The position numbers were made by a program, and so were the translations under genes. From contig OZ244840.1 in NCBI GenBank assembly GCA_965220725.1, positions 1,268,180-1,332,179 of the forward strand: a stretch of DNA of 64,000 nucleotides. Reading direction: 5' to 3'. How positions within the stretch are numbered: position 1 is the stretch's first letter; every line of letters starts with the position of its first letter. This DNA is from Arenicellales bacterium (GTDB taxonomy: Bacteria > Pseudomonadota > Gammaproteobacteria > Arenicellales > JAJDZL01). Below are positions 1-64,000 of the stretch, in pieces. The notes beneath the pieces were generated by a model. That model was given only the letters and a program-made list of their open reading frames with translations, was not told the origin of the DNA and searched no databases.

Positions 1-16
1 AGGAGTAATAGTCTTT

Positions 17-418
17 TCAATTTCTCAACTGTTCAAAAAGTTCAAGCAACCCGTTTCGGAGTTCAGCATTGGACGCCTTCTCACACACACCATGAGCGAT
101 CACCACCATGTCACGATTCTGCAATCTGTGCTGACTAGTCCTGAAACACTCCCGGATCTGGCGCTTGATTCGGTTTCGACGGACAGCCTTAACGGACACA
201 CGGCGAGAAACCACGATTCCGAGACGCGCAGCCGATTGGTTGCGCCGGCTGTGAGTCAATATCCGGAAGTACCGGTTCGAACAACGCCTGTTTTGGTTGA
301 ATACCGTCTGAAATTCCCTGCGCCGCTGCAATCTGTGGCTTTTTGGAAAACGATGTCCAACCAGCGTCGAGACTGTCTCATGCGCTGAGCTTTGCGCGGC
401 CTTTCGCCCGTCGTGCAT
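17..418 (-). CDS. rnpA: Ribonuclease P protein component
   Basis: 133-aa ORF directly downstream of rpmH. Has the basic RnpA signature ([35 protein letters not shown]). The annotated ATG overlaps the rpmH 3' end by 41 nt, so the true start is uncertain. Confidence 0.85.
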
Positions 419-512
419 TGATCACCGCCCGGCCGCCACGGGTGCGCATGCGGGCACGAAACCCGTGCTTGCGTTTTCTTTTCAAGTTACTCGGTTGAAA
501 GGTACGTTTCAT
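378..512 (-). CDS. rpmH: 50S ribosomal protein L34
   Basis: [44 protein letters not shown] is near-identical to canonical L34. The start was trimmed to the internal ATG at 512 of the 61-aa track ORF. Confidence 0.95.
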
Positions 513-604
513 AGGCTCAAACCACGATATTCTGAATTCAATAATGCCAATAGATTGCTGCAATCAGTTATTTCATGCCGCCTGAAGTCGGCAGCAACTT
601 GCGA

Positions 605-613
605 ATTATAACA
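605..613 (-). promoter_or_regulatory. Candidate extended -10 promoter element (TGTTATAAT) for rpmH-rnpA
   Basis: The reverse complement of 605-613 reads TGTTATAAT, about 93 nt upstream of the rpmH ATG. No good -35 hexamer. The IS left end begins about 34 nt further upstream. Confidence 0.3.
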
Positions 614-641
614 ATCCTGCAACATCTGTTTAGGACAAAGA

Positions 642-646
642 AAGAT
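642..646. repeat. Target-site duplication (AAGAT), left copy
   Basis: AAGAT directly abuts IRL. An identical pentamer abuts IRR at 2427-2431. Confidence 0.75.
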
Positions 647-2426
647 CCCTAAATCCTCGATAGAGCCATCAGAAATAAGAAAAGCCCCGCCAGTATAATG
701 GGTTTGAACAAATGACAGGTTCACCCGTTGGGTGAAACCGTAAACTCACTATACAGGAGAAGCAGGGCTGATGAAGATTTTACCATACGAACTCAAACCC
801 ACCGACGAAAAACTGACTTCCCGCGCAGGATTGTCCTGTGTTCTGGTCGTATTGGAGCGGCTGGGACTGGAAAAGATGGCGGATGCGCTGTTTGCCAAGC
901 CGCGCAGCAACCGCGGCTACCGAGCCGGTGAGTTTGTGAAAACGTTCCTGCTGACGTTTTTTGAGGGCGGGCGCAGTCTTGAGGATGTTCAGTTGGTTCA
1001 CAACGAGCGCACATTGCTGGGTGAGCATGGCATCAAGCGGATTCCCGGTCCGGATGCGATGGCGCGGTGGCTTCGTCGGTTTGGCAGTGGCAGTGGCGGT
1101 GGGCTGGTAGCGGTTGGCGAGCTCAACCGTGTAGTGCTGGGCTGGGGGCTGCAACGGCGTCGCTGGGTGACGCTGGACATTGATGCAACTGCATTCAAGG
1201 CGAAAAAGAGTACAGCCAACCGCAACTACTGCGGCGATCGCGGCTACACGCCGATGGTGGGCACGGTGAACCGGAGCGGTCAGGTGGTGTTGACGGAGTT
1301 TCGAGAGGGCAAGTGTCCGCCGAGCAAAGACAATATAGGATTCTTGAAGCGATGCATTAAGAGGTTGCCGCATTGGGTTCGCGTGAAGTGGTTGCGCATT
1401 GATGCGGCCGGCTATCAAAAGTCGATCATCGAGTATTGCGAGCAGAATGAGATCAGCTACGTGATCCGGGCGAGGATGTGCGGGGAGATCCGGGAGCTCA
1501 TCAAGGACACCCGCGAGAGTGACTGGAAGCCGTTGCGTCAGCGCGATGGCAGCGAGTCGCCGTCCGAGAGTGTGTTTCGCTGTCTGCATGTGATGGATGA
1601 CATGGATCAGGCGTTCACGCTGGTCATCCAGCGCCAGCGCCGCAACAATACTGAACGCGGTGTCGAAGACGGTCCCCGGCAGCCGGAGTTTCCGTTTCTG
1701 TGCATTGTGGATGATGAGCGCATTGAAAGCGACAAGTATGTGTTCCGGGCGATTGCCACCAACATGGACGAGGACATGGATGACAGTGAGATCATTCACT
1801 TTTACAACCAGCGCGGTGAGCACAGTGAGAACCGCATCAAGGAGTTGTGCAGTGATTTTGCGGCGCGGCGTGTGCCGTGTGACGACATTGACGCCAATGC
1901 GCTGTACTTCGCGCTCAGTGCGCTGGCGTTCAATGTGTTGGCGCTGATGCGCCAGGTGCTGCCGGTGAGGTTTGAGTGTTCGCGGGCGCCAACGGTACGC
2001 AAGCAGGTATTCGCCATGGCGGGGCGTTTTACCCGACATGCCCGCAAGGTGACGTTGAGTGTGAGCCGAGAGCACTACGAAGTGCTGACCGAGGTGTTGT
2101 CCAGCGTTGATCAGCTGTTGCGCGACATTGAGCGGATACTGCCCGGGCCCGAACCGCCGCCCACTGCCTGACGCGCTCCCAACTCATCGGTTCTGAATCC
2201 GCCGGCTGTCCTGCCGGGCGCCGGCCTATGGGCCGGATTGCGGATGAATCCATGCTGCAACGCTTGCAACTACCCATCGCATCGCAAATCCTGCTCCGAC
2301 ACTCTCCTTGATCAGTTCCCTTTTCCGAATTGGGGACAAGCTCGCCCGTTTGGGGCATAATGAGGCAGAATATGCTCAAATACAATGCGAAATTGCGTTC
2401 AACTCGGTTCTAACGAGGATTTAGGG
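647..2426 (+). mobile_element. IS1380-family insertion sequence, apparently intact (1780 bp)
   Basis: Terminal inverted repeats ccctaaatcctcgatagagcc (647-667) and ggttctaacgaggatttaggg (2406-2426) match at 19 of 21 positions and start with CC. Flanked by a 5-bp direct repeat AAGAT. Carries a single 466-aa DDE transposase ORF. Confidence 0.85.
771..2171 (+). CDS. IS1380-family DDE transposase
   Basis: The N-terminal LTSRAGL motif and the C-terminal FYNQRGEHSENRIKELCSDFA parallel ISEcp1-type transposases (LTSNAGL, YYEKRGNAENYIKEAK). The size of 466 aa is typical. Confidence 0.88.
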   Translation: MKILPYELKPTDEKLTSRAGLSCVLVVLERLGLEKMADALFAKPRSNRGYRAGEFVKTFLLTFFEGGRSLEDVQLVHNERTLLGEHGIKRIPGPDAMARWLRRFGSGSGGGLVAVGELNRVVLGWGLQRRRWVTLDIDATAFKAKKSTANRNYCGDRGYTPMVGTVNRSGQVVLTEFREGKCPPSKDNIGFLKRCIKRLPHWVRVKWLRIDAAGYQKSIIEYCEQNEISYVIRARMCGEIRELIKDTRESDWKPLRQRDGSESPSESVFRCLHVMDDMDQAFTLVIQRQRRNNTERGVEDGPRQPEFPFLCIVDDERIESDKYVFRAIATNMDEDMDDSEIIHFYNQRGEHSENRIKELCSDFAARRVPCDDIDANALYFALSALAFNVLALMRQVLPVRFECSRAPTVRKQVFAMAGRFTRHARKVTLSVSREHYEVLTEVLSSVDQLLRDIERILPGPEPPPTA

Positions 2427-2431
2427 AAGAT
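2427..2431. repeat. Target-site duplication (AAGAT), right copy
   Basis: See the left copy at 642-646. Confidence 0.75.
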
Positions 2432-2694
2432 ATTTTGTTAGACAATTTCAACAAACTTTCCAACTCTGACGGAGCTTGAAGATCCATCACTGCACTTAGG
2501 AGCAGGAGTCAGGACTAAACTAAATCGTACCCGCCAATAACTGGTTTTCTTACAATGAAAGCGAAAGGCATCACGCTGCGACGCTGTGAGTATCCAAGCG
2601 ATGCCGAATCGTTCCTAGTGAGAGTTAACGGACTATAACAGGTGATGTTTGCTAGCCGCTAATGGTCATCCATGGCTCTAGAAGTTGCGAACGT

Positions 2695-2725
2695 GAAGCC
2701 GGTGCGCGCATTGCGCACCGGCTTC
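2695..2725 (-). terminator. Strong hairpin 14 nt downstream of the autotransporter stop codon
   Basis: gaagccggtgcgc-gcatt-gcgcaccggcttc forms a perfect 13-bp GC-rich stem with a 5-nt loop. There is no clear U-tract, so intrinsic terminator activity is not certain. Confidence 0.45.
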
Positions 2726-2738
2726 AGTTGTCCAGCTA

Positions 2739-5700
2739 TCAGAATCGAATCCCGCCTTGTAGTCGGATCGAATACTCAGCATCGCCCGCCGAACCGGCAC
2801 GTTCCCTGGCCAGATTCAGCTCCAGATTGGAACCATAGCGCAGCCGGGTACCAACACGATACGCCTGGTCGCCATCTGCCATTGACATCTCGCTGAACGG
2901 CATCAAGAGCGCTTGGCCGTCAGCGAGACTGACACCGTAACTCAGATCTGCTTCCATCCGCGGTTGGTAATCGTCGTCACCGACAACGTCACCGCTGCGT
3001 CCGTTGTCCCAGATGCCGTCAACCCCGCGTACCGGTGCACCATACGACGGTCGCACGCTGAAAGACAGTCCGCGATCGCCGGCTTGCGGCGACATGTGTA
3101 TACTGCCCTGAATGCCCCACTCACCGGAATTGTTGCGCTTGAGCAACCCGTAAGATGACACAGACAACGTCATGCGCTTTGACGGCGTCAGGTAGTCCAA
3201 TCCGGCACCGACTTCCAGACGGGTGCCCGTGATACCATCACCACTGTCGTGCACCACACCAACCTCGGCCGATGGTTCAAATACACCGCCATCGGACGAT
3301 TGATGGCGCTGACTCGCCTCAACCACCAGACGGGTACGGTGGACACTGACATCCGTAGCCGAAATCAGATCCACAGCATCCACACTCATCTCGGTCAATG
3401 CAAAATCACCTGTCAGGTTCAGCGTGGTCTTGTCGTCGCGCCACACCTCGGAGCTGACACCCACACCCACGGTGTTCAAAGACATATCACTGGAATTGGC
3501 ATAGTTGGACTGATTCAGATCAAAATCACCCGAGCCGATTCCGATAAACGACCAAAATACGTAGTCTGATGACCGCAAACCGAAATACGGATTGACCGTA
3601 GTCGCCTTGAACTTCTGCGTACCGGTGACGCCATCGGAAGTGCGGTAGTCGGCTTTACTGGAAAAGCGGGACAGGGTGACGCCACCAATCACGCCCTCTT
3701 CCAGTGGGGCATCCAGTCCGAAACTGTAACCAGTCACTTCACCATCGTAGGACAGGGAAGCATCGTCACCGTCAAACCGGTTGTGTGAGGTATGACCCCA
3801 AACCGAAAATGCATCGCGGCCCAAACCGCCTTCGGTGTACGCATTCACCAGTGACAGGAACTGATCGCTACGCACAAACTCATCGGCGTCCATGCGCACT
3901 GGCTCCTGCCAGATGTCTGAAGACAAAGTCCCGACATCCCTCACACTAAGACTGGAGTTGCCGCCAACCGTCGGCGCGCGGTAATTCTGCACCCTGGTGC
4001 GGATACCTGTCATGGTTTCACCACCGATGACGCGGGCGACCTCGGACATATTTTTATCCATGCTATCTTTAATCGCGTTGGTGGCCGATGCCGGTGGTTC
4101 CGTCACTGTAATTGTGAACATCAGCGAGGCCGCATCGGAAACTCCCGTGTTGGCGTCAGAATCCACTACCGCGTAGGTGTAAGGCGTCGCAGGTTGTGTC
4201 ACCGACTTATCAACAGTACCTGTAATTCGCCGCGTCGAGGAAGTGAACTTCAGCCCCGCCGGCAAAGTCCCTACGATCGAATAAGTCAGCACACCGTTGC
4301 CGTCGGTCGCCGCCGGCAGCAACTCATCGACCGACATTCCGCTCCAATAGGTCAGTGGGGCGATCTGTTGAGTGCCGAAACTTGGCGCAGAATCCGTTTC
4401 CACCGCTATCGTGAACGTCAGCGTGCCCGTATCACCGTCTGCATCCGTCGCCGTGTAGGTGTAGGTCGTTGCAGCCTGAGTACTCGTCGGAGTACCGATG
4501 ATCTCATTCGGCGTCGCCCTATCATTGAAACTCAAACCACCCGGTAGCCGACTCATCGTATAAGTCAGCGTTCCGTTACCACCGGTCGCCACTGGTAGCT
4601 CCAACGGCGTGATCGTAAATCCTTGGACGTAGACTTGCGGGGGAATTGTCGCTGAACCGAAATTCGGACTATCGTCTTGCTGCACTGTAATATCGAAAGT
4701 CAGTGTAGCCGCATCGGAATCGGTCCGATTGCCATCCGAGTCCTCCACCTTGTAGGTATACGTTGTCGCAGCCTGGTGCCCGGTTGGTGTGCCTCTGATC
4801 AGACGCGAGGCTTCAACGAATTCCAGTCCAGCCGGAAGACTGGGACTTATCGAGTATTCCAGATTGCCGTTGCCTCCGCTCGCCACCGGTAGTGTGAACT
4901 GTCTGATCTGATCGTTTTGCAAATAGTCTTTGGCGGTTATCGTGGCACCAGATCCAAATGCTGGCGCAGTATCCGCAACCACCGCGATATTGATCGTCAG
5001 AGTAGCCGCATCGGAATTCGCCGTGTTGGTGTCACCGTCAACCACCCTGTAGGTGTAACTCACCGTCCTACTTTCATCAGTCGGTGTGCCTGTGATCTGA
5101 CGCGTCGTTGAATTAAATGCCAAACCAGGCGGCAGTGAATCCATTGAGTAGGTCATGGGCGTATCGCCGAACGCCTCTGGCAACTGCAACGGCGTGATCG
5201 CAATGTCCTTGACGTAAGTCTGAGTCGCAACCGTCGCACCACGCAGATCCGGCGGATTGTCCAGGGCCGCCGTCACGACGGCGGACGCAGTACCATTGCG
5301 GGGGTTATTGCCTGGACGGTTCACCGCCCGAATCCTGAACTTGAAGTTGGAACCTGTGTTCAAACCCGTCACTGTGTACGAGGTGTCCGAGCCATTTTTA
5401 CCCGTCATGTCTTGCCATTCGCCGTAACCTTGCCCATCCTTATCCATCTGGTATTGGTACTTGGTAATTGGTATCGATGAGTGAGTGCATGAGTTGTCCC
5501 ACGTTAGTGTGACCTCCTTGGTACTGTCGTTCGCGGTAGCACTCAAATTCCGGGGTTGCGCCGGATTACTGTTGAACGGACTGTCTGTGGAAAATATAAC
5601 TCGCTTTAGATTACTATCGGGTCCCACATTCAATCTGAAGCGGAAATTGTTACTGCCCAGCACGCTCGACAAGGTCCCGTTAAAAGTGGCTTTCCCTCCG

Positions 5701-6122
5701 TTGAAATTTATAATGTTGCCGGTCTTGCTCCTTCCTGCCATGCTAACATCGCTATACGGACCAAAACCCCTTTTCTTGAATCTAAGGTAAAAGTTCGATG
5801 TATAACTCGATGGGCTGGCTTCCTTTGCGAAGATGTTCCGTGAATCACCGGGAACATAATGGACATTTTGCCTACCATTACCCCTATTATTCGCCTCTGT
5901 ACCGGAAATTTGATAGGTTTCTGAAGAACTAGGCCCATGCCTAAGTTTCAGACTACTAGCATCGGGGTTAGTAAAGCCCCCGCTTTGCAGTACCGAAGTA
6001 TCAAAGCACCCAAATGCATCAATCGTACTATTTGTACCGTCGTCATGGTAGTAGAAGTAAAGTTCGTCAGTAGCGATCGCACTGCCCCCCCCCCACAATG
6101 AAGAACAAACACCCAATGACAA
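2739..6122 (-). CDS. Autotransporter-type outer-membrane protein. Passenger has an FN3 domain and four Ig-like repeats; the 5' end is frame-disrupted at a G10 tract.
   Basis: The C-terminal ~300 aa have beta-barrel character and end ...YSIRLQGGIRF (terminal aromatic residue). The FN3-like segment includes TLTWDN, KYQYQ, FKFRIRAVN. Four ~95-aa repeats carry LP(P/A/G)GL.F....I.GTPT. The track start is a TTG with no signal peptide; the real SD, ATG and signal peptide lie at 6156 in another frame (see the 6067-6156 and 6085-6094 features). Confidence 0.75.
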   Translation of the reverse strand: MSLGVCSSLWGGGSAIATDELYFYYHDDGTNSTIDAFGCFDTSVLQSGGFTNPDASSLKLRHGPSSSETYQISGTEANNRGNGRQNVHYVPGDSRNIFAKEASPSSYTSNFYLRFKKRGFGPYSDVSMAGRSKTGNIINFNGGKATFNGTLSSVLGSNNFRFRLNVGPDSNLKRVIFSTDSPFNSNPAQPRNLSATANDSTKEVTLTWDNSCTHSSIPITKYQYQMDKDGQGYGEWQDMTGKNGSDTSYTVTGLNTGSNFKFRIRAVNRPGNNPRNGTASAVVTAALDNPPDLRGATVATQTYVKDIAITPLQLPEAFGDTPMTYSMDSLPPGLAFNSTTRQITGTPTDESRTVSYTYRVVDGDTNTANSDAATLTINIAVVADTAPAFGSGATITAKDYLQNDQIRQFTLPVASGGNGNLEYSISPSLPAGLEFVEASRLIRGTPTGHQAATTYTYKVEDSDGNRTDSDAATLTFDITVQQDDSPNFGSATIPPQVYVQGFTITPLELPVATGGNGTLTYTMSRLPGGLSFNDRATPNEIIGTPTSTQAATTYTYTATDADGDTGTLTFTIAVETDSAPSFGTQQIAPLTYWSGMSVDELLPAATDGNGVLTYSIVGTLPAGLKFTSSTRRITGTVDKSVTQPATPYTYAVVDSDANTGVSDAASLMFTITVTEPPASATNAIKDSMDKNMSEVARVIGGETMTGIRTRVQNYRAPTVGGNSSLSVRDVGTLSSDIWQEPVRMDADEFVRSDQFLSLVNAYTEGGLGRDAFSVWGHTSHNRFDGDDASLSYDGEVTGYSFGLDAPLEEGVIGGVTLSRFSSKADYRTSDGVTGTQKFKATTVNPYFGLRSSDYVFWSFIGIGSGDFDLNQSNYANSSDMSLNTVGVGVSSEVWRDDKTTLNLTGDFALTEMSVDAVDLISATDVSVHRTRLVVEASQRHQSSDGGVFEPSAEVGVVHDSGDGITGTRLEVGAGLDYLTPSKRMTLSVSSYGLLKRNNSGEWGIQGSIHMSPQAGDRGLSFSVRPSYGAPVRGVDGIWDNGRSGDVVGDDDYQPRMEADLSYGVSLADGQALLMPFSEMSMADGDQAYRVGTRLRYGSNLELNLARERAGSAGDAEYSIRLQGGIRF
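4098..5255 (-). repeat. Four tandem ~95-codon Ig-like (He_PIG/cadherin-like) coding repeats in the autotransporter passenger
   Basis: Recurring blocks: LPPGLAFNSTTRQITGTPT, LPAGLEFVEASRLIRGTPT, LPGGLSFNDRATPNEIIGTPT, LPAGLKFTSSTRRITGTV. Each is followed by Y.Y...D.D and by ATLTF.I.V. Confidence 0.7.
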
Positions 6123-6156
6123 GCGACAGTTTCTGCGCAGGCAAATTAATTTTCAT
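6067..6156 (-). other. Out-of-frame leader ORF encoding the autotransporter signal peptide (MKINLPAQKLSLVIGCLFFIVGGGQCDRY*)
   Basis: GAGGA lies 7 nt upstream of the ATG at 6156. The peptide has a basic n-region and a hydrophobic h-region. The frame ends 18 nt after the G10 tract. A tract of G9 or G12 would fuse it to the 1127-codon frame. Confidence 0.7.
6085..6094 (-). repeat. Homopolymeric G10 (C10 on the + strand) tract inside the autotransporter 5' end
   Basis: Counted directly: actgCCCCCC CCCCacaatg. Confidence 0.95.
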
Positions 6157-7593
6157 AGGCTTATCCTCGAAAAAGTGGCGCTTCCTTGTGCCGAATATAA
6201 ATCAACGCAACTCATATCAACTATGAACTGCAATCTCAAGAACAAAACGTTCCAGATTGAAGCGAATACACAAACCAGTCATCACATCAGTATCGCTGAC
6301 TTGACACTGGTTCTCACTTCACAAATGATCAAATATCAATCAATTTCATCTTATTGTGTTGCGAATAATACACAAAACACAAGTCATTTGAATCAACTTT
6401 TTTCATTTTTATGTCAATTCACCAACTGTTACGAACCGGTAAACAGGTAGCGCAAATCAATACACTCGCTTGATACTCAATTTTCGAGTGACTTGTGCAA
6501 ACACCCAAAGTGGTCGTCACGCAGGCATTCGCCGGTGCTTTATCATTCAACAAGCTTGACCTCGAGCTTAAAAGCTCTGAAATTCGGTTCTCGCGATGCA
6601 GTGTGATAATTTCGCGGCACAGTTGTCACCTGGGGAGATTCGGAAGTGGCAATAAAATCTCGACACTGAATCTCTTCCATTCATCCTGGAGCTTCATCTT
6701 AAACATGCTACCGCCCTTAATCCAACTCGAAGGCATCGGATGCAGTAACGGAACGATGACGTGATGTTGAATGGTTCTGACATTGAATCTGTGATTCGGC
6801 TGTAAAACGTGCCACGAGAAGAGTGTTGAGAGATTGGACACCGCGAAACACCTTTGAGTTCTAATACGCTTTGGTCCAAACGCTCTAGTTCGGACTGGAC
6901 TAATCCACCGGCTTATGAGTTACAGCAACCACAGCGTGAGTCAGTACACGTCCGGTGGTGAAATCGGTTACCGGGAAGACTACCGCTGAGTAGGTTGGCG
7001 AACTGTTGCATTGCAACCGGAAGTGATTCCGAGTGAAGCCTCGACCTATCGACCCCGCCCACATCAACTTTCATCCAAAAACCTCACACACCGAGCGACG
7101 CGTGTTGCCGATCGACTTCACTACACCAGTCACCGTCCAGCATCTGTTTATCGCATTGAAACTTCAAGCAGAATCAAGCCATGCCAGACAACTGGCTGTT
7201 GTCATGAAGTGTGTCAACTGGCTACCGAAAACTGTCTCGTTCATGGCCGATTCGTCATTTCTTCATCATAACATTATTCGCATTATCAATTATTTAAGGT
7301 TCATATAGAAGTGCTGATACATTTCCAGCGTTTTGTTTCATACTCATTTTTTACCCTTGGATCAGGCGATTCTAGAGAAAAGCGAGAACCTCGATTCTGC
7401 CAACGGCATATAAATCAAACCCTTACAAAGACCTCAAAAATTCGTCAAAAAAAATCGGCATGAATCCAAAATTTGTGATTTACAATCCGTGAAGAAGTGT
7501 CGAGCAGTCAACCGATTCAAACGCAAGATTTGCCTACTGCCGAATCACTTCCATTGAAGCCAATCCAAAGAAATAACAAATGGTCTGAAAATC

Positions 7594-8964
7594 ATGTCAT
7601 CTACTTTATGGAAACAATGCCTGTCGCGTCTGGAAACCAGCCTCAATGAAGAGGATGTCATCGCCTGGCTGCGGTCACTGAGCGCCAGAGAGAACGGTAC
7701 AAATCTGGTGCTGAATGCACCCAACCGATACGCCAAGGAAAAGATCGAATCAGATTATCTCCCGATGATCGCCGAGAATGTGGAATTCCTGACCGGACGC
7801 GAATATGATGTCAGCGTCTGTCTTGCAGGAGGAAGGCGCAATTCACCAAAAGCCACTCCAGATGCAACAAACAGAAATTCCAATTCCAACAATCGCCTCG
7901 GGTCTTTTTCAATCGACCGCCAACCGTACGGGTTCGAAGTACTCAACCGAAACTACACATTCGACGAGCATGTGGTTGGTGAGTCCAATCAACTCGCGCG
8001 TCACATGGCACAGCATGTAGCCGGAGTACCCGGAGAACGCGAACATAATCCGCTGTTCATTTATGGAGATGTCGGAAACGGCAAAACCCACTTGATGCAG
8101 GCCTCAGGTCATCAGATGCGCGCGAACTTTCCCGGTAAGAAGATCGGTTATGTTCGCGCCAACAATTTCGTTCGACACCTGGTCACGTTGATGAAACGCA
8201 AGGACAGTGAAAACATCGAACAGTTCAAGACCTTCTACCAGGAACTCGATGCATTGTTGATCGACGACATCCATCATTTTGCCGGTGCCGATGTCTCACA
8301 GCAGGAGTTTCTGCACACCTTCAACACCCTGTTGGAGGGAAACAAGCAGATCATCATTACCAGTGACCGGTTCTTTAAGGAAATCAACGGGGTTGAGGAT
8401 CGCCTGAAATCCAGGCTCGGCCAGGGTTTCACGATAAGGGTCAAGCCACCGGAACTGGAGACGCGGATCGCCATCCTGGAATCCAAGGCTGAGAAGCGCG
8501 GCGTTGAGCTGGATCCCGAAGTGTCAAGGTTTGTAGCGGAAAAGATCAACTCCAGCGTCCGCGAACTCGAAGGTGCACTGAATCAGCTGATCGCCAGCTA
8601 CAATTTCACCAACGAACCGATTTCGATTGCCAGTGCCAAGAAGATTCTCTACGATACCCTTGAGTTCCATTCCCGACCGATCGATATACCAACAATCCTA
8701 AAGGAGGTTGCCCGATTCTACCGCATCCGTGTGGATGACATTCTGTCCAGCAGCAGGAGGGCCAACATTGCACGTGCCCGTCATGTCTCAATGGTTCTGG
8801 CCAGGCAACTGACTTCGCAAAGCCTGCCCCGGATTGCTGAGGCCATTGGCGGAAAAAACCACTCAACAGTCATACACGCATGCAAGAGAGTCAACGCATT
8901 GATTGAGGAAGACAGTGAGTTCAGATCGGAATTCAATACACTCAAGGACATGCTGTCTCATTGA
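7594..8964 (+). CDS. dnaA: Chromosomal replication initiator protein DnaA
   Basis: N-terminal LWKQCLSRLE, Walker A GDVGNGKTHL, C-terminal DNA-binding region (IAEAIGGKNHSTVIHACKRV). Confidence 0.97.
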   Translation: MSSTLWKQCLSRLETSLNEEDVIAWLRSLSARENGTNLVLNAPNRYAKEKIESDYLPMIAENVEFLTGREYDVSVCLAGGRRNSPKATPDATNRNSNSNNRLGSFSIDRQPYGFEVLNRNYTFDEHVVGESNQLARHMAQHVAGVPGEREHNPLFIYGDVGNGKTHLMQASGHQMRANFPGKKIGYVRANNFVRHLVTLMKRKDSENIEQFKTFYQELDALLIDDIHHFAGADVSQQEFLHTFNTLLEGNKQIIITSDRFFKEINGVEDRLKSRLGQGFTIRVKPPELETRIAILESKAEKRGVELDPEVSRFVAEKINSSVRELEGALNQLIASYNFTNEPISIASAKKILYDTLEFHSRPIDIPTILKEVARFYRIRVDDILSSSRRANIARARHVSMVLARQLTSQSLPRIAEAIGGKNHSTVIHACKRVNALIEEDSEFRSEFNTLKDMLSH

Positions 8965-9250
8965 ATCCCAGACACTGCCAATGCAGAACATTCAACAGTA
9001 TCAGCCAAAGCCGCACACTTTTGATAATTGACAACCAACTGTCAACTTCATAGTATAATCTGTCAATAACATGATGTAACTGATGTATGTTTCTGCAACC
9101 ACCAGTTTAATGCACATCCCCACAGTATTTTTACTTCCAGTTATCAACAGATAATTATTACGCATCCTACTGAATCCACTGGCTTTTTCCGAGTTATACC
9201 TATTTTGAACAGGCCTAACAGAAACATAAATATCACCTCTAGAAACTTTT

Positions 9251-10459
9251 ATGCAATTCATTGTTGACAGAGATCAGATTCTCAATCCATTAAGTCGTGT
9301 CAATACTGTCGTTGACCGTAATCCAACCATCCCCATCCTGTCCCAAGTCCTCCTCACGGTGGATGAAGACAAGACGGGAATCCGACTGACCGGTTCAAAC
9401 ATTGAGATTGAGATCAGCGAGTACATTCCGGATGTTGAAGTCAGCGAGTCCGGGCAGGTTGCCTTTCCTGGATTGACCGCACAGGAGTTCTGTCGCCAGC
9501 TGCCAAAAGAGTGTCGATTGAAGTTCGACATCTCAGGTGGTGCAATGAACATCTACAAGTTGGATGACCAAGGCAACCCGGAAGAGCCAGCCCAATCAGA
9601 TGACGAAAGTTCAGGTGAAAGCAATGGTGCCGGTGGTGGCAAGAGTCATCTCAGTCTGCAGACAATGATGCGGGACTCGCTTGATGGATTGTTCCCGATT
9701 CTGGATGCAGGGGAATGGGATATACAGTTTCAGATCAACCGGTCTGATCTTCGCACCATTATCAGCCGCTCTCAGCACGCGATGGGTGCAGCCGACTTGC
9801 GCTATTACCTCAACGCAATGCTGTTCGAGATCAGTGAAAAAGAACTCCGAACCGTGGCGACAGACGGCCATCGAATGGCTGTGAGTCACGCTGAGGCGGC
9901 AACAGGTCTCAATGACAGCATGCATCGGGCGATTGTGCCGAGAAAAACCGTACTGGACCTGAACAAGCTGCTGACCGAACTGTCCTCACCGGTCACGCTT
10001 GAATTCAACGACAATCACATCCGGATGAGTACACCCAATGTCAAGTTTACTTCGAAACTGCTCGAGGGTACCTACCCGGATTGGCGCGGCGCCATTCCCG
10101 CCAATCTGTCTTGTTTGTTCCGCGCCCCCAGACTTGAACTCATCTCTGTGCTTCGACGTGTCGCCATTCTGGGCCCGGAAGTCGCCATTTCAATGGAAGT
10201 GAATGACGGTAAGCTCAGGGTTCATGCCGAAACCACCAAGAATGCGCAATTCAAGATCGACGAGAGCCTGGACATTGAACAGGAAGGCGATGCGCTGTCC
10301 TTCCAGGTCAACGGCAAATACCTGCTGGACATATTCGAGGCCATGCCCGAATACGACTCAGTGGAATTCAATTTGCGCAATGCCAATACCGCAGCCCTGA
10401 TCAACTTCCCACGAAATGAATCATCCAGTTTCCTGGTAATGTTGCTCAAAGACCGCTGA
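9251..10459 (+). CDS. dnaN: DNA polymerase III beta sliding clamp, with an acidic/Gly-rich insertion of about 27 aa
   Basis: Collinear with E. coli DnaN (RYYLNAMLFE, LRTVATDGHRMAV, KLLEGTYPDWR). It is 402 aa against about 366 aa, because of LDDQGNPEEPAQSDDESSGESNGAGGG. Confidence 0.95.
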   Translation: MQFIVDRDQILNPLSRVNTVVDRNPTIPILSQVLLTVDEDKTGIRLTGSNIEIEISEYIPDVEVSESGQVAFPGLTAQEFCRQLPKECRLKFDISGGAMNIYKLDDQGNPEEPAQSDDESSGESNGAGGGKSHLSLQTMMRDSLDGLFPILDAGEWDIQFQINRSDLRTIISRSQHAMGAADLRYYLNAMLFEISEKELRTVATDGHRMAVSHAEAATGLNDSMHRAIVPRKTVLDLNKLLTELSSPVTLEFNDNHIRMSTPNVKFTSKLLEGTYPDWRGAIPANLSCLFRAPRLELISVLRRVAILGPEVAISMEVNDGKLRVHAETTKNAQFKIDESLDIEQEGDALSFQVNGKYLLDIFEAMPEYDSVEFNLRNANTAALINFPRNESSSFLVMLLKDR

Positions 10460-10561
10460 CCGCAGTTCACTTGAACTGTTTAACCCTCTGCTTCGGTCCC
10501 GCCCGATGGGCAACAGACCGAACGACACAAACAGATTGAATATTCCCTGAAAGACGTTTCC

Positions 10562-13018
10562 ATGACAGACGATAAGTCCCTGACTGGCAATTACGACGAG
10601 ACCAATATCACGGTATTGCGCGGGCTCGAGCCCGTACGCAAGCGACCGGGTATGTACATCGGTGACACCGACGATGGCACCGGACTGCATCACATGGTGT
10701 CCGAAGTAATTGACAATGCGATCGACGAGGCATCGCAGGGACACTGTCAGAAAATCATCACCCGCATCCATGAGGACGGTGCAATCTCTGTTACCGACGA
10801 CGGTCGCGGCATCCCGACCGGCATCATGAAAAAAGTGGGCGAGGACGATGAGGACATCCCGGCGGCAACCGTCGTCATGACCGTGTTGCATGCAGGCGGG
10901 AAGTTTGATGCCAAATCCTACGCCGCGTCGGGCGGACTGCATGGCGTGGGCGTCTCGGTCGTCAACGCGCTGTCGCAGTACCTTGAGATGACCATCCATC
11001 GCGAAGGTGAGATTCACTACCAGGAATTCCGAAACGGCGCGCCGGTTGAACCCTTGAAGGTGATCGGCGAAACCGAAACAACCGGCACAACCATCCGTTT
11101 CAAGCCGTCGTCAGATGTGTTTTCCGATACTGAATTCAGGTTTGAGATCCTGCACGACCGGCTCCGGGAACTGTCCTATCTCAACCCCGGTGTCTACATC
11201 GAGCTGTACGATGAGCGCGACGGCAGGCGCGAGATGCTGCACCACGAAGGCGGCATCGTCGAATATGTTGCAGACATGAATCGAATGCGGCATGCCCTCA
11301 ATGAGTCCGTCATCTCCATCAGCGGCAACCAGGACGACATCCAAGTTGAGGCGGCACTGCAGTGGTGCCAGCAATACTACAACGAACACACGCGCTGCTA
11401 TACCAACAACATCTATCAGCGCGATGGCGGAACCCACAATACCGGATTTCGCAAGGCGGTGACCCGGACCATTATCGCCTACATGGACAAGCAGGGGCTC
11501 ACCAGGAAGATCAAGGTCACCGGTGAGGACGCCCGGGAAGGATTGACCGCGGTGCTGTCGATCAAGGTACACGAGCCGAAGTTCTCATCGCAGACCAAGG
11601 ACAAGCTGGTCTCCTCAAACGTCGAAAGCGCGGTGAGCGCGGTGGTGTCCGACGGGTTGAATGACTTCCTTGAGGAAAACCCGAAAGTTGCCCGCCTGAT
11701 CTGCGACAAGGTCAACAATGCGGCGGCAGTGCGCGAAAAGTCACAAAGAGAGAAGGCAGCGGCACGGAAAAACGCCTTTGAGTCCACTTCCCTGCCCGGC
11801 AAGCTTGCGGACTGTCAGGAGAAGGACCCTGCGTTGAGTGAGCTGTTCCTGGTCGAGGGCGAATCCGCCGGCGGCTCCGCCAAGCAGGCGAGGGACCGCA
11901 AGTACCAGGCCATCCTGCCCCTGAAGGGCAAGATTCTGAATGTACAGAAGGCATCGCTAGACAAGATCGTCCGCTCCGATGAGATCCAGACTCTGATCGC
12001 CGCGCTTGGTACCGGCTCCATGCCGGATTTTGATATCGAGAAACTGCGCTATCACCGCGTCATCATCATGACCGACGCCGATGTCGACGGCTCCCACATA
12101 CGAACGCTGCTGCTGACGTTCTTCTACAACAAGATGCCCGCCTTGATCGAGGGCGGACATCTGTATATCGCACAACCTCCGCTGTACAAGGCCAAGTTCG
12201 GCAAGTCCGAGAAATACCTCAGCGATGACCGCGAACTCGACGGCTACATTCTCGAGGTCGCTGTCAGCGACAGCGAGATTCAGCTGCAGGCGGATGAGGC
12301 CGACCAGACAACGGTGATCGATGGTGAACGACTCGGCAAGTTGTGTCAGTTGCGCGTCAACGCACGAAATGCCATCGAATCGCTTTCCAGAACCTGGGAC
12401 CGCGATCTGCTCAATGTGTTGGCCGCCGGTGCCGCACTGGATGCGGAAAGATTTGATGATGACGCCTATCTTGCGTCGTTTGCCGAACAGTTGTCATCCA
12501 GCCTCAAGCAGGCACTCAATGGCGGCACCCAGTACGTTGTTTCAGTCGTTCCGGATAGCAACGCCAACGGCCATCAGCGATTCCAGATCCTGATCGAGAA
12601 AGAGCACATGGGCGAGCGTGTTGCGTTCCTGCTCGACAGGAATTTTGCGCGCTCGGCCGCCTACCGCTCCATGGTCAGTCTGGAAGAAGAGTTGCGGGCC
12701 TATTCGAATGACACGGTCGGGGTGCAGCGCGCCAAGAAAACCGTCGACAACCTGACGGTGGCACAGGCCATTGACTGGCTGCTGGAAGAGGCGCGCAAGG
12801 GCATTTCAATCCAGCGCTACAAGGGTCTCGGTGAGATGAATGCCGATCAGCTGCGCGAAACCACGATGGACATGAACCAGCGCCTGCTGCGCAAGGTCAA
12901 GATCGAGGACAGCATGCGCACCGACCGCGCGTTTGAGGTATTGATGGGCGATGAGGTCATGCCGCGCCGCGAGTTCATCGAGACCGAAGCCCTGTCAGTC
13001 AAGAATCTCGATATCTGA
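10562..13018 (+). CDS. gyrB: DNA gyrase subunit B
   Basis: GLEPVRKRPGMYIGDT, GLHHMVSEVIDNAIDE, EGESAGGSAKQARDR, PLKGKILNV, MTDADVDGSHIRTLLLTFF. Confidence 0.97.
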   Translation: MTDDKSLTGNYDETNITVLRGLEPVRKRPGMYIGDTDDGTGLHHMVSEVIDNAIDEASQGHCQKIITRIHEDGAISVTDDGRGIPTGIMKKVGEDDEDIPAATVVMTVLHAGGKFDAKSYAASGGLHGVGVSVVNALSQYLEMTIHREGEIHYQEFRNGAPVEPLKVIGETETTGTTIRFKPSSDVFSDTEFRFEILHDRLRELSYLNPGVYIELYDERDGRREMLHHEGGIVEYVADMNRMRHALNESVISISGNQDDIQVEAALQWCQQYYNEHTRCYTNNIYQRDGGTHNTGFRKAVTRTIIAYMDKQGLTRKIKVTGEDAREGLTAVLSIKVHEPKFSSQTKDKLVSSNVESAVSAVVSDGLNDFLEENPKVARLICDKVNNAAAVREKSQREKAAARKNAFESTSLPGKLADCQEKDPALSELFLVEGESAGGSAKQARDRKYQAILPLKGKILNVQKASLDKIVRSDEIQTLIAALGTGSMPDFDIEKLRYHRVIIMTDADVDGSHIRTLLLTFFYNKMPALIEGGHLYIAQPPLYKAKFGKSEKYLSDDRELDGYILEVAVSDSEIQLQADEADQTTVIDGERLGKLCQLRVNARNAIESLSRTWDRDLLNVLAAGAALDAERFDDDAYLASFAEQLSSSLKQALNGGTQYVVSVVPDSNANGHQRFQILIEKEHMGERVAFLLDRNFARSAAYRSMVSLEEELRAYSNDTVGVQRAKKTVDNLTVAQAIDWLLEEARKGISIQRYKGLGEMNADQLRETTMDMNQRLLRKVKIEDSMRTDRAFEVLMGDEVMPRREFIETEALSVKNLDI

Positions 13019-13029
13019 CCGAGCCCTGC

Positions 13030-13407
13030 TCAGTGCAGCGTACTCTGGGCCGAGAGTACGAATTGCGGAATCTCGGCATCGAACTGGGTGCCATCATCGG
13101 CAACCATCTGATACGTGCCCTCCATTGTTCCAACCGGTGTTTCCAGTACCGCGCCACTGGTGTACTCAAATGACTGTCCGGGCAGCAGATGAGGCTGCTC
13201 ACCGACAACTCCCTCGCCGCGGACATGCTCCTCATGACCATCACCGTCGGTGATGATCCAGTGCCGGGTCATCAATTGCGCGCCGATCGCACCCAGATTG
13301 GTGATTGTGATGACGTAGGCAAAGACAAAACTCCGCTCCGCAGGATTGGAGTTGTTGGCAATGTAGTGGGTTTCAACCTGGACGTCGATTTTGTAATCTT
13401 CTGACAT
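13030..13407 (-). CDS. apaG: ApaG (DUF525) protein
   Basis: 125 aa. Motifs: FAYVITITN, WIITDGDG....VRGEGVVGEQP.L.PG..F.Y.S. Confidence 0.85.
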   Translation of the reverse strand: MSEDYKIDVQVETHYIANNSNPAERSFVFAYVITITNLGAIGAQLMTRHWIITDGDGHEEHVRGEGVVGEQPHLLPGQSFEYTSGAVLETPVGTMEGTYQMVADDGTQFDAEIPQFVLSAQSTLH

Positions 13408-13512
13408 GGGCTCACGCGGATTGCAGTAAAAGTCTCTGGATTATTGTATTGTGTCAGTTCTGCAGGATAAACAGAAAATTAACCGGCAAGCGGCTGCAAA
13501 CAGTCAAATGAG

Positions 13513-14334
13513 TCAGTTCCTGCACGACACCTGGGTGATCATGAATGATCCGCCGTCGAGCCGCGCAGCACTCAGGCAGCGCCCCCAGCAACAGCCCGAA
13601 TCCATGGCCAGGATGCCCGGTTGCTGATAGACACCAAGCGACGACCAGTGGCCGAACACAATGGTTGGATCAATTCGGATGCGTCCAGGAAACTCAAACC
13701 ACGGAATCAGTTTCCTGGCCTGCTCGCCCCGGGTGCGCATCTCCTTGTAGTCCAGTCGTCCGTTGCGCTTGATATAGCGCATTCGGGTGAATACGTTGAT
13801 CATGAAACGCGACCGCGCCCAGCCGGTGCGTGACTCTGACCATCGCCGCGGCTTGTTGCCGAACATGTTGCTCAACAGTTCCTGCCTGCGCTCACTTTGC
13901 AGCAGGCTTTCGATTTCCGACGAGTGTGACAGGGTCTGCTCCAGTGTCCAGAACGGGTGGACCCCGGCGTGAACCGCCAGAATGTTCAGCTCCGGATCAT
14001 GGATGGCCAGCGGCTGGCGATACAGCCACTGTCGGATCTCAGAGCGCTCAGCTGACGCCAGAACATCGGAAAATGTATCGCGCTCGCGCGGTTGCACGAC
14101 ACCCTCAAGCACCGCAAGCAGATACAGGTCATGGTTACCGAGCAGGGTGTCAATGGACTCCTCATGGCGCATGGCAAACTCAAGTACCGACAGCGAGTCC
14201 GGGCCGCGGTTGACCAGATCTCCCAGCAGAATCAGACGGTCGGCCCCGGGTGAGAACCCGATGCGGTCGAGCAGCTGCATGAACTCCTTGTGGCGACCCT
14301 GTATATCGCCAATGGCATAGGTTGGCATGATCAA
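13513..14334 (-). CDS. apaH: Bis(5'-nucleosyl)-tetraphosphatase, symmetrical
   Basis: Metallophosphatase motifs: YAIGDIQG, LLGDLVNRGPDS, GNHDLYLL, VHAG, GHW. Confidence 0.9.
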   Translation of the reverse strand: MIMPTYAIGDIQGRHKEFMQLLDRIGFSPGADRLILLGDLVNRGPDSLSVLEFAMRHEESIDTLLGNHDLYLLAVLEGVVQPRERDTFSDVLASAERSEIRQWLYRQPLAIHDPELNILAVHAGVHPFWTLEQTLSHSSEIESLLQSERRQELLSNMFGNKPRRWSESRTGWARSRFMINVFTRMRYIKRNGRLDYKEMRTRGEQARKLIPWFEFPGRIRIDPTIVFGHWSSLGVYQQPGILAMDSGCCWGRCLSAARLDGGSFMITQVSCRN

Positions 14335-14365
14335 CCAGAATTAGAGAGTTGATGCGTAAAGACGC

Positions 14366-15088
14366 TCAGTTGCAGATGACATCCAGGCGGGACTGGCGAT
14401 AGCTCTCCCGCACGAACAGGTAAGGATCGGCCTGTTCGGCCGCAAGGTCGGTAAACGGCAGCAGCCGCGCCCTCGTATCGACGATGGAGCCAACCTGTAC
14501 GGCCATCTGGTGCTCAGATTTCTCGATGTGCTTTTCGACGTATGTGTGTCGCGAATTCACCACCGAGCCAACCGTGGCGGTCAGATTGCTGGGACCGGCG
14601 AACGGATAGACGACGTAGGGACCGTCACCAATGCCCCAGGCGCCGAACATGTGTCCGAAATCATGATCCTTGTATGAAACGCCCATGTAGTCTGCCACAT
14701 CGAAAATCCCGAACAGTCCTAAGGTGGTGTTGATTGAAAACCGAAGCCCCGATTGTGCGGCAACCTCGAACTTACCCGCAAATGCGCTGGAAACCAGGTT
14801 CCGCGGCTCCTTGAGGTTGCGGTAGAAACTCGAGACGCTGGCTTCAACAGGGTCAGGCGTGACGTTTCTGTAGGATCTTGCAAGCGGCTCATAGACCGCC
14901 TTGTCCATTCTCAGGTTCAATCTGTAGATGGTGCGGTTGACGGACTCAAACGGATCGTAGGTTTCGGTGTAGTGTTCCGGGTCCAATGCGTCGCACGAAG
15001 ACGGCAAATAGGTCGACGCGCAGCCAGCCAGCGCCACAACCAGCGCGAGGCCCGGGATCGTCAGCAAGGAACGCCTGGTAAACGTCAT
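14366..15088 (-). CDS. mlaA: MlaA/VacJ family outer-membrane lipoprotein
   Basis: Lipobox LAGC. Also DPFESVNR.IY.LN..MDK....P.A..Y and the conserved NTT.GLFGIFDVA. Confidence 0.8.
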   Translation of the reverse strand: MTFTRRSLLTIPGLALVVALAGCASTYLPSSCDALDPEHYTETYDPFESVNRTIYRLNLRMDKAVYEPLARSYRNVTPDPVEASVSSFYRNLKEPRNLVSSAFAGKFEVAAQSGLRFSINTTLGLFGIFDVADYMGVSYKDHDFGHMFGAWGIGDGPYVVYPFAGPSNLTATVGSVVNSRHTYVEKHIEKSEHQMAVQVGSIVDTRARLLPFTDLAAEQADPYLFVRESYRQSRLDVICN

Positions 15089-15091
15089 GAA

Positions 15092-15718
15092 CTACTTGTT
15101 GTCAGGGTTCAGCGAATAGGTGGCGATGATCGAGGCCTGACCGAGGATGTGGCCCTGCATCGCATCAACAACGTCCTGACCGGTGAACGCACCCTGAACC
15201 GTAAGTTCAGGAACATCGAGTGCGTAGACCGTGAAGTGGTAGTGGTGGACAATGCTGTCGTTCCATGGCGGGCAGGGGCCGTCGTATCCAAAGTACTGTC
15301 CGCCCATCGCCTCATCACCGGCGAACCATGACGTATAGTCGTTGATGCCATGGCGCATGCCCGAGGGTGCGTCTTGAGAGGACTTGCCCTTCAGCGTGAC
15401 GCCGTTGCTGTGGGAGGCGGTCTCGACTTCGCGCTCAGAGGCTGGAATATCAACCAGTACCCAGTGATAGAAGTCGATTCGCGGTAGGTCGGCCGGAACG
15501 GTCTTTCCCTCCTGATTGACGTCATCGGGCCGGCTTGGCACGTCCGGGTCACAGCAAAGCAGGGCAAAGGACTGAACGCCGGCCGGTACATCAGACCAGC
15601 CCAGGTGAGGATTGCAGTTGGATGACAGGGTGACATGGGAGTCCGGATCCGGTGCACAAAAGGCAAACCGCTCGGGCATCCGCTCTCCATTGTCAAAATC
15701 ACTGCTAGATAGTATCAT
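15092..15718 (-). CDS. YbhB/YbcL (PEBP, Raf-kinase-inhibitor-like) family protein
   Basis: CCDPDVP, HWVLVDIP, GINDY, GYDGPCPP....HHYHFTVYALD. Confidence 0.8.
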   Translation of the reverse strand: MILSSSDFDNGERMPERFAFCAPDPDSHVTLSSNCNPHLGWSDVPAGVQSFALLCCDPDVPSRPDDVNQEGKTVPADLPRIDFYHWVLVDIPASEREVETASHSNGVTLKGKSSQDAPSGMRHGINDYTSWFAGDEAMGGQYFGYDGPCPPWNDSIVHHYHFTVYALDVPELTVQGAFTGQDVVDAMQGHILGQASIIATYSLNPDNK

Positions 15719-15791
15719 TCATTTGTCCCGAAAAACACAATACAACACAACATCTTGTTTATTTTATTCGAATTCTTTGCGTTGATTCGCC

Positions 15792-16673
15792 GTGTTTGAA
15801 ACCACACGGAAATCACGCGCGAAACCCAGCTGTTTGCTGGCAATGGTGGCAATCCTGCTGGGGGTTGCTGCAGGCAGTGCCGTGGCTCAAGAGATCGACA
15901 TCGAGCAGACAGCCAACACGATCTTCAAGGCATTCACCAAGAACCATCAGCTTGAATCCGAACTGTCAGTGGACACGGATTCTGCCTTGGCGGTTCAGGA
16001 CTTCTACATCGCCCTGTTGCGTCCGACCTGGGGCATGGATGTGGGCTACGTATCCTCAGCGATGACTGGAAACTCAATACCCGCCGAGCCGATCACGGGT
16101 GTATTGCTTGAGAACATGTTTACCGGGACCCGGGCAGTGATCAACCGGACCTATGGCGTGCATATGCATGCATCTGCGGAGCTCCTGGTACGTGTCGGTT
16201 CAGATGACCTGAACGTTGCTGCCAGCAGGCAGGAGGCTTTGGAAGCCCTGAAGTCCGTGATCCCCGGTGTCCGTCTCACCGACGTCTTGATGGATGCGGA
16301 CAATCCGCGCGGACAGGCGGAGACTGCCGCAACCAATCTGGAAGTCAGGTTCTGTGTGCTCGGTGGCGAGTTGGAACTGGGTTCGGATACCGACTGGATC
16401 AGTCGGCTGGCGGATTTTTCCGCCGTGCTCTACGATCAGAACAAGGTCAAGATATTTGAATACCAAAACTCTGCATCCACCCATCCGCTGGATGCGGTGC
16501 TGCAGGTCCGGGATGCCTTGCATGCACGGGGCATCCTGCTACGCGAGGACGACATTCTGGCGCTGGGTGTGCTGACCGAGAGCGTTGCGGTTGAGGAGCT
16601 GACGCGGTTGCGGGCCGTGTTTCATGGCTTGTCCGACGAGGATCAGGTCTCGGTTTACATGGGATTTCAGTGA
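15792..16673 (+). CDS. Secreted protein with a 2-keto-4-pentenoate-hydratase/FAH-like pattern (tentative)
   Basis: Signal peptide CLLAMVAILLGVAAGSAVAQE. The overall motif order resembles the MhpD/HpcG family (G.DVGY.S, ...E.E...RVG.DL, ..NLE..F.VLGGE, ...L..GDILALG). No database confirmation. Confidence 0.4.
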   Translation: MFETTRKSRAKPSCLLAMVAILLGVAAGSAVAQEIDIEQTANTIFKAFTKNHQLESELSVDTDSALAVQDFYIALLRPTWGMDVGYVSSAMTGNSIPAEPITGVLLENMFTGTRAVINRTYGVHMHASAELLVRVGSDDLNVAASRQEALEALKSVIPGVRLTDVLMDADNPRGQAETAATNLEVRFCVLGGELELGSDTDWISRLADFSAVLYDQNKVKIFEYQNSASTHPLDAVLQVRDALHARGILLREDDILALGVLTESVAVEELTRLRAVFHGLSDEDQVSVYMGFQ

Positions 16674-16704
16674 AGTCCGGATCCAGTATTCAAGATGCTG
16701 AAAG

Positions 16705-17379
16705 GTGAGCTGCCGGGGGCTGATCATCGCAACCGGACCGTGGTCTCTGGCCTGCCAGCCCGTAACGGTGGCGTGCGACCGCGCTGAGTCAACCATTCAA
16801 ATTCCCCGTGTGTGTTTCACCATCGACATGTTGGTGACCGCTGGCATCACCAAAATCCTTCTCGGTACAACACCGCAAAACCTTGAAAGCTTCAGGAGCA
16901 TCCTGCTCGGATTCAAGGATTCAGGTGTTGAGATTTCCTACCTGTTGCTGCGCGATGAAGGCGTCTGTGAGGCACTCGCCGGTGGCCATGAATTTGCCGC
17001 GCAATCCAACTTCGCGATTGCACCGGCTGGCTTTTATTGTGAGGGGACTACCGGTGACCCATCCAGGCTGAGAACCGTGCTGGCGCACAGCCGGGGTGTT
17101 ACGGCGTTTCGGATGTCGGGTTGCCTTTCAAGCGAGGGCCAGACCATTCCCGAGCTGTTGGTAGTCGATGCGAGAGCACGTACCCGTTTACAGAAGATGG
17201 ACACCCGTGCCGTCACTGATTTCAGGGAACTGAGGAGATTCTGCGCGCTTCATTTCAGGTATTCTGAGGTGGACCTCCGGGGTTCCCACCGATTTGTCAG
17301 CCTGGCACAATGTCAGGCGATCGACAAGGCGTTCCCGGATTCTGAAGTGCTTGCAAGATTGGCGTCTGCCGGGTATTGA
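16705..17379 (+). CDS. Sugar-nucleotidyltransferase-like protein with a degenerate catalytic signature (tentative; GTG start)
   Basis: GLIIATGPWSLACQP.....ID.LV.AGI.KILLGTTPQ.L..F...L......GVEISYL mirrors the RmlA/GlmU N-termini. The G-x-G-T-R-L loop is replaced by GPWSLA. Coding status is itself uncertain. Confidence 0.35.
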   Translation: MSCRGLIIATGPWSLACQPVTVACDRAESTIQIPRVCFTIDMLVTAGITKILLGTTPQNLESFRSILLGFKDSGVEISYLLLRDEGVCEALAGGHEFAAQSNFAIAPAGFYCEGTTGDPSRLRTVLAHSRGVTAFRMSGCLSSEGQTIPELLVVDARARTRLQKMDTRAVTDFRELRRFCALHFRYSEVDLRGSHRFVSLAQCQAIDKAFPDSEVLARLASAGY

Positions 17380-17415
17380 CTGCGGCAGATCACAGGCTTT
17401 CGCCCGAAGCGACGG

Positions 17416-17799
17416 CTACAGACTGGAGATATAGTCGGAATAGCTGTCCTGCGTCATCAGGTCGCCAAACTCTGCCGGTTCGGACATCACCATTTTGCAG
17501 ACCCAGCCCTTATCGGTTGGACTGTCGTTGATCAGTTCAGGTGCGTCTTCCAGGTCGTGATTGAATTCAACAACCTCGCCGGATACAGGCGCAACAAACG
17601 GTACGGCCGCCTTGACCGACTCAACGATGGTCACCTCGTCCCCCAGGTTGTATTGGCCTCCCATATCAGGCACCTCTACAAACACGACATCGCCGACTTC
17701 ATTCTGACCGAACTCGGTCAGTCCTATGGTGACGATGTTCTCTTCGGCATCATCAACTCTGACCCATCTGTGATCATCTGAGTAGGCAATGTCGCTCAT
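17416..17799 (-). CDS. gcvH: Glycine cleavage system H protein (lipoyl carrier)
   Basis: 127 aa. Has the lipoyl-lysine motif VESVKA, plus GDVVFVE.P and KGW..K. Confidence 0.9.
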   Translation of the reverse strand: MSDIAYSDDHRWVRVDDAEENIVTIGLTEFGQNEVGDVVFVEVPDMGGQYNLGDEVTIVESVKAAVPFVAPVSGEVVEFNHDLEDAPELINDSPTDKGWVCKMVMSEPAEFGDLMTQDSYSDYISSL

Positions 17800-18439
17800 C
17801 CGGATTCCCTCATGGTTGAATTGTCATCAGTCGGTTGCAGAAACTGCAAGGCTTGTCCATCGTTTTGGAAGATGCGCCTCAAATCTGGCTGCAGTATTGC
17901 AAGTTGAACCGGTATGGATTGGCTAATCCATCCGTTAAACCGCTAATGATATTTCAAAGACAGCGTGCCAATTCTGGAATTTTGTGACATTTGATGGTTG
18001 GACTCAGCGAGGATTGATTGGCACTACGATCGATATCCGGATTCTGCAATCCGTAACCAATCCTCAAGAGCGAGATTCTGCATCTGCCCAATTTTTCCAC
18101 CGGGAATTTTGCCCAACCTGTATGTTGCTCAACCTGTGGAGTATCACCACCGGTGAATGGTACCTGGGATGCTGATACGGTGATTTCGCAATACCGATCA
18201 ATCAATGAATCAATCCCACAGACGGTTGAATCTGACTTTGATGGTTTAGGAATCTGTTGTGCTCGACTTTGAGTCGTTGATGTTCGCTTTGCGGACGCCA
18301 TCGAGCTGATGGAGGCAGAACCAGCCTCAGCCATGCAGCAGCTCTTCCGTATTGGCGCTTGAAATTCAGCGACCAAGAGGCTGAGTCACCGCAATCACAC
18401 GACATTGTGTCGGTCGCCGCAACAACGTTCATTCGTCGC

Positions 18440-19255
18440 ACGACGTTAGGTTGACTGATCTCGTTGATGTCGATCAACAGGCATCCGAAATCAACCGAAC
18501 CCTGTGGTGTTGTTTCAGTACGCTCGGGAACAGGTCAGTAAATTCGGCTCGACTGTCACCGCCCATCTAGCGAGCAAAGCGGGTTCAGTTTGTGTCATTC
18601 TCATCGGTTTTGCGTTGAAGCTTTCTAAACGAGTTCCGGCTGAGCTCCGTTACCCGGGCAATCTTCTCCAGATCCATGCCATCTAAAAAAGCTTCGCTGC
18701 AATTTCTACTCGAACCCCTACCCAGCCTTGTTCCCAGCCTTCCTTGCGAAGCTGTTCTGCGGCTGATTGAGTAATCTGTATTTCTCTCCGGATTTCTTCC
18801 CGACCTTGTTCCCGTCCTTCCTCGCGAATTTGTTCTGCGGCTGATTGAATCATCTATCTTTCCTCCGGTATTTCACCTTGCAGATTCAATTCGTCTTCCA
18901 AATTTACTGTCTGTATGGTAAGCACGGACATAACCCTTCCGGTTAGTTCAGCATCCTTGTCGAAACTGGATCAATCCACACTTAATCCAGTCGATCAGAA
19001 ATTCAACAAAGAGTTTAATTCACCAAGGCCTCTCGACAATTTGCGGACTACCGCGGCAAGTTTGTTTTGTCGAGAAAGACGACGCCGATCAATCTCACTG
19101 ATATTAAGCGGCAGGCACTGGAAACTCACCGACTACTGTTCCAGTGTTCCGCACCACCCTTTACGCAGAGCTGGGGGTTGGTTAGTGAACTCGGTTCGAT
19201 TGTCACCGCCCACACATCAAGTCTGGCAGCATCAGCGCCCTAAAGCCTCAACGAC
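18440..19255 (-). pseudogene. Two further, progressively degenerate copies of the rpn 3' segment plus its junction sequence
   Basis: Copy 2 (~18608-19110) keeps recognisable 3'-end homology (gatccatgccatct, ttctgcggctgattga) and the LIDVNEID-equivalent segment (19085-19110), but has stops and an internal 71-bp duplication. Copy 3 is only the segment gatctcgttgatgtcgatcaacagg at ~18445-18494. Junction copies lie at 19110-19255 and 18495-18607. Confidence 0.6.
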
Positions 19256-19654
19256 TTAGTGTTGAAGGCTTAGAACTGCGTCCCGGTTAAGATCAGTTAC
19301 CTCGGCAACCTTCTCCGGGTCCATGCCATCTCGGAGCAGATTCGTTGCGACTTTTACCCGTCCTTCTTGCCGGCCTCTTTTCCTACCTTCGTGCCGGTTT
19401 TCCTCCCAGGCTTCTTCCCTGCCTTCTTTCACACCTTCCTGGCGAAGGAATTCTACGGCTGACTGAAGTATCTGTCTTTCCTCCGAATTTCTTGCTTGCG
19501 CCAATATATCTTCCATGGGGATATCCTCATTACAATCGCTGAAAAGACCAATCATCAACCCGAATGCCCAAGCAAGATCCTCTGGTAGGATAGGTCCTCT
19601 CCGGTCCAGCACCTCCTGCACCAAAGAGAGTCTATCATCGCGCACTTTCGACAT
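19256..19654 (-). CDS. Stand-alone Rpn C-terminal-domain ORF (5'-truncated rpn paralogue, RpnS-like)
   Basis: 132 codons. By eye about 75 percent identical in aa and about 85 percent in nt to residues 197-312 of the adjacent full-length Rpn protein, plus an extra E/G/R-rich insert. Its ATG aligns with internal Met197 of the full-length gene. Homology continues upstream to ~19725 but is closed by stop codons. Confidence 0.6.
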   Translation of the reverse strand: MSKVRDDRLSLVQEVLDRRGPILPEDLAWAFGLMIGLFSDCNEDIPMEDILAQARNSEERQILQSAVEFLRQEGVKEGREEAWEENRHEGRKRGRQEGRVKVATNLLRDGMDPEKVAEVTDLNRDAVLSLQH

Positions 19655-19870
19655 CAAGTGGATTACCGCATTAATGTTGGTGTTCCGTACACGGCCCAGC
19701 CGATCGATCTAACTGACATCTAACGGCAGGTGCCGAAAGTTCACCGACAACTGTGCCAGTGCCCCGTAGCATTTGTTATGCAGAGTTAAGGATAGGTCAG
19801 TGAACTCAGTTCGACTGTCACTGTCCACACACCAAGTTTGGCTGAATCTGCTTCCAAAAGCTTCATCTGT

Positions 19871-20809
19871 TTAGCGTTGAAGTTTTTGAACTGCGTCCCG
19901 GCTAAGGTCAGTTACTTCGGCAACCTTTTCCGGATCCATGCCATCTCGGAGCAGATTCGCTGCGACTTCTTCCCGGACTTCTACCCGACCTTCTTCCCGA
20001 CCTTCCTGGCGAAGGAATTCTGCGGCTGATTGAAGCATCTGTCTTTCCTCCGAATTTCTTGCTTGCGCCAATATATCTCCCTTGGAGATATCCTCATTAT
20101 AATCGCTGAAATAACCAATCATCAACCCGTACGCCCACTCATGATCCTCTGGTGGGATAGTTCCTTTCCGGTCCAGCAACTCCTGCACCAAGGAGAGCCT
20201 TGCCTCGCGCACGTTCGACATCAAGTGGATTACCGTTTCAATGTTGGTGTCTCGTGCAAGGCCCAGCTGATCGATCTCGTTGACATCAATCAGCATGCAC
20301 TTGAAGTTCACCGAATATTCGGTCAGTATCGCCCGAAACTCGTCCGCGAGGTTCTTGTACAGGTCGATGAATTCGACCGGTGTAGTCTTGCGCGAGTTGG
20401 TGGAATCGGCGCGCGGGTCGTACTGAAGCACCACGATCGGAAGAATCGGTGACTTAAAATCGTTCTGCACGTGAATGAGGAACTGATTCCGGGCCACTTG
20501 CCGCAAAAGATTGGAGTCACGGTAGCTTTTGTGCTCGAACAGTAAAATCAGATGTATTACCTCGCCGCTGCCTTTGAGTTCAACGGAAAACACCAGGTCG
20601 GCGAATCTCTCAGGCAAGCCCGGGATTGCGATCTCGGTCGGCTGCAGGCTCAGCGTCGACCAGTCGATGAAGTCGGATAGATTGTCAGGAATACCAATAC
20701 GAATCAGGGTGATGACGTATTCAAGTCTTCGAAAGATGTCCTTGAAGAAACGGTCATGCAGACGTTCGGGGCGTTTGCCGGGTTCAATGGATGTATCAGA
20801 TTCTGCCAT
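19871..20809 (-). CDS. Rpn/YhgA-like recombination-promoting nuclease (PD-(D/E)xK, Transposase_31 family)
   Basis: HDRFFKDIF, FADLVFSVELKG, ILLFEHKS (D...E.K catalytic pattern). The C-terminal variable helical domain ends LLRDGMDPEKVAEVTDLSRDAV. Confidence 0.8.
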   Translation of the reverse strand: MAESDTSIEPGKRPERLHDRFFKDIFRRLEYVITLIRIGIPDNLSDFIDWSTLSLQPTEIAIPGLPERFADLVFSVELKGSGEVIHLILLFEHKSYRDSNLLRQVARNQFLIHVQNDFKSPILPIVVLQYDPRADSTNSRKTTPVEFIDLYKNLADEFRAILTEYSVNFKCMLIDVNEIDQLGLARDTNIETVIHLMSNVREARLSLVQELLDRKGTIPPEDHEWAYGLMIGYFSDYNEDISKGDILAQARNSEERQMLQSAAEFLRQEGREEGRVEVREEVAANLLRDGMDPEKVAEVTDLSRDAVQKLQR

Positions 20810-21131
20810 GTGTCAAACCCTCCTTTGCAGTTTCAATGGCTGTACGAATTGGAATTGGCGGTCGGGTATGATCAGGATCATCCACACCGCAGTCACGAGC
20901 AGTCTCTGCAACCGACTCCAGGTATCAATCAGCAAGGGCGTGATCTGAACCTGCCTTCGGTTGGTCGAAAGCACTGGAAATCCGGATAGTCTGAGTTGGA
21001 TTGGCTCGCCACGTTTCAGGTCCGTGAACCATGGGCGAGCTTTCTCAGCGCTTTCTGCCCTCCGTGAAATTGTATCTAATCTACGACAGGATCAAACACC
21101 TTTATTCAGCGATATTTGATTGGTATCGCGG

Positions 21132-21869
21132 TCAGTCTGTAGTTTCCGCGATCCGTGACAAACCCTGCAGAACGAGATCCGGTATATGCTCAAATGCCCG
21201 GTCGGAGTGCTGCTGCACCAGTGTTGCATCGCCACCGGTGATGAGCAGCCGGGATGCCGGTCCGGTCAACTCGCTGTATCGGTCGATCAGAAGTTCGATG
21301 CCACCGACAGCTGACGACAGTACGCCGCTTGAGACCGCCTCGATCGTTGACCGTGCCGGAATACTGGGTGTCAGCACAGGGACTTCTTCAATGCCTCTCG
21401 CTCGTCGGTGCAGGGATTCTTGCGCAAGCCGGATACCGGGCAGGATGGAACCGCCGAGGAACTCTCCTGCCGAAGACAGGGCATCAACGGTGATCGCGGT
21501 GCCGCAGTCCACGATGATGGTGGCGGTTCGGGTGATGTGCCAGGCACCGATGGCGGCTACCCAGCGGTCAGGGCCCAGCTGACGGGCCTGTCGATAGCAG
21601 TTTCTTACGCCGCATCTTTCGGATTCCGGAATAGCCTCGTCGGCCTGGATGCCCCATGTACTGCGCACCAGCGAGCAGAACCTTTGTGCGGTGTCGTGCC
21701 CGGTGACGTTGACAAAGAGCGCATGAGTCACCTGGTCCAAGGCCTCGAACTGTCTGGAAAAGTTGTCATCGAAATCCGTCAGCGATGACGGGAAGATGCC
21801 GTTTTCGTCGCCGACAGACCACTTGACATTCTGGTTTCCGATGTCAGTGAGCAGATACATGGCATTCAC
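21132..21869 (-). CDS. coaX: Type III pantothenate kinase
   Basis: YLLTDIGNQNVKW, IIVDCGTAITVDA, GGSILPG..L, ATL-type C-terminus. 245 aa. Confidence 0.9.
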   Translation of the reverse strand: MNAMYLLTDIGNQNVKWSVGDENGIFPSSLTDFDDNFSRQFEALDQVTHALFVNVTGHDTAQRFCSLVRSTWGIQADEAIPESERCGVRNCYRQARQLGPDRWVAAIGAWHITRTATIIVDCGTAITVDALSSAGEFLGGSILPGIRLAQESLHRRARGIEEVPVLTPSIPARSTIEAVSSGVLSSAVGGIELLIDRYSELTGPASRLLITGGDATLVQQHSDRAFEHIPDLVLQGLSRIAETTD

Positions 21870-21925
21870 AGTCAGATCACTTGAGTTGGCACAGATGGCA
21901 TTCCGATTGAATCGGGAGGGCAGGA

Positions 21926-23107
21926 TCAGCCGGCCTGCTGCCGGGCGATGTTTAGAAATTCGAGCAGGCCGATGACCTCGGTCTGCGCCGAAGACATGTA
22001 CCGTTTCCGCCCGGGATACACGATGAACTTTCTGGTGGCGCCGATATCCCTGCTGGCTGTATGATAGCCCCTTGATGCCGAGGGTGTGGCGGAGCGTTTG
22101 ATCTCAACCGCCCACAGGTCAGACTGCCCATTCGCCATCACCAGATCAATCTCGGCACCGGCTGTGGTGCGAAAGTAGGTGCACTTCCAACTGTCGGAAA
22201 CACAATTCAGAACGTTCTCGAGTACAAAGGATTCCCAGCTGGCACCGGCTGCGGCATGTGCGAGCAGCGACTTGAAATCCGGGATTTCAAGCAGTTCGTG
22301 GGTGATGCCCGAATCCCGAATGAATATTTTCGGTGCTGTGACCAGGTCTTCGTCAACCCTTCCCGACCAGGGTTCGATCTCGCGTACCATGTAGTGCTCA
22401 ACGAGCACGTTGAAGTAATGCCGCACGGCCTGGTGACTCAATCCAATATGTGCACCGAGCCGGATGAAGTTGACGTGCTGGGAGTGTCGATGCGCCAGCA
22501 ATCGCCACAGTTTGAACATGAACGCCGAGGAAACTTCGGCACCGAGTGACAGGATGTGATGCTCAACATGAGTCTGGATGTATTCCGACCTCCAGCCCTG
22601 ACTGCTGGCTTCGGAGTCAGCGAGATAGCTCTTCGGAAACCCGCCGCGCCACCATAGTCGGTCAACACAGTCTTCTGCTTGCTCGCCGGCACTGATCTCC
22701 AGTGCGTTGAGCGGCGCCATCTGCAGAATGTCGATGTCTGCAGCCAGCGGACGAGCCTGTTTTTGCAACAGTTGCTTTGGCGTCGAGCAGAACAGGAGAA
22801 ACTGCCCAACTGTTTCGCCGGCGCGCGATCGCGAGTTGATCAGCGCTTGCAGCTCATGAAACAGTTTCGGGGCAAGTTGCGCTTCGTCAATGATGACGAG
22901 ATGGTCGTGGACACGCTGTACCTGCAACAGCTTCGTCCAATCCGGGTCCGATGCGAGGTCGATATACGTGCAGGGCTTGGTCCATGTAGTTGCGATTTGC
23001 CGTGCCAGTGTTGTCTTGCCGGTCTGCCTGGGTCCAACTACAGCCACTGCAGGGACCGCACCCAGTGAGCGGAGGATGTCGGATTGGATGTTTCGCGTGA
23101 AATTCAT
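21926..23107 (-). CDS. AAA+ ATPase with a DUF4143 and PD-(D/E)xK-like C-terminal module (COG1373-type)
   Basis: Walker A VVGPRQTGKTTLARQI, Walker B LVIIDEAQ, RGGFP, DUF4143-like LGAHIGLSHQAVRHYFNVLVEHYMV, C-terminal AEIDLV....WAVEIKRS. Confidence 0.8.
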   Translation of the reverse strand: MNFTRNIQSDILRSLGAVPAVAVVGPRQTGKTTLARQIATTWTKPCTYIDLASDPDWTKLLQVQRVHDHLVIIDEAQLAPKLFHELQALINSRSRAGETVGQFLLFCSTPKQLLQKQARPLAADIDILQMAPLNALEISAGEQAEDCVDRLWWRGGFPKSYLADSEASSQGWRSEYIQTHVEHHILSLGAEVSSAFMFKLWRLLAHRHSQHVNFIRLGAHIGLSHQAVRHYFNVLVEHYMVREIEPWSGRVDEDLVTAPKIFIRDSGITHELLEIPDFKSLLAHAAAGASWESFVLENVLNCVSDSWKCTYFRTTAGAEIDLVMANGQSDLWAVEIKRSATPSASRGYHTASRDIGATRKFIVYPGRKRYMSSAQTEVIGLLEFLNIARQQAG

Positions 23108-23154
23108 TGAACAGTTGGCATCGGGCCTGTCATTCAGTCGCCTTGGTTCGTGGT

Positions 23155-24087
23155 TCAGGTAATCTGGGTCAATATGAAAGACAGCGTTGCCAGTGAGATC
23201 ACGGTTGACAGCAATATGGATGCCGAAGTTCGTGCGACGTAGGTATTGTACTGTTGGGCGAGAACAAAAGCGGTGACGGCGACCGGCATGGAGGCGGCGA
23301 TGACTGCGCTGCTTGCCCAGTCCGTGTCAACCGCAAGCAGATGAAACATGGCGAGCCAGATCAGCAGGGGATGAATGGCCAGCTTGATGAAGCTGATGAC
23401 AAACAGCTCGCCATTGAGGAAATTGGCCCGATCCTCAACCATCCGTGATCCCAGTGCAAACAGCGCACAGGGTGCGGCTGCGGAGCCCAGCAGCACAACA
23501 AACCGGTCGGCCACGTCGGGCATTTGCAGGCTGGAAACCGAAAACAGCGCGCCGAGCAATGCGGCAACAATCATGGGATTCTTTACGATGGATTTGAACG
23601 ATGTGGCGAACATCTGTGCAGTACCGGCACCATTCGAGGTGCGGGACCGTTCCAGCAGGAACGAAGCCAGCGGCAACATGACGGCAAGATCAGCCGTGGT
23701 GCAAATGACAACCGGAACACTGGCCTCCGGTCCGAAGGCAATGATCACAAAAGGTAGTCCGAAGTATCCGGTGTTGCCGTAGATGCAGGCGGTGGCAAAC
23801 ACGGCTGAAAAGTCGCGCTGCAGGCGAAACACTGTCCGGGCGATGACCAGCGAGACTGCAAACAGCAGTATACCGACACCGAGCCAGGCCACAATGAACA
23901 TCCAGTGAAACTCACCCCGCAGGTCAGCTTGTGCCATCAGGGAAAAAATCAGTACCGGCAAGGCGAAGTAATACACGAACTGATTGAGACCGGCGCGACC
24001 GGCTGAGTCAATGATCCGAATCCGGGTGGCGAGAAATCCGCAGGCAATGACTGCGAAGAATGGAATTGTGATCAGAACTGTAGTCAT
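23155..24087 (-). CDS. AEC (auxin efflux carrier) family transporter
   Basis: 310 aa, about 10 TM segments. The N-terminus (IPFFAVIACGFLATR...GLNQFVYYFALPVLIF) is typical of the family. Confidence 0.8.
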   Translation of the reverse strand: MTTVLITIPFFAVIACGFLATRIRIIDSAGRAGLNQFVYYFALPVLIFSLMAQADLRGEFHWMFIVAWLGVGILLFAVSLVIARTVFRLQRDFSAVFATACIYGNTGYFGLPFVIIAFGPEASVPVVICTTADLAVMLPLASFLLERSRTSNGAGTAQMFATSFKSIVKNPMIVAALLGALFSVSSLQMPDVADRFVVLLGSAAAPCALFALGSRMVEDRANFLNGELFVISFIKLAIHPLLIWLAMFHLLAVDTDWASSAVIAASMPVAVTAFVLAQQYNTYVARTSASILLSTVISLATLSFILTQIT

Positions 24088-24133
24088 GGGCTTCGACGAT
24101 TGATGGATATTTTAAAACGCGGTTTATACTGTA

Positions 24134-24706
24134 ATGCACAGCCAAGTCAGCAAAAATAATCGAGACCGAAAATTCATGAACTACTGCAGTCTGTGTGGCG
24201 CCACCGTTTCAAAGAGGATTCCAGACGGCGACAATCTCCCGCGCTTTGTCTGTGATACCTGCGAGGCTGTCCACTATCAGAACCCGAAAATCGTCACTGG
24301 ATGCATCATCCGCTGGGAGGATCGCATCCTGCTGTGCCGCAGGGCGATTGAACCGCGCTATGGACTGTGGACGATTCCGGCGGGCTTCATGGAGCTCGGC
24401 GAGACCACGCACCTCGCCGCTGCGCGCGAGACGTATGAGGAGGCACAGGCGGTGGTGCAGATCGATGGTTTATTTGCGGTCTACAACATCCCCCATGTGA
24501 GCCAGGTCTATATCATCTACCGTGCACATCTTGAGGCACCCGAGTTTGCGCCCGGAGAGGAGAGCCTTGAGACCGAGCTGTTTCTGGAACAGGAGATTCC
24601 CTGGGATGAATTGGCATTCCCGGTGGTACGCGCCAGCCTCGTACGCTATTTCGAGAACCTCAAGGTTGATGACACAACACCCTATGTCGACGACATCATC
24701 CGCTGA
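24134..24706 (+). CDS. NUDIX hydrolase with an N-terminal zinc ribbon
   Basis: CSLCG....C..C zinc ribbon, then the Nudix box GLWTIPAGFMELGETTHLAAARETYEEA. The start may instead be the ATG at 24176. Confidence 0.8.
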   Translation: MHSQVSKNNRDRKFMNYCSLCGATVSKRIPDGDNLPRFVCDTCEAVHYQNPKIVTGCIIRWEDRILLCRRAIEPRYGLWTIPAGFMELGETTHLAAARETYEEAQAVVQIDGLFAVYNIPHVSQVYIIYRAHLEAPEFAPGEESLETELFLEQEIPWDELAFPVVRASLVRYFENLKVDDTTPYVDDIIR

Positions 24707-24712
24707 CCGGTT

Positions 24713-25591
24713 TCAGGCTGTCATCTGAAGAAAGCGTCTGGCCAAAGCTTGCGCCCGCTCGAGATAAGCGGTTCCAAACAGGTTCAGATGATTGAGAATG
24801 TGGTACAGACTGTAGGCGGGCTCCCGCTGACGCCAACCAGGTTCCAACATCCAGGATTGCGCATAGCAGTCATAAAAACGGTGGGGAAATTCACCGAAAA
24901 GCCGGGTCATGGCGAGATCTGTTTCCCGATCACCATGGTAAACCGCCGGGTCAAATACCACGGCAATTTCAGGCGCGATATAGCCGCAGTTTCCCCACCA
25001 CAGATCACCGTGGAGCAATGATGGCTTCGGGTTGTGTGATTCGAGGACCACTTCGACGCGCTTGAGAACCTGATCGCCCAAGGCCGTCAGTTCTCCCCTG
25101 TAATGATTGTCGTAGGCGAGGCGGAATTGGTAGCCCAGGCGGCTGTCGCGGAAAAATTCCATCCACCTTTGCTGGAAGGTATTGATCTGACGGGACCCAC
25201 CAATGTAATTGTCCCGGTGCCAGCCATAGTGTGTGCCGGCTGTCCGGTGCATCTGGGCCAACTGTACACCGAGTTCACAATAGTCGGATTTCACCTGTCC
25301 GAGTTCAAGATATTCGGTGATCAGGTAGCCGGTCGATTCCCACTGACCGGTGGCGATGAGATCGGGAACGCGAAGGGTCTTTGTGTTCGAAATCGCCGTC
25401 AAGCCGTCGGCTTCGGCGGTGAGGCAGTCTGGGTTATCACTGAGTTTGACGAAGTAGCGACCGGTTTCGCACTGAAGGACGCAATTTTCGGTGAATGCGC
25501 CGCCGGTGAGTGGCTTGACAGACTTTATTCTCTGTTGGATTTGATTGGAGATTTCAACCCACAGTGCTGATTGAATATCGGTATTATGCAT
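24713..25591 (-). CDS. Fructosamine/ketosamine-3-kinase family protein
   Basis: LLHGDLWWGN, VFDPAVYHGDRETDLAMT.LFG.F. 292 aa. Confidence 0.85.
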   Translation of the reverse strand: MHNTDIQSALWVEISNQIQQRIKSVKPLTGGAFTENCVLQCETGRYFVKLSDNPDCLTAEADGLTAISNTKTLRVPDLIATGQWESTGYLITEYLELGQVKSDYCELGVQLAQMHRTAGTHYGWHRDNYIGGSRQINTFQQRWMEFFRDSRLGYQFRLAYDNHYRGELTALGDQVLKRVEVVLESHNPKPSLLHGDLWWGNCGYIAPEIAVVFDPAVYHGDRETDLAMTRLFGEFPHRFYDCYAQSWMLEPGWRQREPAYSLYHILNHLNLFGTAYLERAQALARRFLQMTA

Positions 25592-25679
25592 GTCATTGCT
25601 AGTTGAACGGTGATCTTCAGGGAATAGTCTAAAATTGACTGTACACCGAATTAATTGATTCCGAGGGAGTAAACTGGGT

Positions 25680-27917
25680 TTGAATGAAATTGTAGTGCAA
25701 GATTCTGAACAGGGAGTCGGTGGTTTTGTCTGTGTCGCAATTCCGACTAAATTTCAAGATACATTTGACTATCGGTGTGACTCGCTTGAATCCGCCCCCG
25801 TCGGTAGTCGCGTCGTCGTTCCATTTGGCAAGGGCAATCGTCTGGGTGTCATCGTTGAGCACTCGCTCGAGTCGCAGGTGGACCCGGACAAAATTCGATC
25901 GATTCATTCCGTCACCGACCCTGACCCCGTGGTCGACTCAAGTCTTTTGCGCACGTTGCGATGGACTTCACAGTATTATCACCAGCCAATTGGCGAGGTA
26001 CTGTGGACGGCGCTACCCAAAGCCATAAGAATCGGCAGTGAAATGCAGCCGCGACTGGAATTGGGCTATCGGCTGAGTGAGGCCGGTTCGGCAACGGATC
26101 CGAAATCGCTCGCGCGGGCAAAGATGCAGTTGGCAATCTTCGAGCTGCTCAAGTCCGCTGATCGACCGCTGTCCAGAGAGGAGATCAGTGCTGTCAGCGG
26201 GGGTTGGCAGAATGCGCTTCGACAACTCATCAGCAAACAGCTGGTGGTCGCCGAACCACTTGTTGAGGGCAACGGATTGAGCACACCTAAGCTGATCGAA
26301 AATCTGACTGAGCCCCAGGTCAACGCCTGTGACCGGATCACCGCGGCACTCGACCGCTTCAAGTGCTTTCTGATTCATGGCGTCACCGGCAGTGGCAAGA
26401 CCGAAGTTTATCTGCAGGTCATCTACAAGGTGCTGCAAGACGGTGGACAGGCCCTGATCCTGGTACCCGAAATCGGCTTGACGCCACAGTTGGAGGAGCG
26501 CGTCAGCCGGGCGCTCGGTGTCACGGTTTCCTGCTTCCATTCCGGAATGACGGATCCCCAGCGACATAAGACGTGGTGGAACGCACGCACAGGAAACGCG
26601 CGCGTCGTGATCGGTACCCGGTCGGCTGTCTTTCTTCCGTTCAGGAAGCTGGCCATGATTGTGATCGATGAGGAGCATGACGCGTCCTTCAAGCAGAATG
26701 AAAGCGTGCGTTACCATGCCCGCGCAGTTGCGATTCACCGGGCAGCCAACAGCAACATTCCATTGATCTTCGGCACCGCCACGCCATCAATCGAGACAAT
26801 CCATGCTGGAGCAACCGGCCGACTTGAAACGATCAGCCTGCCCGAACGCGCCACGAAAATCCAGATGCCTTCCATCAGGCTGGTTGATCTTGGACGGACT
26901 TTCGTCCGAAACGGTATCGCGGTGGAAATCTTCAGCGAGATCGAGAAGCGGATCCGGCGCGGTGAGCAGAGCCTGATTTTCCTCAATCGCCGGGGCTTTG
27001 CACCGGTCAGTATCTGCATGGACTGCAAGTGGGTGGCCAAGTGCAACAACTGCGACGTCAACCTGAATTTCCATGCGTCCGACCAGCTGCTTCACTGCCA
27101 TCACTGTTTTGCCAGATATCCGATTCCGCAGAACTGCCCGGACTGCATGTCGGACCGAATCAGTCAACTGGGCGAGGGAACACAGCAGATCGAGCGGGTG
27201 CTCAAGCATGAGCTGGCCGGCGCCCGTGTGATGAGGATTGATCGGGACACCACCAAATCCTATGCTGAATTCCAAAGAAAATTCGAACGGATCCGCAACG
27301 GCGAGGTGGACGTACTGGTTGGTACTCAGATGGTATCCAAGGGGCACGACTTCCCCAATGTCACCCTGGTCTGCATCCTCAATACCGATCAGAGCTTTTT
27401 CAGCATGGATTTTCGGGCAACCGAGCACATGGTTCAGCAGATCTTGCAGGTTGCGGGACGCTCCGGCCGCTTCGAGAAACCAGGCGTTGTGCTCATACAG
27501 ACCATGTTTCCAGAGCACGAGGTATTCACCTATCTCAAGCGCCACGATTATCTTCAGTTCACCGAGACCGAAATCAGGCAGAGAAAACTGGCCCGGCAAC
27601 CGCCATTTGCCCACTACGTGCTGTTGCGGACAAGTTCCCCTAAAATGGGACACGAATTCAGGTTTCTGAACGCCGCACATGCCGACGCGATGCAAATGGT
27701 TCGAGGTCATTCATGGTCGGGCATACGGGTATTTGATATAGTACAGTCTCCGATACAGAAGATTTCCAACCGCTACCGCGCACAGCTCCTCGTTTCCGGA
27801 GAGACCCCGAAACTGTTGAGGCAGTTTGTCGCAATGTGGATGCCGAAACTGGAGAAAATCTCCAAGAAGGGTCAGGTGCGTTGGAGTCTGGATGTTGATC
27901 CCATCGACTTTTCGTAA
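25680..27917 (+). CDS. priA: Primosomal replication protein N' (PriA helicase)
   Basis: GVTGSGKTEVY, VIDEEHD, Cys-rich zinc insertion C..C.....C..C......L.CH.C, GTQMVSKGHDFPNVTLV. Confidence 0.93.
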   Translation: MNEIVVQDSEQGVGGFVCVAIPTKFQDTFDYRCDSLESAPVGSRVVVPFGKGNRLGVIVEHSLESQVDPDKIRSIHSVTDPDPVVDSSLLRTLRWTSQYYHQPIGEVLWTALPKAIRIGSEMQPRLELGYRLSEAGSATDPKSLARAKMQLAIFELLKSADRPLSREEISAVSGGWQNALRQLISKQLVVAEPLVEGNGLSTPKLIENLTEPQVNACDRITAALDRFKCFLIHGVTGSGKTEVYLQVIYKVLQDGGQALILVPEIGLTPQLEERVSRALGVTVSCFHSGMTDPQRHKTWWNARTGNARVVIGTRSAVFLPFRKLAMIVIDEEHDASFKQNESVRYHARAVAIHRAANSNIPLIFGTATPSIETIHAGATGRLETISLPERATKIQMPSIRLVDLGRTFVRNGIAVEIFSEIEKRIRRGEQSLIFLNRRGFAPVSICMDCKWVAKCNNCDVNLNFHASDQLLHCHHCFARYPIPQNCPDCMSDRISQLGEGTQQIERVLKHELAGARVMRIDRDTTKSYAEFQRKFERIRNGEVDVLVGTQMVSKGHDFPNVTLVCILNTDQSFFSMDFRATEHMVQQILQVAGRSGRFEKPGVVLIQTMFPEHEVFTYLKRHDYLQFTETEIRQRKLARQPPFAHYVLLRTSSPKMGHEFRFLNAAHADAMQMVRGHSWSGIRVFDIVQSPIQKISNRYRAQLLVSGETPKLLRQFVAMWMPKLEKISKKGQVRWSLDVDPIDFS

Positions 27918-27930
27918 TTGATCTGGCCAT

Positions 27931-29664
27931 ATGAAAGCATTGATTGAGGACTTGCTCAGGCAGTCCATTGAGAAACTGGTCGCGGCCGGAGAGCTGCCGC
28001 CCGCCTCCGCACCGCAAGGCATACCCGTGGAGACTGCACGCCGTGCCGGACAGGGCGATTACGCAACAGGTGTTGCGTTGTCAATGGCGAAACCCAGCGG
28101 ACACCCACCGCGCGCGCTGGCCGAAATGATCGAGGCGAATCTGCCCGCAGCCAATCTTCTCGAGCGAACAGAAGTGGCCGGTCCCGGATTCATCAACTTC
28201 TACCTTGCCACAAGCGCGCTGACCAATCTGGTTGGCGAGATTCTCAAGCAGGGCGGCGACTATGGCAGGACACAGTCAGCTGCGTCCAGCAGAATACTGG
28301 TTGAATTCGTATCAGCCAATCCGAACGGCCCGTTGCATGTCGGTCATGGCCGCGGGGCGGCCTTCGGTGATTCGCTGGTGCGGCTGCTGAAGGCGGCCGG
28401 ACACCACGTGGACACCGAATACTACGTCAACGACATCGGGCGTCAGATGGAAATACTGACGGCGAGTATCTGGATTCGCTATCTGCAATTGTCAGGTGTG
28501 GACGCGGTACTGCCCGAAGGGGCGTATCAGGGCGACTACGTTGTAGAGAGTGCCAGGAATCTGCAGCAACAGAAAGGCGAAGCGCTCGTTTGTACCGATG
28601 CCGGACAGCTCCGCGACCATTTCGAAAACAATAACGATACAATCGGTGAACTGATCATCCGAACCAAAATCATCATTGGCCGGGATGCCTTTCAACGCAT
28701 ACGCAAGGCTGTATTGGCTGAAATGGTCGAATTGATCCGGACCGATCTCGAGCAGTTCGGTGTCACTCACGACCAGTGGTTCTACGAGAGTCAGGTGTCG
28801 GATAACGAGGAGGTCTGGCGCGTGATCGAGTTGCTGCGGAACCGCGGCTACCTCTACGAAGCCGACGGCGCAACTTGGTTTCGGTCGGAACAACTGGGTG
28901 ACGAGAAGGACCGGGTGCTGATCAGGGCATCGGGGCAACTGACCTACTTCGCATCGGATATTGCCTATCACCTGGACAAGCTCAGGCGCGACTACGATTA
29001 CATCATCAATGTCTGGGGAGCCGACCATCATGGCTACATCGCGCGGATGAATGCCGCGGTCCAGGCCGCCGGCGAAGATCCGGACCGGTTGCGGATCCTG
29101 CTGGTGCAGTTCGCAACGCTTTACCGCGATGGCACCAAGATTTCCATGTCGACGCGGGCCGGCGACTTTGTGTCCTTGAGCGAACTGATCGAGGAGACTG
29201 GCAAGGATGCGGCGCGATTTTTCTACATCCTGCGCAAGTCAGAGCAGCATCTTGACTTCGACCTCGAACTGGCCAAGCAGGAAAGCAGTGAGAATCCGGT
29301 CTATTATGTCCAATACGCCCATGCGAGAATCTGCAGCGTCTCCCGTCAGCTGCGCGAACGCGGCATCGAAAGAAAAGCGGGTGATCACAACCTGTTGACA
29401 CAGGACTCCGAGCTTGACCTGCTGAGGCGTTTGTCGAGATTTCCGGAGGTTATCCAAAGTGCGGCCAGCGACCATGCGCCGCACCAGATAGCCTATTACC
29501 TGCGTGATGTCGCAACCGACTTTCACTCGTTCTACAACAAGGAACGGATTTTGGACTGCGACGATGCCTTACGCGATGCCCGTCTCGACCTGATTGACTC
29601 GGTGCGGCAGGTACTGGCGAACGGTTTGGACATCATCGGTGTCTCTGCACCAGACAAGATGTAA
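27931..29664 (+). CDS. argS: Arginine--tRNA ligase
   Basis: SANPNGPLHVGHGRGAAFGD (HIGH region), KISMSTRAG (KMSK-like), C-terminal anticodon-binding DALR domain. Confidence 0.96.
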   Translation: MKALIEDLLRQSIEKLVAAGELPPASAPQGIPVETARRAGQGDYATGVALSMAKPSGHPPRALAEMIEANLPAANLLERTEVAGPGFINFYLATSALTNLVGEILKQGGDYGRTQSAASSRILVEFVSANPNGPLHVGHGRGAAFGDSLVRLLKAAGHHVDTEYYVNDIGRQMEILTASIWIRYLQLSGVDAVLPEGAYQGDYVVESARNLQQQKGEALVCTDAGQLRDHFENNNDTIGELIIRTKIIIGRDAFQRIRKAVLAEMVELIRTDLEQFGVTHDQWFYESQVSDNEEVWRVIELLRNRGYLYEADGATWFRSEQLGDEKDRVLIRASGQLTYFASDIAYHLDKLRRDYDYIINVWGADHHGYIARMNAAVQAAGEDPDRLRILLVQFATLYRDGTKISMSTRAGDFVSLSELIEETGKDAARFFYILRKSEQHLDFDLELAKQESSENPVYYVQYAHARICSVSRQLRERGIERKAGDHNLLTQDSELDLLRRLSRFPEVIQSAASDHAPHQIAYYLRDVATDFHSFYNKERILDCDDALRDARLDLIDSVRQVLANGLDIIGVSAPDKM

Positions 29665-29687
29665 GTTATTGAAAAAACAACTAATAG

Positions 29688-29716
29688 TTGACATCGCAAT
29701 ATGAATCATGTATAGT
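29688..29716 (+). promoter_or_regulatory. Near-consensus sigma-70 promoter upstream of the methyltransferase gene
   Basis: TTGACA (29688-29693), a 17-nt spacer, then TATAGT (29711-29716), 74 nt upstream of the ATG at 29790. Confidence 0.45.
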
Positions 29717-29789
29717 GTTTGCAACCACTTAAGCGATAACTACCGGTCAGTGTATAAGATGATTTTGCGAGTCTGGCAGCTGGTGTGAA

Positions 29790-30734
29790 TTGATGGCGCA
29801 AACCAAAATGCGGATGTTCGGCACGAAGGAGCGGGTCGGATACAACTCCGATGAGTTCTATCAGCGGAGAATTCACGCAAAAATGCCGCCCGCAGGTGAT
29901 TCTGCATCCAGTGAACAGTCCGTACCGGATTGTGTGCTGAACAGGATATTCGGGCACTCCAGTGAGACCATGCACGAGTTGCCCGATGACAGCGTGCATC
30001 TGATGGTCACCTCACCACCCTATAATGTGGGCAAGGATTACGACGATGATCTCACTCAGCAGGAATACATGGAACTGTTGACGAATGTCTGGCGGGAAAC
30101 TTACAGGGTGCTGGCTCCGGGTGGCAGGGCGTGCATCAATGTGGCGAATCTGGGCCGCAAACCCTACATTCCACTCAATGCCCTGATCACGGGAGAAATG
30201 CTCAAGCTTGGATTTTTGATGCGCGGTGAGATTATCTGGAACAAGGCAGCCAGTGCTGGTGCGTCCTGTGCCTGGGGCAGTTGGAAGAATCCGGCAAATC
30301 CGGTCTTGCGCGATGTTCACGAGTACATCATGGTTTTCTGCAAGCAGGAATTCTCAAGACGCAAGCCAACGGATGATTCCAAATCGCCGACGATTACCAA
30401 GGACGAATTCCTGGACTCGACCAAGAGTGTGTGGAACTTTCCAGCAGAGTCGGCGAGGCGTGTTGGCCATCCCGCACCGTTTCCGCTGGCGCTGCCCACC
30501 CGTCTCATCGAGCTGTATACGTACTCCAATGATGTTGTGCTTGATCCGTTCATGGGGTCTGGAACCACTGCAGTCGCTGCTGTTCGTTCCCGGCGACACT
30601 TTGTCGGTTACGAAATCTCAAACGAATATATCGAGGTGGCTGAGCGAAGAGTGCAAAGGGAGGTCAATGAGTCCTCAGTCCAGCCGCAGTTGTCCATGGC
30701 GTTCAGCAGTCCCGGACAGTCGGCGACGGCATGA
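29790..30734 (+). CDS. Solitary beta-class DNA methyltransferase (N6_N4_Mtase family, SPPY motif IV; likely N4-cytosine)
   Basis: Motif IV LMVTSPPYNVGKDY comes before motif I VLDPFMGSGTTAVAA (beta permutation). No adjacent endonuclease ORF. Confidence 0.85.
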   Translation: MMAQTKMRMFGTKERVGYNSDEFYQRRIHAKMPPAGDSASSEQSVPDCVLNRIFGHSSETMHELPDDSVHLMVTSPPYNVGKDYDDDLTQQEYMELLTNVWRETYRVLAPGGRACINVANLGRKPYIPLNALITGEMLKLGFLMRGEIIWNKAASAGASCAWGSWKNPANPVLRDVHEYIMVFCKQEFSRRKPTDDSKSPTITKDEFLDSTKSVWNFPAESARRVGHPAPFPLALPTRLIELYTYSNDVVLDPFMGSGTTAVAAVRSRRHFVGYEISNEYIEVAERRVQREVNESSVQPQLSMAFSSPGQSATA

Positions 30735-30776
30735 ATCGGATTCAACCAAGGCATCAGGAAACAAGGGCTTGAAAAC

Positions 30777-31403
30777 ATGGCACGTTCACGTAAGTCAAAA
30801 AAGTCGAGAGGATCTTCAGGATTCAGTCTGTTTATACTGGGGGTGTTGGTCGGTGCGATCGGTACGGCACTCACCTATGGTGTCCTCATAGATCGGCCCT
30901 CGGATATTGGATCCGGAATCGATAGTCTGATCGACGTGGCGAAAAACAGACAGAGCACGGCTGGAAATCAAGCTGAAACCAGCCGGTCAGAGTCTGAGTC
31001 GGAACCGAAAGTCCAGTTCAGTTATCATGAGTTTCTGCTGGAAGATGAGTTCCTGCTGCCGGCACGCAAGCTGCTGGAATCCACCGACGAGCCGGCGGCC
31101 GAGTCAAAACCCGAAGTGACGCAACAGGCTTCCGAGCCTGCGGCTCCAGTCCCGGCACCGGAGCCTTCGCGCTATGTGCTCCAGGTTGGGTCATTCAACA
31201 GTTTCCAGGAGGCGGATGCCGTAAAGGTTAATCTCGCCTTGCAGGGCCAGCAGGCCTTCATCCAGAAAGTCACTGTTGAGGGTCGGGGCGAGTTTTTCCG
31301 GGTTCGTGTCGGTCCGTTTGACACGTTGCAGACCGCAGAGGAGAGGAGTGCCTTTCTGACCGGAATCGGTTATCCCCCCTTGAGATTTCGAATCAAGGGT
31401 TGA
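30777..31403 (+). CDS. SPOR domain-containing (peptidoglycan-binding, FtsN/DedD-like) membrane protein
   Basis: N-terminal TM segment, a low-complexity linker, and a C-terminal SPOR fold (YVLQVGSF.....A......L...G..A.I........FRVRVGPF). Confidence 0.8.
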   Translation: MARSRKSKKSRGSSGFSLFILGVLVGAIGTALTYGVLIDRPSDIGSGIDSLIDVAKNRQSTAGNQAETSRSESESEPKVQFSYHEFLLEDEFLLPARKLLESTDEPAAESKPEVTQQASEPAAPVPAPEPSRYVLQVGSFNSFQEADAVKVNLALQGQQAFIQKVTVEGRGEFFRVRVGPFDTLQTAEERSAFLTGIGYPPLRFRIKG

Positions 31404-31420
31404 GGCGTTACAGCGCCTGG

Positions 31421-32476
31421 TCAGCTTCGCTCAATCAGCCAGCCTGAGACCTTGAGCGGAATGTCGCGGCCGGCCTTGCCGCTGACATAGATTCCGATGT
31501 GGCCGGTGTCGTAGACCAGTTCCGTATAGTCTCTCGAACCCGTGACATACTTCAGGGCCTGCGAGGCGGCCGGAGGCACCAGGTGGTCCTGCTTGGCGTA
31601 GATATTGAGCAGCGGTTGTGTGACCGACTTCATGGATACGGATTCCTGTCCGATGGAAAGCCCGCCGTTCACCAGTCGGTTCTCATGGAAAAACCGTTTA
31701 AGAAAATCGCGGAACATCTCACCGGCCTGATCCGGGCTGTCGAAAATCCACTTCTCCATCTTCATGAAGTTTTCCACCTTGTCCGGTTGATCGGCGATTT
31801 GGACGAAGTCCAGGTATTTCTCAACGCCCAGTTTGAACGGTTTCAAAGACAGGAATATGCTGTTCAGAAATGGTCCCGGAATGTTGCCCATGGTGTCCAC
31901 CAGCAGGTCGATGTCAATTTCCTTGAACCACTGCGCAAGCATGTTGTCCGGTGTGTGAAAATCGACTGGTGTGACCATGGTCACCAGGTTGTTCACCTTG
32001 TTCGGCTGCAGTGCTGCATAGCAAAGGCTCATGGTACCGCCCTGACAGACACCGAGAATGTTTGCTTTCTTGGCGCCGGAGTGTTGCAGCGTCGCGTTCA
32101 CGCAGCGGTCGATCAGCACATTCACATAGTGCTCAAGGTTCAGATAACGGTCGGCAAGTCCCGGATATCCCCAATCGATCAGATAGACGTCGATGCCCTC
32201 ATTGAGCAATCCCCTGACCAGGGAGCGCTGTTCGTGCAGATCGACGATATAGGGACGATTGACCAGGGCATAGATGATCAGTAAGGGATTGGCCTTCTTG
32301 ACCGGCGCGCGTAATGGACGATATCGGTACAGTCCGAGATTGTCAATCTTCAATACCAGGTCTTTCGGTGTTGTGCCGACTTCGATTTCACCCAGGTTCG
32401 CGATGACGCGGGCGCCTTCCGCGAGACGGGTTTGAAATTGCGTGGACTGTTCAAATATCTTTTCGAATTCCTGCAT
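31421..32476 (-). CDS. phaC: Class III poly(R)-hydroxyalkanoate synthase, PhaC subunit
   Basis: Long collinear identity with Allochromatium-type PhaC as recalled: LLI(V/I)YALVNRPY, YLIDWGYP, lipase box GVCQGG, NLVTMVTPVDF.TPDN, MEKWIFDSPDQAGE, HIGIYVSGKA. 351 aa. Confidence 0.93.
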   Translation of the reverse strand: MQEFEKIFEQSTQFQTRLAEGARVIANLGEIEVGTTPKDLVLKIDNLGLYRYRPLRAPVKKANPLLIIYALVNRPYIVDLHEQRSLVRGLLNEGIDVYLIDWGYPGLADRYLNLEHYVNVLIDRCVNATLQHSGAKKANILGVCQGGTMSLCYAALQPNKVNNLVTMVTPVDFHTPDNMLAQWFKEIDIDLLVDTMGNIPGPFLNSIFLSLKPFKLGVEKYLDFVQIADQPDKVENFMKMEKWIFDSPDQAGEMFRDFLKRFFHENRLVNGGLSIGQESVSMKSVTQPLLNIYAKQDHLVPPAASQALKYVTGSRDYTELVYDTGHIGIYVSGKAGRDIPLKVSGWLIERS

Positions 32477-32482
32477 CTTGAA

Positions 32483-33343
32483 CTACTGCCTGGGTTTTCG
32501 GCTGCGTGTCTTTCCAGTAGCTGTCGTTTTTCGTGTTGTTCGCTTGGCCGGCGCCGGTCGGGCTTGCTTTGAGGGAGTCGCCAACTCCCTGACCTTCTCC
32601 TGAAGCGTGTCTATTTCGGTGCGCGCCTGCTTGAGAGCCTGATGCAAGCGGTCCAGTTCCGTTCGGGTGGGCTGGCCCTGCATGGTCTGAAACTGCTCCT
32701 GCATTTTGTTTGAGTGTTGGAGCAATCTCAAATAGGAATTGATCATCCGACCATATTTGCCGGCATACTCCGGCTGTGAGGCGACCTGCTGAAACTCATT
32801 GTCGCAACAGTCGATCCAGTCGCGCACAACGGCTTCAAACTCCACAGCCTCCTCGATTCCCGATACCGACTGCATGAATCTTTCAATCGCATTGCGCACG
32901 AACGACTGGAAAATGTCCATGAAGGCGCATGTTGCCGAGTCATACTCCTGGTTCAATTGCACCCATTTGCTCCAGTCTTCCTGAAATTCCCGACCGATAC
33001 CCAGTGCCGGTGGCTGACCGGTTTGGAGATTCCAGTTCTGGAATGCCTTGCCGGAGTCGAAGAACTGCCCCCACGGATTGTTGACCTGTCCCAATGCTGG
33101 AGCTTGGGGAAAAGTCTGCAGGACGGGATTGAAGGAGAACTGCCGGACCATCTGTTCGAGCTGTTGCGGGTTGATGGTGCTCGGTGTCTGCCCCTGCATG
33201 GATTCACAAATCGACCGGAACGCGTTGCCGAGCTCGTACATCTGGGCATAGACCGGTTGCATGGATGGCGCAGTTGCAGGCGGCGCAGCACTCCACATGG
33301 AGAGAGGATCGGTTGGACTTAAATTTGCCCAGGGATTGAACAT
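32483..33343 (-). CDS. phaE: Class III PHA synthase, PhaE subunit
   Basis: Directly upstream of phaC in the same operon. Collinear with recalled PhaE features: LGIGREFQE, PTRTELDRLHQALKQAR coiled coil, Lys/Arg/Thr-rich tail. Confidence 0.8.
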   Translation of the reverse strand: MFNPWANLSPTDPLSMWSAAPPATAPSMQPVYAQMYELGNAFRSICESMQGQTPSTINPQQLEQMVRQFSFNPVLQTFPQAPALGQVNNPWGQFFDSGKAFQNWNLQTGQPPALGIGREFQEDWSKWVQLNQEYDSATCAFMDIFQSFVRNAIERFMQSVSGIEEAVEFEAVVRDWIDCCDNEFQQVASQPEYAGKYGRMINSYLRLLQHSNKMQEQFQTMQGQPTRTELDRLHQALKQARTEIDTLQEKVRELATPSKQARPAPAKRTTRKTTATGKTRSRKPRQ

Positions 33344-33686
33344 GGATAAAGGGTTCCCGAGATCAATTCGCTATACGCTGACTTCCTACAAGACCGGACA
33401 TGAAATCACCAAGGCTGGCTCCAAGCTGAAGTCTATTGTGATCGACATATCTGATGCCACATTTGCATTTCTTCGACGATGAGTGATTAAAACTATATCA
33501 CACGCGCTGTGTTATCAGATTGGCAAAGGCTCGGCGAGAGGTGCCTACATTCGAAGTGGCTTGTCCACAGTCCCACATTTTTTGTGTGATGTGCAGCCTT
33601 CGAGTTTGGTTGGATGAATCAGTCAATTTTTCTTCGGCTGTACAATATGCGGCGAACCCTTATGGTGTAACAGGCAAACAGGTTGG

Positions 33687-34163
33687 TTGAAGATGACAGT
33701 AGCTGAAGGACAACACGCACCGGAATTCACATTGACTGCTACAGACGGACGCGAGGTGTCGCTGTCCGACTTTCGCGGCAGGAATGTGGTTGTGTATTTC
33801 TACCCTCGGGACGATACGCCCGGTTGTACGAAAGAGGCTTGTGGATTCAGGGACCTGATCAAGGAGATTCAGGATACAGGAACCGAAGTCATCGGAATCT
33901 CACCAGATGGCCCGGAGTCACACGCGAAGTTTGTCGAGAAGTATCAGCTGCCCTTTCTGTTGCTGTGCGACCCAGACCGAGAGGTCATGAGCGACTATGG
34001 CGCCTACGGTGAGAAGATGATGTACGGCAAGAAAACCGTGGGTGTGATTCGCTCAACCGTCATCATTGATCGGGATGGGAAGATTCTGCGGCATTGGAAG
34101 AAGGTTCCCAAGGCAGCTGACCATCCTTCCAAGGTGCTGGATGTGTTGAAGTCGGTCAATTGA
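33687..34163 (+). CDS. bcp: Thioredoxin-dependent peroxiredoxin Bcp
   Basis: VVYFYPRDDTPGCTKEAC active site. About 156 aa. An ATG at 33693 is an alternative start. Confidence 0.9.
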   Translation: MKMTVAEGQHAPEFTLTATDGREVSLSDFRGRNVVVYFYPRDDTPGCTKEACGFRDLIKEIQDTGTEVIGISPDGPESHAKFVEKYQLPFLLLCDPDREVMSDYGAYGEKMMYGKKTVGVIRSTVIIDRDGKILRHWKKVPKAADHPSKVLDVLKSVN

Positions 34164-34171
34164 CTACAAAA
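34161..34171. repeat. 11-bp direct repeat TGACTACAAAA, left copy (overlaps the bcp stop codon)
   Basis: An identical 11-mer recurs at 35045-35055. The pair brackets exactly one gene, the methyltransferase. Confidence 0.55.
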
Positions 34172-34209
34172 CTTCTTCGATTGTCATTCATCTTGAACAG
34201 ACAGTCCGA

Positions 34210-34995
34210 CTAGGCGACACTGTGAAGGGATTCCAGCCTGCTCCTGGCAATCGCAATATATTCGGCCGAGATATCCACACCGATAAACTTTCGATCATTC
34301 AATAAGGCCATCTTGCAAGTGGTACCGGAGCCGCACATGGGATCGAAAACCAGGTCCCCGGGGTTGCTCCACGAAAGAATGTGATCTTCGGCTAGTTTTT
34401 CTGGAAAGACTGCCGGATGCTGGAATGCAATCCTATCCGAAGTTGTCCCATGCAGACCGACAGCATATTGCCAAATGTTTGTTCGGGTCTTCTCTTTCTT
34501 CAGTTCTCCCAATCTCTTTTTGTTGATTCCGTCTGCGAGCTTGTTGTGGGTCAGCTTCTCAAAGCCACTTCGAACAGTTTTCTGTTTGAGCGGATTGAAA
34601 CGATTCGGAGTTCCTCTCGTGAGAACAAACATGAACTCGTAGCAATTTGTATAGGCGTTGCTCCGCATGAATGGCGTGTTTTTCTTCTGATAGATCATCA
34701 CATCGTGAGCCTTGAATCCAAGTTCCTGAAAGAAAACTCCCTGTCTGAAACTCGTCAGACTCTTCCCGCCATCGATCTTGTCTCCCACGACCCAGACTAC
34801 AACGCCTCCTTTCTTTGTCACCCGAAATAACTCCGATGCAATTTGTTCAAACGGGAAGGAATAGCCCTGGTAGTCTCGCAAGTCATCATAGGGTGGTGAG
34901 GTAATGGTCAGATCGACAGATTGATCTTGCAACTGACGCATAAAATCAACGCAATCAGCAACATAAAATTGATTGAATTTAACTTTGCCTTCCAT
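34210..34995 (-). CDS. Solitary beta-class DNA methyltransferase (SPPY motif IV; likely N4-cytosine)
   Basis: LTITSPPYDDLRDY (motif IV) comes before LVFDPMCGSGTTCKMA (motif I). Visibly more AT-rich than its neighbours. No endonuclease ORF adjacent. Confidence 0.85.
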   Translation of the reverse strand: MEGKVKFNQFYVADCVDFMRQLQDQSVDLTITSPPYDDLRDYQGYSFPFEQIASELFRVTKKGGVVVWVVGDKIDGGKSLTSFRQGVFFQELGFKAHDVMIYQKKNTPFMRSNAYTNCYEFMFVLTRGTPNRFNPLKQKTVRSGFEKLTHNKLADGINKKRLGELKKEKTRTNIWQYAVGLHGTTSDRIAFQHPAVFPEKLAEDHILSWSNPGDLVFDPMCGSGTTCKMALLNDRKFIGVDISAEYIAIARSRLESLHSVA

Positions 34996-35044
34996 GAGTC
35001 GCTTATGTATTCGGTGCGAAACTCAGTCGCCCCACCAGATTACA

Positions 35045-35055
35045 TGACTACAAAA
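35045..35055. repeat. 11-bp direct repeat TGACTACAAAA, right copy
   Basis: See the left copy at 34161-34171. Confidence 0.55.
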
Positions 35056-35432
35056 TCCAACTTCAGGTGATTGGCTGAATTGTACCATCTATGGAGGTGC
35101 CATGATTTGCCACACTGTTTTCAGAACGAGTGTCGCAATTGATGCCCAAGTGGACTTTCAAGTGTAACCTGCAGCACTGAGCAATTCGTACGCCAACAGT
35201 TCTTTGCTTGGTCAGTAAGTTAAGTTGCGGAGATTGACAGCAGTCCGCCAGGATTCTGAGATGGATTCACTCAGCGTGTTGTCTGACCAACGCCCCCTGT
35301 GATGGACGACTCTGAAGACAATGACTCGAAATGCAATTCAGATTCGCAGGTTGAAGCGTTGAACTCATTCTGCCCGGGTATCGTTAGTGATAAAATGGCG
35401 TCTTTAACCATATTCCTATAGGACATAGTGAA

Positions 35433-36158
35433 ATGACCTCACGAGTAGCAGTTGTCACCGGCGGAACCAGAGGCATCGGTGAAGCCATTTCTGTCGCACT
35501 CGCAGAAGCAGGCCACAAAGTTGCAGCAAACTACGGTGGCAACCGAGAGCGTGCGGAAGAATTCTCCAAGCGAACAGGAATTCCCGTGTACCAGTTCGAT
35601 GTCAGCGACTTCGAACAGTGCAAGGCGGGAATCGAGCAGATCACCCGAGATCTGGGCGATGTTGACATTGTAGTCAACAACGCAGGTATCACCAGGGATC
35701 GTACATTGCATTCGATGGATTTCGAGCAGTGGAATGCCGTGCTGCAGACCAATCTTTCATCCTGCTTCAACATGTGCCGTTGTGTCATTGAAGGGATGCG
35801 TGAGCGGGGCTTTGGCCGCATTGTCAACATCGGTTCTGTCAACGGGCAGGCCGGACAGTACGGTCAGGTCAACTACTCGGCTTCGAAGTCCGGTATTCAT
35901 GGATTCACCAAGGCGCTGGCAAAGGAGGGCGCCAGCAAGGGCATCACCGTCAATGCGATTGCACCCGGCTATGTCGATACAGACATGGTTCGCGCAGTTC
36001 CCGAAAAGGTGCTTGAGAAAATCATCCGCACAATTCCGGTCGGAAGACTGGGATATGCGGAAGACATAGCCAGGGGAGTGCTGTTCCTGGTGGACGACAA
36101 GGCATCATTCATCACAGGCTCCACGATTGACATCAATGGTGGACAGCACATGTATTGA
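35433..36158 (+). CDS. phaB: Acetoacetyl-CoA reductase (SDR)
   Basis: VTGGTRGIG, NNAGITRD, GRIVNI.SVNGQ.GQ.GQ.NYSASK.G.HGFTKALA.E.A.KGITVN.I.PGY..TDMV is collinear with Cupriavidus-type PhaB as recalled. Confidence 0.9.
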   Translation: MTSRVAVVTGGTRGIGEAISVALAEAGHKVAANYGGNRERAEEFSKRTGIPVYQFDVSDFEQCKAGIEQITRDLGDVDIVVNNAGITRDRTLHSMDFEQWNAVLQTNLSSCFNMCRCVIEGMRERGFGRIVNIGSVNGQAGQYGQVNYSASKSGIHGFTKALAKEGASKGITVNAIAPGYVDTDMVRAVPEKVLEKIIRTIPVGRLGYAEDIARGVLFLVDDKASFITGSTIDINGGQHMY

Positions 36159-36165
36159 TTGTGGC

Positions 36166-36633
36166 ATGGAGGACGCTCGCACCATCAAGAAGTACTCCAA
36201 TCGGCGTCTTTACGATACCGAGGAGAAAAAGTACATCAACCTGTCCGAAGTGCGCCAGTTGGTGCTGGATGATGTCAGGTTTGTAGTGACTGACGCCAAG
36301 TCCGGTGAGGACATCACCCGACAGATTCTCCTGCAGGTGATCGCCGAGCAGGAACTGGGGAGTCACCCCCTGTTCACCACGGAGATACTCAGCCAGATGA
36401 TCCGGTTCTATGGCGGTGCGTTTCAGAGCGTTTTCACCGATTATCTGAGCAAGACGATCTCGATGATCAACGGTCAGCAGCAAACCTACCAGGATCAATG
36501 GAACGACATGCTGAAGTCCGCTGGCATGCAGTCGGTCGGTGAAATGACACAGCAGAATATGAAGATCTGGACCGACATGCAGCAGCAGATGCTGCAGATG
36601 TATGGATTCAAGTCGGGCGACGACGATAAATAG
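36166..36633 (+). CDS. phaR: Polyhydroxyalkanoate synthesis repressor PhaR
   Basis: IKKYSNRRLYDTEEKKYINL.EV..LV is the PhaR N-terminal signature. The start was trimmed to the ATG just after the phaB stop. Confidence 0.88.
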   Translation: MEDARTIKKYSNRRLYDTEEKKYINLSEVRQLVLDDVRFVVTDAKSGEDITRQILLQVIAEQELGSHPLFTTEILSQMIRFYGGAFQSVFTDYLSKTISMINGQQQTYQDQWNDMLKSAGMQSVGEMTQQNMKIWTDMQQQMLQMYGFKSGDDDK

Positions 36634-36705
36634 GTTGTCAGCTCATCGCATTGTGTGTTGCATGCACCGTTGCGCCTTGCAACGGTAACTGAGGATTTAA
36701 TTCAA

Positions 36706-36876
36706 ATGGACTACAAAGTCTACATGTGTGTGGTTTGCGGATTCCTCTATGAGGAGGAGTTCGGACTGCCGGAAGAGGATATCCCACCCGGTACACGATG
36801 GGAGGATATTCCAGACAACTGGCAGTGTCCGGACTGCTCGGCCATGAAAGAGGACTTTGACATGATCGAGGTCTGA
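36706..36876 (+). CDS. Rubredoxin
   Basis: [31 protein letters not shown] has two CxxC knuckles. 56 aa from the internal ATG. Confidence 0.9.
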
Positions 36877-36891
36877 TCCGATGTGCCGCCT

Positions 36892-37800
36892 TCAGTTGCA
36901 GCCGAACTCGGCGGCGTGAACTTTCAACTCCTTGGCGCTGATCAGCAACACCACAGACTCCCCGCTTCTCGAAGTCAGCCACAGAAACGGTACTCTCGGA
37001 AAACGCGCTTCCAGCAATTGCGCTGAGTCTCCAAGTTCCATCATGAGATGGCCTCGTTCGGTCAGGTGTGACGCCGCGTTGCACAGGATGCTCCTGACGA
37101 TGCCGAGTCCATCATCGTCGGCTTCCAATGCCAGTCGCGGTTCGTGCTGATACTCTGCCGGCAGCGAATCGATCTCGGTCGCGCTGACATAGGGCGGGTT
37201 GCAGACAATCAGGTCATATCGACGCCCGGCCAGCGCATCAAACAGATTGCTTTCAATGGTTGTGACCTGGCTGTCGACGCCAAAACGCGCAATGTTGATC
37301 TTGGCCACCTCCAGTGCCTGGCGGTCGATGTCTGCAGCATCAAACATCACATCCGGAAAACGGAATGCCAGGGCGACCGCAATGCAACCGCTTCCCGTAC
37401 ACAGATCAAGAACACGTTCTAGGTTTTCGAATCGAACCCAGGGCCCGAAACCATCCCGAACCAGATCGCCAATATGGGATCTCGGTATGATGGCGCGCTC
37501 ATCAATGTAGAAGGGCATGGCGGCGAACCAGGCTTCATTGATCAGATAGGCCAGTGGCTTGCGGGTCTCGATCCGTCTTTCGACCAACTCCTGAAACTTG
37601 AGACTCTGCTCGCGGGTGAGCGGTTCGTCGACTACGTCCTCAAGGTCACAGTCCATTTCGCCGATCACATGAAGCGCAGCCCAGATGGCCTCATCGCGGG
37701 CGTTGTCACAGCCATGGCCGAAGAACGCGTCGGATTGCTCGAGCTCGGTCTGTGCCCAGTCAATGTGATCAGAAAAGGTGATCAGCCGCGGGTCTGGCAC
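36892..37800 (-). CDS. prmB: 50S ribosomal protein L3 glutamine N5-methyltransferase
   Basis: Collinear with E. coli PrmB as recalled: FGHG.DN..DEA, PLAYL.NEAWF....FY.DER..IPRS.IG.L, LD.CTGSGCIA.A.A..FPD, DLIV.NPPYV. Confidence 0.82.
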   Translation of the reverse strand: MPDPRLITFSDHIDWAQTELEQSDAFFGHGCDNARDEAIWAALHVIGEMDCDLEDVVDEPLTREQSLKFQELVERRIETRKPLAYLINEAWFAAMPFYIDERAIIPRSHIGDLVRDGFGPWVRFENLERVLDLCTGSGCIAVALAFRFPDVMFDAADIDRQALEVAKINIARFGVDSQVTTIESNLFDALAGRRYDLIVCNPPYVSATEIDSLPAEYQHEPRLALEADDDGLGIVRSILCNAASHLTERGHLMMELGDSAQLLEARFPRVPFLWLTSRSGESVVLLISAKELKVHAAEFGCN

Positions 37801-37871
37801 GGTTCAATCACTTTGGGTGTGGGTTCCGCCACTGATTGTGGACGGAATCCAGGAATAAGTCGGCGAGACGG

Positions 37872-38072
37872 TCAGATCCCGTATTTTTCCTTGAACCGAC
37901 CGACGCGACCGGCAGTGTCAATAATCTTCTGCTTGCCGGTGTAAAACGGATGACAGACCGAGCAGATTTCGATGTTCAGATCTTTCTTGAGTGTCGACCT
38001 AGTCTCGAAACTGTTTCCGCACACGCATGTCACCTTGATGGTCGAATACGCAGGATGAATGTTCTGCTTCAT
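37872..38072 (-). CDS. rpmE: 50S ribosomal protein L31
   Basis: MKQNIHP.Y....V.C.CGN.F.T.ST........[12 protein letters not shown]. Confidence 0.95.
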
Positions 38073-38189
38073 GGTTGATGTGTTCCTGTATTGAAAAGAC
38101 TTTTCAAAAAGTCAGCTGAATCGGGTTTCAGCGCCGTCCGTAAAACCGCAATATGTTAACAGAAAATACCGTTTGAATGCCCCGAAATT

Positions 38190-39458
38190 CTACGACATGC
38201 GCTTCATGGACGCAAAGAACTCGGCGTTGGTCTTGGTGGCCCGAAGCCTTTCAGACAAAAGCTCGATGGCTTCGATGTCGTCATGCGAATGCAGCAGCTT
38301 GCGGATCGCCCAGATCATCTTGAGTTCGGATGGCTCGGTCAGCAGCTCTTCGCGCCGGGTGCCGGACTTTGCGATGATGATGGAGGGGTAGACGCGTTTT
38401 TCCGCGATACGCCGGTCCAGATGGATTTCCATGTTACCGGTGCCCTTGAACTCCTCGTAGATCACCTCGTCCATCTTCGAGCCGGTCTCAATCAGGGCAG
38501 TCGCCAGGATGGTGATGCTGCCGCCCTCCTCGACATTTCGCGCGGCACCGAAAAAGCGCTTCGGCCGTTGCAATGCGTTGGAGTCAACACCACCAGTCAG
38601 AACCTTGCCGGAAGCCGGAGCGACCGTGTTGTAGGCGCGTGCAAGACGCGTAATCGAATCCAGCAGAATCACCACGTCGCGCTTGTGCTCAACCAGACGC
38701 TTCGCCTTCTCGATGACCATCTCGGCAACCTGGATGTGACGAGATGCCGGTTCATCAAACGTTGAGGACACCACCTCACCGCGCACCGACCGTTGCATTT
38801 CGGTCACCTCTTCGGGGCGCTCATCAATCAGCAGCACAATCAGTTCCACTTCGGGATTATTGGCCGTGATGGAGTGGGCGATTTGCTGCAGCATGACGGT
38901 CTTGCCGGTTTTCGGTGCCGACACGATCAGTCCACGCTGCCCTTTGCCAATCGGCGCAACCAGATCGATGATGCGGGCTGTGAGATCCTCGGTGCTGCCA
39001 TTGCCCAGTTCCAGCCGCATCCGCTCGTCCGGATGCAAGGGTGTGAGATTCTCAAACAGCACTTTGTCCTTGAGCTTGTCGAGTGGCTCATCGTTGATCT
39101 TCTCAACCTTGAGCAATGCAAAATAGCGCTCGGAATCCTTGGGCGGCCGGACCAGTCCGGAAACCGAGTCTCCGGTTCGCAGATTGAAGCGCCTGATCTG
39201 ACTCGGCGAGACATAGATGTCATCAGGGCCGGCGAGATAGGAACTTGTCGGTGACCTGAGAAAGCCGAATCCGTCCTGGAGTGCTTCCATCACGCCCTCA
39301 CCGGTGATGCTGCCGCCACTTCGCGCTTCGGCTTTCAGAATTGCGAAAATCTGATCCTGCTTGCGCATTCTGCCCACACCGTTGATGTTTGCGTTGCGGG
39401 CAATTTCAGCCAGCTCAGTCGGCGATTTGGATTTTAAGGTTGTCAAACTGATTCCCAT
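38190..39458 (-). CDS. rho: Transcription termination factor Rho
   Basis: [14 protein letters not shown], Walker [35 protein letters not shown]. Confidence 0.97.
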
Positions 39459-39630
39459 AGACTATGCCTCTGTGGTGATGCATAAGGTGATACAGCGTCT
39501 TTCGACACTGAAAAAAGAAAGTGTTTACGATTAGTTGGTAATTCGGAAGTAAGGAAAGAAATCGTGCAGTGAACCGATTCGCAGTGTGTCATAAGGAATC
39601 CGTTCGGGCGGCATTATACCCTTTCTGAAA

Positions 39631-39963
39631 TCAATTGTTAATTGCTCCGTCGATAAAAACCGTCAGTTGGGATTTCGAAACCGCGCCGACCTTGGTCGCC
39701 TCGACCACGCCGTTTCGGAAAATCATCAAGGTGGGGATACCGCGTATCCCATACTTTGGAGGTGTAAGGGGATTGTCATCGATATTCAGTTTCGCCACTT
39801 TCAGCTTGCCTTCATACTCCTCGGCCACCTCCTCAAGAATAGGTGCAATCATCTTACACGGTCCGCACCACTCAGCCCAGTAATCAACAATTACTGGAAT
39901 GGTTGAATTGATGACATCCTCATCAAATGAAGTGTCGCTGACGTGTACGATTGATTCTGACAT
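39631..39963 (-). CDS. trxA: Thioredoxin
   Basis: [13 protein letters not shown] active site. 110 aa. Confidence 0.95.
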
Positions 39964-40336
39964 AAGGGAGTTCTTCCGGGTTGCTGGGCAGTCGAAAACA
40001 TTAAACAGGGATAAGCATTATTGACGAAATTAAAAATAATGCAAGTATTTTTTTCCAAAATTTGTGCAAATTTGAAAAATTGCAATGAGATCATTTGGGC
40101 TGACTGTGTATCTGATTGTTTCAATGCCGTAATTTATTCCAGCCCTGAAACAGGCCGATTTCGCAGCTGACGGATTGGAGTTGACCTGTTGCAACGACGC
40201 GACGATTTGGACAATTCCGACCTGGATGACTGCCATCAACACGGTCATCCGCGCGTCGATTCAGTTTTCATCGGCTGTGAAAAATCAGCGTGTTTATAAT
40301 TCCATCCTGTTTTCCACTCTCGACTGCTTCCGAATC

Positions 40337-40930
40337 ATGGATGTACTACAGCGAATCCAACATGTATTGAATGCCGAGGCCCGGGCGATTCAGTCCGTTG
40401 AGGTGTCATCTGATTTTGCAGCAGCCGTCAGCATGCTCGAGACGTGTCCGGGCAAGGTGGTGGCCACCGGCATGGGCAAGGCGGGAATCATCGCCAACAA
40501 GTTTGCGGTGACACTGTGTTCGACCGGCACCCCGGCCGTGTATCTGCACCCTGGAGAGGCGGCACACGGCGACCTGGGCGTGATTGCCGAGGGTGATTGC
40601 ATTGTCGCATTCTCAAACAGCGGCAAGACCCGCGAGGTGATCGAGATGCTTGATCTCGCCCGGCATATCGGGTTGGGCAAGGTGATCGGCATCACCTCAC
40701 ATCGGGACTCCGAACTCAGAAATCGCAGTGACATCATTCTCGAGATGGGTGAGATGACCGAACCCTGTCCGCTGGGACTGACGCCATCATCCAGCATTGC
40801 GGTGATGAACGCGATCGGGGATGCCATCACGCTGGCCCTGATGGAGGTCAAGGGTGTCACCAAGCGCGAATACGGATTGCGTCATCATGGCGGCTATCTC
40901 GGGCGGGTTGCCCGGGAGGCCAACGAGTAG
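40337..40930 (+). CDS. SIS-domain sugar-phosphate isomerase, KpsF/GutQ-like but lacking the CBS pair
   Basis: ATGMGKAGIIANKFAVTLCSTGTPAVYLHPGEAAHGDLG.......V.FSNSGKT.E. About 197 aa from the ATG at 40337. The N-terminal 54 codons of the track ORF look non-coding. Confidence 0.7.
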   Translation: MDVLQRIQHVLNAEARAIQSVEVSSDFAAAVSMLETCPGKVVATGMGKAGIIANKFAVTLCSTGTPAVYLHPGEAAHGDLGVIAEGDCIVAFSNSGKTREVIEMLDLARHIGLGKVIGITSHRDSELRNRSDIILEMGEMTEPCPLGLTPSSSIAVMNAIGDAITLALMEVKGVTKREYGLRHHGGYLGRVAREANE

Positions 40931-40935
40931 GCTGC

Positions 40936-43242
40936 TCAATGTTGGCCGGGTCTGATCCGGCGAATCGCGTTCCAAACCTTGAGTGGCGTGGCTGGTCCAT
41001 GCAGCTGCTCAAAACGCTCTGCGCCAAGCAGGTCGGAGATTGCGTTCTCGATTGCACCGGGCGCGCCGAGACTGCCTGACTCGCCTACGCCCTTGACGCC
41101 CAGATCATTGGTCTTGCTGGGCGTTGAGCGTTTCTCAAGAGTGAAAAACGGCAGATCCTGTGCGCGCGGCAACTGATAGTCCATCAACGAACCAGTCAGT
41201 ACGTGCCCTTCTTCATCCTCATCAAATCGCATGGCTTCCATCAGCGAGGTGCCGACAGATTGCGCCCAGGAGCCGTGAAGCTGTCCATCGACGATGGCAG
41301 GAAACAGGATGCGCCCGATGTCATCGACGCCGACCAGCTGCACGATCTCGAGGACGCCGGTGGCCGGGTCGCACTCAAGCTCGACCACGTAGGCACCGCT
41401 GGGGTGTGTGGTGTTGACGCCCTCAAAGTCAGCCGCCCCCACACATCCCGAGCCGCCCTGTTCGCGAGCAGCTGCAATTTCACGCAGGCTGATTTTACGG
41501 TCGGTACCGGCAATCACGAACGCCCCATCCCGATACTCAAGGTCGGCCGCTGATGCCTCCAGTCGGTTTGAGGCGGCTTGCCGGGCCTGGGTGAGCATGT
41601 GTTCAGCCGCCCTGCGCATGGTGACACCGGCGATCGCGGTCATCGACGAACCGCCGGTACCGCCGCCGGTTGCGATCGCATCGGTATCGCCCTGAATCAC
41701 CTCGACGCGGGAGGCATCGATCTCAAGCACCTCGGCAACCAGCGAGGCGAGTGTGGTGGCGTGCCCCTGTCCGCCGGACTGGGTGCCGGTGACAGCCAGC
41801 ACCGAACCGTCCCTGCACAGCCGCACTTCGGCTCTTTCGGCTTTGGAGCCGCCGGTGGAGTGCATGTACATGCCAAGACCGATGCCGCGCAGCAAGCCGT
41901 GTCGCTCAGCCTCGCGCCGCCGCTTCGGAAAACCGTTCCAATCCGCGAGTTGCAGCGCACGGTCGAGCAGTCCGGGAAAGTCGCCGCTGTCAATCACCTG
42001 GCCGTTCGGCATCGGGTACGGCAACTCATCCGGTCGCACCAGGTTGCGCCGCCGCAGTTCCACCCGGTCGATGCCGGTGTCATGTGCCGCCTTGTCGATG
42101 AGTTGCTCAACGGTAGCCACCATTTCCGGCTTGCCGGCACCACGGTAGGCATCGGTCGGCGTGGCGTTGGTGAATACGCCCCTGCAACGATAGTGGATGC
42201 AGGGAATTCGGTAGGTGTGTCCGATGACCGTGTACGCATACTGGGTCGGTACCGCGGGCCCCACGTAGGACAGGCACGCACCGAGATCGCTCACAGCCTC
42301 AATCTGCAACGCGGTAAACCGCCCGTCGGCGTCGATGCCGAGCCTTGCCCGGTCGGTCCGCGCCCGTCCATGCGAATCCGAGACAAACGACTCCGAACGG
42401 GTCGCGGTCCACTTGACCGGCCTGCGCAGCTGACGGGATGCCACGAGCACCAGGGCGTATTCGGGATAGGTGAAAATCTTCATGCCGAAACTGCCCCCGA
42501 CGTCGGGCGTGATAACGGTGAGATTTTCCAGAGGGATATTCAAGACATCCTGCGCCAGAACACGGCGCACCATGTGCACGCCCTGCGTCTGGACATGCAG
42601 GGTTAACCGATCAGTTTCCGGATGATATTCAGCCAGTGCCGAGCGGGGTTCGATGGGCGTGATGGACATCCTGGGATGATGCACCTCGACTTCAACGACA
42701 TGCTCAGCGCCTGTCATGGCCTCGGCGACCTCATCGTCACTGCCCGTGCTCCAATCGAAACAGATGTTGTCCGGCGCGTCGTCCCAGATTCGGACGTCGG
42801 AACGCAGTGCCTTGCGGGTGGAACTGACACCGGGGCGCTCGCGGTAGTCGATGTCTACGAGATCAGCGGCATCCTGGGCACTCTCAAGGGAATCGGCTAC
42901 CACAAAGGCAACCGGCTCGCCTACATGACGCACGCGGTCACCGGCGAGAATCGGTCGCGGCGGCTTGTGAATCAAGGATCCATCCTGGTTGCTGAGATCA
43001 GCCACACAGGGCAGATCTCCGATCTTTTGTTCAACAAGATCAGCGTAGGTGAGCACCAGTGAAACGCCCCGAAGGGCTTTTGCGGCTTCAACATCGACAC
43101 CGAGAATGTCCGCGTGCGGATAGGCGGAACGTACAACACAGCCGTAAACGAGGCCGTCCTTCGTCAAATCATCGACAAACCGCCCGCGCCCGGTGAGCAG
43201 GGCGTGGTCTTCTCGACGTAATGGGGAGTTCGACTTTGTCAT
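40936..43242 (-). CDS. Molybdopterin-binding large subunit of a xanthine dehydrogenase/CO-dehydrogenase-family hydroxylase
   Basis: 768 aa. LLTGRGRFVDD N-terminus, GGSFG, AYRGAGKPE, GGQGHAT motifs typical of CoxL/XdhB-type subunits. Confidence 0.85.
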   Translation of the reverse strand: MTKSNSPLRREDHALLTGRGRFVDDLTKDGLVYGCVVRSAYPHADILGVDVEAAKALRGVSLVLTYADLVEQKIGDLPCVADLSNQDGSLIHKPPRPILAGDRVRHVGEPVAFVVADSLESAQDAADLVDIDYRERPGVSSTRKALRSDVRIWDDAPDNICFDWSTGSDDEVAEAMTGAEHVVEVEVHHPRMSITPIEPRSALAEYHPETDRLTLHVQTQGVHMVRRVLAQDVLNIPLENLTVITPDVGGSFGMKIFTYPEYALVLVASRQLRRPVKWTATRSESFVSDSHGRARTDRARLGIDADGRFTALQIEAVSDLGACLSYVGPAVPTQYAYTVIGHTYRIPCIHYRCRGVFTNATPTDAYRGAGKPEMVATVEQLIDKAAHDTGIDRVELRRRNLVRPDELPYPMPNGQVIDSGDFPGLLDRALQLADWNGFPKRRREAERHGLLRGIGLGMYMHSTGGSKAERAEVRLCRDGSVLAVTGTQSGGQGHATTLASLVAEVLEIDASRVEVIQGDTDAIATGGGTGGSSMTAIAGVTMRRAAEHMLTQARQAASNRLEASAADLEYRDGAFVIAGTDRKISLREIAAAREQGGSGCVGAADFEGVNTTHPSGAYVVELECDPATGVLEIVQLVGVDDIGRILFPAIVDGQLHGSWAQSVGTSLMEAMRFDEDEEGHVLTGSLMDYQLPRAQDLPFFTLEKRSTPSKTNDLGVKGVGESGSLGAPGAIENAISDLLGAERFEQLHGPATPLKVWNAIRRIRPGQH

Positions 43243-43504
43243 GTTCGGGAAAGATCAGGTATTGATCAACAAACAGTGTAACGGTTGCATGTGTTCAATC
43301 GGGTTGCGGGCGCTCAACACAGCTTCACCAACTGCACGCGACCGACCGATGTAAAGACAGGAAAGCAACCGAATCCGGACAGTCGACATCGAAGTCCGCG
43401 AAACAACACCGTAATGCGATGGTGTATATTATGGAATAACTTCGTCAAGCCGAGTTCAGTTCCTTCGCTTCCCTGATTTATTGACATTCTGACCGTACAT
43501 CACC

Positions 43505-44515
43505 ATGAACAACTCTTCAGACAACCACACATGGACTGCACCACAGGTGCAGGCATTGTTCGAACTGCCCTTCAATGACCTCTTGTTCCGGGCGCACTCC
43601 GTCCATCGGGAGAACTTTGTCCCCAACCAGGTGCAGAAAAGCCGACTCGTCAATATCAAGACCGGTGGTTGTCCCGAGGATTGCAAATACTGCAGCCAGT
43701 CAATCCGCTATCAAACAGACGTCGATGTCAGCAAGCTGATGCGTGTCGACGATGTCATTGCGGACGCCCGGGCCGCCAAGGCCGACGGTGCCACCCGCTA
43801 CTGCATGGGTGCCGCCTGGCGCGGGCCGCAGTCCAGTCACATGGAGAGTCTGTGCAGCATGATCAGGGAAGTCAAGTCGCTGGGCATGGAAACCTGCATG
43901 ACACTGGGACTGCTGAACCGCGAGCAGGCTGTCCAGCTCAAGGAGGCTGGCCTGGACTACTACAATCACAACGTGGATACCTCACCGGAATACTACGAGG
44001 AGATCATCACCACCCGAACCTTCGCTGACCGCCTTAAAACCATCGACCACGTGCGCGAGGCCGGCATGAAAGTCTGCTGCGGAGGCATTCTGGGCATGGG
44101 CGAGTCAGAACAGGACCGCGGCAGCATGCTGGCAGTCCTGGCGAACATGGAACATCCGCCGGAAAGCGTGCCGATCAATATGCTGGTACCCATTCCGGGT
44201 ACACCGCTTGAGGACGCCGCACACGTTGAGCCGCTTGACTTTGTGCGCACCATCGCAGTGGCAAGAATCATGCTTCCGCGTTCGGTGCTGCGGCTGTCAG
44301 CCGGACGAAGGTCCATGTCAGAAGAGCTGCAGGCGCTTTGCTTTTTTGCCGGTGCCAACTCGATCTTTGTCGGTGCGCGATTACTCACCACCGACAACGT
44401 TGAATATGACCACGATGAGGCACTATTCAACAAATTGGGTCTCGAGGAGATGCCGGGTTTCGCCAACGACTCGCGAGCTGATATTCCCCAACCGGCCGGG
44501 GAACTGGTGTCATGA
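43505..44515 (+). CDS. bioB: Biotin synthase
   Basis: Radical-SAM motif [13 protein letters not shown], plus YCMGAAWR and YNHNVDTS. Confidence 0.95.
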
Positions 44516-45180
44516 CAGTCACAATCTCAAGTCTGACCGGTGAGTTCGGCCGCAACAATGAGAGTCTCGAGGACTGGACGCTCACGGTATTCAGCGAGCT
44601 TTGCGGTGACGCACAAAGTGCCCAGCTGTTTCTCAATACGCTGTCCTACATGGAGCACATTGGCAGTTACAAGATCATGGCCACACAGCGCACCGATGTG
44701 ATGGACTATTCCACGCTGAAGCATCTCAACGAGGAAACCGGACACGCGGTGCTGTTCAAGCGCCACGCGGAGCGTCTCAGCGATCAGGGCATCGACTATT
44801 CGTCGGAGTCACTGCTTGCACCGGCGACCGCCCGCGCTTACTTCAACCGCCTGGAGATCGGCATGGTGCGGCTGTTCGGCCGCGAGGCCAACTACCGAAC
44901 CGTGTATCTTTACATGTCGATGATCGTGGAATTCCGCGCGGTGTGGGCCTACGAGATTCTGCAAAAGGCATTGGACCAAAACAGTCTGGAGGTGTCTTTG
45001 GACCGGCTGCTGGCTGAAGAGCAGGGGCACCTCTACAGCATGATCCGGCGGCTGGAGGCCGACGATCTTTTCAACCTGCGCTGGGTCCGCCAGCTGTGGG
45101 GTCAGGAGCAGGTGCTGTTCATTCGCCTGTTGAAAGCCATCGGCAACCGGCTGGACCAGCCAAATCTAAAAGTCGCCTGA
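44512..45180 (+). CDS. Ferritin-like di-iron carboxylate protein of unknown function, translationally coupled to bioB
   Basis: ATGA start/stop overlap with bioB. Ligand pattern E48 (YMEH), E75-x-x-H78 (EETGH), E140 (IVEF), E170-x-x-H173 (EEQGH), with spacings of 27 and 30. Predicted all-helical, 222 aa. Confidence 0.6.
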
Positions 45181-45183
45181 AAG

Positions 45184-46458
45184 CTAACCAGCCCCGAGCA
45201 GTTCCGACACGGTCCCCTCGATCGTGTCGTAGATGAAGTCCAGATCATCCTCGGTGACACAGTAAGGCGGGAGCACGTAGATGGTGTTCCCAAGCGGGCG
45301 CAGCAATACACCACTTTTCTGAAACCGAAGATACAGCTCGGTGCCAACCTGCGAGAGGTATCCGCCGTCCGGTACCACCACATCCATTGCTGCGATGGTG
45401 CCCTGCCGGCGCGTCGCGGTCAGGTACGCAGATTTCGAGATCTCGGACAGTTTGGCCTCCTGCATCGACGCGACCTTGGCCACCTGCTCTGAAACTTTTG
45501 GCGTTTTCCACATCTCCAGGTTGGCGGCGGCGACCGCACAGGCAATGGGATTCGCGGTATACGAGCTCGAATGGAAGAAGGTCTTGCTGCGGTCGGTGGA
45601 GTAGTGGGCCTGGAAGATCCGCTGGTGACACATGGTTGCCGCAAGTGGCAGGAACCCGCCGGTGATGCCCTTGGAGTAACAGGCAATGTCCGGAACAACC
45701 CCGGCCTGGTCACAGGCAAAAATCGTGCCGGTACGCCCCCAGGCGGTCATCACCTCATCGGCGATGAACAACACCTCGTAGCGTTCGCAGATCCGTTTCA
45801 TTTCGCTCAGGGTGTTAGCGCCGTACATCAGCATCCCGCCGGCACCGAGTACCAGCGGCTCAACAATGAAGGCGGCTACGTCATTGCCCGCGCGACAGGA
45901 CTGTTCAAGTCTGTCTAGGGTCTCCTGTTCACGGCCTTGATGGGGGAACGGAATGCTCTCAACCGAAAAAAGCAGGGGATTGTAGGGTTGGTTGAAGACG
46001 CCGCGCTCGCCGACCGACATGGTACCGATGGTGTCGCCGTGATAGCTGTGCTCAAGTACGATGATCCGGTCGCGGCGGATGCCCAGGTGGTGCCAGTAAC
46101 CGAGGGCCATTTTCAGTGCGACTTCGACCGCGGTGGAACCGCTGTCTGAGAAAAACACATGGTCCAACCCGTCCGGTGTGAGCTCATCCAGCAACCGGGC
46201 GGTGTGCTGTGCGGGCTCATGGGTGTAGCCGGCGAAGATCACCTGGTCGAGGCGCTCAATCTGCTGCCGTGCGGCCTGCTGCATGGTTGGATGGCAATGG
46301 CCGTGCGTGATCACCCACCACGATGAGATGGCGTCGATGATTCTTTCCCCATCGGCGGTATACAGGTAAGCACCGGACGCCCGGTCAATCTCGAGGAACT
46401 CTGGAAACAGGGCGTGCTGGGTGAATGGATGCCAGATCGTTGAGCGGGTTTGGTTCAT
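45184..46458 (-). CDS. bioA: Adenosylmethionine-8-amino-7-oxononanoate aminotransferase
   Basis: Class III aminotransferase. WHPF, SGSTAVE, FIADEV.T..GRTG, PLG.T.Y..PP. A 4-nt overlap with bioD upstream. Confidence 0.93.
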   Translation of the reverse strand: MNQTRSTIWHPFTQHALFPEFLEIDRASGAYLYTADGERIIDAISSWWVITHGHCHPTMQQAARQQIERLDQVIFAGYTHEPAQHTARLLDELTPDGLDHVFFSDSGSTAVEVALKMALGYWHHLGIRRDRIIVLEHSYHGDTIGTMSVGERGVFNQPYNPLLFSVESIPFPHQGREQETLDRLEQSCRAGNDVAAFIVEPLVLGAGGMLMYGANTLSEMKRICERYEVLFIADEVMTAWGRTGTIFACDQAGVVPDIACYSKGITGGFLPLAATMCHQRIFQAHYSTDRSKTFFHSSSYTANPIACAVAAANLEMWKTPKVSEQVAKVASMQEAKLSEISKSAYLTATRRQGTIAAMDVVVPDGGYLSQVGTELYLRFQKSGVLLRPLGNTIYVLPPYCVTEDDLDFIYDTIEGTVSELLGAG

Positions 46459-47114
46459 GTGAGCGCCTCTGTGAATTGGGTGATGTCAAAGTGGTTCTGA
46501 AATGCGGTTCGCAATGCCGAAAGGTCGAGCGGGTCCAGGAATGGCAATCGGCCGAGATGCCTGACCTCGCCCAGGCGGGGAATGATGGACTCATTTTCCT
46601 GATGCGGGTCGCCGACGAAGATCACACCGTGTAAGTCGACCGACCAGTGACGCAGGGCATCAATGGTCAGGAGTGTGTGGTTGATGGTACCGAGCGTGGT
46701 TCGGGCGCAGACGATCGCCGGCAGTTGCCACTCGCAAAAGGCCTTGACGAAAAGCATGTCGGCGGTGAGCGGCACCATCACACCTCCTGCGCCTTCCACA
46801 ATCAGCGTGGATGCGGTATCGGGCAGGGTCAGCTGGTCGATGTCGATTTCAACACCGTCGATGGCTGCCGCCAGATGCGGTGAGGCGGGTGTGTTCAACC
46901 GGTAGGCTTCCGCAAAAAAATGCTGATCGGGCAGGCCGGTGACGCGCCGGACGAATTCGGTGTCGGTCTCCTCGTCAAGCCCGGCCTGCACCGGCTTGAA
47001 GTAGGCTGCATTCAATGCATCAACCAGCATGGTACTGACCACCGTCTTGCCGATACCGGTGTCGGTTCCGGTGACGAGAAATCCACGAGGGGCGGTGTTG
47101 GGTGTCTGTGACAT
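46455..47114 (-). CDS. bioD: Dethiobiotin synthase
   Basis: GFLVTGTDTGIGKTVVS P-loop, EGAGG. The start is either the ATG at 47114 (4 nt after the bioF stop) or the one at 47141. Confidence 0.9.
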   Translation of the reverse strand: MSQTPNTAPRGFLVTGTDTGIGKTVVSTMLVDALNAAYFKPVQAGLDEETDTEFVRRVTGLPDQHFFAEAYRLNTPASPHLAAAIDGVEIDIDQLTLPDTASTLIVEGAGGVMVPLTADMLFVKAFCEWQLPAIVCARTTLGTINHTLLTIDALRHWSVDLHGVIFVGDPHQENESIIPRLGEVRHLGRLPFLDPLDLSALRTAFQNHFDITQFTEALT

Positions 47115-47118
47115 TGGT

Positions 47119-48282
47119 TCAGATCTCAATGGGTGTCGCATTCAGTTGCTTCATGATGCGGTAAAGTGTATCAAACATCTGGTTGATCTCGTCTTCGGTT
47201 ACATTCAGGGTGATGGAAATCCTGAGCCTCGAGGTGCCGGTGGGTACCGTGGGCGGCCGGATGGCCCGCAGGTCAAAGCCTGCCCGCTGCATCTGCCCGG
47301 CGATTTGTGTCGTCAGTGATTCATCTCCGATGATGAAGGGAATGATCTGCGAGCCACTGCCGCGGACTCCGAATCGGCGTTCGAGCTCATGATTGGCGAA
47401 GTCAGCGCGTTGCTTGAGTTCCTGCCTCAGTTCGGGATGGGATGCAATGGTCCGCAACGCGGCTCGGACCGCAACCGCGGTCAGCGGTGACGGTGCGGTC
47501 GAATAGATGAATGGCCGACAGCGGGTGACCATGTAATCGATCAGCGTCGATGGCGCACAGATCAGCGCGCCCGCAGCACCCAGCGCCTTGCCGCAGGTAT
47601 GCAGCACAATCAGATTGTCATGCCCCTGCCAGGGTTCGGTCAGCCCGCACCCGCCATCACCAAAAAGGCCGGTGGCATGCGCTTCGTCAACCAGCAGCAT
47701 CGCATTGTGACGCTCGGCGATGCGGACCAGTTCCCCGAGCGGTGCCTGGTCTCCGTCCATGCTGTAGAGACTCTCGACCACAATCCACGCAACCGAGGAC
47801 GATGCCCGATCTGCGTGCCAGTTTGCAATGACCCTGTCGATCGCATCCGGGTTATTGTGCGCTACCTTGACACCAGTTGCCTGGGTGGTGAAGACACCCT
47901 CGCGGATGCTCGCATGGGACAAGGCGTCAAAGACAATCAGGTCCTGCTTTTTGGGCAGGGTGGTGAGCAAGGCAAAGTTGGCGCTGTAGCCGCTGCTGAA
48001 AAAAAGGGATTTCCCGCAACCGAAAAACGCCGCTGCCTCCTGTTCGAGTTGCTGATGGACGTCATGGTTGCCCCGAAGCAGGCGTGAGCCACCGGCACCC
48101 AGGGCAATGCCGTCCTTGAGCGCATGTTCGACCGTGCGGCGAATCTGTTCATGGTGGCTGAGTCCGAGAAAGTCATTGGAGGTGAAATCAATGCCCTCGA
48201 TTGCGGACAGTTCCCGTTTGAGGTGGCGGTCGCGAAGGACGGTCAACTCTTCATCGCAGCGTCTGATCAGGTCATCTTTCAT
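47119..48282 (-). CDS. bioF: 8-amino-7-oxononanoate synthase
   Basis: SNDFLGLS, DEAH..G, and a GKALG-type PLP lysine region (HTCGKALG). Trimmed to the ATG at 48282, because the first 35 codons of the track ORF look non-coding. Confidence 0.9.
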   Translation of the reverse strand: MKDDLIRRCDEELTVLRDRHLKRELSAIEGIDFTSNDFLGLSHHEQIRRTVEHALKDGIALGAGGSRLLRGNHDVHQQLEQEAAAFFGCGKSLFFSSGYSANFALLTTLPKKQDLIVFDALSHASIREGVFTTQATGVKVAHNNPDAIDRVIANWHADRASSSVAWIVVESLYSMDGDQAPLGELVRIAERHNAMLLVDEAHATGLFGDGGCGLTEPWQGHDNLIVLHTCGKALGAAGALICAPSTLIDYMVTRCRPFIYSTAPSPLTAVAVRAALRTIASHPELRQELKQRADFANHELERRFGVRGSGSQIIPFIIGDESLTTQIAGQMQRAGFDLRAIRPPTVPTGTSRLRISITLNVTEDEINQMFDTLYRIMKQLNATPIEI

Positions 48283-48386
48283 TCGAGGTGGTTTGTGTTG
48301 AATGACATGGAAAATCGATTTTTGTGCATAATACTTGGAGAACAACAACGAACCCAGTGTAATTTTAGGGATTTTGAGGAGGCGCA

Positions 48387-48920
48387 ATGAGATTCAAGTT
48401 TCGACTTTCACTCTTTTTCATGTTGGCAATCGGTCTGACCCCGTGTGCCGTACACGCGCATACCTATTCATCCGAGTCAAAAACCGACGAGCAGGCGCTT
48501 GCGGTGCTGGAGAATCGAAGTGAGTTCATGAAAAACCTGGGCTCAGCCATGAAAGCCTTTACGAACTATCTGCGACGAGGTGACGGAAACCCGTCGGACT
48601 TGAGTGCGATGGCGCGGGAAATCGCTGACAACGCGCCAGGCATTCCTGATCTGTTCCCTGAAAACACGGGGATCGACCACTTCGAGGACAGCGAGGCGAT
48701 AGCTGCGGTGTGGGAGAACTGGCCTGAATTCGTTGCGGCGGCCAATGAACTAGTCGAGCCCGCACAAGCCCTGGCCACGGCCTTTGCCGCGGTCGCAGAC
48801 GGTGTGGAGGATGCGGAACATGATGCGGCCGCAAGATTCAGGGACCTGGGTCGCATCGGCTGCAAATCCTGTCACGACCGGTTCCGCGATGAGGATCATG
48901 ACCATTCAGCACATGATTGA
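48387..48920 (+). CDS. Class II c-type cytochrome (cytochrome c'/c556-like), periplasmic
   Basis: Signal peptide, a four-helix-type sequence, and a single CKSCH heme motif near the C-terminus, followed by the Asp/His-rich tail DEDHDHSAHD. Confidence 0.72.
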   Translation: MRFKFRLSLFFMLAIGLTPCAVHAHTYSSESKTDEQALAVLENRSEFMKNLGSAMKAFTNYLRRGDGNPSDLSAMAREIADNAPGIPDLFPENTGIDHFEDSEAIAAVWENWPEFVAAANELVEPAQALATAFAAVADGVEDAEHDAAARFRDLGRIGCKSCHDRFRDEDHDHSAHD

Positions 48921-49006
48921 GTGAGGCGTTTGAGATTTGTTCATTTCATGCCGCGTGTAGCATAATGCACGCTATCGTATTCATTTTTCCAACAAGTGGT
49001 AGAGCT

Positions 49007-49504
49007 ATGAAAACCATAAACAAACTTTCACTGTCCTTTCTGTTGGTGTTCGGTCTGACCATACCCGTTGCGCAAGCCCAGTCCGGACCGTCTATGGTCG
49101 CATCCGAGGAGGAGGCCATGGCAGTATTGGAGAATCGCAGTGAATTCATGAAGGGGATGGGCAGTGCGATGAGGGCTTTTTCGAATTATCTCAAGCGCGG
49201 TGACGGCGAACCGCTGGAGTTGGGTTCGATGGCGGCTGACATCGCGGAAAACGCCTCGTCGATTCCCGACCTGTTCCCAAAAGACACCGGCATGGCACAG
49301 TTTGAGGACAGTGAGTCCAAGCCCAATATCTGGGAGCAATGGGATGAGTTTGTCGACGCCGCCAATGGTCTGGTTGAACCGGCCATGGCAGTGGAGGCGG
49401 CCTTTGAATCAGGGGATCAGGGTCAGATTGCCGCCAGTGTCAAGGCGCTTGGCGGAAATGGATGCCGCACCTGCCACACGTCATTCCGAGAGAAGAAAGA
49501 GTGA
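49007..49504 (+). CDS. Class II c-type cytochrome (cytochrome c'/c556-like), paralogue
   Basis: Roughly half the residues are identical to the preceding gene (AVLENRSEFMK..GSAM.AF.NYL.RGDG). CRTCH lies near the C-terminus. Trimmed to the ATG at 49007, which precedes the signal peptide MKTINKLSLSFLLVFGL. Confidence 0.72.
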   Translation: MKTINKLSLSFLLVFGLTIPVAQAQSGPSMVASEEEAMAVLENRSEFMKGMGSAMRAFSNYLKRGDGEPLELGSMAADIAENASSIPDLFPKDTGMAQFEDSESKPNIWEQWDEFVDAANGLVEPAMAVEAAFESGDQGQIAASVKALGGNGCRTCHTSFREKKE

Positions 49505-49508
49505 CGGC

Positions 49509-50192
49509 TCAGCCGTACTGATAGAAAATCCAGACCATGATGGCCGCCGTGACCAACGCGGTTGCGGCGCCTTTCCAGTTGGGCGCCAGGGTTGGCTTGT
49601 CTGCAGCCACACTCTGTGGAACGGCCTTTTGACCGATAATCATCGGCTTGACCAGGTTGTCCTTTTTGTAGACGTAGTAAAACAGGCTGGCTGCCAGATG
49701 CAGCGCGATAAGCGTCAGCAAAATGGATTCATTGTCCAGATGAACATCGGTTGCCCAACGACTCAGATCATAACTGACGTAGTAGGCGAAAGGACCCTCG
49801 ATCAGACCATCAATGTCTGAGGCTACCAGCCCGGTGGCCACCTGCACGGTGATGATCACCAATATCGCGATTACTGCGAGCGAACCGATCGGGCTGTGAC
49901 CAACACTGTAGCCTGGCTCGCGCAGGTGCAGACTCCTGACATACCCGACATAGTCCCGTGGATGGAATATCAGCGCGCGGAATCGTGCATTCGAGCTGCC
50001 GACAAATCCCCAGATGATCCTGGCGACGAGCAGCATTGCGATCAGCTTGCCGGTGAATATGTGGACATCGAAGTTGTCCAGTTCGGCGCTGATGAACATG
50101 ACCGCAACCAGTATGGCGAGCAGCCAGTGGAATATACGCAACGGCAGATCCCAGATTCGAATGGAGACTTCGTTGGAATTATCGGAATTCAT
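49509..50192 (-). CDS. Cytochrome b561 / Ni-hydrogenase b-type cytochrome family membrane protein
   Basis: IRIWDLPLRIFHWLLA (conserved His in TM1), four TM segments, further His in TM2 and TM4 (GHSPIG, HLAAS). Confidence 0.78.
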   Translation of the reverse strand: MNSDNSNEVSIRIWDLPLRIFHWLLAILVAVMFISAELDNFDVHIFTGKLIAMLLVARIIWGFVGSSNARFRALIFHPRDYVGYVRSLHLREPGYSVGHSPIGSLAVIAILVIITVQVATGLVASDIDGLIEGPFAYYVSYDLSRWATDVHLDNESILLTLIALHLAASLFYYVYKKDNLVKPMIIGQKAVPQSVAADKPTLAPNWKGAATALVTAAIMVWIFYQYG

Positions 50193-50859
50193 GATGGGAA
50201 ATCGAGATTAACCGTTATCGAGGCTTTTTGACGGCATGGTTGGTTTTCCAGCAAACAATCATAAACAGGCCTCGTTCAATAAAATTTTACCGCGACTTGA
50301 AACGGTGGTCTCACTCAGATCATCAATTGAGATACTTGCCATTTGCGGTTTGCCATCACTTTACTGTAACGACTTGATTCTACCAAGTATATAGTCAATC
50401 TACACAGCGTAACAGATGCCGTTGTCAAGAAACTCAAAAACAACACGAGCGCTGAGGGCGCACATTGAATGACATCGCCGGGTTGAGTATGGTATAAAAC
50501 TTGCTGACACAGGCATTGCGACATCCCCCAATTCTTCCAAGGCATCGGGTTTCTTGTGCATCAGCATAGTGGAGTCTGCCTGTGGCTATCTTTCATGACG
50601 TTCCGACGCAATGACCGCAAGCCGCTCTCTGGCTGGCGACTTTCTGTGCGGTTTGACGGTGATGGTGACTTGGTCCTGTGGACTGTTCTCATCACGCCTT
50701 GAAGTGAAGTCAGACAAACACCCCCGGCGACGGAACCGTCTTGAATTTCAGGTGACAGAACACCCGACCGATCGTGAAAATTCAAGGCAGCGGGTGGGAT
50801 GGAGAAACAGGGGGTGTCAACAGGTGGAGAGGCAAGTCAACCAGACAGGAGAAATCAAA

Positions 50860-51132
50860 ATGAGCAGCAGATACAGGAACAGCAATTCGAGCAATATGAA
50901 CGGGCATCGCAGAGCGGCACGCATGGGCATTCCACCAACCGGGCGCGCCGATGAACAGCAGCCGCCATCATGCCCCGAATGTGGCAATGACTCTGTCGCC
51001 AGGATTCTCTACGGCCTGATGGTTCCAAGCTCCAGATTGTCAGAGGAGTTGAGAGCACGCCGGGTCGTATGCGCGGGCTGTGTCGTCAGGGATGAGCAGT
51101 GGAAGTGCAATCGCTGCGATTTCGAATTCTGA
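50860..51132 (+). CDS. Small zinc-ribbon protein (hypothetical)
   Basis: AGGAG lies 7-8 nt upstream of the ATG at 50860. 90 aa with CPEC...CAGC...CNRC cysteine pairs. The longer 173-aa track ORF has an implausible N-terminus. Confidence 0.45.
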   Translation: MSSRYRNSNSSNMNGHRRAARMGIPPTGRADEQQPPSCPECGNDSVARILYGLMVPSSRLSEELRARRVVCAGCVVRDEQWKCNRCDFEF

Positions 51133-51201
51133 TATCGGTCCGAGGCGGAATCTCACGCAATGCCGCGACTGATTGTCCAGCGGAAATTTCGGTACAACTG
51201 A

Positions 51202-51229
51202 TTGAAAACTTTTCCATCACATATATAAT
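51202..51229 (+). promoter_or_regulatory. Candidate sigma-70 promoter for rpoZ
   Basis: TTGAAA (51202-51207), a 16-nt spacer, then TATAAT (51224-51229), 75 nt upstream of the rpoZ ATG. Confidence 0.35.
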
Positions 51230-51303
51230 TTATCGCAATAACTCCTTGGTTAACCTTTTCCGTCAGTTCCTGGCAGCGGCAATGCAATTCTTAGAGGTGA
51301 GAA

Positions 51304-51633
51304 ATGGCTCGTATTACTGTAGAAGATTGTCTTGAAAAAGTTGAAAACAGATTTCAACTGGTTTTGATCGCGACCAAACGCGCACGCCAACTCGCAGGCG
51401 GCGCCATGCCGATGGTCGAAAGAGACAATGACAAGAATACGGTCATCGCCCTGCGCGAGATAGCCGAAGGATACATTACCGCGAGCATTCTGGACGAGGA
51501 CGACACGCCGATCATTGCCAATCCATTCGAGCTCCAAACCGAGGACCTGGAACTGACGCGAGACGAGCAGGAAACGTTACCGGATGCAGACAGCGAACCA
51601 GCTGATCAAGACGTCGAGCAGCAAGTTAGCTGA
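51304..51633 (+). CDS. rpoZ: DNA-directed RNA polymerase subunit omega
   Basis: [30 protein letters not shown]. Confidence 0.95.
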
Positions 51634-53806
51634 ACTGTCTCGCTTCCTGGGCGTTACCGACAACGAAAAACGGCAGTTTGATGAACTGAGCAGCCTGCTC
51701 GGGCAGTATCTTGACAAAAGTGAATTAGCGGACGTTCGCCGCGCCTTCGAGCTCGGCGCCGCCGCCCACGAGGGCCAGCGGCGCATCAAGGGCGAGAAAT
51801 ACATCAATCACCCGCTGGCGGTTGCCAAACGGCTGGCCCGCCTCCACCTGGACAGTCATACCATCATGGCTGCCATTCTCCACGATACCCTGGAAGACAC
51901 GAAAATCACCCGGGATCTGCTGCAGCGCGAGTTCGGCACCGACGTCGCCAACCTGGTCGACGGCGTCAGCAAGGTCACCGGCACCGAGTTCAAGGACAAG
52001 ACCGACGAGGAGGCGGAAAACCTGCGGCGCCTCCTGATCGCCGCCGCCGCCGACATCAGGGTCATCCTGATCAAGCTGGCGGACCGCATGCACAACCTCG
52101 ACTCGCTGGAAGTGCACCGCCTCGACAAGCGCAAGCGAATCGTCAACCAGACCCGCGAGATCTACATCCCGATGGCCTACATGCTCGGCATGCACGAGTG
52201 GCACCAGGACATGGAGGATCTGTGTTTCAAAGCCATCTATCCCGACCGCTACAAGACCATCGAAAACGCAATCAACCGGATTGTGACCGCGAAAACCCGG
52301 AACATCATGAAACGTCACGCAAAAACCATCACCGACTCACTTGGTGAGATGGATATTTCCGCCGACGTGTCCTGGCGCCGCAAACGGGTCTCGGCCATTC
52401 ACGAGAAGATGCGCCGAAAACGCGAGTCCTACCAGTCCATCTCCTTCAATGCGATCAAGGACCTGTTCGGAATCCGGGTGGTGCTCGAAAGCGAGGACGA
52501 CTGTTATCGTTCACTTGGCATCATTCACCGCCAGTTCACGCCGATCTCCCACGAATTCGACGACTACATCGCAATCCCGAAAATCAATGGCTATCGCTCC
52601 CTGCACACCAGCGTCTACGACGAGTCCGGACGAATCATGGAGATTCAGATCAGGACCCGCAGGATGAACGATATCGCAGAACACGGAATCGCCTCGCATC
52701 TGAGCTACAAGAACGGCGTCCGACCCGAACAGATCTTCACCCTGGATGACATTCCGTGGTTGAAGGATGAGCTGAGCCACTCGTTTGAGAAACATGAGGT
52801 GTCCAGCGAGTACCTGGAGAACCTCAAGCGCAACCTGTTTTATGACAGCGTGTTTGTCATGACACCGCAAGGCGACATCAAGCGGCTGAAAAAAGGTGCC
52901 ACCGTCATCGATTTTGCCTACGCGGTGCACACCGAGCTCGGCGATCAGGTGAAGTCCGCCACCATCGGCGGTACGCCGGTACCCTTGCACACGGTACTCG
53001 AAGATGGTGATCTGGTCGAAATCAAGAAAAGAAAATTCGGCAAGCCGGATCCGCAGTGGGAGAAATTCGTGGTCACCGGCAAGGCCAAAATGGCGATCCG
53101 CCGTGCCATGAAGGACAAGACAGCCAAGGATTACGTGAGGATGGGGGAACGGTTGTTCAAGAATGCCCTGAAAAGGCAGAGAGTCAAGTCGTCCGCCATC
53201 ACCGACGAGTTGAAGCAGAATCTGGCAAGAAAGCTGCACCTGGACGGCTGGCGCACAATTCTTCACGAGATCGGCGCCGGGCGGCGTTTCGCGCCGGTGA
53301 TTGTCAGCCAGCTGCTGTCCGATGAGTCGCCGGGTACCGAGAAACTCCCCGGCGGTGATATGTCCGTGTCGATTGATGGCACCGAAGGCACGGTGGTGCA
53401 GTACGCAAAGTGCTGTCATCCCATCCCCAATGACTCCATCGTTGGGTTCTGGAGTACTGCCGGAGGCATTGTGATCCATGTTGCCGACTGCAACAATGTG
53501 CGCAACTCCCGGTTTCCGCCCGAGCGCTGGCAGAAACTGTTTTGGACCAGCAAGCCCGAGGGTGTGTTCCGCGTCACCATTCGCGTCGAGTCCGAGGACC
53601 GAAGCGGTCTGCTGGCTGAAATCGCAACCAAGATCGCATCGGTGAATGCGAACATCGGCGATTGCCGGCTGGTCAGTTCGGAAGCCTCGACAGTGACACT
53701 GGAATTTGACCTTGACGTGACCGACCGCAAGCATCTCGCGGACATCATCCGCAGGGTCAGGGATGTCAATTCGGTTTTTCATATCCAAAGACACAGGTTG
53801 GTGTGA
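51584..53806 (+). CDS. spoT: Bifunctional (p)ppGpp synthetase/hydrolase
   Basis: HD domain ([23 protein letters not shown]), synthetase domain (YRSLHT), TGS and ACT domains. The annotated ATG overlaps rpoZ by 50 nt, so the true start is uncertain. Confidence 0.92.
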
Positions 53807-53917
53807 AAGACCGACCCGGCTTTGACTACAATTTCTCAGCGGGCGCCAGGCGTCCGATTTCAATCAGACCATGACCGGCGTTCATTCGGGAGTGCCGGGG
53901 ACAGGAGGAGTACTTGA

Positions 53918-54301
53918 ATGGCAAACAGACAGATCATCAGCACCGATAACGCGCCGCAGGCGATTGGCGCTTACTCGCAGGCCGTCAGACACGCAGATAC
54001 AGTTTACATTTCCGGGCAGATCCCCCTGGATCCTGCAACGCAGGCTGTTGTCGAGGGCGACACCCGTGCACACATCGACCGTGTATTTCAGAACCTGCAG
54101 GCGGTAGCCCAGGCGGCCGGCGGCACTTTGGCCGATGTTGTGAAACTGACTGTGTACCTGACCGACCTTGGCGACTTTCCTGTCGTCAACGAGGTCATGG
54201 CCGAGTACTTTGATGAGCCGTATCCGGCGCGTGCCGCAATCGGTGTGGCATCCCTGCCCAAGGGGGTATGCGTGGAAATGGATGCCGTAATGATGCTTTG
54301 A
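53918..54301 (+). CDS. ridA: RidA family reactive-intermediate deaminase
   Basis: [12 protein letters not shown].....[24 protein letters not shown]. Confidence 0.9.
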
Positions 54302-56400
54302 TCCCGGTGGACTCACCCCATCCGTCATTTGCAGACGAGGCGCCGGTCACGCAACTGCCGCGCGTCACCACCAAACTCGCTTCACTGCTTGAAAAAATCG
54401 GTGTGACCCAGGTCAGGGACCTGCTGTTTCACCTGCCCTATCGCTATCAGGATCGCTCCCGGTCGATTCCAATCGGGCAGGTCATGGTTGGTCAGACGGC
54501 GATTGTGACCGGGCGGATTGTTGATGTGCAGGTCAAGCCCGGAAGGCGTCGCAGCCTCATGGTACGCCTCGCCGATGAATCCGGGTCCATGCGCATGCGC
54601 TTGTTTCATTTCAATCACGGCCAGCGGCAACGGCTCGAGGATGCGATCTGGCTTCGCTGTTTCGGCGAGGTTCGATTGGTGCAGAATTCCTATGAGATGA
54701 TCCATCCTGAATACTCGACCTACAGCTATCCGCCACCGGAAGTCAGCACCGACAGCTACACACCGGTATATCGTCTCACCGAAGGGATTGGACAGAACAT
54801 GATGCGCTCCCTGGTTGGCAATGCGCTTGACCTGTTTCTGAAACAGGAGTTCGAGGACCCGCTGCCGGAAGCTGTAATGGAATCAAACGATCTGATCAGT
54901 CTCAGGGAGGCCCTGCAGCTGGTGCATCAGCCACCTGTTGGCGAATTCGAGCTGGAAACCGAAGAGCATGAGCAACCGGCCATGCGCCGATTGATTTTCG
55001 AGGAGCTGGTGGCGTTCCAGACAGCCAGCCGGACACACAAGGCGCTGCGCCAGGCCGCCCGCGCGCCTGAGCTGGTACCGACAGGCGATCTGTCGCGGCG
55101 ACTCAAGGAATCCCTCACATTCGAGCCGACCGAATCACAGCGCAAGGTGATCTATGAGATTATCGGGGATCTGAAAAAGACCATCCCCATGCTGCGCCTG
55201 GTTCAGGGGGATGTCGGGTCGGGCAAAACCCTGGTGGCTGCGGCTGCCGCCGCGTGGGTGGTCGACTCCGGCTATCAGATCGCAATCATGGCACCAACCG
55301 AACTGCTTGCGGAACAGCACCTGAAATCATTTTCGGACTGGTTTTCCCCGCTTGGCGTTGACGTGCGGCTGCTGACCGGAAAGCTGCCCGCCAAGGAGCG
55401 TCGAAGTGTGGAGGATGCGATGCGCTATGGCCAGGCCAGGATCATCATCGGTACCCATGCACTGTTTCAGGACAAGGTGGAGTTCAGCAAGCTGGGACTG
55501 GTAATCACCGACGAGCAGCACCGTTTTGGCGTCGGACAGCGCTACGCGTTCCGTCAGAAGGGCGTCAGCGGCGAGTCGGTCCCTCATCAATTGGTGATGA
55601 CGGCAACTCCGATTCCGCGCACCCTGGCCATGACATTCTATGTGGATCTGGATGTTTCCAGCATCACCGAACTGCCACCCGGCCGGGTTCCGGTCGAGAC
55701 CCGGATCATGCCGTCAAGCCGGCGGCGCGATGTGATTGATCTGATCAGAAAACTGTGCAGCACCGGACAACAGGCCTACTGGGTGTGTCCGATCATTGAG
55801 AAATCCGAACTGCTGGACGTTGAATCCGCCGTGGAGGCGGAAAAGTACGTCAAGAAGTCCCTGCCCGACCACAAGGTCGCGCTGGTGCACGGGCGACTGA
55901 AAAGCGCGCAGCGCGACACCATCATGAAATCCTTTCGAGATGGTGACATTGACGTATTGGTGGCGACCACGGTGATCGAGGTGGGCGTCGATGTGCCCAA
56001 CGCCAGCTTGATGGTGATTGAGAGCGCCGACCGGCTGGGGCTGTCGCAGCTGCATCAGTTGCGCGGGCGTGTCGGACGCGGCGCCGCGCAGGCGCGGTGC
56101 GTGCTCCTGTTCAAATCGCCGCTGGCGGATTCCGCCAAGCGGCGTCTCAATGTGATGCGCGACACCACTGACGGATTCAAGATTTCGGAAACCGACCTGG
56201 AGTTGCGCGGGGCCGGGGAACTGATGGGCACCCGGCAGACCGGATCACAGCTGTTTCGGATTGCCGAACTGCCGCGCGATATCGGGATGATCCATGATGT
56301 CAATCAGGCAGCGCAGCTGATCCTGGACAAGTATCCGCAGCACGCGCAGCAGCTGATCCGGCGCTGGGCGCCGAAAGAGGGTGAGTACAGTGCTGTCTGA
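54268..56400 (+). CDS. recG: ATP-dependent DNA helicase RecG
   Basis: [11 protein letters not shown] wedge domain, Walker [36 protein letters not shown]. The start is ambiguous (ATG 54268, TTG 54298 or GTG 54307). Confidence 0.93.
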
Positions 56401-57247
56401 GCGGTTGGGCGCCTATGCCCGCCTGATGCGGCTGGACAAGCCGATTGGCAGTCTGTTGTTGCTGTGGCCGACACTGTGGGCGGCCTGGGTTGCGGGTGAC
56501 GGTTCGCCCGAGCCGCACATTGTGCTGATCCTGGTGATCGGCGTCTTTGTCATGCGCTCGTGTGGCTGTGTGCTCAACGATCTTGCCGACCGGAAGTTCG
56601 ACTCCCATGTCGAGCGCACGCGCGAACGGCCCCTGGCCACCGGCGAGGTGTCCGTGCGCGAGGCGCTGGCGCTGATCGGCGTGCTGGCCCTGATCAGCCT
56701 GATTCTGGTGTTGTTCCTGAACACCTTGTCGATCATTCTGGCCGCGGTCGGCCTGTTTCTTGCGGCGTCCTATCCACTGCTCAAGCGATTCACCAACCTG
56801 CCCCAGTTTTATCTGGGTATTGCGTTCGGCTGGGGCATTCCCATTGCCTTTGCCGCGCACCAGGAGACGGTGCCGCTGGTGGGATGGCTGCTGCTTGTCG
56901 CCAATGTGGTGTGGGCGGGTGCTTACGATACGTTCTATGCGATGGTGGACCGCAACGACGACCTTCGAATCGGTGTGAAGTCACTTGCCGTTTTGGCTGG
57001 CACGCATGACAGGCTGATCATCGGTTTGTGCCAGGCTGCAACGCTGGTCATTTTGGTCATCGTGGGCGGCATGGAACAGCTCAATGGCTATTACTATCTT
57101 GGACTGGTCGGAGCCGCGCTGGTCGCGGTCTGGCATCAGTATTCGTGCAGGGAGGATGACCGGGACAAGTTCTTCGCGGCGTTTCTCGGCAACAGCTGGT
57201 TTGGCGCCATGGTGTTTGGCGGATTGGTGCTCGCGTACTTGAAGTAA
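56381..57247 (+). CDS. ubiA: 4-hydroxybenzoate polyprenyltransferase
   Basis: RLMRLDKPIG..LLLWPTLWA, NDLADRKFD..V.RT..RPLA.G. GTG start overlaps the recG end by 20 nt. Confidence 0.92.
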   Translation: MSTVLSERLGAYARLMRLDKPIGSLLLLWPTLWAAWVAGDGSPEPHIVLILVIGVFVMRSCGCVLNDLADRKFDSHVERTRERPLATGEVSVREALALIGVLALISLILVLFLNTLSIILAAVGLFLAASYPLLKRFTNLPQFYLGIAFGWGIPIAFAAHQETVPLVGWLLLVANVVWAGAYDTFYAMVDRNDDLRIGVKSLAVLAGTHDRLIIGLCQAATLVILVIVGGMEQLNGYYYLGLVGAALVAVWHQYSCREDDRDKFFAAFLGNSWFGAMVFGGLVLAYLK

Positions 57248-57258
57248 AATTCCAGGTC

Positions 57259-57633
57259 ATGCAGGAAGCAGTCATTGGAATTCACATCGCAAGTGCCCTC
57301 GGCGCACTGGTGCTTGGTACGGTGGTATTGGCGATGCCCAAGGGCACGCCGCAGCACAAGCTGATGGGGCGCTCGTGGGTGGTGATGATGTTGGTTGTCA
57401 CGGTCGGCTCGTTCAGTATCAGGATGATTGAGGACGACGGTGCGATGAGTTGGATTCATGGGTTGTCCATTTTCACACTGGTTGCCATGGTTTATGCGAT
57501 TGTCATGATCCGGCGCGGTAATCGCCGCGCACATCTTTCGGCGATGATCGGATGTTTCATCGGTGTCATCGTTGCCGGTGCGTTCACGTTGCTGCCGGGC
57601 CGGATGATCGGCGAATTCTTTTTTGGCGGCTGA
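57259..57633 (+). CDS. Small inner-membrane protein (about 4 TM), function unknown
   Basis: Hydrophobic segments throughout. No recognisable catalytic motif. Confidence 0.5.
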   Translation: MQEAVIGIHIASALGALVLGTVVLAMPKGTPQHKLMGRSWVVMMLVVTVGSFSIRMIEDDGAMSWIHGLSIFTLVAMVYAIVMIRRGNRRAHLSAMIGCFIGVIVAGAFTLLPGRMIGEFFFGG

Positions 57634-57746
57634 GAAACTTCCGGTTGAGCGATTCTGTTGTTTTGGGGAGTCTGGGGAGTTGGTGTGTGAATCGTTCCAC
57701 TTCCTGTCTGTATCCGGGTCAGTCGTGCGTTTCCGAATAACCGTCG

Positions 57747-58589
57747 ATGAGTGACATTTTTGATTTTGAGCGTCGTAGGTTGCTCTATGCGGTGTTTGGA
57801 AATCCCATTTCGCATAGCAAGTCGCCCCTGGTGCATGCACTGTTTGCCCGGCAATTCAACATTGAACTGGAGTACCGGGCGGAACATGTGGACATTGGCG
57901 GGTTTGAGCAGGCTGTCAGCGGATTTCAGGCCGGCGGCGGACACGGTCTCAACGTCACAGTTCCTTTCAAACTGAATGCATGGAAGCTGTCAGACCGGCT
58001 CAGTGATCGGGCGCTGTTGGCTGAGGCGGTCAATACGCTGACCCTGGGCAGCGAGATCTGTGGTGACAATACGGATGGGATCGGACTTGTGACGGATATC
58101 GAGCACAACCTCGGGGTCAGCATCGAGTCCGCAAGACTGTTGCTGATCGGCGCCGGCGGCGCGGTGCGCGGGGTGATTGGAGAACTGCTCAATGCCCGAC
58201 CTGAATTCACATACATCGCCAACCGAACCAAGGACAAGGCGATCGCGCTGGCGGATCGCTTTGCCACGCTTGGCCCGGTTGCAGGTGGCGGGTTGGATGA
58301 GATCCGCGCCCGGCAATACGACATTGTCATCAACGCCACGTCGACCGGACTGACCGGTGAGATGCCTGACCTGCCTGAATCTGTCTTTTCCAACACCGAA
58401 CTGGCATATGACATGATGTACGGGCGCGAGCAAACCGGATTTTTACGGCTGGCCGAGCAAAGCGGTGTGGCCAGGATCTGTGATGGACTAGGCATGCTGG
58501 TGGAACAGGCGGCCGCGTCTTTCAACATCTGGCATCAGAAGCAACCCGAAACCGCTTCTGTCATCCAGGCCGTTCGCGAGCAACTGTAG
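57747..58589 (+). CDS. aroE: Shikimate dehydrogenase
   Basis: AVFGNPISHSKSP..H, LNVTVPFK, NTDG.G, GAGGA.RG. Confidence 0.92.
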   Translation: MSDIFDFERRRLLYAVFGNPISHSKSPLVHALFARQFNIELEYRAEHVDIGGFEQAVSGFQAGGGHGLNVTVPFKLNAWKLSDRLSDRALLAEAVNTLTLGSEICGDNTDGIGLVTDIEHNLGVSIESARLLLIGAGGAVRGVIGELLNARPEFTYIANRTKDKAIALADRFATLGPVAGGGLDEIRARQYDIVINATSTGLTGEMPDLPESVFSNTELAYDMMYGREQTGFLRLAEQSGVARICDGLGMLVEQAAASFNIWHQKQPETASVIQAVREQL

Positions 58590-58763
58590 ATTCTGTTTCC
58601 GTCCGAACAGCAACTCAGGATAATCGAGACCTTTTCCGTCAGTCTGACGTCAATCGGTTGGAAACAGATATTTTCATTGGAATTTAGGTAAAATTCACAA
58701 ACTAACAATTGATTGATATTCGAAAGAGGATATCTGTAACACATCAATGCAGGTAACAGTAGC

Positions 58764-59768
58764 ATGAAAAAATATTTATTGACTCCAATACTCTTGCTTT
58801 TTCTTGGCGGTACGGCATTGGCGCAGACATCGATCAAGTTTGCCAATGACTGGAAGTGGGAAGGACCAGCCGCGCCATTGCTGATGGCATGGGATACCGG
58901 ATTGTACAAAGCCGAGGGGCTGGATGTACAGATGGACACCGGCAAGGGCTCACTTGATGCGATTCCACGAGTGGCATCAGGCACCTATGAAATGGGCAAC
59001 GCGGACATCAACTCGCTGATCAAGTTCAGGGACAAGAATCCGGACCTCCCCGTGATGGCCGTGTTCATGATTTACAACGCACCGCCTTTCTCTATCGTTG
59101 GACGCAAGTCACTGGGTGTGAATTCACCGAAGGACCTTGAAGGCAAGATCCTCGGCGCACCGGCACCGGACGGCGCCTATGCGCAATGGAAGGCCTTCGT
59201 CAAGGCGAATGATATTGATGCCGACAAGGTCACCATTGAAAATGTTGGATTTCCGGTACGTGAACCGATGCTTGCCCAAGGCAATGTGCATGCAATTACA
59301 GGTTATTCGTTCTCGTCATTCATCAACCTGAAGGCCAATGCGGTACCCGAAGAGGATATTACAGTGTTGCTGATGCGCGATCACGGCCTGGACCTGTATG
59401 GCAATGTGATCATTGTCAATCCCGAATTCGCCAAGTCAAACCCTGATGCGGTGAAGGGGTTCCTCCGAGCGACAGTCAAGGGATTCCAGGCTGCTGTCGC
59501 AGACCCGGCCACCGCAGTGAAGCATGTCATTGCACACAATGACGTTGCACGCGAGGAGGTTGAGCTGGAAAGACTGCAGATGGCTATCGATCAGAACATC
59601 GTGACTGATGAGGTGCGTCAGAATGGTTTCGGCGCTGTTGACATGGCCCGCCTTGAGCGGTCGATGGATCAGATTGCCGATACCTATGAATTCACCGCCC
59701 GACCCGTTGCAGCGGATATATTCGATGCAAGCTTTCTGCCCGATGCGGCTGACAGAATGGTTCAGTAA
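58764..59768 (+). CDS. ABC transporter substrate-binding protein (NMT1/THI5-like; nitrate/sulfonate/taurine family)
   Basis: Signal peptide. First gene of a binding protein, ATPase and permease operon. Family-typical size of 334 aa. Confidence 0.8.
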   Translation: MKKYLLTPILLLFLGGTALAQTSIKFANDWKWEGPAAPLLMAWDTGLYKAEGLDVQMDTGKGSLDAIPRVASGTYEMGNADINSLIKFRDKNPDLPVMAVFMIYNAPPFSIVGRKSLGVNSPKDLEGKILGAPAPDGAYAQWKAFVKANDIDADKVTIENVGFPVREPMLAQGNVHAITGYSFSSFINLKANAVPEEDITVLLMRDHGLDLYGNVIIVNPEFAKSNPDAVKGFLRATVKGFQAAVADPATAVKHVIAHNDVAREEVELERLQMAIDQNIVTDEVRQNGFGAVDMARLERSMDQIADTYEFTARPVAADIFDASFLPDAADRMVQ

Positions 59769-59773
59769 ACAAC

Positions 59774-60565
59774 TTGAACGCGTTCGTTGAGATTGAGGAT
59801 GTCTCGCTGCGGTACCGGGCTCAGCATGGCAATGAGAGCACACTCGCAGTCGAGCATCTCAATCTACAGGTCAATCAGGGAGATTTTGTTGCCGTAGTCG
59901 GCCCGTCAGGCTGTGGCAAGTCCACCCTGATGAAGCTCGCGACGGGATTGCATTTTCCGACCGAGGGATCCGTTCGCCTGGATGGCGAGCAGGTCGATGG
60001 TCCTGTTTCCATCGCAGGCATGGCGTTCCAGAATCCGGTAATGCTGCCGTGGCGGCTGACCCGAGACAATGTGCTGCTGCCGATGGAGGTCGTGAGTCCG
60101 CATCGGCAACGAATCAGAAGAAACCGTAGCGGTTACCGCCAGCAGGCCGACGAGCTTCTGGCCTCTGTTGGCCTGGAAGGTGCCGGCGGGCAGTATCCGT
60201 GGCAGTTGTCCGGTGGCATGCAGCAACGGGCATCTTTGTGCCGGGCCCTGATCCATGATCCGCAGTTGCTGATGCTGGACGAGCCGTTTGCCGCGTTGGA
60301 CGCATTCACCCGCGAGGAGTTATGGTGTGTCATCCGCGATCTGCATCTGCAAAAGCAGTTCACGACCATCCTGGTCACCCACGATCTGCGCGAGGCGGTG
60401 TTCCTCGCCGATACGGTTTATGTCATGAGTGCGCGTCCTGGCAGGGTGATTGTATCGAGGGAGATTCCCATTCCCAGGCCGCGACCGATCGAGGTGACCT
60501 ATGAACAGGAATTTGCCGAGCTCACACAGGAATTGCGGGGTCACATCGCCGAAGCACGCGGTTAG
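59774..60565 (+). CDS. ABC transporter ATP-binding protein (NitT/TauT family)
   Basis: GPSGCGKST, LSGGMQQRASLCRAL, LLMLDEPF.ALD. Confidence 0.9.
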   Translation: MNAFVEIEDVSLRYRAQHGNESTLAVEHLNLQVNQGDFVAVVGPSGCGKSTLMKLATGLHFPTEGSVRLDGEQVDGPVSIAGMAFQNPVMLPWRLTRDNVLLPMEVVSPHRQRIRRNRSGYRQQADELLASVGLEGAGGQYPWQLSGGMQQRASLCRALIHDPQLLMLDEPFAALDAFTREELWCVIRDLHLQKQFTTILVTHDLREAVFLADTVYVMSARPGRVIVSREIPIPRPRPIEVTYEQEFAELTQELRGHIAEARG

Positions 60566-60574
60566 ATTTTAACA

Positions 60575-61363
60575 ATGAACGATACAAAATCCGGAACCAT
60601 CCAGCTGGACTGGGTGAAATTGTCACCATGGCTTTGCACCATCGGTCTTTTCGCGATCTGGGAACTCGTCGTTCGGCTGTTTGGCATCCCCTACTACATC
60701 CTGCCTGCGCCTTCCCACATTGCATTTGCGATGTACGAGTTCTGGGGTGCCCTGTGGTCGAATTCCATTCAGACCCTGTGGACCACACTGGCCGGTTTTG
60801 CACTGGCGATCGTATTCGGGCTGATGCTGGGGTTGTTCATCGGCTGGGACAAGCGGATCTATGCCGGACTGTATCCGTTGATGATTGGATTCAACTCAAT
60901 TCCGAAGATTGCGGTTGTGCCGATTCTGGTGTTGTGGTTTGGTGCTGGTTGGCTGCCTGCGGTCCTGACCGCGTTTCTCATCTCATTTTTTCCGATCGTG
61001 GTGAATGTTGCGACCGGACTGGCCACGATCGAGCCGGAGATGGAAGATGTGTTGCGGGCACTGGGTGCCAAGAAGCTCGACATCATGACCAAGGTGGGTA
61101 TTCCGCGCTCGCTGCCTTACTTTTTCGGTGCGCTGAAAGTTGCGATTACGCTGGCATTCATTGGGTCGGTGCTGTCTGAAACCATCGCCGCCAACTCAGG
61201 AATCGGTCATATGATGCTCACTGCGCAGGCGAACTTCGAGGTGCCGCTGGTGTTCGCGTGCCTGATCGCCCTGGCCATCGAGGGGATTGGCATGTATGCA
61301 TTGATGGCCGGTCTGGAACAGAAGATGACCGGCTGGGCACATCGTTCGGGGTTCAACCGCTAA
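60575..61363 (+). CDS. ABC transporter permease (NitT/TauT family)
   Basis: Six TM segments and an EAA-like loop (ALGAKKLDIMTKVGIPRSLPY). Confidence 0.88.
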   Translation: MNDTKSGTIQLDWVKLSPWLCTIGLFAIWELVVRLFGIPYYILPAPSHIAFAMYEFWGALWSNSIQTLWTTLAGFALAIVFGLMLGLFIGWDKRIYAGLYPLMIGFNSIPKIAVVPILVLWFGAGWLPAVLTAFLISFFPIVVNVATGLATIEPEMEDVLRALGAKKLDIMTKVGIPRSLPYFFGALKVAITLAFIGSVLSETIAANSGIGHMMLTAQANFEVPLVFACLIALAIEGIGMYALMAGLEQKMTGWAHRSGFNR

Positions 61364-61426
61364 CGGTCAGGGCATCCCCGTCAGGTTCGGGATGGTCTGA
61401 GCCAAGACGCCAACTGCAGGTTGTCG

Positions 61427-61798
61427 TCACCTGTTCTTCATTCCATCGGCATATCTGAACACTGCATCCAAACCCTGGACGCTTTCCATCTGCTTTGCCG
61501 GAACGCCGTTTGTCATGCCATTGGGTGAGTGCATGAAGCGCTGAATCCAGACTTCATCCTCTCCCATCAGTGTGGATAATGCGCTGGCGACGCGAATCAG
61601 CAGTGCTGCCAGTTCCCCCTGTTTGGATTTCGGGTCCAATGAGGTTTTTTGTTTCAGACGATAGATGGTCGTTCGATGAACGCCGATGACCTTTGCCAGA
61701 TTCGCCGGCTTCAAACCAAGTTGCACAGAGGCCCTGAGAACGGCTTTTGCCAACACCACATCGTGACTTGGTCTTTGGGTATTGCCTGTTGGTTCCAT
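61427..61798 (-). CDS. Xre-like HTH plus DUF2384 antitoxin (ParS/MbcA type), apparently without a partner toxin
   Basis: HTH segment LKPANLAKVIGVHRTTIYRL. C-terminal DUF2384-like segment W...F..PN....G..P...M.S..GL..V. Confidence 0.65.
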   Translation of the reverse strand: MEPTGNTQRPSHDVVLAKAVLRASVQLGLKPANLAKVIGVHRTTIYRLKQKTSLDPKSKQGELAALLIRVASALSTLMGEDEVWIQRFMHSPNGMTNGVPAKQMESVQGLDAVFRYADGMKNR

Positions 61799-61868
61799 GG
61801 TATCACCTACAAGAAATCATCACTGTTTCCCCTATTGTACTTTCAAGTCCGCGGACGCATGAAGCGAC

Positions 61869-63215
61869 TTATCTCATCGTCACAAACTCTTCGGATACGG
61901 TCGGATGAATGGCGACCGTGTTGTCGAAATCCTGCTTGCGCGCCCCCATCTTCACCGCGACCGAAAAACCCTGGATGATCTCGTCGGCAAAGTCCCCGAT
62001 GACGTGACATCCGACAATCTGCTCCTCGGCGCCCTTGGTCACCAGCTTCATCAAGGTGGGAGAACTGCGACTTGTGACCTGATAGTACATGTTCTTGAAC
62101 TCACTGGTGTAGACCTTGATTTGTTCTCCGAACTCGGTACGTGCGGCTTCCTCACTCAATCCGACAGTTCCAATCGGTGGATGGCTGAAGATGACGGTTG
62201 GTATGTTCCCGTAGTCCAGGTGGCTGTCGGTCTTTCCGCCAAACAGCCGATCAGACAGTTTTCGTCCGGCTGCGATTGCGACCGGCGTCAGTGGCGCGCG
62301 GCCGGTGACATCGCCGATGGCATAGACGCCCTGCTGGGAGGTATTCTGAAACTTGTCGGTGTCGATGAATCCGCGGGCGTTCTGATTGATCTGGGTGTTT
62401 TCAAGACTGAGTCTGTGCGTATTTGGAATACGGCCGATGGCAAAGATGAAATCGTCAACATCATCAATCTGTGATTCATCGTTCAACTTGACTGTCAGGC
62501 CCGAGTCGGTCTTCTCCAACGCGGTCACCGACGTGTTGGTCAGAAACTTAACGCCGCTGCGTTCCATCTCAGACATCACGATGGAGGTCAGCGATGAATC
62601 GAATCCGCGCAGCAGCTGATCCTTGCGCAACACCATGATCACCTCACTGCCGAGGCCATGCAGCATGCCGGCAAACTCTGTGGCGATATAACCGGCTCCG
62701 GTAATCACAACCTTCTTCGGCAGCCGCTGCATTTCGAAAAAACCATCACTCGTGATACCGAGTTCCGACCCCGCAATGTCCGGTACCATCGGACGGGTTC
62801 CGGTCGCAATCAGGATATGAGGTGCCTCGTAGGTTTTCCCACCCACCTCGATGGTGCGTTCGGATTCGAATCGGGCGGAGCCGAGTATCGTCTCGACACC
62901 GGCATTGTCCAGATTGTTGGCGTAGATCTGGTTGAGGCGCGCAATGTAATCGTCTCGGGATTGCTTGATTTTCGCCCAATCAAAATCATGATGGCCGATT
63001 GAGAATCCGTAGTCCGGGGCATCTTCAAGCATCTCGGCGATTCTTGAGGTCGTCCACATCACCTTTTTCGGTACGCATCCGACGTTGACGCAGGTTCCGC
63101 CGAGTTTTGCGGACTCGATGACGGCACACGTGGCCCCGTACTCACTGGCCCGCCTTGCGGCTGCAATACCGCCGCTGCCGGCTCCGATAACGATCATGTC
63201 AAATTTCTTGTCCAT
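61869..63215 (-). CDS. gor: Glutathione-disulfide reductase
   Basis: IGAGSGGIAAARRA, redox-active GGTCVNVGCVPKK, C-terminal HPT.SEE. Confidence 0.93.
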   Translation of the reverse strand: MDKKFDMIVIGAGSGGIAAARRASEYGATCAVIESAKLGGTCVNVGCVPKKVMWTTSRIAEMLEDAPDYGFSIGHHDFDWAKIKQSRDDYIARLNQIYANNLDNAGVETILGSARFESERTIEVGGKTYEAPHILIATGTRPMVPDIAGSELGITSDGFFEMQRLPKKVVITGAGYIATEFAGMLHGLGSEVIMVLRKDQLLRGFDSSLTSIVMSEMERSGVKFLTNTSVTALEKTDSGLTVKLNDESQIDDVDDFIFAIGRIPNTHRLSLENTQINQNARGFIDTDKFQNTSQQGVYAIGDVTGRAPLTPVAIAAGRKLSDRLFGGKTDSHLDYGNIPTVIFSHPPIGTVGLSEEAARTEFGEQIKVYTSEFKNMYYQVTSRSSPTLMKLVTKGAEEQIVGCHVIGDFADEIIQGFSVAVKMGARKQDFDNTVAIHPTVSEEFVTMR

Positions 63216-63275
63216 ACCTGCTCCGTCGAGATGTTCACAATTACGGTTGGGTTGTTAGTTGGGATTATGGTTTGT

Positions 63276-64000
63276 TTATGGGATGTCGGGTGCGGTTTCG
63301 AGCAACAGTCCGGCATTGCCACCCGCTGCAGTCGTATCGATGCAAATGGACTTTTCAACACTGAACTGCCAGGGTGCGTTCTGATCGGTGATGAAGCTCA
63401 CAATAGTGCCCGGACGTCCGGCAAGTTCAATGCGGAAAATTCTCATCAACTCCTCTGGGCAATTCTCAAAAGCCATGCCGCTTAGATGTTCTGACAGCTC
63501 AAGTGTCTGGGTGTCCGGCAGATGATCGGTACAGATAACCGGTATCCCCCTCGACTTCAATTCGGCAGCGAATTCCCTGTCCGGATGCACAAAGAGCACG
63601 GCATTCCCCGCGGCCAGTGCATCGATGACATGTTTCGGGGAACCAACGCAGATGAAAACACCCCTGGGTTCCAGATGGAGTTGGTTGCTTTCGCCGGTTG
63701 GTCCTTTCAGGATTCTCAGGGTTTGAATGGCAGCATCATACCGGTCGACATGCTCAAGCAACGTCGGATGTCCTGATAGTGCTGTCCTGAGCTGATCGAT
63801 CCGGTCCCGGGTGGAGCGCCATGCAACCTGCCAGTCGGCGAGTTGCTTTAAGTCCGATTGCAGATCGGTCCGCTGAATTTCGGTTCCGATCAACTCTTTT
63901 TCTTGCACCTTGCCAAAACTCATCATTCTGGCAACGTAATGCGGCCCGCCCGCTTTGGGGCCGGTACCCGACAGCCCTCTGCCACCAAAAGGCTGGGATT
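63276..64000 (-). CDS. putA: Bifunctional proline dehydrogenase/P5C dehydrogenase PutA, 3' end (partial; continues beyond the window)
   Basis: The frame is open to the window edge. Upstream of the first Met of the track ORF it reads QPFGGRGLSGTGPKAGGPHYV (aldehyde-dehydrogenase C-terminal motif). The protein ends with the PutA-typical ..IDTTAAGGNAGLL. Confidence 0.85.
   Translation of the reverse strand, partial: SQPFGGRGLSGTGPKAGGPHYVARMMSFGKVQEKELIGTEIQRTDLQSDLKQLADWQVAWRSTRDRIDQLRTALSGHPTLLEHVDRYDAAIQTLRILKGPTGESNQLHLEPRGVFICVGSPKHVIDALAAGNAVLFVHPDREFAAELKSRGIPVICTDHLPDTQTLELSEHLSGMAFENCPEELMRIFRIELAGRPGTIVSFITDQNAPWQFSVEKSICIDTTAAGGNAGLLLETAPDIP

Follow-up and report, generated by a model that had tools for sequence, protein, structure and literature searches.

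A poly-G tract separates a signal peptide from an Ig-like autotransporter in an uncultured Arenicellales bacterium: a candidate phase-variable gene in an OFF length

Results

In the window analysed here, a 64-kb stretch of an Arenicellales genome taken as a whole, a run of ten guanines on the minus strand separates a Shine-Dalgarno sequence, a start codon and a signal peptide from the 1127-codon autotransporter frame that follows, and we give about even weight to the proposal that this run is a heritable, hypermutable contingency tract of the autotransporter gene, now in an OFF length. The features to which we refer are as follows.

6177 to 6193, minus strand: conserved motif CGGCAC-N-GGA-N-GCGC, about 20-40 nt 5' of the ATG
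6164 to 6168, minus strand: Shine-Dalgarno GAGGA, read directly, with GAGG conserved in the orthologue and three paralogues
6154 to 6156, minus strand: start codon ATG of the gene family, aligned to the ATG of intact paralogues
6067 to 6156, minus strand: 29-codon signal-peptide frame, from translation, with homologous signal peptides in frame in P0005, P0006 and P0007
6085 to 6094, minus strand: G10 homopolymer (C10 on the plus strand), the frameshift point, read directly
2739 to 6122, minus strand: 1127-codon ORF with passenger and translocator but no signal peptide of its own, TTG start (P0001/P0121)
5298 to 5558, minus strand: fibronectin type III domain (Pfam PF00041, E 4e-12; residues 200-286 after frame repair)
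4086 to 5258, minus strand: four He_PIG (Ig-like) repeats (Pfam PF05345, four stretches, E 1e-30)
3987 to 4091, minus strand: long alpha-helix, candidate linker (ORF residues 678-712, AF2 secondary structure)
2748 to 3806, minus strand: C-terminal beta-barrel translocator ending ..GGIRF (Foldseek against the PDB; PF03797)

The frame opened by the ATG at 6156 translates as MKINLPAQKLSLVIGCLFFIVGGGQCDRY* and ends past the tract at a TGA (6069-6067), and across the same tract the ORF from 6122 to 2739 reads ..SSLWGGGSAIATDE.. in the +1 frame relative to it. The in-frame tract lengths are G9 and G12, each of which fuses the signal-peptide frame to the 1127-codon ORF; when one G is deleted, translation gives a 1138-aa product beginning MKINLPAQKLSLVIGCLFFIVGGGSAIATDE. 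As is expected of a contingency locus, the repeat is uninterrupted and of a length prone to instability, lies within the coding region, between start codon and gene body, and shifts the frame when its length changes. It is also a non-chance feature, being an outlier in both run-length distribution and codon use: the window has 31 G/C runs of 5, a single run of 6 and this run of 10, and across the window, L002 and L003 (roughly 98 kb of the same species) every G/C run of at least 8 lies at the homologous tract site. GGG is the rarest glycine codon (12%), and GGGGGG encodes none of the 63 Gly-Gly pairs in other genes. The initial annotation had described this geometry, with G10 at 6085-6094 splitting the signal peptide from the long ORF and G9 or G12 joining them, and re-reading and translating the minus strand bore it out, as it did the Shine-Dalgarno sequence, the ATG at 6156 and the signal-peptide frame ending at 6067.

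On the minus strand a 7-nt spacer (TAAGCCT) lies between GAGGA (6168-6164) and the ATG (6156-6154), and sequence comparison revealed the same arrangement of GAGG, 7-nt spacer and ATG in the sister-strain orthologue and three paralogues. The N-termini of the intact paralogues, aligned at the ATG, begin MKLNLL.., MQFNLL.. and MTLNLL.., and the CGGCAC-N-GGA-N-GCGC motif is present in the window, in L002 and in the three L003 paralogues. The signal peptide, called on its n-, h- and c-regions, an AIA motif and homology, has the n-region MK..K and the h-region LSLVIGCLFFIV; in the G9 frame it is collinear with those of the intact paralogues, and the distance from GC to ELYFY is identical. The conservation of Shine-Dalgarno sequence, ATG and signal peptide in three intact paralogues thus strengthens the earlier choice of start, and indicates that ATG 6156 is the real start of the autotransporter family. 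Because the sister-strain paralogues retain all three elements with the signal peptide in frame, the G9-repaired frame is, on this comparison, the ancestral one. The in-frame TTG starts at 6122, 6116 and 6098 were rejected, as they have no Shine-Dalgarno sequence and would give an N-terminus without a charged n-region. We also rejected a lipoprotein signal: LVIGC resembles a lipobox, but the hydrophobic stretch runs on past the Cys, and the box is not conserved because paralogue 2 reads LVVVC. The sole match in a promoter scan was a weak sigma-70-like sequence at 6392-6365, fewer matches than expected by chance.

The C-terminus matches the Autotransporter family PF03797, against which the initial annotation had proposed searching it, at 27.6 bits, barely over the cut-off of 26; NCBIfam and PDB sequence searches returned no match. 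When the AF2 model of the barrel (ORF residues 773-1125) is compared with known structures using Foldseek, it matches BrkA (3qq2, TMt 0.78-0.80), EspP (2qom, 0.73-0.76), Hbp (3aeh, 0.69) and NalP (1uyn, 0.61-0.65), and it also superposes on AIDA-I and EstA. From the PF03797 match and these superpositions we judge it to be a 12-stranded type Va barrel, the strand count being approximate, and the protein ends in an aromatic residue (..LQGGIRF). The passenger likewise fits type Va, with an N-terminal domain of unassigned fold followed by the fn3 domain and the four He_PIG repeats; the AF2 model of the repeats shows tandem beta-sandwiches that match SraP, cadherins and contactins in Foldseek, and the alpha-helix before the barrel is a candidate pore-spanning linker. 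As assembled with G10, the polypeptide has no Sec signal peptide, acquiring one only after G9 or G12 repair, whereas in the intact paralogues it is in frame. Pfam and the models together indicate that the gene does encode a type Va autotransporter, its passenger being Ig-like rather than beta-helical, and the product is a candidate adhesin. Pfam thus upheld the initial description of the passenger as FN3 plus four Ig-like repeats, but not its description as atypical, since dozens of metagenomic autotransporters share the He_PIG passenger.

Comparison with close relatives, which the initial annotation had suggested, uncovered length variation at the tract. The sister-strain orthologue (L002), with flanks 98% identical, carries G11, likewise out of frame, adjoining a TGT to TGC SNP, and the sister-strain paralogues (L003) carry at the same site an in-frame G9 (paralogue 3, L003 8128-8136), G4AG4 and G6AG2. 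A separate contig (L001, sample ERZ25067264) matches the window over 4135 bp without a mismatch, G10 included, its independence from the source assembly being uncertain. The tract therefore differs in length among close strains and copies, as a contingency locus should: G10 in the window and L001, G11 in L002 and G9 in paralogue 3. The three records of the autotransporter gene itself (G10, G10 and G11) are all OFF and include no ON length, the G9 ON length being found in a paralogue only. The initial view of a phase-variable autotransporter caught OFF accordingly holds for the tract and its variation between strains, but not for an ON allele of this gene. A second source-genome paralogue, P0125, has the N-terminus MSGGGASS and may be a second OFF copy, because this sequence corresponds to TTT GTC TGG GGG GGG GCA plus an extra G, read from TTG, a state deduced solely from the protein N-terminus. 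The family in the source organism comprises about five paralogues sharing the G-rich site; P0006, P0007, P0122 and P0125 are source-genome members. No further strains were found by a profile scan of genome contigs with the family alignment, by two JGI metagenome scans or by an exact-DnaA look-up, and a search with the N-terminal 201 aa returned no matches, the self match also being absent. Two distant homologues, P0017 and P0024, at first appeared to lack a signal peptide and so to point to a broader pattern, but were set aside: in their DNA (L010, L011) the reading frame extends upstream to take in a long in-frame signal peptide, with no homopolymer, so the apparent loss is a gene-call artefact.

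The downstream ORF is intact across its 1127 codons. Since the strains split, the barrel shows a pS of 0.019 and a pN/pS of 0.16 (P = 0.009 versus neutrality, in a test based on 9 substitutions), with the pS equal to that of dnaA (0.022). These values indicate purifying selection on the barrel, and hence that the gene was under selection during most of the period after the split. The passenger has blocks of pS 0.42 versus 0.03, the pattern of a recombination mosaic, as in variable surface antigens.

In L002 an insertion sequence (IS) lies 25 nt 3' of the tract, just past the signal-peptide region and with an 8-bp target duplication, so that at least one strain tolerates loss of the gene and can dispense with it. 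Further signs of decay in the window are an IS on the downstream side of the autotransporter gene, at a distance of 312 bp, a truncated YhgA-like duplicate, and truncated gene fragments elsewhere. An oriC in the 1.4-kb spacer between the autotransporter gene and dnaA was considered and rejected, as the spacer has no DnaA-box cluster, and searches of the window for Rfam families and tRNA genes gave no matches.

Discussion

We propose that the G run is a real, heritable and hypermutable tract within the signal-peptide codons, and that slipped-strand mispairing at replication would alter the number of guanines. At G9 or G12 the Shine-Dalgarno sequence, ATG and Sec signal peptide would be joined to the FN3/Ig-like passenger and barrel, and the fused protein would be exported and displayed (ON). 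At G10 or G11 a ribosome starting at the ATG would stop after 29 codons, leaving the 1127-codon body with neither a start signal nor a signal peptide (OFF), and the source genome is at an OFF length. Such a switch would presumably be reversible, with ON cells expected in the population. Within the family, some copies have an uninterrupted tract and others one that is interrupted, and stabilised, by an A, so that the family may serve as a partly switchable surface repertoire. We extend this tentatively, as a possibility that we consider less likely than not, to an uncultured and probably marine-invertebrate-associated Arenicellales gammaproteobacterium in which about five Ig-like autotransporter adhesins form a combinatorial repertoire, poly-G-switched copy by copy and in some copies locked ON by G-to-A interruptions. 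If true, such an Opa/Pmp-style contingency system would be without precedent in a symbiont of this kind.

The strongest competing explanation, somewhat unlikely in our estimation, is that the gene is a recent pseudogene in a host-restricted, IS-rich lineage, in which the tract, as the most mutable site, took the first hit and G10 and G11 reflect neutral drift. Both strains are out of frame, the sister strain is also broken by an IS, and the window has its own IS just 3' of the gene and truncated gene fragments elsewhere. Precedents for such decay are Campylobacter capC/capD, which show lineage-specific decay rather than switching (PMC7168839), and pertactin, lost through IS481 insertion or a G-tract indel (PMC3966384). 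However, no second lesion is present in the 1127 codons in either strain, and with a barrel pN/pS of 0.16 at a pS equal to that of dnaA, inactivation would need to have happened very recently, and separately in the two strains. A G10 tract in any case reverts often, so that selection of ON cells at some time is all that would set an OFF gene apart from a dead one.

The frameshift falls precisely in the only long homopolymer in the window, which raises the question of an assembly or consensus error masking a true G9 and an intact gene. Runs of 10 or more are where long-read consensus is at its weakest, and the related records bear long-read-style contig names (contig_N; ctgN_cov_x). We nevertheless consider such an error improbable: L001 repeats the G10 without a mismatch over 4135 bp, the G11 of the sister strain sits beside the real TGT to TGC SNP, the equally hard G9 of paralogue 3 was called in frame, and the A7-A8 and T7 runs of the window cause no visible breaks in long ORFs, on an overall view rather than gene by gene. 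Far less probable still is that the DNA is fixed at G10 and that RNA-polymerase slippage or a +1 ribosomal slip at GGG gives leaky, constitutive low expression. A G run would permit perfect re-pairing after a slip, the GGG codon is rare, and homopolymer slippage rescue is known in endosymbionts at poly(A) tracts; it is, however, well documented at A/T runs and far less so at G/C runs, the sequence has no stimulatory structure or A-site stop pointing to a programmed event, and a different shift would have to be invoked for the sister strain, with its G11.

To our knowledge, simple-repeat phase variation is documented almost wholly in animal pathogens and commensals. If the contingency-tract reading is confirmed, stochastic adhesin ON/OFF switching would extend to uncultured marine host-associated bacteria, and the tract would offer a concrete means, testable by PCR, of probing symbiont-host or symbiont-phage interaction. 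As for annotation, this signal-less autotransporter is better labelled a frameshifted or phase-variable gene than a TTG-started protein, and homopolymer calls in long-read MAGs warrant checking at the read level.

In Neisseria Opa and Helicobacter Hop/SabA, which are multi-copy surface-protein families, the repeat lies within the signal-peptide codons of each copy, so the copies switch independently. There the repeat unit is the pentamer CTCTT or the dinucleotide CT, in genes for small beta-barrels, whereas here a homopolymer lies in an autotransporter gene. Close parallels are NalP (AspA) and MspA (AusI) of Neisseria meningitidis, which are likewise type Va proteins, switched by a homopolymeric C/G tract in the 5' part of the coding sequence; nalP is listed as a known phase-variable gene with a genic C(9-13) tract (PMC5953494), and the NalP barrel (1uyn) superposes on our model (TMt 0.61-0.65). 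Their passengers are subtilisin-like proteases rather than FN3/Ig-like repeats, their host is a human pathogen rather than an uncultured Arenicellales bacterium, and their switching has been shown by experiment and in carriage isolates, whereas here we have OFF lengths only. The Chlamydia pmpG family resembles the present one in comprising paralogous autotransporters of a host-restricted bacterium with poly-G in some members, and pmp poly-G lengths differ between strains, frameshifting individual copies (PMC3932018); the Pmp passengers are built of beta-helical GGAI/FxxN repeats, unrelated in sequence to those here, and only the barrel fold is shared. Genic homopolymers also occur in the autotransporter gene capD of Campylobacter, with decay in some lineages (PMC7168839), and in BapC and pertactin of Bordetella pertussis, with IS or decay losses in some lineages (PMC3966384). 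These mix tract indels with IS insertion, as do the window and L002, although their passenger types differ and for several of these genes the authors prefer decay or vaccine-driven loss to adaptive switching. The initial annotation was right that homopolymer switching is established, but because phase-variable autotransporters whose genes contain homopolymers are familiar from nalP, capD, pmp and bapC, the mechanism is not new and the novelty lies in the organism only.

A homopolymeric tract in the signal-peptide codons

Direct reading of the minus strand around the start of the autotransporter gene gives ...TTTTTCGAGGATAAGCCTATGAAAATTAAT..., in which the following elements are found, exactly where the initial annotation had placed them.

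6168-6164 (-): GAGGA, followed by a 7-nt spacer
6156-6154 (-): ATG
6094-6085 (-): ten G's, inside the frame opened by this ATG
6069-6067 (-): stop codon of the same frame
2739..6122 (-): 1127-aa ORF with a TTG start, from the mechanical ORF list

The frame from the ATG translates as MKINLPAQKLSLVIGCLFFIVGGGQCDRY*, while the frame of the 1127-aa ORF reads ..SSLWGGGSAIATDE.. across the tract. Removal of one G produces, as had been predicted, a continuous 1138-aa protein, beginning MKINLPAQKLSLVIGCLFFIVGGGSAIATDE. The G10 run is no chance feature, because it is an outlier among the G/C runs of the 64 kb (31 are 5 nt long, one is 6 nt long and only this one reaches 10 nt), glycine is encoded by GGG less often than by any other codon (12%), and GGGGGG encodes none of the 63 Gly-Gly pairs found across 28 other ORFs. 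When the window is taken together with L002 and L003, the sister-strain contigs carrying the orthologue and paralogues, respectively, all G/C runs of at least 8 lie at the homologous tract site.

The gene product is a type Va autotransporter

Pfam places an fn3 domain at residues 200-286 and, after it, four Ig-like He_PIG repeats (E 1e-30); it also detects the Autotransporter beta-domain, barely over threshold (27.6 vs 26 bits). Searches of NCBIfam and of PDB sequences gave no match to the protein. An AlphaFold model built from a 24-sequence alignment (mean pLDDT 68; mostly 70-90 in the passenger repeats and barrel, poor in the N-terminal 150 residues) comprises a series of beta-sandwiches in tandem, a helix of 35 residues (678-712) and, at the C-terminus, a barrel (773-1125).

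Foldseek matches of the modeled barrel in the PDB
BrkA (3qq2): TMt 0.78-0.80, rmsd ~4 Å over ~254 columns
EspP (2qom): TMt 0.73-0.76
Hbp (3aeh): TMt 0.69
AIDA-I (4mee): TMt 0.64
NalP (1uyn): TMt 0.61-0.65

Foldseek also matched EstA (3kvn), a full-length autotransporter, with a lower TMt (0.32) because the bulk of its chain lies outside the barrel, and the passenger matched SraP, cadherins and contactins. Given the Pfam domains, the barrel superpositions and the terminal ..GGIRF, the gene therefore encodes a genuine type Va autotransporter whose passenger is Ig-like, as first proposed. The description of the passenger as FN3 plus four Ig-like repeats also stands, but its supposed unusualness does not: PF05345 and PF03797 occur together in dozens of metagenome matches, and the architecture is not rare.

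The same gene in other records

A protein identical to that of the window (P0121) is encoded on a 2.94-Mb NCBI/ENA genome, presumably the one from which the window comes (the source genome). Sample ERZ25067264 yielded a separate contig of 4135 bp (L001), which aligns to window 2173-6307 with 0 mismatches, including G10. The orthologue on L002 (ERZ25072236 contig_3) has flanks 98% identical to the window and an intergenic divergence of 3.2%, including the stretch at 6175-7593. Its tract is one base longer (TGC followed by G11, against TGT followed by G10) and is also out of frame, likewise needing G9 or G12.

Divergence between the window and L002
Linker and barrel (442 codons): pS 0.019, pN/pS 0.16; 6 synonymous and 3 non-synonymous, P = 0.009 against neutrality
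dnaA (strain-divergence reference): pS 0.022, pN/pS 0.04
Low-divergence gene blocks combined: pS 0.03, pN/pS 0.30, P = 0.002
High-divergence passenger blocks: pS 0.42, pN/pS 0.44

These values show that the gene was under purifying selection over most of the time since the strains split, though both copies are out of frame today. Two blocks, at window 5253-6122 and 4064-4655 (-), reach a pS of ~0.4-0.8, against 0.01-0.06 in the rest of the gene and its flanks. Compared with the sister strain, the passenger is thus a mosaic of blocks, which indicates that its segments have been swapped by recombination, with one boundary near the signal peptide.

Paralogues and distant homologues

The remaining strong matches, at 57-58% identity, are paralogues rather than orthologues. 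L003, from the sister strain, carries three of them as a tandem array, and the source genome encodes another four (P0006, P0007, P0122 and P0125). The L003 copies retain GAGG with its 7-nt spacing to the ATG, and their signal peptides are in frame (e.g., MKLNLLTRWLSLIIGCLLVFVWGGASSNERELYFYFH) and collinear with that of the G9-repaired window protein, with 14 residues from GC to ELYFY in both. Their tract sites read TGGGGAGGGGC, TGGGGGGAGGC and TGGGGGGGGGC, the last being an in-frame G9. P0122, the source-genome counterpart of this G9 copy, reads VWEGASS, which implies that Glu replaces Gly there and interrupts the tract. P0125 starts MSGGGASSNE.. at the G-rich site, the exact product of TTT GTC TGG GGG GGG GCA plus one G, read from TTG; because of this fit, and judging from the protein, it is probably a second source-genome copy that is OFF at the same site, as expected if its tract is an out-of-frame G10.

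Two distant homologues (P0017 and P0024; 31-32% identity), He_PIG autotransporters from other Arenicellales-type MAGs, were called without signal peptides. We rejected them as signal-less homologues: the database proteins begin ~190 codons late, and upstream the frame stays open (L010 2400-3000; L011 2400-3000) and codes for a signal peptide (..LLASILALSAICIFPISAEA), in frame, together with a long extension at the N-terminus. Because this DNA has no homopolymer, the tract is specific to the family of the window gene.

Organism and neighborhood

The window GyrB is 73-74% identical to that of MAGs labelled Arenicellales bacterium (Gammaproteobacteria). In the literature Arenicellales appear mainly in papers about sponges and other marine invertebrates, and we infer that this organism is host-associated. 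The autotransporter gene is flanked by dnaA-dnaN-gyrB and rnpA, and both strains carry an insertion sequence in or near it.

From 7594 (+): dnaA-dnaN-gyrB
17-418 (-): rnpA
647-2426: 1.78-kb IS, with a 466-aa DDE_Tnp_1_4 transposase ORF at 771-2171 (+)
L002 4477-6033: 1.55-kb IS encoding a 459-aa DUF772/DDE_Tnp_1_6 transposase
6177-6193 (-); L003 ~1090-1110, 4640-4660 and 8040-8060: upstream motif
19871-20809 (-): YhgA-like (Transposase_31) gene, 312 aa
19256-19657 (-): 133-aa ORF

The 1.78-kb IS sits 312 bp past the autotransporter stop and is missing in L002; the L001 contig end at 2173 falls inside it. The L002 element differs from it, has perfect 10-bp inverted repeats (TCGACCCTGA) and an 8-bp target duplication (CTACTTAT), and lies 25 nt past the G11 tract, at the equivalent of window 6053-6060. 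The gene caller placed the start of the L002 protein (P0002) within the end of this IS.

The 1.4 kb between the autotransporter start and dnaA (6175-7593) holds no convincing ORF. No DnaA-box cluster was found in this interval either, so that the gap between rpmH and dnaA does not resemble a classical oriC. The motif CGGCAC(A/G)N(G/A)GGA(A/C/T)GCGC precedes the ATG by 20-40 nt in 5/5 gene copies and resembles a sigma-54 -24/-12 element (GGCAC..GC), yet with spacing one off. Elsewhere, the 133-aa ORF repeats the C-terminal third of the YhgA-like protein (67% identity, 16-residue insertion) and is a truncated duplicate of that gene; 17.8-19.3 kb is without a long ORF.

Explanations of the tract

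The best explanation, to which we give about half of our confidence, is that a family of surface autotransporters would be switched by slipped-strand changes in a contingency tract within its signal-peptide codons, and that the window copy was caught in the OFF state. We favor it because the anatomy is exactly that of known systems, the tract goes back to the ancestor of the family and stands out in the genome, its lengths differ among strains and copies (including an ON G9 in a paralogue), the ORF is otherwise intact and selected, and the passenger mosaicism is antigen-like. The phase-variable adhesin of the initial annotation is thus borne out in its tract, frames and homology and, by the comparison of relatives it had proposed, in differing lengths (G10, G11 and the paralogue G9), but not by an ON allele of this gene.

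A G10 run yields revertants in any large population, and the sole difference between such a switch and a gene recently pseudogenised as its IS-rich genome decays is whether ON revertants ever get selected. We regard pseudogenisation as possible though doubtful; the IS inside the sister-strain copy and the absence of ON alleles of this gene among the records found argue for it, and autotransporter decay has precedents (PMC7168839, PMC3966384). That the run is really G9 and was miscalled in the consensus is unlikely, as G10 recurs on a second contig, the G11 call adjoins a real SNP and the paralogue G9 was called correctly. It is highly improbable that G10 is fixed and expression rescued by transcriptional or translational slippage.

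Comparison with known systems

A narrow literature search turned up no paper that connects repeat-mediated phase variation with Arenicellales or sponge-type symbionts. Known examples of the mechanism include the genic C(9-13) tract of nalP (PMC5953494), Campylobacter capD (PMC7168839), the poly-G tracts of Chlamydia pmp (PMC3932018) and B. pertussis bapC and prn (PMC3966384), and 5'-end homopolymeric tracts are proposed in PMC2831843 as a general prokaryotic device. The mechanism is textbook; the novelty lies in the organism and in the passenger family (FN3/He_PIG). Opa and Hop proteins also form multi-copy families with a repeat among their signal-peptide codons, and the placement of the tract in the window family recalls both.

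Follow-up and report, generated by a model that had tools for sequence, protein, structure and literature searches.

The rpn gene and its internal frame

The window (i.e. the whole 64-kb stretch of DNA analysed) carries on its minus strand an intact rpn gene of 312 codons followed, on the 3' side, by partial copies of the last part of the gene (Table 1). An earlier sequence-only reading had proposed an Rpn/YhgA-type nuclease, and this identification was upheld by matches of the predicted protein to PF04754 (Transposase_31/YhgA-like; E = 1.8e-16, amino acids 18-210, 60.8 bits against a cutoff of 21) and to the TIGR01784 Rpn family (E = 1.4e-12, but at 48 bits and hence below the curated cutoff of 52.1). 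An alignment with E. coli RpnE spanned the full length (E = 2e-9). The protein has both features by which members of the Rpn family are recognised, a nuclease domain and the catalytic acidic and lysine residues: D71 and E92-H93-K94 of the PD-(D/E)xK motif were invariant among 25 homologs, and the catalytic residues sat on strands E72-78 and E84-92 of an AF2 model (pLDDT 78.8). In Foldseek searches, this model matched restriction-type nucleases only weakly (E about 0.02), and the RpnAS crystal structure was not among the hits. A PDB sequence search gave no match, no PADLOC 2.0 model matched the protein and an exact-protein look-up found no identical entry. A relative with 94% identity (P0001) led to the corresponding locus of a sister strain. 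Scans of genome and metagenome contigs returned distant relatives only (22-44% identity), which were used solely as a background sample of 59 loci. By GyrB, the genome fell close to a MAG of the Acidiferrobacterales (73% identity). Any toxicity, neutralisation or role in phage defence of the window protein is an extrapolation from E. coli proteins, with which it shares only ~24% identity.

The 3' part of rpn contains a predicted internal frame equivalent to RpnS. Its start, M258, aligned within two residues of the E. coli RpnES/YpaA start, was nearly invariant among the 25 homologs and was preceded by a GGAGGA motif located 7 nt before the ATG (agaaattcGGAGGAaagacagATG). The tail matched YpaA by BLASTP (37% identity, E = 3e-6), and PF27070 (HTH_Rpn_C) was flagged both on Rpn homologs and on small downstream ORFs. 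One long helix (253-288) and two short helices (293-300 and 304-311) were placed in the tail by the AF2 model, such that the window protein possesses the three-helix tail with strain-variable four-amino-acid repeats that characterises RpnL/RpnS genes. Repeat-zone lengths among 18 RpnS frames differed by multiples of four amino acids in most pairs. A candidate internal promoter was located 58 nt upstream of the RpnS start; it is a weak lead only, because the number of sites in the region was not above shuffle expectation, as was the case for both terminator and promoter scans of this region. A search of RNA runs for the locus gave no match.

Table 1. Coordinates of the rpn gene, its internal elements and the downstream units in the window
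Feature	Position	Strand	Evidence
rpn, RpnL-type PD-(D/E)xK nuclease gene, intact, 312 codons	19871..20809	minus	PF04754 and TIGR01784 matches
RpnS-equivalent internal frame (predicted), M258 to stop, 55 aa	19871..20038	minus	GGAGGA at 20051-20046
Four-amino-acid repeat zone of the expressed tail (REEG RVEV REEV)	19964..19999	minus	12-nt sister-strain indel
Candidate internal promoter, sigma-70-like, TTGATG-18-TATAAT	20096..20125	minus	consensus scan, 10/12
Unit 1: rpn codons 166-312 and junction 1	19748..20314	minus	self-blastn; unit profile 20314-19749, E=1e-168
Junction 1: non-coding spacer carried by each unit	19748..19870	minus	junction profile, E=1.5e-28
Unit 2: full-length tail copy including junction 2 (19134-19255)	19134..19747	minus	unit profile, E=1.5e-165
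Unit 3: older tail copy, junction 3 at 18493-18584	18495..19133	minus	unit profile, E=6e-75 and 1.5e-74
Unit 4 stub: only the first ~44 codons of a unit (VDFGCLLIDINEIS...)	18367..18498	minus	nhmmer

Structure of the array

Downstream of rpn are two full head-to-tail copies and a 132-nt stub of a segment made up of the last ~147 codons of the gene and a junction of ~120 nt. Unit limits were set by a profile built from ten units, with unit 1 placed at 20314-19749, unit 2 at 19747-19134, unit 3 at 19132-18495 and the stub at 18498-18367. By self-blastn, 20314-19699 aligned with 19747-19084 at 76.5% identity over 664 columns (E = 4e-153); identity was 87% in the first ~300 nt of the unit 1/unit 2 alignment, for which the sole indel was of +48 nt. 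Unit 3 was tied to the array by weaker self-blastn matches (repeat families D1-D5) and the unit 4 stub by an nhmmer match to positions 1-132 of the unit profile (E = 1.6e-14; E = 1.2e-12 against the whole window). The head-to-tail repetition described in the earlier reading was thereby recovered together with its stop-equivalent positions (19871, 19256 and ~18610, i.e. a spacing of 615 and then ~646 nt), the four occurrences of a LIDVNEID-type segment and the drop in similarity with distance from the gene. From start to start, units 1 and 2 are 567 nt apart. That reading had also asked whether the similarity was limited to low-complexity repeats; the self-blastn alignments covered whole units of 570-650 nt and extended beyond the E/G/R repeat zone.

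Other details of the earlier description required correction. Three copies of the junction were found as claimed, each matching the junction profile (E = 1e-23 to 1e-28), but the length is ~110-123 nt and not ~146 nt; the former limits had extended ~23 nt into the following unit. Amplification had been described as confined to the C-terminal domain and never touching the nuclease core. Only the 3' part of rpn is indeed reiterated, and this piece contains the hypervariable four-amino-acid-repeat helix, but units start at codon 166, which falls within the Pfam nuclease envelope and just ahead of the last beta strand of the AF2 model (E172-175). The earlier reading had described its copy 2 as riddled with stops. 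Unit 2 is in frame throughout with one TAG (19709-19711) and no frameshift, and carries +48 nt, equivalent to four extra four-amino-acid repeats. Unit 3 is the stop-riddled copy, with many stops in the part upstream of RpnS and an internal duplication of 78 nt (18718-18874).

Translation signals were examined for both full copies. Unit 2 retains GGAGGA and has ATA at the RpnS start position (19469-19471; ATC in the sister strain). Its open frame (19256-19657) encodes 133 aa, and an alternative ATG is present at 19514-19516, where an 86-aa gene with a weak HTH_Rpn_C flag is called in the sister strain. Unit 3 retains GGAGGA and an ATG at 18853, and its frame (18853..18683) stops after 56 aa because one nucleotide near 18688 is deleted; this frameshift is absent from the sister strain, which has an intact 89-aa frame. 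Both units are same-strand homologs downstream of rpn, each with its nearest neighbour in its own array, as expected of an rpnSs, with the caveat that, given the ATA start of unit 2 and the frameshift of unit 3, neither is a canonical intact RpnS gene in the window. Judging by the lost start of unit 2, the frameshift in unit 3 and the reduction of unit 4 to a stub, the copies at this locus are on their way out.

Junction 1 holds a decayed version of the last helices of the tail (RTEFTDLS versus EVTDLS). Three explanations of the junction were considered and rejected, namely a structured RNA (the consensus fold was only -4.7 kcal/mol with no Rfam match in the window), a dispersed repeat or mobile element (the junction was found between units only) and a generic 3' flank of rpn genes (it was missing after tail-less relatives). 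The last unit of each of two related arrays, L030 and L114, has no junction, which also counts against the generic flank. Searches with the unit profile found no further array copies elsewhere in the 64-kb window, no further decayed unit was detectable between 18367 and gcvH at 17799, and no recombinase or specific recombination site was evident for the array.

Integrity of the array and comparison with a sister strain

The earlier reading had named an assembly artefact as a risk. Unitigs from two independent runs of different studies exhibited zero differences from the window across 17400-21200 with even depth (151, 141, 136 and 154 for X1). An identical array layout was present in the sister strain (L001), which had 96.4% identity to the window over 7.4 kb. 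As the array is found in both runs with uniform depth and again in the sister strain, it is not an assembly artefact, and divergence of 15-30% between units makes each unit unique. Window and sister strain differ by a 12-nt indel, i.e. one repeat, at 19994 in the four-amino-acid repeat zone. Unit order was the same, with no rearrangement or switching of units between the two strains, and no switched joints were detected in the unitigs, which cannot reveal rare variants.

Distribution, decay and apparent constraint at related loci

Between one and three tail copies were present at seven of nine close-clade rpn loci as compared to 4 of 59 distant Rpn loci, indicating that the window array is not a one-off. 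Full tandem rpn genes were present in L026 and L038. The part upstream of RpnS was interrupted or deleted in all of the 13 downstream units compared, across every array examined, whilst the RpnS frame was open with an ATG in nine of these units, the 13 including two orthologous sister-strain pairs. For the eight independent units that include the upstream part, disruption affected 8/8 upstream parts versus 2/8 RpnS parts (Fisher one-sided p about 0.004). Among 26 units from 10 loci, nearly all retained GGAGGA and the start position, and 24 units had an ATG. The dN/dS ratio of the RpnS parts was about 0.37 for the gene versus copies (pooled) and 0.22-0.49 for copy versus copy (pS 0.2-0.45), and unit 2 had values of 1.15 for the upstream part and 0.51 for the RpnS part (0.24 in the sister strain), all obtained from short sequences with S about 40 sites per pair. 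The ratio of 1.15 signals neutral evolution of the ~92 codons that precede RpnS in unit 2. The conserved and apparently selected element is the short RpnS-type frame, equipped with a Shine-Dalgarno sequence and an ATG, rather than the whole C-terminal domain. Gene conversion from the functional gene could produce a similar signal of constraint on the RpnS parts.

Identity was 0.77 within arrays versus 0.52 between arrays, with the nearest neighbour of each copy being in its own array. The window junctions were homologous to the junctions of the L030 and L114 arrays (67-73% identity, z = 10-19). Junction and join are common to these three arrays, the encoded proteins of which share only 46-61% identity, and the same join sequence recurs between all units. 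The length of the repeat segment in the expressed tail did not match that of its own copies in any of ten comparisons. At L002, a locus paralogous to that of the window, one unit is a mosaic, and two RpnS frames persist although the nuclease part has been deleted. The mosaic unit and the 12-nt repeat indel between the sister strains indicate that units recombine.

Origin and possible roles of the downstream copies

The locus probably represents a defence gene of the Rpn toxin-antitoxin type that is followed by an array of tandem partial duplicates derived from its own 3' end. The units would have arisen through tandem duplication, and unequal crossover between units would then have multiplied and reshuffled the array; either of these processes would be the simplest route to the array, in agreement with the earlier suggestion of unequal crossover. 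Selection may retain the small RpnS-type ('rpnSs') gene of each unit whilst the remainder decays. The downstream copies are probably not an extra antidote for the resident toxin, because repeat lengths differ and one repeat of mismatch abolished RpnS neutralisation in E. coli (PMC10400941); on the basis of this published assay, the copies are predicted to be non-cognate to their own toxin. Selection for dosage of the C-terminal domain, as had been proposed, is unlikely since no downstream copy matches the repeat length of the expressed tail. The copies are more likely to be retained alternative or former tails, which could recombine with the expressed gene, thereby changing the toxin-antitoxin pairing, or could act on other partners.

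The units could instead be non-functional leftovers of tandem duplication still awaiting removal by deletion, with the intact frames of sister arrays reflecting youth or repair by gene conversion from the expressed gene. Such an explanation is consistent with the ATA/ATC start of unit 2, the frameshift of unit 3, the stub, the neutral evolution of the upstream part of unit 2 and the clustering of units by array, as conversion would generate. Conversion or youth, however, should shield the upstream part equally, and yet this part is broken in every downstream unit whereas RpnS is mostly open. Copy-versus-copy dN/dS values remain low at an appreciable pS, and the copies cannot simply have been overwritten because their repeat lengths differ from that of the gene. 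The sharing of junction and join by three arrays with such divergent proteins implies long persistence, and the two L002 RpnS frames have outlived the loss of the nuclease part. Neutral debris is thus considered an unlikely explanation of the arrays.

It is rather improbable that the units serve mainly as recombination donors, which would switch repeat length and pairing in order to evade a phage-encoded inhibitor (cf. pilE/pilS and the orphan tips of rhs/cdiA). Every copy has a repeat length different from the expressed tail, a mosaic unit exists in L002 and the ~270 nt of homology before RpnS in each unit would be a good crossover substrate, but this homology arm is decaying or deleted in several arrays. 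The units also retain ribosome-binding sites and start codons, which would be needless in silent cassettes; the window and its sister strain differ by the 12-nt indel only, without switching; and neither a recombinase or specific site nor a convincing conserved fold of the junction was evident. The partial-cassette architecture suggested in the earlier reading, taken as a set of silent cassettes, was not supported: the copies carry these translation signals and no switching was seen at the locus. The paralogous mosaic shows that units recombine. A bolder proposal, which is also doubtful, is that the arrays are a built-in specificity switch. Units would store an alternative repeat length with its matched antidote and crossover would re-key the pair, possibly triggered when the Rpn nuclease itself cuts close to codon ~162-166, where breakpoints recur. 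This would allow escape from RpnS mimics encoded by phages, and the shared, long-lived junction and join would be part of the device and not debris.

Serial displacement, in which each tail is imported by horizontal transfer and pushes the previous one downstream as in rhs/cdiA, is very unlikely. Units are 70-85% identical as compared to 96% for the sister strains, and the copies are therefore old or were already diverged on arrival; the last units of L030 and L114, which lack the junction, would also fit with displacement. The nearest relative of every copy is, however, a unit of its own array and not the tail of another locus or genome, and the same join sequence occurs between all units, as unequal crossover predicts. 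A mis-joined or expanded repeat has a negligible probability given the matching unitigs of two runs, the divergence of the units and the presence of the array in an independently assembled sister strain.

Rpn genes are widespread and have only recently been recognised as defence toxins restrained by a small protein produced from within the same gene. Repeat-region diversification and the extra small copies at some loci were questions raised by the original Rpn paper (PMC10400941). This uncultured gammaproteobacterial clade provides a natural series of arrays with one to three extra copies, which differ in repeat length from the expressed tail in every array examined; one strain has retained the small genes despite loss of the nuclease. 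The series makes it possible to test whether extra copies are antidotes, decoys or spare parts, whether toxin and antidote are paired by repeat length outside E. coli, and whether units recombine with the expressed gene. In annotation, small ORFs (50-90 aa) that follow an rpn gene should be labelled rpnSs candidates, with the flanking homology treated as pseudogenic.

Comparison with known systems

In rhs and cdiA loci, the region downstream of a long expressed gene contains copies of the variable C-terminal end that lack their 5' part, each with a cognate protective function and an upstream homology arm that permits recombination; these orphan tips are usually foreign and highly diverse. The window gene is likewise trailed by 5'-truncated C-terminal copies that share an upstream homology arm, but these copies come from the gene itself and the putative antidote would be the tail, expressed from an internal start, rather than a separate gene. 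Silent cassettes and shufflons are marked by observed exchange and by a dedicated site or enzyme, and no rearrangement was observed in the window array relative to the sister strain. The TAEL repeats that distinguish the HsdS subunits of EcoR124I and EcoR124II set the spacing of the DNA target (cited in PMC10400941), whereas the Rpn repeats presumably govern pairing of the long and short Rpn proteins. Tandem arrays of whole rpn genes also exist (PMC10400941, SI Fig. S1B as cited in the text). As in these arrays, the window array would have formed by tandem direct duplication and not by transposition, but only the 3' part is reiterated, without a second nuclease domain.

The closest counterparts are the rpnE-ypaA (rpnESs) and rpnC-rpnCSs loci of E. 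coli, in which an RpnL/RpnS toxin-antitoxin gene precedes a further RpnS gene that stands alone (Zhong et al., PNAS 2023, PMC10400941). As for rpnE-ypaA, the window gene encodes a PD-(D/E)xK nuclease with a three-helix C-terminal tail, has an internal Shine-Dalgarno sequence and ATG at the equivalent position, and contains four-amino-acid repeats in the first helix that vary between strains of the lineage. The same-strand downstream tail copy stems from the adjacent gene, and E. coli rpnSs copies likewise derive from their own gene (Zhong et al. 2023, PMC10400941). Copy and gene also differ by whole repeats in both systems, K-12 ypaA having one extra. The K-12 duplicate, however, is single, comprises ~180 nt (i.e. 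the Shine-Dalgarno sequence and RpnS only) and begins 12 nt past the stop, whilst the window unit is 570-650 nt in length, starts within the nuclease fold, 92 codons before RpnS, and includes a junction of ~120 nt. It is also reiterated two to three times with a stub in last position, and has a junction and join that recur across three paralogous arrays. The layout is not of a new kind, because the rpnSs architecture with ypaA 3' of rpnE has already been described in E. coli (PMC10400941), and the window array is best described as a multi-copy version of this published RpnL/RpnS plus rpnSs architecture.

Organisation of the rpn locus and its array

The rpn protein matched the Pfam profile PF04754 (E=1.8e-16, aa 18-210) and, slightly below the curated cutoff, TIGR01784 ('Rpn family recombination-promoting nuclease', E=1.4e-12). 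Residues D71 and E92-H93-K94 were invariant among 25 homologs compared and were located on central strands of an AlphaFold model (mean pLDDT 78.8, pTM 0.72). Foldseek comparison with the PDB returned only weak matches to restriction-type PD-(D/E)xK enzymes, and E. coli K-12 RpnE was alignable end to end (24% identity, E=2e-9). Sequence and predicted structure both place this locus in the Rpn family.

The downstream array was delimited by self-blastn, in which 20314-19699 aligned to 19747-19084 with 76.5% identity over 664 columns (E=4e-153) and a sole indel of +48 nt. A third unit, containing an internal 78-nt duplication, was tied in by weaker matches. Unit limits were set with a profile from ten units of three arrays, and a search with this profile detected no copies beyond units 1-4 in the 64-kb window. 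The coordinates and the periods of 615 and ~646 bp proposed in the sequence-only reading are correct, and the LIDxNEI segment does occur four times; the junction described there is present but somewhat shorter than claimed. Each unit consists of rpn codons 166-312 and a junction of ~110-123 nt. In the model, the unit boundary (TEY/SVNFKC) falls where helix 156-166 ends, immediately ahead of the final nuclease-fold strand (172-175), and is therefore inside the Pfam envelope and not at a domain border.

Coordinates of the rpn gene, array units, junctions and gene breaks (window positions unless a related locus is named)
Feature	Position	Strand	Basis or sequence
rpn ORF, 312 codons	20809..19871	minus	YhgA-like/Rpn nuclease family match
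Unit 1	20314-19749	minus	ten-unit profile
Unit 2	19747-19134	minus	ten-unit profile
Unit 3	19132-18495	minus	ten-unit profile
Unit 4 (5' stub)	18498-18367	minus	ten-unit profile
Window junctions	19748-19870, 19134-19255, 18493-18584	minus	
Gene-break sites	L115:4485-5900; L030:5482; L114:4494; window 20314		YSV/NF

Assembly support was obtained from two runs of different studies, whose Logan unitigs covered 17400-21200 with zero differences. Depth in the deep run was even (151, 141, 136 and 154), and unitigs broke only at short stretches common to units 1 and 2. A sister-strain locus (L001; ENA ERZ25072236 contig_3), with 96.4% identity to the window over 7.4 kb, has between its coaX and gcvH genes an array that matches in units, junctions and stub. 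As two independent runs and the sister strain all contain the array, it is real and not the assembly artefact that had been considered.

The window is part of a 2.94-Mb contig, and the GyrB encoded there has 73% identity to the counterpart in an Acidiferrobacterales MAG, which marks the host as an uncultured gammaproteobacterium. The rpn neighbourhood is otherwise housekeeping (coaX, gcvH, gyrB, priA, argS), except for an AAA_14/DUF4143 ATPase gene (21926-23107, minus strand) that is separated from rpn by coaX and situated 1.1 kb upstream; its product is a match to PDC-S01, a PADLOC candidate defence family (E=3e-68). An N6/N4 DNA methylase gene (29790-30734, plus strand; PF01555, E=9e-48) follows argS. 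Downstream of gcvH are two plus-strand ORFs of 293 and 224 aa (15792-16673 and 16705-17379) without a Pfam match, which are 98-99% conserved and called as genes in the sister strain. The fructosamine kinase gene adjoins priA in the window (~25600-25700) but a cytosine-type DNA methylase (PF00145) and a HATPase_c_3 protein in the sister strain (L001:267-2967); the latter pair may be a strain-specific insertion, the alignment of the two loci reaching 23200.

An internal RpnS-type frame and its state in the copies

According to Zhong et al. (PMC10400941; commentary PMC10400984), an rpn gene yields two proteins: RpnL, a toxic nuclease, and RpnS, a short C-terminal product made from an internal start, by which RpnL is neutralised. 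Four-amino-acid repeats in the first RpnS helix vary in number among strains, and a mismatch of one repeat abolishes neutralisation. At some loci RpnS is encoded once more, by a separate downstream gene (rpnSs; e.g. ypaA after rpnE) that may undergo loss or fusion with the N-terminal part (PMC10400941; PMC10400984).

In the window rpn gene, a GGAGGA (20051-20046) is situated 7 nt 5' of an ATG at M258 (20038), a position that aligns with the E. coli RpnES start to within two residues. The resulting 55-aa frame corresponds to a long helix (253-288) and two short helices in the AlphaFold model, and YpaA matches it with 37% identity (E=3e-6). Within the long helix of the tail, sister strain and window differ by exactly one 12-nt repeat. 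At the sequence level, the locus has the hallmarks of an RpnL/RpnS arrangement and of rpnSs genes.

Unit 2 keeps its frame over the whole length apart from one TAG (19711-19709), and it has four additional repeats. Its RpnS start position, behind a retained GGAGGA, reads ATA in the window (sister strain: ATC). Fifteen codons upstream, an ATG at 19516 opens an 86-aa frame, the equivalent of which was chosen by the gene caller in L001. The upstream part of unit 3 is heavily decayed; GGAGGA and ATG (18853) are retained, and the frame stops at 56 aa through a 1-nt deletion near 18688, as compared to an intact 89-aa frame in the sister strain. With the stop and start loss in unit 2, the decay and frameshift in unit 3 and the stub of unit 4, the earlier description of 'decaying copies' is fair for the window locus.

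Prevalence of tail copies and probable selection on the small frames

Downstream tail copies, one to three each, were found in seven of nine close-clade rpn loci (46-94% protein identity; several are paralogs in the genome of the window or its sister) and in only 4/59 distant Rpn loci, two being rpnSs-type and two whole-gene tandems. One rpnSs-type locus (L025:4932-6420; Arcicella sp. MAG, Bacteroidota) has a 317-aa rpn followed by three same-strand ORFs of 52, 60 and 48 aa homologous to the tail of its own rpn, indicating that multi-copy small-tail arrays also occur outside this clade.

Stops, frameshifts or deletions broke the region 5' of RpnS in each of 13 downstream units (two orthologous sister-strain pairs included), whilst the RpnS frame was open with an ATG in nine, mostly behind an intact GGAGGAA. 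For the eight independent units with an upstream part, disruption affected 8/8 upstream parts and 2/8 RpnS parts (Fisher one-sided p ~0.004). Values of dN/dS for RpnS parts were 0.37 for gene versus copies (pooled) and 0.22-0.49 for copy versus copy, and 1.15 where unit 2 was compared with unit 1 over the upstream part. In a sister-strain locus syntenic with L030 (L002:6001-7113; ENA ERZ25072236 contig_3), the nuclease part of the paralog is deleted; homology begins at codon ~155, near the unit boundary, and two RpnS-type frames of 60 and 63 aa are kept, intact and with SD. The simplest reading would be that the small genes are kept by selection and the rest of the unit is not, an inference from short sequences to which gene conversion could contribute.

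Origin and recombination of the units

Each copy was most closely related to a unit from the same array (identity averaged 0.77 within and 0.52 between arrays); E. coli copies likewise derive from their own upstream gene (Zhong et al., PMC10400941). Junctions of the window and two related arrays (L030, L114) are nevertheless homologous (67-73% identity, z=10-19) and have a common join, ggcacagtNgtcggtgaac, despite rpn genes of only 46-61% protein identity. Window-type junctions were absent elsewhere in the 64-kb window, downstream of relatives that have no tail copies, and behind the final unit in L030 and in L114. The founding duplication is therefore old, or arrays spread as wholes; within an array, units would then be held alike by unequal crossover or conversion. 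The different junctions of three further loci (L115, L031, L112) point to several founding events. The L115 gene break is within about four codons of the window-type break though the junctions are unrelated, suggesting that breakage favours this position or that the content of a viable unit is constrained.

The final helices of the tail recur in the junction in decayed form (RTEFTDLS), most clearly in L030 (LTDLSPDSVDRV versus LTDLSPDAVQKL); no convincing conserved RNA fold was detected in it. Units do recombine, as the first unit of L002 shows: it is a mosaic made up from units 1 and 3 of L030. In the window's genome, a 230-aa rpn paralog (P0025) on the same 2.94-Mb contig is apparently truncated after residue ~225 as compared to its intact sister-strain counterpart (P0008/L032). 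Rpn loci of these genomes are gained and lost quickly.

Possible role of the copies and relation to known systems

The variable helix segment differed in length between the expressed tail and its own downstream copies in every comparison (equal in 0/10), mostly by multiples of four residues; in E. coli, ypaA is likewise longer by one repeat. Together with the published mismatch experiment, these lengths predict that the copies do not neutralise the resident putative toxin, which speaks against a mere dosage effect. The pattern would fit alternative tails, or former ones, that have been retained; the copies may be spare parts for recombination, may bind other partners or may have no role.

No description of multi-copy rpnSs arrays was found in the literature searched. 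The window array differs from the E. coli rpnSs cases in copy number, in the size of the unit (570-650 nt, against ~180 nt in E. coli), in the junction carried by each unit and in the persistence of this type of array across paralogous loci.

Follow-up and report, generated by a model that had tools for sequence, protein, structure and literature searches.

The biotin cluster studied here raises the question of where the pimeloyl thioester consumed by its own BioF comes from. In the window, by which we mean the whole 64,000-nucleotide stretch of DNA that was analysed, bioB (43505..44515, + strand) encodes biotin synthase (TIGR00433, E 4e-124; Radical_SAM and BATS domains) and is the first gene of a two-gene bioB-bioE unit that converges with a bioF-bioD-bioA operon on the - strand. 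The first gene of that operon, bioF (47119..48387, - strand; TIGR00858, E 1e-102), encodes 8-amino-7-oxononanoate synthase, which uses the pimeloyl thioester. The TIGR00858 match begins at residue 62 of the reading frame, and the true start is probably the ATG at 48280-48282 instead of the TTG at 48385-48387. It is followed by bioD (46455..47141, - strand; TIGR00347, E 1e-38), coding for dethiobiotin synthase, and by bioA (45184..46458, - strand; NF004624, E 5e-179), the last gene of the operon; bioD and the start of bioA overlap by 4 nt, and the bioA stop codon lies 3 bp from that of the bioE-like gene. The first-pass annotation had described this arrangement, bioB plus an uncharacterised reading frame facing bioF-bioD-bioA, and the NCBIfam assignments of all four bio genes bear it out. 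Its observation that the local cluster carries no genes for the pimelate arm extends to the entire window, since phmmer searches, together with Pfam searches of 40 further window ORFs, revealed no BioC, BioH, P450/BioI, BioW or KAS-III/BioZ-type gene within the 64 kb. The sole alpha/beta hydrolase encoded in the window is a class III PhaC (PHA synthase) adjoining PhaE, and the methyltransferases present are two DNA N6/N4 enzymes and one of the MTS/PrmC type, none of them BioC-like.

A GntR/MocR (BioL-type) gene is not found flanking the biotin cluster, and the genes upstream of it encode a molybdopterin-binding oxidoreductase subunit and a SIS-domain protein. The regions 5' of bioB and bioF yielded nothing convincing in the way of a BirA/bioO-like palindrome or a conserved operator, and a promoter/terminator scan returned no more matches than the shuffled controls.

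[quoted passage not shown] The sequence around its start, gtgtcATGAcag, can be written tcATGAca; the ATG (44512-44514) and the TGA stop codon of bioB (44513-44515) share the ATGA at 44512..44515 (+ strand), a 4-nt overlap indicative of translational coupling from both the sequence and the comparison of loci. The translation and the alignments described below place the predicted iron ligands at E48 (44653..44655, equivalent to EmBioE E26), in a first ExxH motif E75-T-G-H78 (44734..44745, equivalent to EmBioE E53/H56; E75 at 44734-44736 and H78 at 44743-44745), at E140 (44929..44931, equivalent to EmBioE E125) and in a second ExxH motif E170-Q-G-H173 (45019..45030, equivalent to EmBioE E155/H158; E170 at 45019-45021 and H173 at 45028-45030), all on the + strand. 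Both the ATGA overlap and this ligand set, with its gaps of 27 and 30 residues, had been proposed in the first-pass annotation, and both are present in the coordinates, the sequence and the translation.

Library searches did not place the protein in a family. Pfam, NCBIfam and the PDB sequences gave no meaningful match; a PadR match proved spurious, and there were no other Pfam or NCBIfam matches at E <= 1. Specifically, the ferritin, rubrerythrin, MiaE and Coq7 families gave no Pfam or NCBIfam match at that threshold, a result that bears on the MiaE- or Coq7-type hydroxylase that had been named as an assignment speaking against a role in biotin synthesis. The characterised BioE of Elizabethkingia meningoseptica (EmBioE, P0328) is likewise without a Pfam or NCBIfam match (June 2026), so the missing match reflects a gap in the libraries and is no sign of novelty.

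BioE was published in December 2025 (PNAS), with a distribution across Bacteroidota families, Chlamydiaceae and Burkholderiaceae at a cut-off of >40% identity. The enzymes of E. meningoseptica and Chryseobacterium indologenes are ferritin-like non-haem diiron oxygenases that need O2 and a reductant (PMC12704756). EmBioE cuts C14-C18 acyl-CoA or acyl-ACP at C7-C8 to give pimeloyl-CoA or pimeloyl-ACP and a Cn-7 acid; its activity depends on E26, E53, H56, E125, E155 and H158, mutation of which abolishes it, and BioE complements E. coli delta-bioC, delta-bioH and delta-bioC/H strains (PMC12704756). Among relatives of known structure, the nearest to BioE is the cyanobacterial aldehyde-deformylating oxygenase, cADO (PMC12704756). 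The Chlamydia psittaci enzyme, CpBioE, has its ligands at E41, E68, H71, E140, E170 and H173 and is monomeric and ACP-specific; it occurs without BioL and is still active (PMC12915131). EmBioE and CpBioE differ in both carrier specificity and oligomeric state (PMC12915131).

The EmBioE sequence was reached indirectly, from an HMM search through a Sphingobacterium match to P0328, which was then identified by operon context and residue numbers. A profile of the window family, searched against 1.84 billion representative proteins with a threshold of E <= 1e-3, retrieved 651 proteins, many of them about 200-211 aa long and matching from approximately profile position 24. Three of these carry the exact ligand numbering of EmBioE, one being from Sphingobacterium oryzagri, and a search with the latter led to proteins from Elizabethkingia, Chryseobacterium, Chitinophaga and Flavobacterium. 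P0328 is a 209-aa protein of E. meningoseptica whose gene lies in the layout GntR plus aminotransferase (divergent) / P0328-bioF-bioD / bioB-bioA, which is the published bioL / bioEFD / bioBA organisation, and it contains the published residues E26, E53, H56, E125, E155, H158, F24, R31, K32, R87, Q88 and H91. Because the published operon layout and residue numbers match, we take P0328 to be EmBioE or a near-identical allele.

Direct comparison revealed 36% identity between the window protein and P0328 over 168 aa in BLASTP (E 4e-28) and 28% identity in the multiple alignment, in which the window clade as a whole is 25-31% identical to the BioE proteins of Bacteroidota. Profile alignment by hhalign of the window clade with 23 Bacteroidota BioE sequences gave a probability of 99.9% (E 1.2e-33) over 196 columns. 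These alignments clearly identify the window protein as homologous to BioE over nearly its full length. In a neighbour-joining tree the proteobacterial sequences form one clade apart from Bacteroidota BioE, and by the same comparisons we regard the protein as a new, divergent proteobacterial (Arenicellales-type) member of the already known BioE family.

All six ligand residues are invariant in 36 relatives of the window protein (40-69% identity), and they stay invariant when 28 remoter relatives (24-31% identity) are added. In a combined alignment of 58 sequences drawn from both clades, the six are among the invariant columns and match the EmBioE ligands column for column. Judged from the alignments, this invariance is far beyond chance.

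To examine the fold class, we used an AF2 model built from the alignment, which is all-helical with a pLDDT of 90.5 and a pTM of 0.88; a single-sequence AF2 run reached a pLDDT of only 49. The alignment-based model positions the ligands on four long helices (residues 34-57, 66-90, 128-156 and 164-183). A Foldseek search of the model against the PDB returned weak matches only (best E 0.03), including TenA, Dps-like proteins and bacterioferritin; no match was significant, and cADO was absent among the top 50. TenA and haem-oxygenase-like proteins came first in the list with a TM of about 0.55. We do not take this to point to a haem-oxygenase-like diiron fold, as the E/ExxH/E/ExxH pattern and the profile matches to cADO indicate the ferritin-like class. 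In these profile searches against PDB sequences, cADO ranked first with both the clade profile (E 1.2e-3) and the combined profile (E 9.5e-5); with the latter, the best cADO match was followed by about 18 more cADO entries, and the E140 and ExxH columns align. This agrees with the relative named for BioE in PMC12704756, and the predicted fold is consistent with that paper.

In order to place the gene in its wider genomic context, we scanned one genome per species and obtained 80 homologue loci, each with up to 10 kb on either side. Besides Arenicellales MAGs (53-71% identity), the set contains other Gammaproteobacteria as well as Rhodospirillales, the latter including Defluviicoccus vanus, Nitrospirillum and Azospirillum sp. 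B4. With the window BioB, BioA, BioD and BioF as tblastn queries, bio genes were detected within 10 kb in 44 of the 80 loci, while E. coli-type BioC and BioH had no match in any of them (tblastn, E <= 1e-5). The co-occurrence with bio genes that the first-pass annotation had proposed to look for in a neighbourhood survey is therefore seen in more than half of the loci. The linked loci show two layouts. In one, bioB and the bioE-like gene converge with bioF-bioD-bioA (loci L001-L027 and L029, almost all labelled Arenicellales); in the other, found in Rhodospirillales, Defluviicoccus and others, the order is a colinear bioB-bioF-bioD-bioA followed by the bioE-like gene. An overlap of the bioB stop with the bioE-like start, of either 4 nt or 1 nt, is present in at least 20 of the 29 bioB-linked loci, almost all of them from Arenicellales. 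At least eight loci of the colinear layout have the ATG of the bioE-like gene within bioA, 38 nt before its 3' end. Elizabethkingia has a third layout, in which bioE overlaps bioF. Coupling is therefore to the neighbouring bio gene, whatever its identity, and this argues for a role in the pathway and against one specific to BioB.

Within the proteobacterial clade of the tree, every locus of the Arenicellales subclade and of the Defluviicoccus-type subclade is bio-linked. A third subclade contains linked loci together with a small number of unlinked ones, among them Nitrospirillum and Azospirillum sp. B4, and a large, mainly soil-gammaproteobacterial subclade is unlinked to bio genes. The 36 loci without a bio gene within 10 kb belong mainly to the soil gammaproteobacterial subclade and Nitrospirillum. 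These 36 neighbourhoods showed no biotin-related or redox-partner gene in common. Recurrent neighbours in the unlinked loci are a protein of about 470-490 aa encoded directly downstream and another of about 790 aa, both of which look unrelated to biotin by eye. Searching the literature for Arenicellales together with biotin gave no useful information.

Given its homology to BioE, its conserved ligands and its place in bio operons, all of which were observed here directly, and its predicted all-helical fold, the window protein is very probably a BioE-type diiron oxygenase, co-translated with BioB, that yields the pimeloyl thioester for BioF. We infer the reaction with its substrates, and its need for O2, from the characterised homologues EmBioE and CpBioE. 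On this proposal, the bioE-like protein would be translated together with BioB and would bind two irons via E48, E75/H78, E140 and E170/H173 on its four core helices. With O2 and an electron donor, it would oxidise a long-chain (about C14-C18) acyl-ACP and/or acyl-CoA in several steps and break the chain between C7 and C8, releasing the pimeloyl thioester and a Cn-7 fatty acid. The thioester would pass to BioF, BioA and BioD, encoded in the convergent operon, and finally to BioB to give biotin, with the bioE-like route standing in place of BioC/BioH, BioI/BioW or BioZ. The suggestion in the first-pass annotation that this protein supplies the pimelate moiety is supported by the homology to BioE, the six aligned ligands and the bio-operon context; the analogy it drew with oxidative C-C cleavage by the P450 BioI has a counterpart in the function shown for the BioE proteins of Elizabethkingia, Chryseobacterium and Chlamydia psittaci (PMC12704756, PMC12915131).

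Several other explanations were weighed against this one. Some relatives are annotated as 'rubrerythrin' or 'bacterioferritin' in their source records, and 36 of the 80 homologue loci lack linked bio genes. Both points would fit a protein that lies beside bioB by chance and has no relation to it, either a stress or iron protein of the ferritin-like or rubrerythrin type or a hydroxylase such as MiaE/Coq7. Such a coincidence is extremely improbable given the strong homology to BioE in BLASTP and hhalign, the lack of a ferritin, rubrerythrin, MiaE or Coq7 match in Pfam or NCBIfam at E <= 1, and the embedding in bio operons in three independent layouts and three phyla; as far as these comparisons go, it is already largely refuted. 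A role as an accessory factor of BioB, whether in iron storage or delivery or in the protection or repair of its sacrificial [2Fe-2S] cluster, would make the protein an analogue of mycobacterial BsaP, and support of BioB was the alternative raised in the first-pass annotation. The tight translational coupling to bioB in Arenicellales loci could be read in this way, as could the ferritin-like fold with Dps-like proteins and bacterioferritin among the weak Foldseek matches. We nevertheless do not favour this role and consider it very unlikely, since homologues elsewhere are coupled to bioA (through the 38-nt overlap) or to bioF, and sequence comparison with the PDB puts cADO, which oxidises a substrate, nearest to the protein and not a ferritin. 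Moreover, pimeloyl synthesis is the sole known role of the oxygenase that is its closest characterised homologue, and delta-bioC/H strains in which BioB is normal are complemented by that enzyme (PMC12704756).

A BioE-like diiron oxygenase could also act in the biotin pathway with a chemistry or substrate unlike that of EmBioE and CpBioE, for example with a strict preference for ACP or CoA, another chain length, free fatty acids or a partial oxidation. In agreement with this idea, residues at reported carrier or acyl-chain contacts are changed (R31 to Y53, Q88 to A109, H91 to N112, L131 to A146 and Y135 to L150), an invariant H49 stands beside E48, there is an extra N-terminal helix, and carrier specificity and oligomeric state vary even between the two BioEs characterised so far (PMC12915131). 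On the other hand, BioF requires exactly a pimeloyl thioester, no ligase (BioW) or other helper is encoded nearby, and the match to BioE is strong both in the core residues and over the whole profile, which leaves a departure of this kind unlikely. There is, in addition, a small chance that the proteobacterial clade as a whole is a mechanistically distinct BioE variant, differing in carrier, chain length or redox partner, and that its unlinked subclade makes a dicarboxylate for a purpose other than biotin; this could be considered because of the 22-residue N-terminal helix, the invariant His beside the first Glu ligand and the altered residues of the carrier surface and the channel. The preferred reading is a BioE-type enzyme that supplies the pimeloyl thioester.

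The locus shows that a more divergent BioE clade forms part of biotin operons in marine Arenicellales and in Rhodospirillales, Defluviicoccus among them, outside the lineages and layouts of the published survey, and the bioE-like gene probably fills the 'missing pimelate arm' in these genomes. Because Pfam and NCBIfam miss even characterised BioE, such genes are still annotated as hypothetical and predictions of biotin prototrophy would wrongly be incomplete. A profile made from the family alignments would correct the annotation, which would be of use for biotin prototrophy in marine and wastewater Proteobacteria. The comparison also shows that BioE requires neither BioL nor a fixed operon partner.

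Among known systems, EmBioE (BBD33_16475), together with the C. indologenes enzyme, is one of the closest to the window protein. The ligand sets of EmBioE and the window protein are identical, with the same spacings of 27 and 30 residues and with EExxH occurring twice in both proteins. Of the carrier-contact residues, K32 and R87 are kept as K54 and R108, and Y89/Y110, Y132/Y147 and M25/M47 are also conserved. At the positions of the EmBioE hydrophobic channel, L44, I55 and Y147 of the window protein are identical and W18 is conservatively replaced by F40. The change of F24 to Y46 is likewise conservative. Both genes are embedded in the pathway, overlapping a late-step bio gene, and in neither case was BioC or BioH found nearby. 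Among the differences from the CHARACTERISED enzymes, the identity of 36% to EmBioE falls under the >40% cut-off of the published survey, the N-terminus of the window protein is longer by 22 residues, which form an additional helix in the model, and the spacer from H78 to E140 is 62 residues, 7 shorter than the 69 of EmBioE. N27 of EmBioE, an invariant Asn in Bacteroidota, corresponds to H49, which is invariant in the window clade and lies next to the ligand E48. R31, L131 and Y135 are not conserved in the window protein (Y53, A146 and L150), and Q88 and H91 are replaced by A109 and N112. None of the changes in the window clade relative to EmBioE affects a validated catalytic residue. The gene order differs as well, bioE preceding bioF in E. 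meningoseptica whereas the window gene follows bioB and has no adjacent BioL, and the hosts are a member of the Bacteroidota and a gammaproteobacterium, respectively.

More distant comparisons are with cADO and BioI. cADO (PDB: 5uwz, 5k53, 4rc5, 2oc5) gave the best profile match to a solved structure, in an alignment that takes in the third and fourth ligand helices, although the similarity is marginal and limited to the C-terminal half. It is likewise a ferritin-like diiron enzyme that binds a long acyl or alkyl chain and cleaves a C-C bond, properties that would apply to the window protein by homology, but it takes off C1 of an aldehyde as formate instead of breaking an internal C7-C8 bond. 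BioI (CYP107H1) of Bacillus subtilis, according to the literature, performs the O2-dependent C7-C8 cleavage of long-chain acyl-ACP to pimeloyl-ACP. It is a functional analogue of BioE with an unrelated fold and cofactor, being a haem-thiolate P450, and the window contains no P450.

CpBioE is a further close system. It was compared with the window protein by published residue numbers, with positions reported to matter for carrier binding or the acyl channel such as W33, L37, L40, I48, Y147 and others mapped by numbering offsets only. On that numbering, CpBioE too is extended at its N-terminus compared with EmBioE (first ligand E41 versus E26), lacks BioL, and carries its last three ligands at E140, E170 and H173 exactly as in the window protein. 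The inference drawn at this locus from motif and context matches the work of late 2025 and does not describe a new kind of system; CpBioE itself is about 40% identical to EmBioE, a divergence comparable to that of the window protein, and yet it is active.

In the window, the stop codons of the convergent genes bioE, which encodes the BioE-like ferritin-like diiron protein, and bioA are separated by just 3 bp (45178–45186). No terminator-like hairpin was found between these stops or just past them; therefore, the two transcripts must either overlap or terminate within the opposing gene. A different arrangement was seen in colinear operons of the order bioB-F-D-A followed by the bioE homologue (loci L028, L031, L033, L039, L063, L070, L078, and L080), where the homologue begins within bioA: its start codon, near position 10000 of the full-length loci, is set approximately 38 nt in from the 3′ end of that gene, in a conserved TACGATG context. 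This out-of-frame overlap is unusually long and conserved. At the other end of the window operon, the mechanically called bioF ORF begins with a TTG codon (48385–48387) and encodes 422 aa, with homology starting near residue 62. An ATG at 48280–48282 (MKDDLIRR...), which would yield a protein of approximately 387 aa, is the more likely start.

Divergent from bioB, on the reverse strand, is a gene (40936–43242) whose 768-aa product is the molybdopterin-binding large subunit of a xanthine dehydrogenase/aldehyde oxidase family enzyme. It has no adjoining FeS or FAD subunit genes, and it recurs as the upstream neighbor in 25 homologue loci. The opposite flank (48387–50192) carries two cytochrome c′ genes in tandem, whose products of 177 and 195 aa both have CxxCH at the C-terminal end; a cytochrome b561 gene comes next, in convergent orientation. 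A family of approximately 165-aa ORFs, which in 12 loci occupies a similar position on the downstream side of the bio cluster, may correspond to the cytochrome c′ of the window.

Farther from the cluster, dnaA, dnaN, and gyrB occur in a row (7594–13018), with no recF separating dnaN from gyrB, so the window takes in the chromosomal replication-origin region. A polyhydroxyalkanoate cluster (31421–36633) comprises a class III phaC (351 aa), phaE (286 aa), an SDR gene (35433–36158) whose product may be an acetoacetyl-CoA reductase, and phaR (36127–36633). Two N6/N4 DNA methyltransferase genes (29790–30734 and 34210–34995) had no obvious restriction partner among the window ORFs examined. Also present are a DDE transposase (771–2171), a YhgA-like (Transposase_31) gene (19871–20809), and an autotransporter of 1127 aa (2739–6122) bearing repeats of the He_PIG Ig-like and fibronectin type III types.

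No bio gene was detected within 10 kb at 36 of the 80 homologue loci (L030, L032, L035–L038, L040–L044, L046–L048, L050–L061, L064–L069, L071, and L073–L075), which belong chiefly to a single soil-gammaproteobacterial subclade and also include Nitrospirillum and Azospirillum sp. B4. Their repeated neighbors, a protein of approximately 470–490 aa encoded immediately 3′ of the homologue and another of approximately 790 aa, did not look biotin-related when judged by eye. These unlinked homologues may be BioE genes located apart from bio clusters or, alternatively, paralogues with another role.

Directly after the first predicted Glu ligand (Glu-48) is His-49, encoded at 44656–44658. This position is invariably His in the proteobacterial clade (30 of 30 sequences) and invariably Asn in Bacteroidota BioE (19 of 19). 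The difference defines the clade and falls within or close to the second coordination sphere.
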